From Amoebidium appalachense (taxonomy: Eukaryota; Protista; Ichthyosporea), in NCBI GenBank assembly GCA_963693365.1, contig CAVNZM010000004.1, forward strand, positions 11,064,468-11,128,467: DNA of 64,000 nucleotides, written 5' to 3'. The notes beneath the pieces were generated by a model. The model saw only the letters and a program-made list of their open reading frames with translations, was not told where the DNA came from and did no database searches. The position numbers and the translations under genes are program-made. The number at the start of each line of letters is the position of its first letter. Position 1 is the stretch's first letter. Of the stretch, positions 1-64,000 are shown piece after piece.

Positions 1-643
1 ATCTAAAACTACTTTGTTTGGCCCTAGGGGGCATATTAGCCCCTTAATCCTGATCATTTTGTTGTCTAAATTCTTCTATATGTTCTATTTACAGCAAGGG
101 TGCCACAATGAAGAAAAAATAAAACATGAAAAATTACCGTCTTTCTGTCCCCCTTTTTTGGTGATGTATGGTGAGGTTTTCTGTGTTTGAGCCTGGTTTG
201 ACTTGCTAACCATCTCCCTTTGATCATAACCCACACCACCACCATCCCACACGTCTTCCCCAAATCTGTCTCCCCTCCCTTGCTCCTCCCCCCCCTCCCC
301 CCCCCCCCCCTCCCCCTCCCCCTCCCTCCGCCCCTGAATCGCTTCCCTCCCACTTCCCCCCCACCCCCTCCCTCTTCCCCCGAGTCGCTTTCCCTCCCCC
401 CTCCACCCCCCCCCCCCTTACACACACACACAAACACACACACACACACACACCCCACCTCAACCCACCCTCTCCCTTCTCCCAGTGTCTTTGCCTCATT
501 CTAATAATACCATGAGCCTGCTTGTTCCTACTAAACGAGTCTGTGTGTCAACTGAAAATCTAAGTCCAATCTCCTCCTCCCCCACCTCTCCCCCCCTCTT
601 ACTCCCCTCCCGCCCCCCCTCCCCCCCCCCCTGGAGTGCATAC

Positions 644-1120
644 CTTACCCAAGACCTCTTGGCTGTTGCCGTACCAGGGGGAGGTATCAATAATGTTGAT
701 GCCTGATTGGAGTGCCTGGGGGTGGCGGAAGGGGGGGGGGGGGGGAGGGGGGAGGGAGGGGGGGGGGTGGGGGGCGCGGGGGTGATGGGCCAAGTGGTTG
801 AATGCTGAGGGGGACCTGCGGGGGGAAGGGGGGGGGGGGGGGGGAGGAAGTCAGAATGGATCGGCGGGGGGGGGGGGGGGGGGGGGGGGGAGGGTTAAGA
901 GGGAGGGGGGGGGGGGGGGCGGCAGAGGGGGGGGGGGGGGGGGGGAAGGGGGGGATCCGCGTGGGATTTTGAGAATATACACAACATAAGTGTAATTCTG
1001 TTGTGGAATAAGCAAACAGAGTGCCAACAGACATGTGTGTGTGTGTTTTTTTTTTTTACTTGCTGCTTCTTTACCTTTTATTCTATTTCTATTTTTTCGC
1101 GGGGTGTGTGCGGGTGTGTG

Positions 1121-1180
<60 letters not shown>

Positions 1181-1350
1181 ATAAAATGCCGAGCCTACCT
1201 CGTGCACAACATTATTGACATTCTCCTCTGTGGCTGCTCCAAACACAGAACCAAGGGCTGACCCCCCTAGCCCCAAGACGGAAACCTGCATACGAGATTA
1301 AGGAGCGAGGGGCGGGCGGGGGGAGGGGAGGGGGGAGGGGGGGGGGGCAG

Positions 1351-1385
<35 letters not shown>

Positions 1386-2029
1386 GGAGCCAAGATACAG
1401 ATGGAAAAGTGAATTTTGTTCGAGGGGGGGGGGGGGGGGGGGGGGGGGGGAGGTGTGCAGCCTCGCATAAAAAGTGGGATGCAAAAGGAGATTGGGACGG
1501 GGGGGGGGGGGGGGGGGGGGGGAGAGTGGGAGGGGGGGGGGGGGGGGGGGGGGAGAGTGGGAGGGGGGGGGGGGGGGGGGGGGGGCAGACGGGTAGAGAC
1601 AGGGCACTAATTTGCCCGTAAAGATGACATCTTCAACCTCTCCGACCACCCCACCTCCTCCGTCTATTCTCCATTTACTGTCCATGTGGTTTTGCGACAC
1701 AAACATTTCCGTGCTCTCCCTCGTCCCTCCCTTACCCCTCCCCACCCCTACTCCCAACTTACAGCTCTGAATGATAACAGACACACACAAACAAAGTCAC
1801 ATCCCCTTCCCTATAACACATACAGGCGCGCATAAATGCACGTGTCTGCCCATCATCTGGTTGGTAGTGGCGAATGTGCGGCATCTGCGTACATGCATCA
1901 ACAAGGGAAGTGGGATGTGTGGGTGGGTGGTTGGGTGGTGATGTTGGGGGAAGAAGTTGGGGGAGGGGGGAGGGGGGGGGGCTTAGCTCAGGGGTACAAT
2001 GGAGCAGCAAACTAAACGAAGCAAGAGAA

Positions 2030-2077
<48 letters not shown>

Positions 2078-2194
2078 AGGGGAGTTAACATTGGGAAATC
2101 CCACCTTCAGGCCTGTTGCTCCCAGGGGTCTGTACTGCATTTTAGCCACTCTTTCTGGGATATGGAAGCCACCTACGTAAGTTGTTAAGTCCAT
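644..2194 (-). CDS. Aldo-keto reductase (L-galactose/D-arabinose dehydrogenase-like), 5' exons; the rest was not found and probably lies left of the window
   Basis: Exons 2194-2105, 1285-1199 and 715-644 with GT-AG phase-0 junctions splice to MDLTTYVGGFHIPERVAKMQYRPLGATGLK/VSVLGLGGSALGSVFG.../ALQSGINIIDTSPWYGNSQEVLGK. This has the AKR N-terminal YRxLGxTGLxVSxLGLG and the IDTSxxYG catalytic Asp/Tyr motif. Confidence 0.9.
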
Positions 2195-2476
2195 ATTGAG
2201 GGGTCACACAATGTGTTGGGGTCAAGTTGAGAGAATGGATGGGTACCAAAGAGAGGGAACGGGGGAACTTCAAGCTATCAAGGGTGAGGGCGGGTGTCAA
2301 TATGACCGCTCTTGCTCCTTCAAAAACGCAGCCTATGCGCACATATGAGCCACGGAATACATAGATGTATGCCCACTATACAGGCTCTGTGGTGGAAACC
2401 CGATGTGGCTTTCAGTTTTTTTGTTTGCTCTTGTTTTTTTTTTTTGCAATTGTTTTTTTGGGGGGTTAATCTCAGC

Positions 2477-4291
2477 CAGGCCCTTGCAAAAATATCCCGA
2501 TTTTCGGGATATATCACGAAAATATCGAATGTTGCCCTGAATATCTTTTCTTTTGACTGGATTTATTCAACGGAAAGATATGCAAGTATGCACGGCATAC
2601 GGATAAGACAATAAAAACTTCACGAGTTATCCAGTAACAAGTGCATACTGAGATACCTGAACACTGTGTGAAAATCATATAAATACTCAATGTGACGACC
2701 AACAGAATTCAACAAAAAGTCTAAAGTGTTCACATTGCCAGCTAGTGTAGCAGATACCCGGAGGGAAAGAGAAAGAGGTAAAACGCGACATAAAAATTCA
2801 CACCTATCAACATGCTTGCGATTAAAAAGGTCAGCGCAAAAGTGGCACCAGCGGCGATGAAAACAAGAATTACAGCGCCACTGCACAACTGCCCAGGCAA
2901 TATCAACATCAGAGCACCATACAGACTTATCTACTAGGGTGGTATCCATACGTACAGCAGGAGAAATGTATCCTGCCAAAGCTCCCAAAAAGCGATAATG
3001 ATCAGTACGGTGTTGCCTAAGGAACATAACACATGCCGACTGAGTTTTACCTTTGATTTCTCTATCAGAACGAGAAAGAAACTTATACTGCGTATGGTAA
3101 TAACGCGAAAAGGCAGAAAAAACAGGAAGAGAAAAGAAAGAGGGAGTGAGATAGCGAGAGGAAGAATCAGGTGGAAAGAGGGTAGGCTGAGGACATTCAG
3201 AAGTAGCGTTGGTGAATCGGGGGGGAAGAGGGGTGGAGGGAGGGGGGGGAAAGAAAGCATAAAGAGGGTGACTGAATATCACAAAAATATCCCGGCAAAA
3301 GCCCCTGAATAATCTTATTTGAAAATATCTTAAAGGCCCCTGAATATCACGGGATATGTATCAAAAATATCTTGACTTTGACCTGAATATCAAGTCGAAA
3401 TATCCTGATTTTTTGCCTTGAATATCACGAAAAAATTTCTTTTGACTCGGTTTTATTGATCCGTTGATGAAGGCAACGTGCAGCCACAGGCTACATAACC
3501 ACCAATAGAACTGAAAAAGCCAAAGCTACGAAATAAAAATAAAGCTACAAGTGACAAAGGACACCAGCGGGCAAAACCTTAAGTGTACGTGTATGCGTGA
3601 AGCTAGTTTGCTCCAACGTTAGTCATATGCATTGATGTTGACCAGACCGTGCACTCCGCAAGAAGACATCATTACTACTGCTTCCCAACAGGCCCCCCTC
3701 AAAACCTACCGAGGCACAGCAAGCAAGTCAGCCTCTAAAAGAGCAATGCAGAACAAATCTGAGCTAAAAAAACATTCCCAACGAGGCCCGGCCCCTAGAT
3801 AACCCGGAGAAACTGCATCTAGCTCTCTGATAAGGTGGCCTAGCCTGGCAGGACACACAGAAAAAATATCCCCCCTTTACCCAAATAAGGAAATAAACGG
3901 GGTTTTGTTCCGATTTCCGCTATTTTTGTAGATCCCTATGGAGAGCATATATATACCCCCAAGGTCGTCCATCTAAGGGCAATCCAAAGCAATCCGGTCG
4001 CTTTAGGCCCTTTTTAGGCTAAAATAGAAGATTTGGTAGTGCAGGAAGTGCGAAATAAGATTTTTCTGTGACTTTTTGTTGAGTTTTTCACAAATTTTTA
4101 CATTGAAAACAAGGGATATATCCCGATTTAAAGTCGTGATATATCCCGCCCTGAAAGATATTTATGATATATCATTTTTTTGGTCTGTCCCCTGGATATC
4201 ATTCGATATATCCTGCCTAGTCCCCGAATATCTCGAGATATATCATAATATGTATCGAATCGGCCCCTGAATATCAGAAGAAGGGGCCCTG
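2477..4291. mobile_element. Degenerate non-autonomous DNA transposon, possibly hAT-like
   Basis: Imperfect inverted ends (CAGGCCCTT ~2477; AAGGGGCCCTG ~4281-4291), clusters of AATATC/GATAT motifs at 2490-2545, 3270-3430 and 4110-4275, and an internal relic reading KCSHCQL..GKTRHKNSHLSTC that resembles a BED finger. No clean TSD seen. Confidence 0.5.
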
Positions 4292-4518
4292 GCCTGACGG
4301 TGGCTCTGTATTCCTGCCTGTTTGATTGGCTGACAGCGCATCATGCGTGGTCTTATACCCGGACCCCAAAAGGAGTTTACACGTGGCGTCACCACCGTTA
4401 CTACACCATGATAACAGATCACGTCATGCCACCAGCGGCTACTGAATATTTATAGTGGCACAGGGTGGCCCCGCGCCGTGTCGGCAGCCCACGCAACCAA
4501 AGCTAAACGGTGGCCATA

Positions 4519-5256
<738 letters not shown>

Positions 5257-5527
5257 TTTGTTTTTTTATATTTTATTTTATCCCGCTTTTTTCCCGGAGG
5301 GACCCCTTGGGCCCTCAGGGGGAACTACCGTCTTCCACCCAGCACCGACAGTGCTCTAGCTAGGGTGCTTCGGTATTATTAGCTAAGCTAACACACCTTT
5401 AAACAATCCTAACTATTTGCACACACTTTGCCCAGGGTATTCACCCCAGCCACGCCGGTGGGTATCTCTCTCTCTATAGACCTCCCTCTTGATCTACATA
5501 CATCTCTAGATCTCTCTCGGAAGCCCC

Positions 5528-5559
<32 letters not shown>

Positions 5560-6793
5560 TTCCCCACCCCCTTCCGGGCCCCGGGCCCCTTGCCCCCCGC
5601 CTCTCCCTCCATCCTACTCGCGTGGATCCCTCGATTCCCGTACCCGAAGTCCTCCGGTCCTCGTAAAAACGTATGTGCACAGTGCACATGTGTTCATATA
5701 TCAAGGGTATACATGTGAGTTTCTATGTAAAGCTACAACAGTATCGATACATATACCCCATGGGCCAGTCACGATCGTGATGATGGGCCAAACAATTCAT
5801 ACAATATTGTCTTGGGTTACGCATGGATACTTTCAAATGGGCGTCACATGCACGTGATACGCGCCATTCGCCATCATGTGAACGTAGCCACGTTGTACAT
5901 ATTCCGTAATGGATAGTATGCACGTGGCAAATTTGGCACTTGCACAGTGTTGACTTGCCATAGATGATGATGGTGGGCGCTCGCGCGGTGGTACAGTGAT
6001 GACGATGATAATTAAGTCTGCCAGAAGTCGATAATAATAATAAGCTCGTACTCCTCCAGGTACCTGTACAGGCGCCGTGTATGTATGCTACATATGAAGG
6101 TGGGGGTACTATTAAGATGTACTATCATGTCTAATACGTATATGTAAAGATATCCGCCTGCCAGGTGTGACAAGGTTGCCAAATATTAGAGCTGCAAAAA
6201 GATAGGACAAACGGTGCTCCAGCTAGCCGCGGCCCTCGCGCGCGCCGGACACGCGTGCACACCAGTGTTATGATTGGCTTTTACAACCACACAAAAAAGG
6301 CTGCTTCGTCCCATGGCTGCAGGCCGGTGACGGCAGCCCCGTGACTACACGAACGGTCTCTAGGAGTCGGGAGTCGCGAAAGTCCCCTAGGTGCTCAAGA
6401 TTCTCATCCATTTGCATGCCTAACGTGATTGGCTTATGGTTTGTTGATGCCCATATATAGTCTGTTATTATGTACATTCATTGGCTGTTATTTAGAGGCA
6501 TTCGGTGCCGCGCATTCCTTTGATTTATCTATGTGGATGGATCCGCAAAGAAGATTGAAATGTGTGACAAAATAAATGCAACCGTATTTTATTCTAACAG
6601 GTATAATTGTCGATAATATTGCTATTTATTGAGAGTCATACATGATTTTATAACTGCCGTTAATTTTTTGGGGGTAAAGTGATAATTCTGAAACGTCTCA
6701 TGGCGCATGCCATCAACTTGTGACAATGCTTCCTCAAAATCTTATACACGGACACTTCTGCTCAACTTCAAAGGTCCTATCAAAAGCGTCCAG

Positions 6794-6800
6794 TATAAAG
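6794..6800 (+). promoter_or_regulatory. Candidate TATA box
   Basis: TATAAAG about 165 bp upstream of ATG 6962. Confidence 0.3.
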
Positions 6801-6961
6801 CCACAAACGCACCTGAGACATGCTTATAATCCATTTGTCATACACTTCTTACTATAGTGAGTTGCCTTACCAAAAGAGTCATAGTACCCACTTTTCCGTC
6901 ACCCTTCCGTACCGGCGCACGTTTTTTTCTGCGCAAGGTGTCACCAGGCACCACATCTAAA

Positions 6962-8424
6962 ATGCACTTCACAACTAGAACCTCCTGTCTTCTGGCTGCC
7001 CTAGTCGCCTTGGGGCATGTGCACGCATATCCTCGTACTGGGAGAGAAGCTCCACAAGACGACCGTTCAGTCAAGCTCACACCCGTTAACGTTACTAACC
7101 CGTCTTCTGCTGACCCCTCGTCCATAGAGCTACCCACCATCAAAACATCTGATGCCGCAGACTGTGGGGTAGCAATCGGTCCCAAGTGCTACTACAACCT
7201 TGTGCGCGCGCTTGAAGAGGCTGAGTGGGGCTCGACCATTGTCGTGTCCGAGGACCAAACAATTAAGGAGGAAATTAAAGTTAGCAACTCGCTCACTATT
7301 GTCGGCCGAGGAAGACCTACAATTACAGTGGATATTACTGATGCACGCGCAACGAGCACCGCCATTCGTATGACTGGAGACGGACAGGAGCTTGTCCTGA
7401 GCAACCTCAAATTCGCTAACGTTGGCAAGTATGGGTCTGCGGTTCGCTCTCCTGAGTTGGGTGACGGCGAATACCCCGAGGACCCTTCTGTAACGAGTGT
7501 TCTTACCGTGCTGAATTGCGATTTCAACAAGTTCCGCACGGGCACACGTGGCGGTGCAACCATTCACCTCGGCATGACGGATAAGTTGATCATCCACGAC
7601 ACGAGCATCCGTGAGGGCATTGTGGAAGATTTCTCTCAGCTCGGCAAGATACAGTACGAGGGTGGTGGAAGTGTGTGGGTGGCTAACCTTTTTGGGCCGG
7701 TCTCCATTCTCAACAGCGAGTTTTCTGACAACGCCAACCTATATCCTCACGGATTGGGTGGGGCTCTAACGATCAATTTTGTCAACGGAAATATTGATAT
7801 TATCGACAGCGTGTTTTCTTCCAACAAGGGTGCCGAGGGTGGTGCTTTGTACATCGGTGGGGTGGAAAAGGGCCAAACAGTAAAACTGGACTCGACTTTT
7901 GAGGACAATGTTTCTGTCTATACCGAGGGATGGTCTAACAAGGGCGGCGCGGCAGTGATTCAGTTTATTAACGGCACCGTGCACGTGGGTGGAACATTCT
8001 CCAACAACGTGGCCCAAAACGACCGTGGTGGCGCTATTGCAAACAACCGCATTCGCGAGGAGGGAAAGGTGACCATGCAGCTAAATTTGGGCACAACACG
8101 TGTGGGAAGGGTGCGGCGGTGTGGGACACGCTTCAGGAATTTGCCACCGGGGTTTCTTTGACGATTGATGGGTCCACTTCTATGACCGGCAACAAGGCGT
8201 ATGATGGCCTGGATTTGGTCGTGCGCCTGCGGTCCGTTGACAACGGTTTTAAGAACATTTACATGTATGAGAGCGAGTGGGATGGTGATAAAATGACATT
8301 CCCGGATGATCGCGACAGTCTGAAGGGCACCATACCGCCCTCCGACCCGGTTTATGGTTCAAATTCCACTTCTACCAATTCCACTACTACTATCACGGCT
8401 AGGACGAATCTGGATGAATCGTGA
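6962..8424 (+). CDS. Intronless secreted right-handed beta-helix protein (Pmp-like GGA/FxxN repeats), one frameshift near 8076
   Basis: Signal peptide MHFTTRTSCLLAALVALGHVHA; repeated FxxN..GGA[ILV] motifs (FSDN..GGAL, FSSN..GGAL, FEDN..GGAA, FSNN..GGAI). The pattern continues in another frame after ~8076 (AAKFGHNTCGKGAAVWDTLQEF...) to the stop at 8424. Confidence 0.75.
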
Positions 8425-8475
8425 TATGTCTTTTATCCGCGGCCTTGCAAGTGGCAAGGCCGGGGTGGGAGAGGA

Positions 8476-8509
<34 letters not shown>

Positions 8510-9159
8510 GGCTATGTTTTTGAATATGTACGTGTCTGTTGTAAAGTAGCACTACATTAACCTATGAATATTGGTTTTTTTGTCATTGAGCAGGGCACTG
8601 GTTTGCTGATCATTGTATGTACGTGCTACGTGGCCTGGTGCCGCCAAATTTTCTTCACTACGATTTTCATATTAATCGCCTGTATTTTTATTCAAGTTAA
8701 GCAATTGTGTTAACAACTTGTCAAGTTCTAATGAGCTGCCATGATGCACATACTATGTAATACCATTGCACTCGAGCTCCACTCTATCATGTGTATGTGA
8801 TCACTGTTTTAATACCGTATCAATGACCTATTGGTGTCTTTACCATCACATTGCTCATCATCATTATGAAAAATTTCAATATCCTCGCCTTTGTTGGCTA
8901 CCCAGAGTGTCATATTTTTTGGGGTTTCATATAACCCCTCGGCCACTAATGTATTAATTTCCCTGAACCTATTCTAAAAACAAATCAGAGTCAAGGAAAC
9001 TCGACCCATCAGCAGCCAAAAACCGCCGCTAGTTAACCAAAGGCATGTTGAGAATGATAATCAAGGCCCTCACAATTCTCTGTTTTGAGAATTGCACCAT
9101 ACCAAAGTTTCGAAGTTGCTCGTTTTCAGCACAGAACCCCAACTCTCTTTATGCCCCTT

Positions 9160-9430
9160 CCCCCCCCCCCCCCCCCCCCCTCCCCCTCCACACACGCGCA
9201 CATACGAACACACAAACACTGTCTGCCCCCTCCCCCTACTCGCCCCCCCCCCCCTCCCTCCCCCCCCCCCCCCCCCCCCCCCCAAACACACACGCACACG
9301 CACGCACACACACACACGCACACGCACACACACATACACATATACACACACACGTGTACAAACACACACACACACACACACACGCGCGCACACGCACACA
9401 CACACACACACACATACACACACACGTGTA

Positions 9431-9470
<40 letters not shown>

Positions 9471-9494
9471 CACGCGCATACACACACGCGCGCG

Positions 9495-9544
<50 letters not shown>

Positions 9545-10258
9545 AACACAAACACACACACACACACCCCTCTTCAACCCCCCTCTTCTTGCCCACCCCC
9601 CCCCCCCCTCCCCCTGACACCCTCGCACCCCCCACCCCCCACCCCACACCCACACCACCCCCTTCCCTCCGCTGGAGGGCCCCCTCCCTCTCTCCCCCCC
9701 CCCCCCCCATCCCAAACGCACACACATACAAAAAAAAATAAGAAAGAGCATACTCTTCGACTTTGCCAATGACACTGGGTGGAATTTGGTGAAGGTTAAC
9801 GTTCGTAATCGAAAGTGTGCCACGTGGTTCTACGAGGCCATCGTGCTGGTTTGCCCAGTTGGTTGGTGGGTTTATTCACATATTGTTTGTTTAATCCATG
9901 GTGTGCAGGTTGCCGGTGGGAGAAGGGGGAATTATGGTGGTGGTGGTGGGGGGTGGGTGGGTGGGGGGTGGGGGGGGGGGGGGGGGTCGTCGCGGTGATT
10001 ATGGACGGACAAGGGTCGACTACTTGAAGCCTGTCTACGAATTAAGAAGTAGTGAAGCGAAGCTGTATTATCAGGTTTATGGAGGCCCTGCCGCAAGAGT
10101 TGGATGCTGGTCTTATTTAGTCGAGCTTGTACGCCTATGTGTTTGTGCATGTTTATTCTACCAACCACCGATTCACACAAAAAATACACAGACACACATG
10201 CTCGCGTGCGCGTGCACACAAACAACACACACACACAGACACACACACACACACACAG

Positions 10259-10289
<31 letters not shown>

Positions 10290-10290
10290 C

Positions 10291-10321
<31 letters not shown>

Positions 10322-10457
10322 CACACATACACACACACACCACACACATACACGCCCACATATACACACACAAACACGCAGACGAACGCACGCACATACG
10401 CACGCACACACGCACACACACACACGCACACAACAGAAGTACCGGCATAAAGTACTG

Positions 10458-10517
<60 letters not shown>

Positions 10518-10690
10518 ACACACTGAAAGACACACTGTTATCGTCAAAAACATGTACACGGTCATACTTTGTCAACGCGCGCACGCACGCACACGTGCAA
10601 GAACAGATCTAGACGTGCACGCACACACGCACACACACAGACAACACACACACACACACACGCACACGCACGCACACGCACACAATCTCA
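9160..10690. repeat. (CA)n/poly-C microsatellite fields
   Basis: Directly visible, mainly 9160-9730 and 10190-10685. Confidence 0.9.
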
Positions 10691-10747
10691 CTTTTCACCT
10701 AGGCCTTCTATGAGCACATCAATAAAAAGTTATATATAAAAAATACA

Positions 10748-11460
10748 TTTTTATGTCGCGTTTTACCTCTTTCCCTACGGGTGTCTGCTACACTGGCTGG
10801 CAATGTGACCACTTTAGACTTTTTGTTGAATTCTATTGGTCGTCACATACATTTATATGATTTTCACACAGTGTTCAGGTATCTCAGTATGCACTTGTTA
10901 CTGGATAACTCGTGAAGGTTACACCGTACTGATCATTATCGCTTTTTGGGAGCTTTGGCAGGATACATTTCTCCTGCTGTACGTATGGATACCACCCTAG
11001 TAGATACGTCTGTATGGTGCTCTGATGTTGATATTGCCTGGGAAGTTGTGCAGTGGAGCTGTATGTAATTCTTGTTTTCATCACCGCTGGTGCCACTTTT
11101 GTGCTGAACTTTTTAATTGTAAGCATGTTGATAGGTGTGAGTTTTTATGTCGCGTTTTACCTCTTTCCCTACGGGTGTCTGCTACACTAGCTGGCAATGT
11201 GAACACTTTAGACTTTTTGTTGAATTCTGTTGGTCGTCACATTGAGTATTTATATGATTATCACCCAGTGTTCAGGTATCTCAGTATGCACTTGTTACTG
11301 GATCACCCGTGAAGTTTTTATTGTCTTCTCAGTATGCCGTGCATACTTGCATATCTTTCCGTCGAATAAATCCAGTCAAAAGAAAAAAAAGGTTTATTGT
11401 CTTCTCAGTATGCCGTGCATACTTGCATATCTTTCCGTCGAATAAATCCAGTCAAAAGAA
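10748..11460 (-). mobile_element. Inverted, internally duplicated copy of part of the 2.5-kb element
   Basis: 10920-11385 is a near-identical reverse complement of ~2545-3012. 10748-10915 duplicates 11143-11315, and 11393-11460 duplicates 11317-11385. Confidence 0.8.
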
Positions 11461-12010
11461 GAAGAGAAACATTTCAAACCGGGGCGGGTCGGGCGGCCGG
11501 GCCCCCCGTGGCCGCGGGGCGGCATTGCAACCGGGGCAGCGAGTTCCAACTCAGCGGTGATTGGCTGTACGCGCACCGGCTAAGGGCTGTAAACAATGTC
11601 ACTTGATCACGAAACAAGCATGATGATGAGGTCTATGCAGCATTCTGTTGGCGCATAAACATAACAATTGGTTGTATTATAGAGTCTTAAATGTTAGTAA
11701 AGGTTAAGAATGCTGTTGTAAATAAGTCAACCGAACAAATAAGTCAACCGAACACCTTGCACTTGTTGTTTCGTTTCCTTATAGTCTTCGATATTGCGCA
11801 CCCTGGTTGACGTTTGCACCTAAAATTTTACAGCCAACCGGCTTTGAATATTTATTACCATAATAGGAGCAGAGTGTTGGACCAAATTTCCCGCAACCAG
11901 GCCGCCGAAGACGTACAAAAACAACTGCATGCGGGCAGGTCACAAGTTACTTTCGGCACGAACCAGTCGAGGGAAACATATATTTATTTTCGAGGGATAA
12001 GCAAGAAAAA

Positions 12011-12278
12011 ATGGCACGGCCACGTGTACCCCTTCTTTGCGCTCTGCTATTGAGCCTATTGGGTATGTATGTTCCAAGCAGTGCAGTGGATATCGATGAT
12101 ACGCATTTACAGGCCGTCAGCTTAATATGAGCAGTTGATCATCAGTTATCTGTACTGAACTTCAATGATCACCTGCGCCGTCGGGACCCAGAATTTAGAA
12201 CACACACACACACACACTCCCCCCCCACACACACACACATGTGCACACACACACACACAACACCACCGGTACCCCCCC

Positions 12279-12311
<33 letters not shown>

Positions 12312-12474
12312 AGTGTCACACACACGCGTGTGCGCACGCACGCACGCACGCACACATACACACACAATAACACACAAACACGCACATACGGCGGCACATA
12401 CAACACACGCACATGCAGGCACGCACACGGATGCCATGGGCACAAACGTGCACAGTGTACACATGTATACACAT

Positions 12475-12512
<38 letters not shown>

Positions 12513-12517
12513 ACACA

Positions 12518-12588
<71 letters not shown>

Positions 12589-14148
12589 TGCATCGGGCGC
12601 GAAGAAAATAATGTGTGTGTGCGCCTGATTAAATATAATATTATGCGTCCCAGGACCTGTGTGCCGCTGGTAAATGTGGTTCGAGTTTAACGCACACGTT
12701 TGAATGATGTATTTGGTGCATTCACAACTTGAAACATTTCGGAATCCCCCGTACCTTTCTCACGTGTCACCTATTGTGACATACAGGGGCAGTGCTTGGG
12801 ATTGAAATGGCACCATGCACCACAAATGATGAGTGTGCTGCCCAGCCCCACTCCACCTGTGACACCACCAACAATGTGTGCAAATGCAAACAGGGCTATT
12901 TCTTCGACTCTGCCGCTACCTCCAGTGCCACAGCCTGCGTCGGTACAACCCCCCCCCCCCCCCTCCCCCCCCCGCGCCCCACATGCGCAGTTTCAATAAC
13001 ACTCTGGTCGTTTCCATGATTAGCGCGGCCCACAATATCGATCTATTGCTGCACGGTGCCTCCCGTTTGCTGGCAAATCATAACGCTAAATAACATTCGT
13101 GGTTTTTCTTTTTTCTTTTTTTTTTATTTTCCCCCTCCGGATTCCTCCCTTACCGGGACAATAGCCACTGCAGATTTTGAAAAATTACAAAACGTGCCGG
13201 TCTCTATTTCACAGATCCGCCTTCTCCCCGGGAGGCCTATTTCACCGCTGCCTTCCCCTAAATTTTCTTAACCCTTTATCGAGAACGTTAACAGCCTCAC
13301 TAACACATGCTCGTACCCGCACAAACAGACCCCTGTGTGGGCTCAACCGAAGCTAATAAGTGCGGTGTTGATGCAACATGTACCGCCAGTTCACTCACCA
13401 GCTTCACGTGCAAGTGCACAGCTGGGATCAGCTACGACAAAAACGGCACGTGTACCACCTGCGCGATTCCGACCAATTGCGCCGCGCTGAGCTCGTGTTC
13501 ATTGGTGAATTGTGCTGAGAATGCAACGTGCTCTTGCCCACTGGCCACTTGTTCTGAGATTGTCTCGTGCTCTTCGTGTAAAGATGGGTACTATCTCACA
13601 GACACCGTCAACAATTGCACAAAATCATGCACAAGTGTGTCTGGTTGTGCCACCGGCAAGGTGAAATGCACCAATGCGACCGACTCGACGTGCAGTGAGT
13701 GTAATTTTGGCTACTACCTAAAGGATGGCAAGTGTAATTCATGCACTTCTGCTTCCAACTGTGTTTACGGAAACACCAAATGTGGGCTCAACAACACAGC
13801 GACACAGTGCACAAAGTGTAATGATGGTTACTACATCAATGCAACAAGCGGCCTGCAGCTGTGTGATGCGTGCATAGTTGTCGACAACTGCAAGACAGGG
13901 AAAATCACGTGCCAGAATGGGACTGTATCGACGTGTGCTGAGTGCAATGCGGGTTTTATCTTTGGGAATGCCGACAAGACCAGCTGTGTTGTTGGTAGGT
14001 TTACCCCCTCCCCCCTCCCCTCCTCTCATGCCCTCCGTCCTCTCCCCCCTTACATCGATATCCCTTTACTACAGCTCCGTTCTCACGCCCTCCCTCATCC
14101 CCCCTCCCCCTCCCCCCCCCCCCCCCCCCCCGGGCCCTCCAAACCACC

Positions 14149-14187
<39 letters not shown>

Positions 14188-17100
14188 GCACACGCACCAT
14201 CCCTCGACCACACCTGTCAGTGATGCAAAGTACCATACATTCGGCTCAACCACATTCAACATAGAGCAAGGTACGACATATGGGAAGTTTGTTGGAGTGC
14301 AGACTTACGCTCACTCCACAATATGTGTATGTTAGCTTTACAATTGGTTCCGTGTACACAGACACACGCTGACACTCGATCACCACATGCACATCTGCAT
14401 AGTTGAGGAATGTTGCCAATTGTGTTTTGACTGCAAACGATTGGTTCACTGGTCCCAGAGATCTCTAAATGAAAGTAACCAATCCGATTAGCACCTGGCA
14501 TCCGGATTACATTCCAGACTGCTGCCCCACGGGTATATAAGCCACGTCTCTGCCAGGTGCAGACATGGAGTTCAGACATGGAGTTCAGTCATGGAGTTCA
14601 GTCATGGAGTTCAGACATGGAGTTCAGACATGGAGTTCAGTCATGGAGTTCAGTCATGGAGTTCAGTGATGGAGTTATTCATGGAGTTCAGTCATGGAGT
14701 TAACACACTGAAAGCAGTAAAAAACGGGTCAGCGCCCAAGCGCGCCACGACGACCCTAGTCACAGCGGACTCTACTTCCAACAGGGTTATGGGCCCAGAC
14801 ACGACACCGCGGCCTCTAACTTCATTAGAGACTTTCGCTTCCACAAACTCCATCCGCAGCAGCCTGCGACATCAACGTCAAGTATTCCACTTCATTGGCG
14901 GGGCACGCACCACAGTGGAATGCACACCCCGGTCTACCCTGCAAGCAGCCACACTCACTCTCTCTTCTCTAGTGGTGTGTACACTTCTCCAATTGGGTAG
15001 GGGTGTTGGAGTGCAGACTTACGCTCACTCCACAATATGTGTATGTTAGCTTTACAATTGGTTCCGTGTACACAGACACACGCTGACACTCGATCACCAC
15101 ATGCACATCTGCATAGTTGAGGAATGTTGCCAATTGTGTTTTGACTGCAAACGATTGGTTCACTGGTCCCAGAGATCTCTAAATGAAAGTAACCAATCCG
15201 ATTAGCGCCTGGCATCCGGATTACATTCCAGACTGCTGCCCCACGGGTATATAAACCACGGCTCTGCCAGGTGCAGAAATGGAGTTCAGTCATGGAGTTC
15301 AGTCATGGAGTTCAGTCATGGAGTTCAGTCATGGAGTTAACACACTGAAAGCAGTAAAAAACGGGTCAGCGCCCAAGCGCGCCACGACGACCCTAGTCAC
15401 AGCGGACTCTACTTCCAACAGGGTTATGGGCCCAGACACGACACCGCGGCCTCTAACTTCATTAGAGACTTTCGCTTCCACAAACTCCATCCGCAGCAGC
15501 CTGCGACATCAACGTCAAGTATTCCACTTCATTGGCGGGGCACGCACCACAGTGGAATGCACACCCCGGTCTACCCTGCAAGCAGCCACACTCACTCTCT
15601 CTTCTCTAGTGGTGTGTACACTTCTCCAATTGGGTAGGGGTGTTGGAGTGCAGACTTACGCTCACTCCACAATATGTGTATGTTAGCTTTACAATTGGTT
15701 CCGTGTACACAGACACACGCTGACACTCGATCACCACATGCACATCTGCATAGTTGAGGAATGTTGCCAATTGTGTTTTGACTGCAAACGATTGGTTCAC
15801 TGGTCCCAGAGATCTCTAAATGAAAGTAACCAATCCGATTAGCACCTGGCATCCGGATTACATTCCAGACTGCTGCCCCACGGGTATATAAGCCACGGCT
15901 CTGCCAGGTGCAGAAATGGAGTTCAGTCATGGAGTTAAGTCATGGAGTTCAGTCATGGAGTTCAGTCATGGAGTTCAGTCATGGAGTTCAGTCATGGAGT
16001 TCAGTCATGGAGTTCAGTCATGGAGTTAGTCATGGAGTTAACACACTGAAAGCAGTAAAAAAACGGGTCAGCGCCCAAGCGCGCCACGACGACCCTAGTC
16101 ACAGCGGACTCTACTTCCAACAGGGTTTGTTGGAAGTAGAGTCCGCTGTGACTAGGGTCGTCGTGGCGCGCTTGGGCGCTGACCCGTTTTTTACTGCTTT
16201 CAGTGTGTTAACTCCATGACTGAACTCCATGACTGAACTCCATGACTGAACTCCATGACTGAACTCCATGACTGAACTCCATGACTGAACTCCATGACTT
16301 AACTCCATGACTGAACTCCATTTCTGCACCTGGCAGAGCCGTGGTTTATATACCCGTGGGGCAGCAGTCTGGAATGTAATCCGGATGCCAGGCGCTAATC
16401 GGATTGGTTACTTTCATTTAGAGATCTCTGGGACCAGTGAACCAATCGTTTGCAGTCAAAACACAATTGGCAACATTCCTCAACTATGCAGATGTGCATG
16501 TGGTGATCGAGTGTCAGCGTGTGTCTGTGTACACGGAACCAATTGTAAAGCTAACATACACATATTGTGGAGTGAGCGTAAGTCTGCACTCCAACACCCC
16601 TACCCAATTGGAGAAGTGTACACACCACTAGAGAAGAGAGAGTGAGTGTGGCTGCTTGCAGGGTAGACCGGGGTGTGCATTCCACTGTGGTGCGTGCCCC
16701 GCCAATGAAGTGGAATACTTGACGTTGATGTCGCAGGCTGCTGCGGATGGAGTTTGTGGAAGCGAAAGTCTCTAATGAAGTTAGAGGCCGCGGTGTCGTG
16801 TCTGGGCCCATAACCCTGTTGGAAGTAGAGTCCGCTGTGACTAGGGTCGTCGTGGCGCGCTTGGGCGCTGACCCGTTTTTTACTGCTTTCAGTGTGTTAA
16901 CTCCATGACTGAACTCCATGACTGAACTCCATGACTGAACTCCATGACTGAACTCCATGACTGAACTCCATGACTGAACTCCATGACTTAACTCCATGAC
17001 TGAACTCCATTTCTGCACCTGGCAGAGCCGTGGTTTATATACCCGTGGGGCAGCAGTCTGGAATGTAATCCGGATGCCAGGCGCTAATCAGATTGGTTAC

Positions 17101-17743
17101 TTTCATTTAGAGATCTCTGGGACCAGTGAACCAATCGTTTGCAGTCAAAACACAATTGGCAACATTCCTCAACTATGCAGATGTGCATGTGGTGATCGAG
17201 TGTCAGCGTGTGTCTGTGTACACGGAACCAATTGTAAAGCTAACATACACATATTGTGGAGTGAGCGTAAGTCTGCACTCCAACAGTTTTGCGTTGGGCG
17301 GTTCAAACTAATACTGGAGGTAGTCCGTCTCGACGCATTGCAGGAGATGAAAGAATCCGGTATGAATGCAAGAAAGAAACCAAGCAACTGAGAAATTCAT
17401 GGCTCCTGCAACATTCTTTTTTGCGACTACAGTAATAATCATATTAGGCATTGGACCCCCCTTCCCCCCTCCCCCTCCCCACTCCCCCCTTCCCCCCTTC
17501 CCTGCCCCGCCACCGCCGTCCCTCCTCTCTCGTCCCCCTCTCCCCCCCCCCCTTTCCCTTTCCTTCCCTCCTCTCCTCTCCTCCCTTCTTTTCCACCCTC
17601 TTTCATCCAATCAGATCCCTGCTATAACGGCACATGTGGTGTGGGTGGTACCAGCTGCACCGTGCCCCCCAATGACGTCACCAAGTTTGTGTGCACGTGC
17701 AAGCCTGGCTTCTACGTGGACAGCACCTGCAAGGGTAATACTA

Positions 17744-17788
<45 letters not shown>

Positions 17789-19413
17789 AAAAAAAGTTTT
17801 GGCCAGTCCCCAGATAATTCAGTCCACTCCCATCACACCCTCTATCATCTACTCAACAACCCATCAACATACTGTGCCCCTTTCAGTCCCCGGCCTGCGA
17901 CTGAGATATTTCCCTTGAAGTTGCAGCAAACAAGAGAAATTGTAAGGCGGCGTGCCCCCTCTTCGGAACACTTAGCAACCTACCTCTCCAAAACCCGTAC
18001 AGAATGCGTGCAAAGACGTAGCATAACTTTCGTTTTTAGCAGCCCCCTCCTTCTCTCCGTTTCCCAATCACCCAACCATTATATACCATTATAATGTATC
18101 ATATCAGCACATACACACTGCTTTGTCTCCGAAGTCTAGTTAGATTTCCCTGCTCACCACGACAATCCCCAACTTGGCCTTACTATCCCGAACTCAACAC
18201 GCCTGTAACTTGACGCAACCACACCACCACTGCCGCCAGCGGGCAAACACTAATATATGTACACTACGCTTTATTTTAAACACACACATCCACCATCCCT
18301 TCAGAGTGTCCGCCATCCACCGTGGCCAACTGCCAGTCAGTAGTGTGTGATGGGCCCACCACCAGCACGTGCACCAGTTGCCTGCTGGGCTACTATTGGG
18401 CAAAGGGCAATACCACATGCACCAGTACGTGTCACGTTCTGACCCCACTGCCAACCCTCCTCCCCTTCCCTCCCCCCCCCCCCCCCCTCCCCCCCCCCCC
18501 GCCCCCATGCGCCCCTCCCCCCCCCCCCCCCCCCTCCCTCCCATCTCCCCGCTGCCTCCCCCCCTTCACCCACCTTCATCCCGTTTAGCCATCCCATGGC
18601 CCACTACATCCCGCTTGCAGCCCTTTTTTCCATCTGACACCCCCTACCTCAAAGCCCACCCACCACCCACCCGTTCCCCATCATAAAACATTTATGTGTT
18701 GTCCGGCGGACTTCCAATGGCAATTTCATATGCAACGGAGTTCCACACAGCTATCTTCTAACACGGTGAGGCTCTAAGACTTAGTCTTGTAAACTGTTCG
18801 CAACTCTGTCTCTGCCGACTCAACCTATCTCTTACATTCTTATAGGTTCGAGAGAAGAACTTTAACAGTTGCAACCGTTGGTATATCCTCTACGTATATC
18901 CTCTAAGCATTTCCAATAAGTATATCCTCTAAGTATATCGTCTAGATAAGTCATTATCTATTTATATCACGTTCGGCACAGTATCCTCTGGGTATATCCT
19001 TTAATTATTTCAGTCTAGGTACGCACGCGTTCTCTTGGCACAGTATCCTCTAGGTATATCCTCTAGGCATATCCCCTCAGTATATCCTCTTGGTAAATCC
19101 TTCAGGTATATCCTCTAAATGCTCCATTGGTTTATCCTCAAAGTATGATATATCTCTAGGTATCATAGTATATATTCTCTTAGTAAGCGTATTCTTACAT
19201 ACAGGGTGCACCGAGCCAGCCAATTGTACCACCATCATCCCATGCAAAACAGCCAGTGATGCTGTGTGTGAAAGCTGCAAGACAGGATTCGAAATGAAGG
19301 ACGGGATTTGTGTGGCCCAGCAGACGGCAAACACTCCCAGTGCCGCAAATAGGTTAAACATCGGCACTGCTGCACTAGTTGCACTTCTGTTTGCTTTTGC
19401 CATGATGTTCTGA
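12011..19413 (+). CDS. Cys-rich EGF-like/CxxC-repeat cell-surface protein, probably GPI-anchored
   Basis: Exons 12011-12062, 12787-12942, 13329-13994, 17615-17734, 18305-18424 and 19205-19413, all introns GT-AG phase 1. Signal peptide MARPRVPLLCALLLSLLGAVLG; CxxCxxGYY repeats; C-terminus PSAANRLNIGTAALVALLFAFAMMF*. Confidence 0.88.
14290..16122 (+). mobile_element. Tandem TRIM (non-autonomous copia-type LTR element): LTR-int-LTR-int-LTR
   Basis: LTRs 14290-14783, 15004-15420 and 15641-16122, each TGTTGGA...TCCAACA. The 220-bp internal parts start with PBS GGGTTATGGGCCCAG and end with PPT GGGTAGGGG. Confidence 0.92.
14563..14702 (+). repeat. 13-bp tandem repeat (CATGGAGTTCAGT)n inside each LTR
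   Basis: About 11, 5, 10, 9 and 9 units in LTRs 1-5, starting ~25 bp after GGGTATATAA. Confidence 0.95.
16128..17285 (-). mobile_element. Inverted TRIM copy: LTR-int-LTR
   Basis: LTRs 16817-17285 and 16128-16596, internal part 16597-16816, PBS 16802-16816 and PPT 16597-16605 on the minus strand. Confidence 0.92.
18880..19180. repeat. Degenerate TATATCCTCT minisatellite in an intron
   Basis: More than 10 variants of (G)TATATCCTCT(A). Confidence 0.7.
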
Positions 19414-20394
19414 GTCTTTGAGATATTTTTCTTTCCCCCCCCCCCCCCCCCCCCCCCCCCGGCTTGAAATTGAACAAAAACCCCCAACCCTCCACCTTTT
19501 TAAAATTTAAAAGTATCATTAAAATTCCGCTGGAGTCGGCTTCCTTGCTCTACTTAGCCAATAATGAGCATGGAAGGGTGCACGTGTTATGATAACACAG
19601 GCCGGAATCATATCCGAATCTATTGTGGGCTGGCCGTTGGGCATATAAGTGTTATCAACATCATAAAGTTTGCTGCTCAAGTCATTTGGTCTTCATAACT
19701 TTTTTAAGGTGTTCAGTCGCTCTTGTTTTATTGGGAGACGACAAAATAAGTAGTTTTGTAAACCAGCTCATATGTGCCGAATATAGGACGCTCTCATTGT
19801 GCCGAGCGTTCTGCTGGCCAATAAACACATATTGTATGGGTTTGACTCCCAGGGATACTATGTAAATATCCCACCACTCCGACACTAAATATTAAACAGA
19901 ATTGCCAACTACCGTATGATTTTTCAACGTGTACAGGGTTGAAGGTCAATCGAGAAGAAGGCTGATATCATGCCATCGCCCAATCAAAATATTTGGGAGG
20001 GAGAGGGGGGGGGTTAGTGGCCATGGCCCAAGGCCAAAGGGGAGGAAGGGGAGAGAATCCGTTTGCGTGTGTGTGTGTGTGTGGGGGAGGGGGGGGGGGG
20101 GGGGGAGAAGGGGGAGAGAGAGCTCCTGTCAGTGGGATGGAGGTGTGTGTCAATGAGTGGCCGGGGTGTGTGAGAGGCTGGGGGAGGGGGACGGGGGGAG
20201 GGTGGGGGGAGGGTGCTTCAGCTCTATATACATGTAGAACCCTAGCAATGCCCGAAGTGAAGCCTAAGAAACTGAGCTGGTGGTTGCTGACCATTCACCC
20301 GGTTGTAATGTAACTGTTCAGTGACGTAGGAAGCAAACCCAGTCCAGCGTGCACATACACACACACATTGTGCAGTTGTAGTAAGAGGCATTCC

Positions 20395-20425
<31 letters not shown>

Positions 20426-20529
20426 AAAAAAAATAGAAATAAAAAATAAACAAATAAATAAAATAAAATAGAAGAAAAGAAAAGAAAAGAAAAAAAGAAG
20501 GGGGGGGGGGGGGGGGGGGGGGGGGATCA

Positions 20530-21091
20530 AGTTCGCGTGATTTGCCTGTCACACATTTGCGAAACGTGCCCCCCTAAGGGAAGAAAGGCCAAGAAAAGAA
20601 CACAACAAAGAAAACCGGGATACCTGTGATCGACCCCCCCCCCCCCCCCTCCTTCCTTCCCTCCTTCCTTCCTTCCCCCCTTCCCCCTCCCTCTTTCCCT
20701 CCCCCCCTCCCCCCCCCCCCCCCCCCCGGCCCCCTCCGGACCCCCCCCCCCTCCCCCCTCCCCTCCCTTCCCTCCCCCCTCCCCCCCACTCCCCTCCCCC
20801 TCGCCCTCCCTCCAAATAGGAGGGAAAAAAAAAAAAAAGATCGAAAGAAAGGAAAAAGAAAAAGCGAAGAGGCTCCTGTGCCCCCCCCCCCCCCCCCCCC
20901 CCTCCTCCTCCTCCTCAAATCCCCCCCCCCCCCCCCCCTCCTCCTCAAATCCCCCCCCCCCCCCAAAAAAAAAAATAAAAAATAATAAGCTCGCGTGGTT
21001 TGCCCCTCACACATTTGCGAGCCGTTTCCCGCAAAAGGAAGAAAGACCAAGAAGAGAACACAACAAAGAAAAACGGGGTACCCGTGATCGA

Positions 21092-21123
<32 letters not shown>

Positions 21124-21305
21124 CCTTCCCCCCTCCCTCCCCCCTCCCTCTTCCCCCTCCCCCCCCCATCCCCCCCCCCCCCCCCCCCCCCCCCCTCCTT
21201 CCCCCTGCCCCCTCCAAAAGAAAAAAAAAAAAAAAAAAAAAAAGAAAGGAGAAAGGAAAAAAGAAAGAAGAAAGAAAAAGTGAAGAGGCCCCTGTGGTTC
21301 CTCCC
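20530..21305. repeat. Diverged direct duplication of a ~300-350 bp unit
   Basis: CGCGTG.TTTGCC..CACACATTTGCGA...ACACAACAAAGAAAA...GTGATCGACCCC...GAAGAGGC.CCTGTG occurs at ~20534-20880 and ~20992-21297. Confidence 0.7.
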
Positions 21306-22071
21306 CACCCCTCTCCTCCTCCTTCTACCTCGGGGGAGGAAGAAAAAAAAGGGGAAAAAAAGAAAAAAAAGAAAAAAGGACCCCCGAGCCGTGGTTGACT
21401 TCCATGCATTTACGAGACGCGCTCCAAGAAATGAAGAAAGACACAAAGAAAAGACTCCATGAAAGAAATCGAAGTATGTACCCAGGTACCCACACAAGTA
21501 AGAGCCGGGCCTATCAAACATATTGCAAGGCAATGACACAGGGTTCAAAGGTGCAGGCGTTTGCACGTGCTCTGTAAATCTCCCTGTAAATCGGCATAAG
21601 TCGACACATTTATTCATTTCAAACCTTTCGAACGATGGTTCCACCTCGGGAGATTGGGATCCGGGCAACAGTCTGTAAGGTCGGTGCGTAGTAGACAACA
21701 TGGGTATGAGGTCCCCCATTGTACACAAGAGATGGGATAGAAAAGTGCGCTGACCAATATGGTATCACGCCCAAACAGTTTTTTTTTTTTGGGTGGGGGG
21801 GGGGGGGGGGGGGGGGGGGGAGGGGAGGGCAAGTGGGGGTGGTGTGTGTGTTGTGTGTTTGTGGGGAGGGGAAAAGGAAGGGGGGATGGGGGGTGGGTGG
21901 GAGGATTTGGCATTGACACATTTATTGGGGTTTGCGAATTAGAATCAACAGAAAAGATCGAAATTCAAAAGCTCATAAAAAAGCCCGAAATTCCACTAAG
22001 TAACATAGAAAAATCTGTCGCCTTCACGCACCTGTGGCCCATACCCAACCACCAGGGTTGCTTTCACAGGT

Positions 22072-24809
22072 CTAGTTCACAACCAACGCTAGTATAACAC
22101 ACAAATATCCAAAAACAACCCAATGGGCAGTTCCTATTGGCTGCAGGTCACACGCAGCGCCGTCACGTGGGGGCATAGCAAGTGAGCAGTGGGTTTGGGG
22201 TTCTGCCCAGCCATCGTTGCAGCTCAGACACACCGTGTCTCCGGTCTCTGTCTTGCATACGGTGGTGCGGTTGCAGGTGGGGTACTCGCTGCAGCCTGTG
22301 TGTGTGTGTGAAAGGGTTAGGGTGGGTTAAACCGTGTTTCCGTATGAGAGCTGGGGGTATACGTGCGATATGTGCACATTTTCTGGCAGTAATTGGGTGG
22401 TTGTTTTGTGCTTTGGTGTGTTATTGCTTTTTCCCCCCTGGTTGTTGTTGTCCCCCCCCTCCCCCCCCTTATTTTTTTTTTTTTTTTTTTTTTTGGGGAG
22501 GGGGGGGGGAGGGGGGGAGGGGGGGGGGGGGGGGGGGGGGTGGTGGTGGGGGAGTGGGGGGGACAGGGCAAAGAAGAAGGATGTAAGGACTGTGCCGGGG
22601 GAAGGGAGAAGAAAGTGATTTCAGAATATGGTACAGATACATCTTCTGTTAGCGAAGATACACATGTCTAGTGTGGACGGTATGATGAGTGTCCAGGATG
22701 AATGGGCAGCACAAACGCGGGATGTGTGTGTGTGTGTCTGTGTGTGTGTGTTTGCGTACGTATGTACGTGTGTGTGTGTGTCTGTGTCGGTGTGTGGATA
22801 TGTTTGTGTACGTGTGTGTGAGCGCGCGCGCGCATGTGTACGTATGTGTATGTTTGGGTTTGGGGTTTGGGGGGGAGGGGGGGGGGGGGGGGGGAGGGGT
22901 TACATACGATTGCATCTGCCGTTAGCAGCTAGGTAGTAACCGCCCACACAGGCCAGGCATGTGGTATCATCAATGGTTAGGCCCGTGCAGTGCAGGTCAG
23001 CTGTGCACCCGAGGGGCTGTGGGCAGGCTGTGGGATCGGGTAAATTTTATTGGATATTTGTTACTTGTGCAGGGAAAATGCTATAATTGTATTTATGGGG
23101 TAGCGTTCAAAAGGGAACAGGTCGGGGTGGGGGTGGGGGATAACAGGGGGTAACAGCATAGCAATCAATGTTGCTACAACAAAGGGGTGTATTCGTTACA
23201 AATACATATGCGTTCGGGGGAGGGGGGAGGGGGAGAGGGGGGGGGGGTGTTGGGCTTTATAACACACTGGAGATGCCTTTGCGGAATGGGTGTCTTTACA
23301 AAGGGTTTTACGGAACACAATCAAAGCACTTAAATACCTTAAAGAAACACCACTAGGGGGCCACCAACCACTGCACTGTGACGTGCCATCCACGGTGTAC
23401 CCTGGCTCACACTCACGGCACTGACTGCTGGCTGCACTGCTGCACGTGTACTCCCCAGCAATACAGTGTGCTGGTTGCTGGCAGGCTGCAGAGGTTCGGG
23501 GGTGAATGGGTGTGGTGGCATATATGGATGGGGGGTGGAGAGGGGAGGGGTGGGGGGGTGAGGGGCAAGGAGGGAGAGGAGGGAGAGAGAAAGGGGGGGA
23601 GGGGGGGGAGGGGGGAGGGGGAGAGAGAGAGAGAGAGGAGGAGGGGACAACGGGGGAAGTTAGAAGGGGCGGGAAGGGCGGGAGGAGGACGGAACGCTTG
23701 ATGAGTTGTTTCATTTGTGATGGGGGTCGGGTGTAAAGGGTAGGAGGGTTGGAGCGTGGCCCCGAGGGGGGGGAGAGGGAGGGGGGGGGGGGGACGAGGG
23801 GGAAGGGGGAGGAAGGGAAAGGGGTGGGGGGAAGGGGGGGGTTCAAAGGCTTACCTTCGCATTTTCCATCAGCAAGGTAATAGCCCTCAATGCACCCAGC
23901 ACACATTGAGCTACCATCAGACACACTGCATGTCTCATACTGCATGCAATGGGCAATGTTGGGCACGGGGCACTTGCTGCAGTCCGTCAAATTTCCATTC
24001 GCGTGGTAGAACCCCCCCCTCACACTGGCAGGTAAAACTATCCGGCCCGTTTGATTGGCAGATGCCGTTGGTGCAGGCGGGAGAGCCGTTGTGCCAGAAG
24101 GGAAGGCACGGGTCTGCAAATGCACAGGTGTAAATGATTTATCGATCTCATTCACGATTTTTGGGTTTGTCCTAGCGCGCACATGTGTATGGTACCACCC
24201 ATCACTCCAGCTCAATGTGTTATACGTCCTCCTCCTTCCAACCCCCCCCCCCCTCCCTTCCCCCGGCCCCTTCCCTGAACTGTGGTCCTAAGCTCCTGAG
24301 TTCCCCAGGAAGAAAATTAGACAACACGTGAGGGCGCGCGGGGGGAGGGGGGGGGGGGAGGGAGGGGGAGGGGGAACAAATGGGGAATCATAACGTCCTC
24401 CTTCTTCCCCCCCCCCCCTTCCTCCCCCGGCCCCTTCCCTGAACTCTGGTCGTAAGCTCCTGAGTTCCCCAGGAAGAAAATTAGACAAGGAGGGGAGGGG
24501 GGGGGGGGGGGGGGGGGGGGAAAGGGAGGGAGGGGGAACAAATGGGGAATCATAAGCCCGTGGTAAGCAAAAACAAAAGTAAATAAAGGACAAGAAGAAA
24601 AGGGAGAAAGAAGTAAAGAAGAGGTACATGACAATATTCGTTTGTTCAGCCTTTGACCACCAACTACGTGTAGGTTAGGTATGCATACCTTTGGCACACT
24701 TTCCAGCCACCACCACGTATCCCTCGTTGCATGCAGTACATGTGCCGGCCGTCTTGCTCGTGCACACAATGTTGTTGATGGGGCAGTTGGGGACGTCGGA
24801 CCGGCATTC

Positions 24810-24902
<93 letters not shown>

Positions 24903-25168
24903 GGCCGGCGGGGGGGGGGGGGGGGAGGGGGAAGGGGTGAGAGAGGAGGTAGGAGGGGGAGGGGGGGGGGGGGGGAGGGGGAGGCATGGGGGCTGAATTA
25001 GTACGTGTTCATCCCAAACGAGTGCACTAGAAAGATCCCTGGAACCCGTATGGACAACCAACAAATTAGATAGATAATCCATGAAAAAACATCTGTCATT
25101 CTTCTAGCACATAATATGTGTCCGCCCGCTGTGTTTTTGAAACAACGAGAGAAAGTGGGGGGAGAAGG

Positions 25169-25202
<34 letters not shown>

Positions 25203-26139
25203 GGGGAGGGGGGGGGGGGGGGGGGGGGAGGGGAGGGGAGAGGAGGGGGGGGGGGGAGGGGAGGGGAGGGGGGGGGGGGGGGGGGGGCGGGGGGGGGGGG
25301 GGGGGGGGGGAGGACTCTCGGAGTTTGGTTATGGTATCAAATTTTAGGTACGAGATGAAAGGAATAAGAGGTTGAGGAGTGGGCGGGGGGGCTTGGAATG
25401 GGGGGAAGGTTGGGGGGAGGGGGAGGGATTTTTTTCCAGTCACCTGGGTCACATCTGCCGCTACTAACATCGTAGTAATTGGTCTCACATTCCCCACAGG
25501 TGCTGTCTGATTGGTTGTTGCAGTAGTACAACTTGCAGTGGGGCAGGTGCAGATCCGTGCAAGCTGATTGGAGGAGGGGGGTAAGAGGGTGTGTAAATGG
25601 CCGGTGGTGAAAGTGGGGGATTAGAATGTGTCACAGAATACGAGATACACGATGAACAATACAAACGGTCCCCCCCCCTCCCCCTCCCCCCCCCCCCCCC
25701 CCCAAAAAGGCACGCCAACAGTATGCATAACAGGGTATGTGCCGTCACTTTTCTCTGCCTTCTTCCCCCTTCAAAAAAAAAGGGTGGAGGCGCGGGCTGG
25801 GGGGGGGGGGGAGGGGGAGGGGGGTTGCAATCGACCAGGGGGACCTTGCATGACATCCGTATTTTGTATCCATAACACAACTCCAATTATGCCCATATGG
25901 GTAGGTAGAGAGGCTACAGTATAAAAACAGCAAAGAATACAAGGCGAGGTGTGCAAGAAGAATTACCACTGTACCACAGTATGTGCGTGTTCTTGTAGGA
26001 GGGGGCAGAGGGAAGGGGGAAGGGGGGAGAAGGGGTGGGTGGGTGGGGGGGGGGGGTTGGGGGGGGGGGGGGGTTGGGGAGGGAGGATGTGTGTGTCTGT
26101 GTGTTGTGTGTGTGAGTGGGTGCGTTCGTGTGCGCGCGC

Positions 26140-26224
<85 letters not shown>

Positions 26225-26545
26225 ATTTGCGTGTGCGTGTTTTGTGGGTAGGTGTGTGTGCGGGCTGATGTGTGTGATGGGTTGGGTTTAGGGGATAAAC
26301 ACAAAGCATACCGGGACAATGAAAGTGCTCATCCAAGTAGAAGCTGGGCAAGCACAGCTCACACGTGTAGTCAGTCAGGCTCGTGCATTCAGTCACCTCC
26401 AGGCACCCCTCATCCCCCAGGCACGGTACACACGTATAGTTCTGCTCGGGCTCGGGATATTGGCCCTTTCTGCACGTGCACGTGTTGTTGGGCCCCAGCC
26501 GGCATGTACCTACCTCACACACACCCTTGCAAGGGTCTGTATGTG

Positions 26546-26620
<75 letters not shown>

Positions 26621-26858
26621 GGGGAGGGGGAGGGAGGGGGAGAGGTTAGCATGTATTACAGAGTGCAACTCTTTTCTGATTTCTCTCTCCCTTTTCAAGA
26701 AGTGTGGCCTTTTCTTTTCTTGCCTTTCCTGGGCTCTCACAGACTAGCACCGTCTCACTCCCATCCCGAAAAAGAGCGTTTAGGACAGAGTTATAATAGC
26801 AGTGAATGTGTATGGCAAGAAGTCATGGATGGGTGGGTTCAGGCAGGGCAACGGCTTT

Positions 26859-26933
<75 letters not shown>

Positions 26934-26943
26934 ACGCGCACGT

Positions 26944-26982
<39 letters not shown>

Positions 26983-28924
26983 CATGCGCGCGTGCGTGTG
27001 TGCGTATGCGCCCACTACGTGCACGCGTTTATTCCCCCCCCCCCCCCCCCCCGCTTTTTTTTTTTGGGGGGGGGGGGGGGGGGGGATTTGAATGCGGAAC
27101 ACGGTACGAAGTACGCATACACGAAGGACACATGCAAAGGCAAACATCCAAGTATGCAACATAGCCATGTGCACAGTATGCGTCATAAGCAGAGCCCATC
27201 CTCAGGGAGGGCCCAAGTCACCAATTGCGTCTGAGTTTCGACCCCTTAGCCCGCGTATATACGACTCTCCAACTCAGACAGCAGCATCAACTGACCTTGG
27301 GAGGGTCAACCCGTCTTGATCAAAGACGAGCAGGGTTGCTTATGCAAGCAAGGTGAGCAAAATGGTGAATATGTGTGTGCAAACTAATGCAGTGCAGCGA
27401 AAAATGCATATGTGCTTACAGATGCACGACCCAGAAAACTATGCCCGGTTGCATGGAAGTGGGGGGGGGGAGGGGGGTTCAATGGAAACGTACCGACAAT
27501 GCACTGTGTTTTCTCCAAATTCGGAATCAACCCACTATCACACCCTCCGCACTGAGAATTGTTTGATCCGGTACACGTCAGCTGGTCTGGTAGGCAGTGT
27601 TCGATTGAGGCACATTTGTCACAGTCCGATTGGGCAGAGTTAAGGTGTGTGCCAATAGGGCACGTGCATGTGAAGGTGTTGGTGGATGTGCTCGTGCAGT
27701 TCCCGTTGAGACACACACCGTTGCAGGAATCTGTCGGTTTGAGTGGCACACGGTGTGAGGTTACGGTATTTTTGCAATATGGCAGGTAACAAATACTAAA
27801 ATTGTTACTAATAATAGTCTATAAGCCCATCCATACTTCCTTATATGTTTTGAGCCTTTTCAGAATAATTGTGCACATTGCTAATGGTTGTTCAGCTGTG
27901 CCAGACGGGAGGGGGGAGAAGGGGGGGGGGGGGGGGGGGAGGAGGAGGGAAGGGAAATGCAGAGTACACATGAAAAGAAGCATATTCACCTTCTCGAATA
28001 CTTTCCAATCCTTTGAACCCGGAATTGCTTTACGTACCTAAATAAAAACACCCATTCCCACGTTCTCTTTCTCTCTCTCTCTCTTTTTTTCTTGGATTAA
28101 TTTAGATTTTCTCGGACATAAGCCATGCCTAACTTTGCAATTCAATCGTTCGGCCCGAGTATTCCTGCGAGTTCAATATGTGAAACTTACGGAGGTCACA
28201 CGCCGTCCCATTCGAGTTCAGAATCCACCCGTTCTCACACTTGCTGCACTTCGAGTCACTTGGGCCGGTGCACGTCACAGGGTTCGAAATGCAGTGGGGA
28301 ATGACGGTGCAATTGTCACAGTCCGACTTGGCAGGGATGAAGTATGAGCCAGCAGGACAGGCGCACGTGTAGGTGTTGGCAGATGTGATGGTGCAATTGC
28401 CGCTGAAACACACACCGGAGCAAGGATCTGCGGGTGTAAATGGTGTAAGATTTCGAGGTTTTACAGGCCCCGGGGCATAGAAAACAAGACAAAACAAAAC
28501 AAAACAAAACAAAACCAAAAAAAAACAAAAAAAAACAAAACAAAAAAACCCTTGTTATTATATATAATACCTCCACATGCGATATATATCATGTACTTTC
28601 GTTATCTATATATGTATCTTGTTGGGTGGGAATATTGTTAGCCTTGGTGCCGGCACCTTATTACATATAGCTCACATACATCGCGTTAACTAACAGCACA
28701 CTCCCCCCCAAAAGGGTGTGGGTGATATAAAATTTAGAGGTTTAACAACAAACGACAATATCACTGATTGCATTTTCAGTCTTCGCAAAAAGCAATGACT
28801 TCATCGCAAGCATATTTTGTCAGGAAAAAGATGGCCGAGAACTTAGGTGGCATGATTGTTTTCCTTCTCTTCCTTTCTTTCTCTCTTTTTTCTTCTTCTT
28901 CTTTTTCTTTTTCTTTCTTTTTTT

Positions 28925-28955
<31 letters not shown>

Positions 28956-30013
28956 GGGTTGGGAAATCCCAATTCGCTCAATGCAATATATAATGGTGTG
29001 TTTGGATCCCCTCCCCCTCCCCCCCCTCCCGGTGTGCCAAGCGCCATTCCTCGTCATTCAAGTGTAACAGTTCCCAAAATGTAACAGCAAAATCCAACAC
29101 AATTTGATCGGCCAGTCTACCATGTAAAAGCCGTAGACGAAACCTACCGACTACGCATGCGGTATGTTCTGCATTACGCAACCACCCGCTCATACACGCC
29201 AAGCACTTGGAGTCCTTGGGTCCGGTGCATGTCATCTGCGTGCAGTATTGAAGAGGGGTGCATTTGTCGCAGTCGGATTTGGAAGAGTTGAAGTATGAGC
29301 CAGCAGCACAACTGCACGTGTAGTCGGTGGCAGACGTGTTGGTGCAATTGCCATTGGCACACACACCGATGCAGGGGTTTGCTGTGGATTTGAGTGTGAA
29401 AAGGCTTAATCTTTGGAACTATGGTAACGAGCATCTAGTTTCGAAGTCAAGTATTGGATCGTCTATGGTGATCACATGCAAAACAGATCATTTTGCTTGT
29501 TAGATACCACCCAGCCTGAGGCTGCCCCACGACCTGCCATAAAAGATGTACATTGATTTAATTTGGCACAAAACAAACAGCTATGTAAACAAGGAAACCA
29601 ACTGAGCAATTGTTGTGTCGAAGTTTAAGCATGGCTGATGCAAACATGTACAGGGGTATAGACTTACCATCCACACAACCACTTTTGTCTGCATTTGGTT
29701 TCCAGCCGTGCTCACACTGGCTGCATGTGGAGCTATAAAACCCAGTACACAGCAGGGCATCACTCAGACAGTGGGCGATGGTGGAGCAATTATCACAGTC
29801 CTCCTTTCCATAATCGAAATATGTGCCGTTAGAACATCTGCACGTGTAATCAGTGCCATTGGAGGTGAGGCGACAATCACCGCCCACACAAACCTTGGAG
29901 CAGTAGTCTGGTTTGGGTGATGGTGATGTCAGACATCGAGCTTGCAGGGACAGGAATCGGTTCAATGTATGTAGCAATTTATCATACATATCTCATCTAC
30001 TCTGCCACTGCCA

Positions 30014-30049
<36 letters not shown>

Positions 30050-31242
30050 ACACACACACCATCTTTTGTTTTTTCACTACTATGAAAATTCTTGTATAAC
30101 CTTAAGTTTCATTAACGTGATGTCATTAGTTGCTTCCATGCAAATGCTTTTCCATTTATCCTTCTCTGTCCTCCCCCCCCCCCCCCCCCCCCCTTTTTTT
30201 TTTCGTCCACAACGCCCCTGAGGGGCCCCATCACAATGATTATTAGTATTATTCTTAAAAGTTATCGTATACCGAGGACGTAGTTATTCTTTTCTCTCAT
30301 CTCGTATATCTTTGTTCATATGGATTAAATATGAATATAAAGATAATTCTTTGAACGAAGTTTTCCATGCCATGATTCACCTCATACTGGATATGCAAGC
30401 TGCCAGTCCCCCCTCTCCTCTGTCCCCTTCCCCCCCCCCCCCCCCCCCCCCCCGCCCCCCCGTCCCAACCACCCACACAAAAACACACACACATTGATGG
30501 TGAAGGTCCTCGCAATCGCTTAAAGCTTTACACCTCCCCTTGGCTCTTATTCTCCTGTTGGTAAGTGGCATGTATGGGGGTATCAGGCATTCATTTGGCA
30601 ACCATCTAATAAAACAATGAGTAATGTTATTGCAGATTGCAAGAAAAAGTTGAGTCCGATATAATCTCAAATGCAATCACACCACACGTCGATTTCGTGT
30701 ACCTACCAATCCAGCACTGTGTCGAATCGGGATTCGGATAATACCCTTCAAGACAAAGCCCACAAGTTGAGTTTTCTGGGCCCGTACAACGGAGCATCCC
30801 GTCTTTGCAGGATTGAATGGGTGTACAGGTCACACAGTCTGTACTTGTGCTGGTACTAGTTCTGTTCGGATATTGACCGGGGGGGCATTCTTGGGCACCT
30901 GTGGTGGTGGGTAGCATGTTATGATCACATGAAAGGCAAGCCAAACCACGCCCTGAGACAAACAGACAAATATTATGCAGCATTGGGGGCTGAATCCGAT
31001 CACATGCATGAGAGGGCGTATGTCGTGGTATTACCACAAATCTCCTGCATTACACAAAGTGCGTTGACGTTCACTGGCAGGGCTAGCCTGGTTTTATCTA
31101 GTCAATCAGTCTCCTTGTGCCATCACTTAACGGGCAAAAAATGATTGGAGGACTGCATGGAATGGTACGTACCCACTGGTGGCAGTAGGTGTGCCCATAG
31201 TGCCACGGAAAGCGGCAATAAAACAGATGCAAATCTCATCAT
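22072..31242 (-). CDS. Cys-rich EGF-like/CxxC-repeat cell-surface protein (13 exons), paralog-like to 12011-19413
   Basis: Exons 31242-31173, 30898-30707, 29907-29668, 29381-29148, 28427-28191, 27730-27494, 26536-26312, 25563-25444, 24808-24689, 24113-23855, 23485-~23369, 23027-22908 and 22295-22072, all phase 1. Signal peptide [25 protein letters not shown]; hydrophobic end [16 protein letters not shown]. One extra base in the homopolymer at 24012-24019. Confidence 0.85.
24223..24555. repeat. Intronic tandem duplication of ~165 bp
   Basis: ACGTCCTCCT...CCCGGCCCCTTCCCTGAACT...AGAAAATTAGACAA...GGGGAACAAATGGGGAATCATAA occurs twice. Confidence 0.8.
27086..27352 (-). mobile_element. Poly(C)-ended retroposon copy, subfamily B
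   Basis: Minus strand reads GCATAAGCAACCCTGCTCGTCT...GGGCCCTCCCTGAGGATGGGCTC...CTTCGTACCGTGTTCCGCATTCAAAT(C)n. Confidence 0.75.
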
Positions 31243-32702
31243 CACAGACGGCTTGCCCAGCCTATGTACTTCAAAAAATGTAATACAGATCGAGTCACGC
31301 TAGTGCTGTTGTAGAGTTTAGCAAGTCCGTGCCGATCGCGAGTTTAGTGCGGCACAGCTGCCGTGTTGTAAACCTCTATACTAATTAATGGAAATGAATG
31401 ATGTGTCTTTCTTGATAAATAGCATTTCTTGTAGATACCCAAACCTTATGCATGCAACTTTATGCATGTGTGCAGATCATGTGCATGGAGCTCTGAGCAG
31501 TTGTAGACAGGGTAAGTTAGGCCCACACTGCACTCTTCAACTGTTCAAGTTCCAACCTGTAGACTATGAATGTCGAGTGTTTTTAAGTGTTCCAGCTCGG
31601 GCTGTTCCTTGTCTGTATGCTTCTGTGTTCGTTATGACAAGTTGTGTATCCCTACTACAACGTCCCGAATATGGAAGCTTCGAACTAGTTTGGGATCATG
31701 TATCACATATGCATCGAAATATGTCTAAGGTTGATAATTATTCTTTGTGTCCACGGCGGTTGTGATCACGAACTTCTGAGAAATAGCGTAGCGACGTCTG
31801 TTTTGAACTACACTTTGCTTATAAGAAGCTGCCATATATAACCACGTATAAAATTGTTCGCGCCCGCGCACACAACCACCCCCTCGCTCAAAATCCTGCT
31901 CGTAGCACAAGTTCGCACCGCGCGGGGACCCGATTTCGGTTGAATCGGTTCACCGTCCATCTGAGTCTGATTGGCTACGCGGTGAGCCGCTCTAAATGCG
32001 TATCTGGCCAATCAAAAGGCTCAAAGATGGCCACAGGGTTCGAAATTTTGGTTTGGTGCCGCCGGCGCCCAGCGGACGGAAACGAAGAAAACGACTGACT
32101 ACAGACAGAGCACAAAGCGGTTGGACGATGGCAAGGAATATGAATAAAAAATAATTGCTTGCGAGCTCGGAAACCGTTAGAGTAGAGCTGCCTAGGCTGC
32201 ACACGTGTGCACATGTTTGAGGGAGAAGGGGGCAAATTCTTGCAAAGCAGAATGAGGCTTTAGCAAACAGGCAGTACATAATAATTGTTGCTCGGTGGCC
32301 GTCAGTCTTGACTGCACACACTTGCACGCATATACATGCGCACGGCAAGAAGAAAATTCAGGCAACTAAACATGCCTTCTAATTAAGTTTCAAAAGTCCC
32401 AATTCATGCACAACGTGGTCCCTCCCAGCCCTTCTCAAACCAGATGCAAGGCTGATGCAAGGCCCAAAAACAAACCAAAACCGTGGTTTATGTAAATGTC
32501 CTAGGTGGTAAACGATACATCTTATTGTTGCCCAAGCAACGGATGCACCACGCGCGGCGGGGAGGGGGGGGGGGGGGGGGGGGGGGAAGGGGGAGAGAGA
32601 GAGAGAGGGAGGGGGGGGGAGAGGGGAGGGGGAGGGCGGGGGCCGGACAACATGAACACGGAAGGAAGCAATGAAGCCCCATACCCTCCCCCCCCCCCTC
32701 CC

Positions 32703-32761
<59 letters not shown>

Positions 32762-33037
32762 CCCCCCCCCCTCCCCCCCCCCCCCCCCCCCCCCCCCGGG
32801 CGGCCAGTTCTTTAGCTGCCGTGTTTGGGCTTTTGAGTTCGACACCTCCTTTTGCGCCCATGTTCACTCCAACAAGCCTACTACTGCCCACAGTCACGCA
32901 GTGAGCAAGAAAGTTCAAAAGCTGGAACGTCCAGAGAACAATAAATTATTGCAAAGAACCATACCGAAGATTTCCTGCGGATGATCTTGAGGCTGGTGAC
33001 AGGGTTTCCATATCCGACATAGCACACAGGGCAGCAA

Positions 33038-34265
33038 TCAACCATCATGTGTTGGTGCCTTGCAAAAGTAGCTGTCGGCAGGTGGCCCCTTGATTTCGCC
33101 TACCACCAGTGATTTATTTTCCTGCACGAGGGGAAAAAAAAAGAGAGAGAGAGAGAGGGGGGGGGGGGGGGGGGGGGGGTTGGAGGGAGGGAGGGGGAGG
33201 AAGGGGGAAGGCGGGAGAATGGAGCCAGGGGAAGGGAGCAAGAGGTAAGTGGGTGAATAGAGCATCAGGCATCATTTTTGGCACACAGGTACCATTTTTG
33301 GCACACAATCACATGGGCACAATGGAAGTGCATACGAGTCATAGCTTTGGTATACAAACACGTGCGAGTCAGAGGGATGCAAACACACTCTTCAACGGTA
33401 AGCAGTGCGTAGGAAGGAAACAACAATGCCCATACTTGACACGCATCAATCCACCATCAAGAAAACGCAACATCAACAACACAATACAACCATCACCGTT
33501 CACCAAAATAAAAAAGAAAACCACCAATCACCATGCTGCAACCCACCTTATCCCAAGTAAGTCCCATGAGTGGCATGTAGTACCTCAGTCTGCGCGCATG
33601 CACCTCCCTTCCCCTGCTTGCTGCAAGCCATGCAAGCAGGTGGGGGGTGGTCGTCTGCTCCCCGGCAGTGGCACGTTGGGTAATGTATGTGCGAATCGCC
33701 TGAATATCACTATCCGTAAAAACACGGTGTGGTGATGGCTTCTTACCCTGTGTGTATGTAGGAGGTTAAAATCATATAATGAGGGGTGTTGAGAGGGGAT
33801 GGGAAGGGAAAGGGACAGGGGCATAATGATGGTGATAATGGTGTTAACAACGACGTGGGGAAAGAGCAGAACAATTGCAGACGGGAGGGGGGAGGGGGAG
33901 GGGGGGGGGGAGAGGTGGGCCAAAGGGAGAAGGCAGAAGGGCGAGGGGGGTGTGGGCTTTAGAAAGAGGGGATAAACAGATTGGAGTTGCAAGTTGAACA
34001 AGTGGCACTGTGGCAAAGCGCCGAAAAAGCCAACAAAACCACTCTCGTTCCCTGCCCCCTCCCTCCTCCCTCCCCCAACCATCTCCACGAAAAAGGAAGG
34101 GGTTGGCAGAAGCAGAATGGAAGAAAACTTGACAAGTGAAGTTAGTGAAGAAAGCCAGCAAGGGTGTAACCAGAACAACGTTATCCATAACAGAAGACGG
34201 GGGAAGGGGGGGGGGGGGGGGGGGGTAGGTCGTGGTGTTGGTGGTGTGTTTGTATGTGTGGATGT

Positions 34266-34296
<31 letters not shown>

Positions 34297-34562
34297 GGGG
34301 GAAGGAGGAAAATGGGAAGGGGGAAAGGGCAAGAAACCCCACTGGAGGAAGGCGGGAGAGTAGAAAGACAGCACATACCCTGTTTTCTGGTTGTGGTTCA
34401 GGTGCCTTACCACCCTCTTCCCTCCGCTCCCTGACCAATGAAAGCACTCTGTTTCTGCCCACACAGCACAAATGGCCTGTTCGTGCGGCTGCAATCTCCG
34501 TACACGACAGGGAACGGGTGCCGGATGCTGGTGCTGCCTGTGTGTGTTTGTGTGCTTGTGGT

Positions 34563-34600
<38 letters not shown>

Positions 34601-34728
34601 GGGCGGGGGAGTGAGACCGAAAGAAAGGGAAAAACCCGAGGTGCAAAGGAGAACAGATAACGGGGGGGGGGGGGGGGGGGGGGGGGGGGAAGGGTACAAG
34701 GGCGGGTTCGATACATTTAAATGTACGT

Positions 34729-34780
<52 letters not shown>

Positions 34781-35856
34781 CACAAACACAAACACACACA
34801 CGCGCGCGCGCGCAACACACACAGACACAAAACACACATGCACACACACACACACACACACACAGGGATGGAGGTAGGAGAAGGAGAGAGAGAGAGAGAG
34901 ACCACAGAGACGGGATAGGGAGCGAGAGAGGGAGATCTTGAGGGAGGGAGAGAAGGGGGAGGGGGAGGAGAAAGAGAGGGGGAAGGGGAGTGTGTGTGTG
35001 TGTGTGGTGGGGGGGGGGGGGGGGGGGGGGGGTGGAAGAGAGAGGGGGCGAAGGGGCCGCGGGGGTGGGGGGAAGGGTGTGGAACTTAAAGGGGAGGAGA
35101 GAAGGAAGAAAGGAGGGGAGGGGGCAGGGCCCGGGGGTTCATGATCAGCCGGGGGGGAGGGGGGCGGAGAGAGAGAATGGAGGGGGTGGGTGGTGGGCGG
35201 TGGGTGAGATGATTGGGAAGGTGGCAGGGTGAGGGGGCGGGGAGGCGGGGGGGAAGCACTTGTAGGATGTTACCGCTTGCCCACAGTGGACACAAAACAA
35301 TATACGACCGAGAAACCCATACCTGTGTGGCTGCAACAGTTCCCTTTTCCTTTTGCTCCCTCTTCACCTCAGCAAGCGTCCGCTGGTAAACATTGACTAG
35401 GAGACTTATTTCTTCACCTGTTAAACGTCTCTTCTTTCTGATCTCTGGGGAAGGGGCTGGCGTGTCCCTACTACTACCCTTGGTCTTATTTGACTTTGCT
35501 CTCCGCCCTTTATGTTCTCTTCCTAGCGTTAAAGCGTTTGCTTGCAAGGTAGGGGAGCTAGCTGATTGAAGCTGCGAAGTATTGACGTAATTTCCATCGA
35601 AAACGCCTTCACTCTCGCCTAGCGTAAAGGTATACTCTCCTGTTAGTTCTAAAGGATCAAGGGTGGAATGATGAAAATGGCCTACACTTGATTGGGCAGT
35701 ACCCAACCCTCTACTGTTTGTGCCAGTGCCAGTGAAATTGCTTGAATGTGCGGAGATGCTTGTCACCGCACTTGGTTGTACCGTTATGGACGGGAGTTCG
35801 AAAGAAAAGGCTTGCAAGAAAGAATCTCCCTCCAGCTCCCGTGTTGATGAACCCAT
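33038..35856 (-). CDS. Protein with IS630/Tc1-transposase-like HTH DNA-binding region and no DDE domain (possible domestication)
   Basis: Exons 35856-35323, 34537-34379, 33747-33547 and 33121-33038 join in phase 0: ...KKRRLTGEEISLLVNVY.../...RTGHLCCVGRNRVLSLVRE...PENR/GKKPSPHRVFTDSDIQAIRTYI...TTPHLLAWL...RRLRYYMPLMGLTWDK/ENKSL...DG*. Confidence 0.65.
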
Positions 35857-36779
35857 TTTTGATAGATAAACCTTGTGGGTGCCCGGCTAGATGCTTCTCA
35901 TGCTAAAAAAGGCCTTAATGCAACAGGGATGCGAGAGGACCTAGGGTAACATGAATAAGGGGGAGTGGGGATGGATAGCTGAAGTTAGCTACACTTAGTT
36001 GAAAGAATTCTACCTCCCTAATAAAAAAATCAACGGTTTCTTCCTTGACTTGGGTCCGAGAGTTGTCCTTTACTCGGAGATGGCCGCCAACGGGCGCATG
36101 ATGACATAATAGTACTTACCGGCACATTATCGGTTTGGAACGTCTTCTTTCATTGGTGTAGCAGTAAAAGGATAACCATATATAGGTTAAACAAGTCAAC
36201 ATTTCGTTTAACGTATTATGATTGGTTTTATGTCATAGAGCTGGTATGCCCGGGGCGACGCCTAACAATTCCAAACTGCACTTTTGAGTCAGCATTTTGG
36301 GCAGGCGGGCTCAGTTTGCTCCAAGTTCATAGTTTTTCTTGTATCATAAGTGTTTACCATTCCTGTTATGCATTTTTAAATCTTATGTGCTTTCAACCTT
36401 TGGGTAGCGCCAACAAGGCATGTCAAGTTTCGTGTGGCATTTCTGTGGCTACCAAATTCTTCTGATAGTGGATTTTGACGGTGGGGAAGGGGTGACGTTA
36501 GGTGTGAATGCCATGGTTGCCTCTTCCCGGTTGAAGATTTGCTAGTGGTCAGAGGGACTGGGCGGTGGTGATGGCTTGGGGAAAGAGGGTGGGAGGGGGA
36601 TGAGGGGTGGGGTGCGCATGTGTGTGTAAGGGTTGGTGGGGGGAAGAAGGGGGGGGGGGGGGGGGGGGAGGAGGGGGGAGGGGGGGAGAGAGGGGGAGAT
36701 CTGAGTTGGGTTCTTAGGCGCTATAGTAGCTGACCTCTTGGGGTTGTCTCTGCAGTTCTTTCCTTTTCAACTAGACACA

Positions 36780-36838
36780 ATGGCTACTGCAGATGCGTCT
36801 TTTGAGGTGAGCTTACCCCCCCCCCCCCCCCCTCTTCC

Positions 36839-36877
<39 letters not shown>

Positions 36878-38273
36878 CTACGGAAGTTCCTTTCAGCCAC
36901 CTCTTGTGCCAGGTGCGCTTGGGCTCTTTTTTGTCCTTGTCTGTACTCCAATAATACTTGTCACTTCCCCCCCCCCCACCCACCCCTCCCCGCACCCTCG
37001 TTCATGTTGTAGCCGACTTCACTTTCTCTTCGACCTACCTTTTGCTCTTTTACTCACTCAGACCAGTCGTAACTCCTCCAGACTCACCCACATCTTGCTT
37101 CTCCCTTTTCCCATCTTAGGAGGCTGTAGCTCAGCTGCAGTCCATGTTTGAGGGAGTGGAGCGAGACATTATCGAGTCTGTTCTAAGGGCAAACGGCAAC
37201 GACGTCAGCGCTGCGTGTGACAGCCTGCTCGAGATCACTGGTGCTGCACCGGGTATGTTTGTGTGCGTGTGTGTGTGTGTATGTGTGTGTGTGTGTGTGT
37301 GTGCACGTGTGTGTGTGTTATTGTTGTGTGTGCCTATGTGAAGTGGGCTCAGGGATGTGGGTTGCTTGTGTGTTGCTGCATGCCCAGCTTGGCAGCTGTC
37401 GCCATGCTTATTTTGCTCCTTGTTGCTTGCTGTTGGCATGTGGCGTTGGGCAAGATATTAAGGCGAATTGAGCTGGGCTTACTGCACACACACAAGCACA
37501 TATACACTGTCGAGCAAAGACATCCTATGTACACGGTTGACTTTCAGCGATTCACAGCAGCCAGTCTGTTATCGTTCCGATCATACACATATGTACTGAC
37601 AACATCTTTCTGACCCCCACACGAATCTACAGCCAAGCCGCCTGTCCCTGAAAATACCGGTTAGTCTCTCCACTCCTCCCCCCTCCTCCCCCTCCCCCCC
37701 CCCCCTCTTCTTTGGGCCCTCCCTGAGAATGGGCTCTGCTAACGACGCATACTGTGCGCATTGCTAATGTTGCATACTTGAATGTTTGCCTTTTCATGTG
37801 TCCTGCACTATGCTTCTCGTCGTGTATATGTACTTCGTACCGTGTTCCGCTTTCAACCCCCCCCCCCCTCCCCCCTGTCTGCCCTGTTTTTGTTTTGCAA
37901 AAAGCGGCATTGTGCTGTCCGCTGTGGATGTGTACTTCGTACTCTGTAACCTTCCCCTCCCCTCCCCCTCCCCCCCCCCCCCCCTCCCCCCCCTCCCCCC
38001 GGCGCTTGCCCCGACTTTCCCCGCGCGCGTGTGTGTGTGTGATTGGGTGGTTGCCTTTTTTTATGGGGAGGGGGGGGGAGAGGGAGAAGGAGGGGCACGG
38101 CAGACAATGTGCCGAGCCCGGACATGGGCCAGCTGCTATGACCCCCTTCCATTTCTTGCATTTGTCTTTGGTGTGTGCAGTTCATTTTCTACTTGTGGTG
38201 CGCTAGCAAGCACCCATCTTCCAAAGCACACTTTCCGATATGCCCCCTCCCCCCCGATAAATGTTCCTCGTAT

Positions 38274-38322
<49 letters not shown>

Positions 38323-38457
38323 TTCCCTGCCCTCCTTCTCCCTGGTTGCCTTTTTTGCCCCGTAGTCTTCTTCGGAATTCTGACACTTCTGTTTCACCCA
38401 CAGTGCCTGCCCAGGTATGTTAACGCGGCAACATTTTCGCTCAGGCCAAGCTGCCAT

Positions 38458-38496
<39 letters not shown>

Positions 38497-38998
38497 AGGG
38501 GATCGCCACCTCGTGTGCCTTCACCGACCATGCCGAGTACCCTCCTATTCGCAGCCTCTCCTTCCCCTTCCCTCTAAAACCCCCCTCAACCCTATCCCAG
38601 AGGAGGAAAAAAAAAGAGAGAAAAGAAAAAATCTTGTCTGGCTGCCCCTGTCCCTTAATCTGCTATGCTCTATGACGTCACACAGTTGCAATCTCGACCT
38701 CCCCCTCTTTCCCCCCCCCCTCCCCCCCCATCCTCCCCCCTCTCCCCCTCTTCTCCTCCGCTGCTCCCCTCTCCCCTGTGCCCTGCCCTGCCTCCGGTGT
38801 CCCTTGTTGTTAGGACGTGACCCTAGGGAGACGTGTGCATTTGATTTGTGGCAAAACCCAAATCACAAGTCATAGCCGTGAGAATGGGTTATGGGGTTGC
38901 TCACTTGAATTATATGGCAGGAGACCGATGAAGAGATGGCTCGCCGTCTGCAGATGGAGGAGGATGCAGGTATGAAGCCACCAACCCCTCCTCCCCCC

Positions 38999-39055
<57 letters not shown>

Positions 39056-39887
39056 AAAAGAAATTGAAAAACTGCAACGCGCACAACCTAAGTCTGCAAC
39101 AAATCACGCATGAATATTAAAGGCGAAAGGAATTGTTTAATCGATGTGTTGCACACACATCGAGTAGAGACAGTCAAGTGTGTGGGGGGGATATACCCAC
39201 CTGGTTTTATATGAAACTTAGTGGCAACCCCCCCCCTCCTCCCCCCTCCCTCTAGGCCCTCTCTGAGGATGGCCCCTGATGATGTTGTACGCTGCGAGTG
39301 TTGCTAATGCTGCACACTTGAACCCCTGCCTTTGCATGTGTCCTGCACCGTGTTTCTTATTGAGTAGTTGTGCTTGCTTCATGCCGTGTTCTGCATTCTA
39401 ACAAACCCCCAGACGGGTGACCTACTCATGTTCAAGTGAAACAGTATCTGAGTTGGGTTTCGTTAACGAGGGGAATAGGTCGAAACTCGGGTACTGTGGA
39501 TGACGTGGGCCCCCCCTGAGGATGGGCTCTGCTTATTATGCATACTCTTTATGTATGGCTTGCATTCTGCATCGTGTTATCCGTTTGTTCTTGTGTACTT
39601 CGTACTTTTTGACGCATTCAAACCCCCCCCCCCCCCCCCCCCACCACCATTACCACCAACACCACCCTCCACCTTCCCCCCCTCCCCCTCCCCCTCCCGC
39701 CCTCCTCCTCCTCCCCCCCCCCCCCTTAATAGCCGTACACCAGCAACAGAGGCAGCCTGCTGCAGCCCCCGAGCCCGACTTCATCGACCAGACTATCGAC
39801 ACCATTACTACATCAGTGCATGGCCTGAAGGAGGGTAAGGGGGTCTATGTGTATGTGTAACTGTGTTAGGTGTGGATGGGTATGCGC

Positions 39888-39930
<43 letters not shown>

Positions 39931-40541
39931 TGGGGGGGGGGGAGGGGGGGTCACGTTTGGGTGGGCGGAGAGTTGGGTGGGGTGGTGGGTGGATGAGTGT
40001 GTGTGTGTTGGGCGGGCGGGGGGGAGGGGGGGGGGGGGGGGGGGGGGGACGAAGGGGATGGGGGAAAAACTTCTGCAAACGGCAGTAGAGAAGGAGAAAG
40101 GCAGGGTGGGCGGGGAGAGAGGGGGGGGGGGGGGGGGGGGGGGGGGGCTTTGTCGGGTGTGTGTGTGTGGGGGGGGGGGGGGGGGAGTGGATGGGGGTCT
40201 ACACATGATACGAGTGTGAGAAGAAATGAAGATAACCGGCAGGATGAGTGACGCACGAAAAAATAGCTTGTGTCTATTTGGAAGGAGTTTTAGAATGTAG
40301 CTTGGGGGCCAGGTGGGAGGGGGGGGGAGGGGAGGGGGGGGGGACGTTCTTTGGGGGGGGGGGGGGGGGGGGGGGTTATAACGAGGATTTTTATTTGCAT
40401 TCGTGTGTGTGTGTGTGTGTGTGGTGGTGGTGGTGGTGTTGGTGTGTGTGTGTGTGTGTGGTGGTGCTGGTGGTGGTGTGTGTGTGTGTGTGTGTGGTGG
40501 TGGCGGTGGTGATGGTGTGTGTGTATGTGTGTGGTGGTGGT

Positions 40542-40582
<41 letters not shown>

Positions 40583-40625
40583 TGGTGGTGGTGGTGTGTG
40601 TGTGTGTGTGTGTGGTGGTGGTGGT

Positions 40626-40662
<37 letters not shown>

Positions 40663-40991
40663 TGGGTGGGTGGGGGCTGCTGGTGGTAGAGGTTGATTAT
40701 TATGACTCGTTTCCTTTTGTCTTTTTTCCTTCTTTCTTTTTTTTTTTCCCCTTTCCTTTTTCTCCCTCTCTTTCTCACTCTGCGCTTATCCCATTCTCTC
40801 TCCCGCAGCTGCCACGGCCAAGTGGAACAGTCTTGTGTCTTCGTTCAACAGCGACACCAAGCAGGAGGAGGCCAACACCCCCGGCCTGCACAAGACCTCG
40901 TAATGACACCCACTCACTCTTCTCTCTCTCTTTCTCTCTCTCTCTCTCCCCCCTCCCTCCCTCCCTCCCTCCCTCCCGCCCTCTGTCACTC

Positions 40992-41025
<34 letters not shown>

Positions 41026-41574
41026 ATCGTGTTATCCGTTTGTTCTTGTGTACTTCGCACTTTTTGACGCATTCAAACCCCCTCCCCCCTCCCCCCGGTA
41101 TCTCTTCTATCTTGCTGGCTCTATTCCTTTTTTTTTTTTGCTTATCTTTTTGAGTCTTTCTTCTCTCTTTTCTTTCCTTTTCTTCCTTCCTTCCTTTCTT
41201 TTTTTTTTTTGGGTGTGTGTGAAGGGGGGGGGGGGGGGGGGGGGGGGGGGGTAGAGGATGATTTGTGAACCGGGATGTGTACAAGTCACAGCGAAGGGCG
41301 CACATGCCTAATTTTTTTGCATGACAGATAGTAAAACATAAACTCGTATGCCTGCTAGTGCATACACATGTACGTGCTTGCACACATGCAGGCACCGTTA
41401 TACGCACACATGTACATGCGCACACCACCCACCCACCACCTTAAACGCGCACACGTACGTGCATGCACGCGTGCACGCGTGCACGGTGGTGTGATTGATG
41501 GGGTACTCATGCAGGTCTCTGCCAGGGGTTGATTCGGACACGGCACACCAGGAGCTGGAGGCATCCCTCAACAA

Positions 41575-41656
<82 letters not shown>

Positions 41657-41737
41657 TCCCTGTGCATGTGGGTAGGTGGGTGGGTGTGTGTGTGTGTGGG
41701 GGGGGGGGGGGGGTGGGTGTGGGGGGTGGGTGGGTGG

Positions 41738-41778
<41 letters not shown>

Positions 41779-41920
41779 TTTGTTTTGTGGGGTGGTGGGG
41801 GGGTAGTATTATTGAGGGTTCCCGGACACCCAGCTATTCCCGTTTGGGTGCACATCTTCGTGTGTAAAGTGTGTGTGAGAGTGGGTTTATCTGTATGCGT
41901 GTGTGCAACTCGACAGATTC

Positions 41921-41955
<35 letters not shown>

Positions 41956-42810
41956 ATCGTGGGTCAAATCTCATATTTTCCCCTCTGATTACGAATTCTG
42001 CGGCCTTCGGGACTTAATTCTTTTCAGCTGGTGTAGTATGTTAGCCAGGGAAGTATCGACTTAGGTATCGACGGGGGAGCTTCCTAGAAGCCCCGTCTCC
42101 TGAGTTCCTATCTATATTTTTCTTGCTTCTGCTTACTGCTGCAACTTTAACCCCCGGCCTTTCCCACTGCCCTTGCCTGCATAAGCAACCCTGCTCGTCT
42201 CTGATCAAGACGGGTGACCTACTCATGTTCAAGTGAAACAGTATCTGAGTTGGGTTTCGTTAACGAGGGGAATAGGTCGAAACTCGGGTACTGTGGATGA
42301 CGTGGGCCCCCCCTGAGGATGGGCTCTGCTTATTATGCATACTCTTTATGTATGGCTTGCATTCTGCATCGTGTTATCCGAGTGTTCTTGTGTACTTCGT
42401 ACTTTTTAACGCATTCAAAACCCCCCCCCCCATCTCCCCCTCCACCCTTTCAGAGAGGGGGGGAAGGGGGGGCTCCCTTCCTGATGTCGTGCCAGCCTTG
42501 TTATCAACCATACAACTCCATCTATTTGCCCCCTCCTTCCTTCATGTCCTTTTCCTGGGTGCCACACCTCCCCCTCTCTTCGCAAACTCTCTAGCCTCGT
42601 AATGAAGAAAGGAATGTATGCCTATATGCTCGGAAATTCATTACTTCGGCAGCTCGCTCTGTAGCCTGTTGCCCCCCCCCCCCCCCCCCCCCCCCCCCCA
42701 GTCCTTTGCCCTTCTCCACACATCACACACACACACACACACACACACATGCACACACACATACAACACCACACCACTACCATCGCTGGGACACGGTCCC
42801 TCTCCTTCTA

Positions 42811-42865
<55 letters not shown>

Positions 42866-43038
42866 ACACACACATGTATGAATGCATCGACTAAGCACGC
42901 ACCTTTCCAACACACACACACACACACCGTTAAACACGCTTTCGTACCACGGTCGGCACTCAATCATGTACACTTTAGCACTAACCCCCAGTTTCACCCA
43001 CAGTGCCACCCATAGGCCGGACTGGAGGCATGCACTAA
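36780..43038 (+). CDS. CUE-domain ubiquitin-binding protein with MIU-like helix
   Basis: Exons 36780-36806, 37120-37252, 37633-37659, 38404-38414, 38921-38969, 39733-39834, 40809-40899, 41515-41576 and 43004-43038 splice in frame. CUE: AVAQLQSMFEGVERDIIESVLRANGNDVSAACDSLLEI; MIU-like: DEEMARRLQMEE. Confidence 0.8.
39255..39642 (+). mobile_element. Two head-to-tail truncated poly(C)-ended retroposon copies
   Basis: An older copy at 39255-39410 ends CATTCTAACAAACCCCC and is directly followed by a young copy at 39411-39622 (near-identical to 42208-42420) plus poly-C. Confidence 0.8.
41958..42431 (+). mobile_element. Poly(C)-flanked retroposon, long copy, subfamily A
   Basis: Near-identical reverse complement of 51398-51860; poly-C on both sides. 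Confidence 0.85.
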
Positions 43039-44432
43039 GCCAGCTGGCTCTACTGCCGTATCTCCTGCTGTTTTTTCCCCCTAATCACGCCTTTGCACAT
43101 ATATACATCATAGTACATGTACTAGCTTAGTGCCATACGCTCTCTTGTATACGTACTTTTAAAAAATGAACGATTACTGTGTTCTTACACACTTTCGCTT
43201 CATTTTCACTTTCGGTCCCTTTTGTGTGACTTTTACTTGTCTTTCGCCGTATATTCCCCTTTGATATATTTTGTCAGGATTGAATGCGTGTGTGTGTGCA
43301 CCACATGACATTGTTATATTGGTGATACAGTGAGCAAATATTCGTACTGACATTGCAATGCAGCTGTGCTGTGTTGCATGCGCGTGCATGTGCACGTGTG
43401 AATCAATGATCTGTTATTATTATACTATTCGTCGTTGTGAATGTCTTTCACGTTTTTCTGTGTATGGCCGTCACCATGCACACCTGTAAGGCGTACATAT
43501 ACATATGCATATGCGGTATAGTGAACTTAAAAAATCAGTGTGTGTATGGTGCGCCTGGATCACCTTGCAGTGTTGGCTGTAGCTGTTGAAGGGTAGCACG
43601 TGGTCGTTGCAGGTTCTTTTTGTTGCGCCTTTGTGCAATATATGAACGTGCATGGTTACCTCTCTCGTACGCATGGCTTACTCTCTCTGCTCACATCTCT
43701 TAGAGCTATCTCACTTTCTCTCTCTCAGATCCCCGGTCAATCTCTCTTTCTCCCCCTCCCCTCCGATCGGATCCTCCCCCCCTCTCCCCTTCTCGCTCTC
43801 TCACAGTTTAGCTTTCTGCAGCTCCTCCCCCAACCTTTCTCCGGCCGTGTCCCCCCCCCGCCGCTCCCTCCCCCCTCCTCTTTATATTTTGCCTTCCCCA
43901 AGCTCTTTCCCCCTCGGCTACCGCTTGAAGTTTGCTCTCCTAATCAGTAATTTGCCTCTAAATGGGATCCACCTCGAGCTCTGCCTAGCTGTGATCATCT
44001 GAAGTCCCCAAATTCGATACTGTTTCCGTTCATTATCATTCCGGGAGCTCAAGAATGCGACCGACCTCCACAGTTTAAAGAACGTTTTACTCTCCTCCAT
44101 TAATGTTTTCCTATACGCCGCTTGCAGCCAATCATATTAAGCATTAAGACAATATTCCTGCAGCCGATAAAGCAAATAAAATTGCGCAATCGATTCTCAT
44201 TAATCAGATGAACGAACCAATCAAAACCACAAAACTCCGAACCCTTTACTTACATTAAAATGACTTACGTTTTAATTTGCAACTGCATGCAGCACTTTAA
44301 TGTTTAAAGCGGGCCAGTGCTGGTCCGGATACCAGAAGACCAATGCACCCCTATCCGTGCAGGTCTATCCGTTCTCCTGCAGCCAATCAGAATGCCGTAC
44401 TAGGAAACCCAATACTACAATTTAAGACCATA

Positions 44433-44527
44433 CAATTTCACCCAAAACGACTTTGTTCCTCCGTTGGCAGGACTAGAATCAACAATTTCACCCAAAACGA
44501 CTTTGTTCCTCCGTTGGCAGGACTAGT
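44433..44527. repeat. Perfect ~45-bp direct duplication
   Basis: ACAATTTCACCCAAAACGACTTTGTTCCTCCGTTGGCAGGACTAG occurs twice. Confidence 0.9.
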
Positions 44528-45559
44528 AAAAAAGAAAGCACGAAGAACAGGGAATGTTTTGCCGATGCCTATCACATTTCCAGGTGCATCATTCTGGTCA
44601 CCTCAGTGATCGATGGAAAGCCCCGATGGCCCACAGTAACTAAGCCTAAGTAAAAGAAGGTGCAAACCATGCATGGTGGTGAAGGAGGTGCAGCAAAGAA
44701 TGATGTTTGGTCCCTGCCTTCTTTGTTGCCAACACTTTGCAACAACGAGTCTTTCATAGTGAACTTTAGCTTTTGCTTCGGATATTTTTTTTGCCCCCCT
44801 CCCCCCCCACCCACCCCCGGCGGATCTCAACCAAGGCATGGACCATGATCATGATTTCGGCATCCGATCGACGTACATTTAAGTTGGCCAGTTGTCAAGG
44901 CCTTACACTTGAATTTCCCTCTCGCGTGCCCATGAGGAAGCGGGGCCCACGGGGCCCCGCGTTGCCTTGCCCCCCTCCCCCCCCCCTCCCCCCCCTCCCC
45001 TCCCCCCCCCCCCTCCCCCCCCCCCCCGGGTCCCCCCCCCCCCCCCCCCCCCCCCGGCCCCCCCCCCAGTAACGCAATTGCCCATGTGAGAGCGGGGCCC
45101 CCGGCGTCCCGCATTGCTTTACAAGATTCCCCCCTTCGATCCCCTCCCCCTCCCCAACCGGGCTCCCTCCCTCCCCTCCCCTCTCCCTCCCTCCCCCCCA
45201 CCGGGCCACCCCCACCCCTACCACCCACCCCCCTCCTTTTCCCCACTGCAGCTGCATTATCCTTTGCAAAGTCAAGCCTTCAAACATTTTATTGAGGGTG
45301 ACAACTCTTTATCATTTCCCCTCAAATGTGTCCAGGTGGAAGGGGGGCCCCCCCGGGGCCCCGCGTTGCCCTGCAAAATCTAGTAGTAATTATAATGCTT
45401 CTTGAATTGGTAGCCCGCATGGCCAACTGGCCACGATTCGGAAGCTGGCCTGTGTATGGCTACACGCATGCAGTCGATCGAAGAATTCGGTATCGATATC
45501 TACCACACCCGTGGTGTGTACGTTGGGGAAGAGGGGGAGGCCGGGGAGGAGGAGGAGAA

Positions 45560-45595
<36 letters not shown>

Positions 45596-45632
45596 TGAAT
45601 GCGGAACACGGTACAAAGTACGCATACACGAC

Positions 45633-45673
<41 letters not shown>

Positions 45674-46547
45674 ACTTACAGGGCTTACAGCCGATGTCGA
45701 CACACCACGTCGCCATTGGGTTTACCATTTAACGTCATACATATATACATATTTATTTGTGTACGCATGTTGTACTAAACGGGCACATCCCAGTCCTTCA
45801 TTCTGCTGTCAAAAAAAAAAAAAAAAAACTCTTATTTAGACCCCCCCCATTCCCCACCCCCCTCTCCCCGCCTGCCACCCCCAACACACACACACACACA
45901 CACTTCAGATAGCCAACCTATGACCACCATCACATCTCATCTCGCATCTGAAATAATAAAACTTAGCTACCACTCAAACACCACTTGAACGAGTATTTCA
46001 TAAAGACAGCACTTGCACACCCATTACCCAGTGTCGTTAAGACAGAACGTAAAAAACAGAATGTGCATGGTGAATCAAAAAAAATTGGTGGAAGTCTAAA
46101 AAAAATACGCAAATTTAGGTGATCCTGAAATCATCTGAAATACGAAAAGTGGATGCTGAAATCCGAGATTTTGCTACGATAAACGGCAAGGTACGATACA
46201 TTTGTGGATTTCAAAAACGTGCCTGCAATTGCTGCCGATAGCTTCAATGTATATGCAGGTTCATATGATGTCACATTATCATTTCTTGCTTTACTACCCC
46301 TCCCCCCCCCCCCCCCCTTTGCCCCCAACCAAACACGCATGCACGCACGCACACACGCACACACCACCACCCACCCGAGACAACACATGGCAAGACAATA
46401 GATTTGGACTAATTGACAACCATATTGTCGCCCTCCTTCATTCCACATTCATGGCTCCCGATTGGATAAAAATGCGCAACTTGATGATTTACAGGGCTTC
46501 CGTTTCGGGCCAAATACCCGATTCGTCTCGTTTGTTCGGGTCGAAGG

Positions 46548-47176
46548 CTATTGTGTCGCACAACCATTTGGTGGCGTCACACTGCCTCCTGGATGGAGGT
46601 GATTGCCGTTGCGTGACTGTGGCCTGTGTGTGTGTGTGTGTGTGTATATGTGTTGTGTGTGTGTGTGTGTGCGTGCGTGCGCACGCGCGTGTGAGCGAGC
46701 ACGTGTGAATGTGTGTTGATGAGTGCATGGGTGTTTTAGGGGGGGGGGGGGGGGGGGGATAAGTCACTCAATCCCAGCCACTAGATTCTGGTAAAGGCTG
46801 TATTCCTATGGAGTTTCCAGTCACCATCCCTATAGCCGTTTGGTGGGCCACTACGACGACTCACACCTGCCCTTTCCAAAACACACGACTCCATCCATCC
46901 GTCATGAGCTGTTTGCCACTTCTTACCACCGACTCCGGCAAGTAGACATGTCCTTTATGCACACAAAGATAAACCCTCGCACATGTGCTTTGTGTCTCCC
47001 CCCCCCTCCCCCCCCCCCCCCCCCCCCCCCCTCTTCCTCCTCCCCCCCCCTTTCTATTGTGGGAAAAAAGGGTGGGACTGCCCGTGTTTTTGATCGGGTT
47101 GATAATTAGGCATGTCGTTTTAAAAAAAAATGGAACGTGTGCTGTCTGAGTGAGTGTGTGTGTGTGTGTGAGTGTG

Positions 47177-47209
<33 letters not shown>

Positions 47210-47255
47210 TTGTGTGCGTGTGTGTGTTTGTGTGTGCGTGTGTGTGTGTATGTGT

Positions 47256-47286
<31 letters not shown>

Positions 47287-47478
47287 CATGCGCGTGCGCA
47301 CGCTTAGTGGTGGTGGTGGTGGTGGTGGGGGGGGGGGGGGGGGGGGGTTTGAATGCGTCAAAAAGTACGAAGTACACAAGAACAAACGGATAACACGATG
47401 CAGAATGCAAGCCATACATAAAGAGTATGCATAATAAGCAGAGCCCATCCTCAGGGGGGCCCACGTCATCCACAGCAG

Positions 47479-47510
<32 letters not shown>

Positions 47511-47621
47511 CTTTGTGTGGGAATGGGCCCAACACACTGCAGTATCACAGGCTCACAGGCATCGGCAATGGGTGGGAGAGGCCGGGGGGGTGGCAGCAGT
47601 TGCGCCAGCATAGCCTGATGT

Positions 47622-47659
<38 letters not shown>

Positions 47660-50209
47660 CATGCGTGCGCGCGTGCGTCCGTGCGTGTGTGTTTGTACCA
47701 ATAAAGGGGAAGGGCGGAGGGGCGGGAGAAGTGGGGGAGGTGAGAATGTGTTAAAGAGTACGATGTAGACAGCCATAACGGACAACACAATGCAGAGCTC
47801 AAAGGGGAGAGGGGGGGGGGGAATGAAACAACTTGTGATGGCGGAAGGTGGAGGGAGGAGGAGGGGCGGGGGGGGGGGGGGAGGGGGGGGAGGGGGGAGA
47901 GACAGGAAAGGGAGTGTTTGGCGGGGGGGGGGGGGGGGGGGGGAGGGGGGGGGATGAGTCGAATAAGATGGAGGGATGCATGAGAAAAGGTGGGTTGCTG
48001 CAGTTGCAGACATTCAAAAGGGCCGGGAAGACGGGAGCGTGTGACTAAGGGGTGAGGGGGCGGTGACTAGCACCCCCTCCCAAAACTCTTTGGGGGGGGG
48101 GGGGGGGGGGGGGGGGAAGAATGGGGAGGGGGGGGGAGGGGGGGGAGGGGGGGGGGGGGAGGGGGGGGGGGGGGGGGGGAACCAACCAATTTTTCGGGGG
48201 AGGTGAAACCATCGACAGGCATGTTGACTCTGAAGGTGACCAGCAGCCGGCCATATGTGCCACTGCAACCAAGCACGGGCATGCCCTGGCCCTCGGCACA
48301 CCACACGTAGCCTGGGTGGCCAAGTGAGTGAGAAAGAGGCTTATCGGACTGATATCTTCATGCTCAAACCCACACTAATGCACCTCACTCGAAACGGCAC
48401 GAAACAGACCAACGCTCCTCCGTCAATACTTTTCAGCAACCACCCCCCCCCCCCCCCACCCCCCCCCTCCCCTCCCCTCCCCCCCCAGGCACCAATCACA
48501 CCTTCGCGCATGACCTCCCCCGGATGGCCCACCACCAGCAAAGGTCTCCCGTCCAAATGCTGTAGCACTTGCCGGAACCCACACAGCGCCTCTGTGGAAT
48601 TTCAACCGAGATATAAATTAGATATAGCCAAATTTCATGGTGCCTGAAACGTTTGGCTGGTGTTTCAAGTGAATAACCGTAGTCAGAGTCCAATTTTTAA
48701 ACCATTTAGTGGAGTTTATGGTATATCTCCTGATGGAAACACATCCAACATCATATCGGTCCTCCCTCATCGCCATCCCCCCCCCCCCCCCCCCCCGGTT
48801 TCCCGCCTCTCTCCTCATCAGCGCCCCCCCCCCCCCCCCCCCCCCCCCCCACCTCGTCTCATATCGCTGGCAATTTGGCATCGGATCACGTGCTCCCGTT
48901 ATTATAAGGGGGTGTATATACAATGGCTTTCTGGAATATTATGCTACAAAAACACTATATACAAGATTAAAAACACTATTATATATATGTTTTTAGTATT
49001 TTCATTTAGCTACACTTTTATTTTTCAACCAGAAACATAGTTTTTTTTCACTTTGAAAAACACAGATAAGGATGATTTATACATATAAGAGAAAAAAAAA
49101 TTGCCTCATTATTGCGAAATCAACAAATGTGGTTAAATGGGATGACTTGGTTCTAGTTCAAACGTCTTATATTTTTTACGGGACGTTCCCATTGGCTCTA
49201 GAAGTGACAAAAACCCATTAAACGTAGAGCTACCTTTCTTTTCACCTTTCAAAAAGATTGAAGAAATAGTTCTTTTGCCGTTAGAGAACGATTGGTCAGG
49301 TCCGATAATTATGAGTGCGCGGCCAATCAACAGCTCTTGCTGGTTCGTGATCGCATCATCGCAAAGTGCACATTTGTTCTCTGATTGGCTACAGGTATTT
49401 AGTATAGCCACATGTATAAACTTTCACGTAAGTTTTTAAAATAGTTCAGACTGCTTGCAACATAATATAAGAAAATATATATTATTTTTTTTTATGTCGT
49501 AATTTCTCTGCTTATGTACACAGTTGATAGGTTTTAAACTGCCTGGTTTTTGACTTCTAGTAAAACATAGGAATTCATTACCCACTTTATGACCCATCCT
49601 TACTGATCCAAAAAGACCGATTGGTTGGCTCATGATCAGGAAGCTTTATGTCTCAATATCTATGAAATACAGTCTTCGACCGATGCATCGGGGGCCACGC
49701 ACCCAATGCCAAAGTGGCCTGGTTTTGAGTTGGGGTGCCCAACCACCACCACCAAACGCACACACACATACCGTACTTAATATTGCATCAAAACCCACGC
49801 TGAACTCGGCCAAATAAAGTGTGAGGGTATCCAGTCAAAGCACCAAAGGACACACGTCCCTTCCCTCTTGCTTCCTGCCAGAACATTGTGCAGCTAGTGG
49901 TATGCGCCAATCACAAAACACAGCAGACCCCTGCAATCACCAATCACCTGTGAAATTGCTTGTATGTGCTATTCTTGATGAAAGAACGTAGTGTGTTGTT
50001 ACCTGAGAGTTCTATTGTGATGGTGGCCAGTAGGTCATTGCCGTTTCTTACAAACCGGCTGTGTGGTTTCTGCTCAAGCACAATGACGATGTCTCCCGGT
50101 ATGATCCCGGGCTGCACAAAAAGACACAGTCAGAAGAAGCAATCTTGGGTTGTCTTTATAAACCAGGCTACTTTTTTTTTTTTACACCAATCCCCTTTTA
50201 CCTACTCCT

Positions 50210-50242
<33 letters not shown>

Positions 50243-51902
50243 TACCTACCAAAAAAAAAAAAAAAAAAAAAAAAAAAGGCCTCAAAAACACTCACAGAAC
50301 CCATTAAGATCTCCAACATGTACCCACCAGCATTTCATACCGCCTTCTAGTGGTTTCCAAAGCTTCCACAGTACCTCCTCCCCTTCCCCCTCCCCCCCCC
50401 CCCCCCCCCCCTCCCCCGGCCACCCCCACATAAAATCATAAATATTTAAAGATTATAAGCAAATAAATAAATAAATGAATGAATAATCCCCCTGCACGTG
50501 CACGTGTGTTTCCAAGGCTCAGTTCTTAAAAAGGGGTTTCTTTTAGCTTTTCGGGCCGGGTCGGGTCAGAGGGGATTCTAGCTATATGATTGGCGTACTG
50601 CGCATCAGCTGCGCACCATCTTTTGCCGGCAGCAAGGTACAGATGCGCCATAATACGACAATGAAGAGAAAGAAAAGAGAAAAAAAAGAAATAAAGAATG
50701 AATAATATTAATGAAGCTTTAGGAAGAAGATTGCAGTTCATATCATGATTTATTTGCTGAGTAAATGGTTTGACCCGGATGTGCTGGAATGGGGACAATT
50801 AATCGGCCTAAAAGAAACCCCCTTTAATTGTCCACGCGCTCACAGCCACACACGTACGTGTCTGCCCCCACCTGCTGGTCTGCCTCTCTTGGCAGCACGA
50901 CCCTGTGGCCTGGGTGCATGCCTGGCTCGATCCGTACGTCCAGCACTTTCTTTTCTGCATCGCATGTCCCCCGTCAGAATCTGCTCATATCCCTGACAGC
51001 GCGCCCCCCTCCCCCCCCCCCCCCCTCCCCCCTCCCCCCCCTTACCCTCTAACCCCATCACCGACCCACTCACCCACTCACCAAAACCACCCACCCAAAT
51101 ACCACCACCACCACAGACAACCCTCCCCCCCCCACACACACACCAGCACCGCCATATACACCCTCTCTCTCCCCCTTCCCCCACCACCACCACCACCACC
51201 ACCACTTACCCCCTCCCCTCCCCCTCCCCCCCCCTCTCCCCCCCCCCCCCCCCCCCCCCCCCCAAATCCCTACCTTCACCACTACCACCAACAAGTGGGT
51301 GACTGCCAACTCTGATAAGTCGAGCCATTTCGTTTACCGTTTACAATTAGTGCTTCCCTTGAACCTTGGGCGGACACACGGGGGGGGGGGGGGGGGGTTT
51401 TGAATGCGTCAAAAAGTACGAAGTACACAAGAACAAACGGATAACACGATGCAGAATGCAAGCCATACATAAAGAGTATGCATAATAAGCAGAGCCCATC
51501 CTCAGGGGGGGCCCACGTCATCCACAGTACCCGAGTTTCGACCTATTCCCCTCGTTAACGAAACCCAACTCAGATACTGTTTCACTTGAACATGAGTAGG
51601 TCACCCGTCTTGATCAGAGACGAGCAGGGTTGCTTATGCAGGCAAGGGCAGTGGGAAAGGCCGGGGGTTAAAGTTGCAGCAGTAAGCAGAAGCAAGAAAA
51701 ATATAGATAGGAACTCAGGAGACGGGGCTTCTAGGAAGCTCCCCCGTCGATACCTAAGTCGATACTTCCCTGGCTAACATACTACACCAGCTGAAAAGAA
51801 TTAAGTCCCGAAGGCCACAGAATTCGTAATCAGAGGGGAAAATATGAGATTTGACCCACGCCGCAGGGTAGTAACACGCTTACTAGGGCGGAACTTTATC
51901 GT

Positions 51903-51937
<35 letters not shown>

Positions 51938-52557
51938 GGATGGAGGGGCGGGGGAAGGGGGGGGGGGGGGGGAGGACGGAGGGGCGGGGGAAGGGGGGGG
52001 GGGGGGGGATACAATAAGCGCGTACCTGTGATGACCTTTTCAGCGTTGCAGACCTTGCACCTGTCTGCTTCGTCCACCACAAAGCCCTCCCCCACGCACG
52101 TGTCACAGCGCAGTGACATCATCTGCTTGATCCCTGGCCGTATCTGTTGCCCCCTCTCCACCACACCCCTCCCCCTGCACTGGTGGCACACAAACACGCG
52201 CCCTTCCTTTCCCCCCACCCCCCTACACTCTCTGCATATGACCTTCTTAGAAACCATAAGGCGCGACGTTTTCCCCGTGTAAAGATCCTCTAAAGAAACA
52301 AACACTTTGTGCGTCACGTCTCGACCCTTTGGAAGCGGTATTTCAGTGGGGATTTCAGGGGGCGGGTCTGAGAATAAATCGTTATTTCCGAAGAATTTTT
52401 CAAACATTTTCGACGCGTAAACTTCAGAGGGCCCATTGTCCGGGGAATCATGGCGCATGGACCCATCTTTCACCGCCTCCTCCCCATATCGGTCATAGAC
52501 GGATCGCTTGTTTGGGTCTTCAAGCACGCTGAAGATGTAGGCAAGCTCCTTGAACTA

Positions 52558-52599
<42 letters not shown>

Positions 52600-52988
52600 G
52601 AGGGGCGACGTAGAAAGCAGGCGGCTGGATGAGGGGGGGGGGGGGGGGGGGGGGGCTGGAACTGAATAGTCACCGGGAAGCTTGAGGGAATTGGGAGAAC
52701 GACAGGCGGATTTGGGAGGGGGGATGGCCCGGGGATGGGGGGGGAAGGGGAAAAGGGGGGAGTTAGGAGGGTTAGATTGTGTTACAGAGTACGACGTGCA
52801 CACACAACGGACAATAGAATGCAGATATTGAAAGGAGAACAAAGAGTATGCATCATAAGTAAAGCCCATCTTTAGGAGGTCCAAAGTAAGGGGGCCAGAC
52901 GGGGGACCAGAAAGGGGGCCAGAGAGGCCTCAGGGGGAAGAGAGGGGGAGGGGGGGGGAAGAGGTGTTCCAAGGGGTAGGGGGTTGGT

Positions 52989-53080
<92 letters not shown>

Positions 53081-53732
53081 GAGGGGGGTTGGGGGGGGAT
53101 GCATTCGAGTTTGACAATCATGAAGGCAAAGAGACTAAGAAACCACAAAAAAAATAGCAAAATGCGGAATCAAAACAATGTGCAGGAAGGGGAAGGGAGA
53201 GGGTTTGAAATGTGTCACAGAGTTGGGGGGGGGGGGGGGGGGGAGGGGGGAGAACACAGGAGATCTCAACTGTCTTTACCAAAATCCGGTGCCTTGATCC
53301 AGGCAAAACCACTCCTGTGACATTGTATATGTTTCCAAAATGACTGCTAAAACACCAAAGATCATCAACTATCAAAGAAAAACATGAGCCACAGAACTCG
53401 TAGGGAGAGGTGATCCAAAAGCCCACATAATGCTTCGTATAAAGAAAGTCGAAAGTGAAAGTTTACGCTACGGATAAAAGGATTGTCAATATATTTCCAT
53501 AAAACAATGTTTAAAATATTTGTCATGCCGCACCAAGACAAGCATTTTTTTTTTAACGAGTTGCTGGCTCACGCACTTCCTGCACTCTCTCCCATGAATT
53601 CTTTTACTTCACAGCAACCACCGGAGTTTAAAAAAAAGAAAAAGAAAAAAGAAACGATATGATTGGTGGTCGCAAGGGAAACGAGTAAGTCTTTAAGGAG
53701 CGGGTGCACCCGTCGCATTCAGAAAGGAGAGA

Positions 53733-53764
<32 letters not shown>

Positions 53765-54016
53765 AAAAAAAAAAAAAGGAAAAGAAAAGAAAAGAAAAGA
53801 ATAAGAAAAAGGAAAAAAAAAAAGGAAACAAGGAAGCCTTGGAAGAAGAAGGAAACTATAAAGCAATAATAATTAGATCGGAAGAAAGGACGAAAAGTGA
53901 GAGAAGGGGATTTTTGGTTTGGCGAAGCACCCACATTTCTTGTAGCCCACCTTCCTTTACGCCATGTACGACAAAATCACCGACATACTGGTGTACCATT
54001 CACGTTCTCCCGAGAT

Positions 54017-54054
<38 letters not shown>

Positions 54055-54266
54055 TTTCCCCCTCAGTCGCTTTCCCTACTTATCCGCAAACCCACCTTCT
54101 CAGAGACTGCCTCATGGTCGTTTGGATTCTTATCCGGATGATACTTTCTCGCCAGCGACCGAAAGGCCTTTCTGATGTCGCCGACTTCGGCATTTGGCGG
54201 CACACCGAGAATGTCATAGTACTTAGTGTCCTTGACCCCCAAGCCGGGGGGTAGGGTCACATTCAT
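46548..54266 (-). CDS. DNAJA: Type I Hsp40 (DnaJA/Ydj1-like) co-chaperone with C-terminal CaaX
   Basis: Exons 54266-54096, 52554-52026, 50954-50872, 50111-50003, 48591-48502, 48311-48187, 47614-47511 and 46623-46548. J domain with HPD; four CxxCxGxG-type repeats; PGDIVIVL and EALCGF motifs; ends GCATQ*. Confidence 0.93.
47348..47477 (-). mobile_element. Short 5'-truncated poly(C)-flanked retroposon copy
   Basis: Matches the last ~130 nt of the long copies; poly-G on both sides on the + strand. Confidence 0.85.
51398..51903 (-). mobile_element. Poly(C)-flanked retroposon, longest copy (~505 bp), in DnaJ intron 2
   Basis: Bounded by poly-G at 51380-51397 and from 51904; near-identical to 41958-42420. 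Confidence 0.85.
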
Positions 54267-56033
54267 TGGTAGATCTCGCATAGATGTAAATAGCCCCCTG
54301 CTTTTTACCCAGCAGAGTTTTTGGCATGGTTACTTGTAATGAGGTGAAAAAAGTGCTACCCGACTGTGCATCGGGAATGGATGAAGAATGTACGTGCAAT
54401 TGCAACCTCAGGCTCGACAGCTACTACTAGTTGTTGTTGTGGAGTGATTGCTGAATGAGGTGATGGTTACAAGAGAATATCTTTGATAATAATCCACCGC
54501 AAGATTAGACAAGACAAGGGGAAATGTCTTGTTGTTCCGTGCAAGTATATCAAGTCTTTTCTACATTCACCAGCTGGTTCCCCTTGTTCCCAGCTATTAT
54601 AATAGTGAGGTGCAATGCAGGTAGATCACTGGCTTGCAATTGCACCGTACCTAATAAAGCATTTAATAGAAGTGGTATACTTTAAAACAAACCCAACCGC
54701 CAAGAGCCTATTCTGAAATAAAGCAACACATTCTTAATTGTATTATCGCTTGCGTTCTCGTTTTTCTATCCTCCAAGTGAGCTCTCCCTTTCCCTTCTTT
54801 CGGCCTTCGCAATCACCAACTAATCATTCTTTTTCACCTCGAAATCCAACTGCTCCAACACTCTACTTTGCCTTTCTTTCTAACGGGTTGAAAATGAGTC
54901 AAGTTGTTTCTTTGCTCCGTTTTCTTTGTTCCGTTTAGTAAAAAACAAATGGATTGTTGAAGGCGAAAAAATGGAGAAAGGGTAACGGAGAGAAGAAAAC
55001 TGGAAAGGCGTGGATTATGGAATTTGCGAGGCCGACACAGACGGTGAACGAACAACGGCTCACAACCAGGGCTCAAATTTGTGAAGGAATAGCGAATCAA
55101 ATATACGAGGTTTACGTATCACAAACAATAACTACAACATATTTGGAACATGAATCGCATCTCCGGAAAAACGAAGCGATCCAACCCTGAACCAGTTTCG
55201 TACCCTAAACTTTTGTGTACTTCGGGTATTCGGTCTGATTTCAAATTTCACCATTGCTCCGGGATGTCCAAAAGAAAGTTCAAGTACGAAGGTTGAAAAA
55301 ATACATCACCTTGTGGCCACCAAGAGGTCAATCAATAGCTTTTTTGACCTAAATAGGCTCCTTTTGCCTAAAAGTAAGCATAACCTTGAATTTATGGGAA
55401 AATTTTGTCCAAGAAAGCAGAGCCCTTTCCATTTATTTCCCAGTAAGACTCACTCCCAAAAAGGTATCTCGAGTAGAATGTTGATTGGATAAGAAGGCGG
55501 CAAAAGGGTCTACGATTCCCCTTGTTTGACTGGCTCATGGCGTCCCCTAAACTTTGCGATTCTCAGTGAGCCTCAAGAGATGATTTTTCATGACAGCACC
55601 CAGCCGGCACTGGCCCGCCTGGCAGCCACCAACAAGCTGTACCCTTATTATAAATGGTACATATTTTTATTAAAATAAAAAATTCACTATTAAAATCATA
55701 ATATACTGAAAGTGAGCTTTACCTTTGTGCCATAACGCTTTTTGTTAATGCAGGCCATTGATTTTGATTTCATAATCCCAGTCAAGAGAAAATATTTCAC
55801 TTAAGACCAGGTATTGTAAGACCCCCAATGTGAATTTGGTTCGGGTGCTAGAGCTTGGGGGTTTACCAGGGCCTGTTTACACACTTTTTTATTGCGTGGA
55901 CACTGCCGGAGGCCCAGCTACATTCGACGGCCTACTGCGTTTTCCAGCACAGCCAATCAAATGCAGCCAGTGACATATGTACATGCTAGGCAACAATGAG
56001 CGCCATCGTAGTATCTGACACCCCTATTACATA

Positions 56034-56530
56034 TTATGGGTAAGCAGAGGCTAGCATCGGTAGCTCCGAAAGAAAGTTAAGGCACCGGATCACAATATCA
56101 TACTGTGCAGCATTAATAAGGTGATCTAGGATAGTCATCTTAAAACGGATATATTGAGGAAGAGAGGAAGAAAAGAGAATAAAACCGCCAATAACCTCCG
56201 GTTCTAATACATTAGCTAACAGGTTGCATTTATTGATAGATATGCAGCCGCGAGTAAACCGCCCCCCACACATATTACACATACGAGCAGGAGAAACCAG
56301 AAACCGATTACACCGCCAAGCCATAATCATCTTTGCGTTTTTACACCACACCACATTACGAATAAACGAATCTATGTATGAACGAGACTCTCTAACCGTA
56401 TCCGCCATATAGGCTACTAGTGGTTGGTGTTTTTGCGGTCCTAACACCGGAAGGGACTCAACACGTAGAGTAAAAAGATATCTATCAGCCCACGGGGTGT
56501 TTCTAGATGGCCGTGCTATCAGCCATAGAC
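56034..56530 (-). mobile_element. Possible 3' fragment of a non-LTR retrotransposon ORF2
   Basis: Intronless reading frame with AWRCN...CNMCGGRFTRGCI..KC...TILDHLIN, resembling from memory the C-terminal Cys knuckle region of fungal-type LINEs. Confidence 0.35.
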
Positions 56531-57367
56531 TTGAAACTATTCATATTCACACTATGATCTAGCCGTACCTCCGGTGGGGTCGCCAGCCATTCCACATAAC
56601 GCTCGGCAATGGGCAGAGACGATGGGGAAGGGAAGAGGTAGAGGGGCGCGCGAGTCCGGCGGGGATGCTAGAGCTTGCTGGCAGAGGAACATGAATATAT
56701 TTCACATCTTCTATATGAGTTGGTTGCACGCATTCGGTGTGTACCCACACTAGCTGTTACTGTCAAATACATATAAATGTGCATATTTGTTTAAATATGT
56801 AAATAAGTTGGAGCATTGAATAGCCATAAAGACGCATGTATTTTTCTGGAACCCGCTGCGAGTACTTAGACACTAAACCACATGATATCATGCATCGTTC
56901 TCTCCGTTCCTTTTTCAATCCGTGACAAATAGCGAAGTTCGATTGGAAGTGACGTCACGACGTATCATTTTGCAGAATCATCGGCGAACATGTGCATGTT
57001 AGCGAGTACAGTTTACACGGGAAAACGTTTTTTTAAATAGAGCGTTTGAGTGGACATGCGAACGTATATAGAGCGTTTGAGCGGACGTGCGAACGTAAGG
57101 AGCAGAAGCGCTTTTAGACACTTGTTATCTCTATTATAGCGGTTTGTTAGGGTCCGGCAACTGCAACAGTAGTTACACTTGCCTAGAGTGGGAGATCTAT
57201 CGATGGGGGACCCAAGTCAGGCGGCTAAAAGAGGACACATCAGCATCGATCCGCTCGCGTTTTACGTCACGTAGAACTTTGAGGGAGCTAGAAGACCTGT
57301 GAAATACTTGAAAAGGGGACTTACTTTGCTGAATACTGCTGTTTTTTGTGTTGGGTGGCTATTGAAG

Positions 57368-63356
<5,989 letters not shown>

Positions 63357-63370
63357 GTGGGGGTTTTTTT

Positions 63371-63436
<66 letters not shown>

Positions 63437-63546
63437 GGGGGGAGTGAAGGGGTGTGGGTGGGTGGGTGGGGGGGGGGGGGGGGGGGGGGGGGGGAGTGGT
63501 ATGTTTGGGGTTGGATATGTGGATAGGGGGAAAGGGGAAAGAAGGT

Positions 63547-63588
<42 letters not shown>

Positions 63589-63962
63589 GGGAGACGTGTT
63601 GGTGAGTGGGTATGGGTGTGGGGGGGGGGGCGAGGATGGGTGCATGTACATGTGTGTTTGCATGCACGGGTTGGTTTTCTTGTGTATGTGTGTCGTGCAG
63701 GTGTCTTGTGTCTGTATTCTCTGTCTCGGTACCTCTCCTTTTTTTTGCTCCTGCTGTTTCTGTGTTGTCTTGCCTGTGTGGGTGTGTTGAATGTCTGTGG
63801 AGGTTGTTTTTGCATGTTCGGGAGTGCCTCATACATGTGTGTTGAGGGATTTGTGCTAAGTTAAGGAGTTTGCCTGTGGAATGTTAAGCATACATGGTTA
63901 GTCCCGGGGGTGGGGCTGGACGGAGGGGGTCCTGGGGGGGGGGGGGAGGGGGGAGGGAGTGA

Positions 63963-63996
<34 letters not shown>

Positions 63997-64000
63997 CCCC

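Follow-up and report, generated by a model that had tools for sequence, protein, structure and literature searches.

A tail-to-tail composite of copia-like TRIM elements inserted as a single unit in a predicted intron of Amoebidium appalachense

In the window, that is, the whole stretch of 64,000 nucleotides of Amoebidium appalachense DNA analyzed here, positions 14290-17285 (2996 bp) are occupied by a composite of copia-like TRIM elements, in which an LTR-int-LTR-int-LTR array is followed by a 5-nt spacer, GGGTT, and by an inverted LTR-int-LTR (table 1). This composite is one insertion of a single unit at one target site, as deduced from the combination of an empty allele, intact ends and colinear exons. 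TG...CA termini are present in all five LTRs, and LTR 5' ends form both outer ends of the composite. The layout given in the preliminary description of this DNA proved right to the base when its coordinates were re-derived, and AGTTT is found at 14286-14290 and 17285-17289 as reported there. The designation of the structure as a 3-kb palindrome holds for the presence of inverted halves but not for their extent: mirror symmetry is confined to 15004-17285 (2.3 kb), and LTR1 with its internal region constitutes an extra unit.

Table 1. Coordinates of the composite, its target site and the predicted host gene (positions in the window)
Feature	Position	Strand	Description
LTR1	14290-14783, 494 bp	+	TG...CA, 11 units of 13-mer, TATA-like box at 14534
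int1	14784-15003, 220 bp	+	PBS at start, polypurine tract at end, non-coding
LTR2	15004-15420, 417 bp	+	5 units of 13-mer, other U3 haplotype; left hairpin arm begins here
int2	15421-15640, 220 bp	+	sequence identical to int1
LTR3	15641-16122, 482 bp	+	10 units of 13-mer; left arm ends here
Centre spacer GGGTT	16123-16127	+	PBS nt 1-5, separates the facing 3' (U5) ends of LTR3 and LTR4; hairpin loop; assembly only
LTR4	16128-16596, 469 bp	-	3' LTR of inverted monomer, 9 units of 13-mer
int3	16597-16816, 220 bp	-	identical to int1 and int2
LTR5	16817-17285, 469 bp	-	5' LTR of inverted monomer, 9 units of 13-mer; right-flank junction in X2 and X3
Target duplication GTT, left copy	14287-14289	+	sequence; GTT single in X6 empty allele; enumeration of fits
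Target duplication GTT, right copy	17286-17288	+	sequence; contigs; enumeration of fits
Predicted host gene	12011-19413	+	6 exons, 440 aa, one open frame, 5 GT-AG introns
Host intron 3	13995-17614	+	GT-AG, 3620 nt; 621 nt without insertion; predicted from sequence

The internal regions are identical in all three copies, and the five LTRs (417-494 bp) are alike apart from four U3/R substitutions, the variants and unit number of a 13-mer array, and an A-run. As already recognized in the preliminary description, LTR1 and LTR3 carry one haplotype at LTR positions 204 and 252 and LTR2, LTR4 and LTR5 the other, and the number of 13-mer units differs among the copies (table 1). The LTRs of the tandem half are mutually different, LTR1 and LTR3 being distinguished at positions 258 and 274 of the LTR, by the make-up of the array and by the A-run; the single difference between LTR4 and LTR5 is one C>T change within a CG. 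Aligned with each other, the arms 15004-16122 and 16128-17285 (approximately 1.1 kb) show 1103 matched bases, 3 mismatches and 65 gap columns, with a longest perfect run of 565 bp. Given these differences between mirror partners, together with the unique flanks, a fold-back (self-hairpin) origin is ruled out, in agreement with the earlier argument against a fold-back read. The TRIM element has no further copies elsewhere in the 64-kb window.

Of 21 sequencing runs listed for this locus, none of them recorded as RNA, 8 contained at least half of the words sampled, and the contigs of five runs were compared on two short stretches, 17260-17455 and 14705-15270. Such contigs show presence only, and rare or palindromic joints tend to drop out of them. 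On the former stretch, run X6, which comes from a different sample and bears a different organism label, is represented by a sole contig of 302 bp that runs from the left flank straight into 17285 and reads GGGAAGTTTTGCG, with GTT occurring once and without any LTR remnant; this is the empty-site sequence that had been predicted. No empty allele is listed in the contigs of X1, X2 or X3 on 17260-17455. The junction between an LTR 5' end and the right flank lies within one contig in two of the three insertion-type runs, X3 and X2, the right side of which reads CA and then GTTTTGCG; these contigs contain 26 LTR bases in the stretch, fewer than the 31-base guide for bridging, yet show the exact LTR 5' end. 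The X3 contig matches the window in 196 of 196 bases, T-run included, and X3 may be the source DNA of the window. X2, which belongs to another study, likewise covers the junction; its 1-base gap at 17417 shows that it is not the identical DNA, and the flank contig of X1 (same sample as X3) begins at 17290, hence shows no junction.

Four readings fit the empty allele, from a 3-bp duplication (GTT) with intact ends, through 4 bp at the cost of one terminal base, to 5 bp (AGTTT) at the cost of both; with intact TG/CA ends, no target bases are lost and the duplication is the 3-bp GTT. The earlier proposal of one insertion unit with such a duplication is thus sustained by the empty allele of X6 and the right junction in X2 and X3, the left end being seen in the assembly only. 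Likewise, neither half carries a 5-bp duplication of its own (AAGTT versus GGGTT; GGGTT versus GTTTT). LTR 5' (U3) ends face outwards on both sides, as had been stated, the right one being confirmed in contigs and the left one taken from the assembly, and therefore the strand must switch inside the insert; the centre strand-change joint is not among the joints listed for the X1 and X2 contigs on 14705-15270. An inversion between distant copies is ruled out by the in-frame exons on both sides and by the joined flanks of the empty allele.

The insert is situated in intron 3 of the predicted host gene, its left end 295 nt downstream of the donor and its right end 329 nt upstream of the acceptor, with exons on either side that join in frame, and its intronic location, previously suggested, is thereby borne out in the gene model. 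The predicted protein has a signal-peptide-like hydrophobic start, EGF-like and CxxC repeats and a hydrophobic C-terminus, features that would be those of a secreted EGF/CxxC protein; Pfam matches to EGF lie below the cut-off. Another 13-mer array, degenerate and unrelated in sequence, is found in the last intron of the same predicted gene (18881-19117). A series of EGF-like/CxxC exons resembling those of the host gene is found on the minus strand at approximately 23200-31050, and probably belongs to a paralogous surface-protein gene.

Its sequence features identify the element as a copia-like TRIM present in many copies. According to the criteria for TRIMs (Gao et al. 2016), the monomer LTR5-int3-LTR4 of 1158 bp falls below 1500 bp and possesses PBS and PPT; it surpasses the stricter limit of 1000 bp quoted in PMC10886601, and its duplication of 3 bp with intact ends (the left T-run being read from the assembly only) lies outside the 4-6 bp considered for TRIM duplications (Gao et al. 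2016). The terminal inverted repeat of the LTR is 7 bp. The frames listed over the internal region leave the element without coding capacity, and Pfam families of gag, RT or integrase are absent from its four longest frames, the two matches below cut-off being unrelated. Directly after the CA of the LTR come 15 nt that match the oligonucleotide printed in PMC1797187 as antisense to an internal part of initiator tRNA-Met. The PBS would accordingly be antisense to the anticodon arm of the initiator tRNA, pointing to half-tRNA priming and, with it, to dependence on copia. Priming by a half-tRNA characterizes Drosophila copia and some related elements.

In the LTR we found neither a 5S part nor a tRNA or tRNA-like part, which sets the element apart from TRIMp3 (Cassandra, Helenus, Ajax), and no hammerhead ribozyme of the kind that defines retrozymes (Rfam at E<=1). 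The only two Rfam hits at E<=1, to mir-8186 on the palindrome centre and below the gathering score, are an artefact of the palindrome. No autonomous copia partner sharing this LTR is present in the 64-kb window, and the element pattern gave 0 loci in two metagenome-contig scans and one viral-contig scan. On 14705-15270 there are 1282, 913, 53 and 31 contig records for X1, X2, X6 and X9, respectively, many of them with other flanks, the flanks of a copy not being paired in these records; the TRIM family is dispersed and multicopy, and far more varied in X1 and X2 than in X6. (In X6, the main contig of the internal region is longer by about 83 bases at 14824-14826, the same letters recurring in loose ends of X1, X2 and X9; this longer variant is probably ancestral and the form in the window a shorter derivative.) A loose end of X9 reproduces the internal region (14897-14926) with every G changed to A except in CG, so X9 looks, from these letters, like a bisulfite-type library. 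At least some copies of the family look CG-methylated, as judged from the one X9 contig tested, which is not specific to this locus.

A head-to-tail joint formed by an LTR 3' end, a single C and an LTR 5' end is found in X2 (at 14783/15004) and, from its other side (at 17260-17291), in X2 and X3 but not in X1, and belongs to a family copy outside the window. Its depth, 16.9 in X2 and 59.8 in X3, is close to the 10.9 and 42.2, respectively, of the unique flank, and it looks like a chromosomal 2-LTR junction of the L4I2 type, although it could alternatively derive from a neighbouring insertion. The single C fits neither the PBS side nor the PPT side.

As to the origin of the composite, we lean towards the end-to-end joining of two cDNAs, one of which retained 5 nt of PBS sequence, over integration into the PBS. 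An autonomous copia would have supplied RT and integrase in trans, and the tandem half would have been assembled from several templates because LTR1, LTR2 and LTR3 all differ. (A single RNA template is ruled out for this half by the differences of LTR1 and LTR3 detailed above, and one crossover with a 1-LTR circle fails to yield the 13-mer array of LTR2.) The three-LTR tandem cDNA and a single-copy cDNA would then have been joined tail to tail at their U5 ends without microhomology, one end still carrying 5 nt of PBS (CA-GGGTT) and its partner being clean, by blunt ligation or by an end-to-end jump of RT; the joining may have preceded insertion, or may represent a later repair, two U3 ends having first been inserted separately. 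The dimer was likely pasted into the intron via its two U3 ends, and the short duplication would reflect an irregular reaction, in which the cut was staggered by 3 bp, or by 5 bp with a single overlapping nucleotide at either end.

A finished cDNA should be flush at CA, and leftover primer sequence would read GGGTT, because the primer abuts the LTR. The LTR-C-LTR joint points to blunt joining, and to the possibility that ends of this family are also joined in the opposite orientation. In maize, the direct (L4I2) and reversed (R-L4I2) pairs of TRIMs recorded in Table S3 of PMC4717578 are equally common, with 6 of 93 each under the latter heading and the former, as would be given by orientation-blind joining. 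Against the joining of ends stand the following observations: the spacer has exactly the 5 nt of the usual copia stagger, which an integrase reaction explains directly, and the centre joint is not listed in X1 and X2 although the LTR-C-LTR joint is listed in X2.

What made the outer joints is less certain than that the composite went in as a single unit. Duplications of 1-3 bp in yeast were reported for non-integrase insertion and those of 5 bp for the Ty1 integrase (PMC2939329), so the 3-bp duplication is not a hallmark of integrase; the same source attributes ambiguous 1-nt overlaps to uncoupled cutting and joining, and an overlap of 1 nt stands at both ends of the present insert (chance, about 1 in 16). 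The intact TG/CA ends and the lack of lost target bases suit integrase. Overall, the composite is most likely a copying accident without selected function, by default a young scar with a neutral or slightly harmful effect.

The preliminary description had instead proposed that one cDNA integrated into the PBS of another, which is probably not the best reading considering that the PBS is flush with CA and that the LTR-C-LTR joint exists. By such a route, unlikely in our estimate, integrase would have put the U5 end of one cDNA into another's PBS with a 5-bp stagger, the rest being lost and the dimer inserted by its U3 ends. The 5-nt spacer equals the copia stagger and the inverted copy is flush at CA, both in favour of this route, and auto-integration in particles with inversion products is documented for Ty1 and Arabidopsis SISYPHUS (PMC7197481). 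However, a flush CA end is expected of any finished cDNA, with the PBS starting at CA, and the half-joined, branched molecule would require another cut. Intramolecular auto-integration, moreover, yields circles and not two free U3 ends. The hit must also be exact to the base, for which random integration into a 700-bp unit gives about 1 in 700 (simple arithmetic with no hot-spot assumed), and the auto-integration sites of SISYPHUS are spread across the whole element (PMC7197481).

We regard as improbable an assembly error, whereby the true allele would be a simple inverted copy or array, or the middle would be mis-built, or, more mildly, the left T-run would be under-called and the TSD would be GTTTT. 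The centre joint is absent from the joints listed, the left junction comes from the assembly, both LTR ends start with the same 7 bases and, in the mild form of the error, two more T at 14289 would make a 5-bp TSD. Set against this are the unique flanks and the exons that join in frame on both sides, the own haplotype of each of the three forward LTRs, and the identity of X3 with the window over 17260-17455, in which the T-run is included; as for the missing joint, contigs lose rare or palindromic joints, and the LTR-C-LTR joint itself is listed in only two of three such runs. If the mild form were true, the single-unit conclusion would stay and integrase would be favoured for the outer ends.

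A sequence of two ordinary insertions and a deletion appears very improbable to us. An array with the TSD AAGTT would have received a second copy, inverted, into its last PBS (TSD GGGTT), and a deletion of approximately 0.7 kb would then have extended from the end of this second copy to the outer TSD; normal staggers would account for the 5-nt spacer and the short TSD alike. Long inverted repeats are fragile, and a nested insertion of EVADE into its own sequence, in antisense orientation, has been reported (PMC11624286). Nevertheless, both deletion ends must lie within 2 nt of the element borders, and there was little time for three events, LTR4 and LTR5 being 1 base apart and the internal regions 0. 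Deletion via the 7-nt homology of the LTR ends can be rejected: the right flank would then retain AAGTT in full, which the X2 and X3 contigs contradict.

Coming back to the composite as it now stands, RNA of 15430-16820 is predicted to fold as a single extended stem whose loop is the spacer (-1443.7 kcal/mol, a fold prediction with no shuffle control at this length), and transcription through the insert would be predicted to give a 1.1-kb hairpin. As suggested in the preliminary description, such a hairpin might act as a source of siRNA or modify splicing. TATA-like boxes are present in all five LTRs, three on the host strand and two on the opposite one, so placed that transcripts could enter the hairpin from both sides. 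Each LTR also has an AGTAAA motif, a candidate poly(A) signal at which host transcripts might stop in LTR1, before the hairpin. Mu killer of maize and the antisense nested EVADE similarly are transposon-derived inverted repeats that, under transcription, are able to give hairpin RNA versus their family (PMC11624286); Mu killer originated from a DNA transposon and has proven silencing activity, whereas here an LTR element is involved and the hairpin is predicted. According to the same source, hairpins from nested or tandem LTR copies are proposed, not proven, to start EVADE silencing. By analogy, the locus might be an LTR-retrotransposon counterpart of Mu killer, with one-step cDNA end-joining, a transcribed hairpin, inward promoters and small RNAs silencing a TRIM burst and its autonomous helper, an idea that we consider a long shot. 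If true, small RNAs from an LTR hairpin would silence their own TRIM family in a single-celled eukaryote, and the existence of strains with and without the allele makes the idea directly testable. Short of proof of hairpin silencing, the locus is a rare scar and not a new system.

Inverted TRIM pairs under one TSD are already known from maize, and the present case is unusually well resolved. Gao et al. (2016; PMC4717578) validated by PCR and sequencing an inverted TRIM pair under one 5-bp TSD, and inverted pairs under one duplication (Zma-SMART, Zma-Cassandra) account for the 6 of 93 maize tandem TRIMs mentioned above. The maize R-L4I2 form has inverted adjacent TRIMs under one duplication, as has the present composite, the centre of which is known from the assembly alone; the left half corresponds to L3I2, the commonest maize array (63 of 93; PMC4717578). 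The composite differs from R-L4I2 in its five LTRs, three internal regions, TSD of 3 instead of 5 bp, PBS-stub spacer and empty allele, a comparison drawn with the text and tables of PMC4717578, which give neither orientation, junction nor mechanism. Homologous recombination, invoked for maize tandem TRIMs in a preprint (10.1101/010850), cannot, we infer, give rise to inverted TRIMs that share a single TSD.

Tandem LTR arrays are common (PMC11899658, PMC13570524), and those of Cassandra and other TRIM-LTR elements share LTRs as here (PMC7215508, PMC11899658, PMC13570524). For Cassandra, template switching among small co-packaged RNAs in reverse transcription is one proposed origin (PMC7215508), with which the three different LTRs of our tandem half are in line; Cassandra-type arrays, however, are head-to-tail, whereas the present one is tail-to-tail and without a 5S or tRNA-like LTR part. 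The composite may also be likened to Ty1 multimers, 2-LTR circles and auto-integration products, in which cDNA ends are end-joined or self-integrated; in the same sources, blunt TG...CA ends are integrase substrates and irregular TSDs with 1-nt overlaps were observed (PMC7524711, PMC7197481, PMC2939329). Ty1 multimers are direct arrays made by recombination and the circles are extrachromosomal, whereas here the tail-to-tail product is chromosomal. TRIMs are recorded in plants, algae, insects, cestodes, bivalves and fungi in PMC10886601. In the open-access literature, outside which subscription papers mostly lie, we found no published description of a chromosomal PBS-stub U5-U5 junction. The locus provides a base-resolved case, with empty allele, of how a single insertion of LTR elements can create long and perfect inverted repeats, and it demonstrates that both ends of an insertion can be identical U3 ends. 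Its central PBS stub renders the origin of reversed tandem TRIMs testable, genome-wide spacer spectra separating end-joining from integration.

Other features of the window include a DnaJ chaperone exon with a CXXCXGXG zinc domain (51883-52554, minus strand), for which one search gave 0 matches and another 8 weak matches of 25-30% identity. A long single frame at 6830-8161 has a weak match to the Chlamydia PMP repeat, and only two relatives of it were found, both EukProt proteins, with 97% and 39% identity. One repeat family, present at 2546-3013 and 10748-11460 in copies about 94% alike, has an internal 175-bp duplication and a terminal 76-bp tandem duplication. Another dispersed repeat, of 474 bp, ends at a C-run and has its two longest copies, 99.2% identical, at 41958-42431 and 51387-51860 (inverse), with partial copies near 39411-39651, 47307-47475 and 27066-27353; its 5'-truncated copies suggest a young element of non-LTR type.
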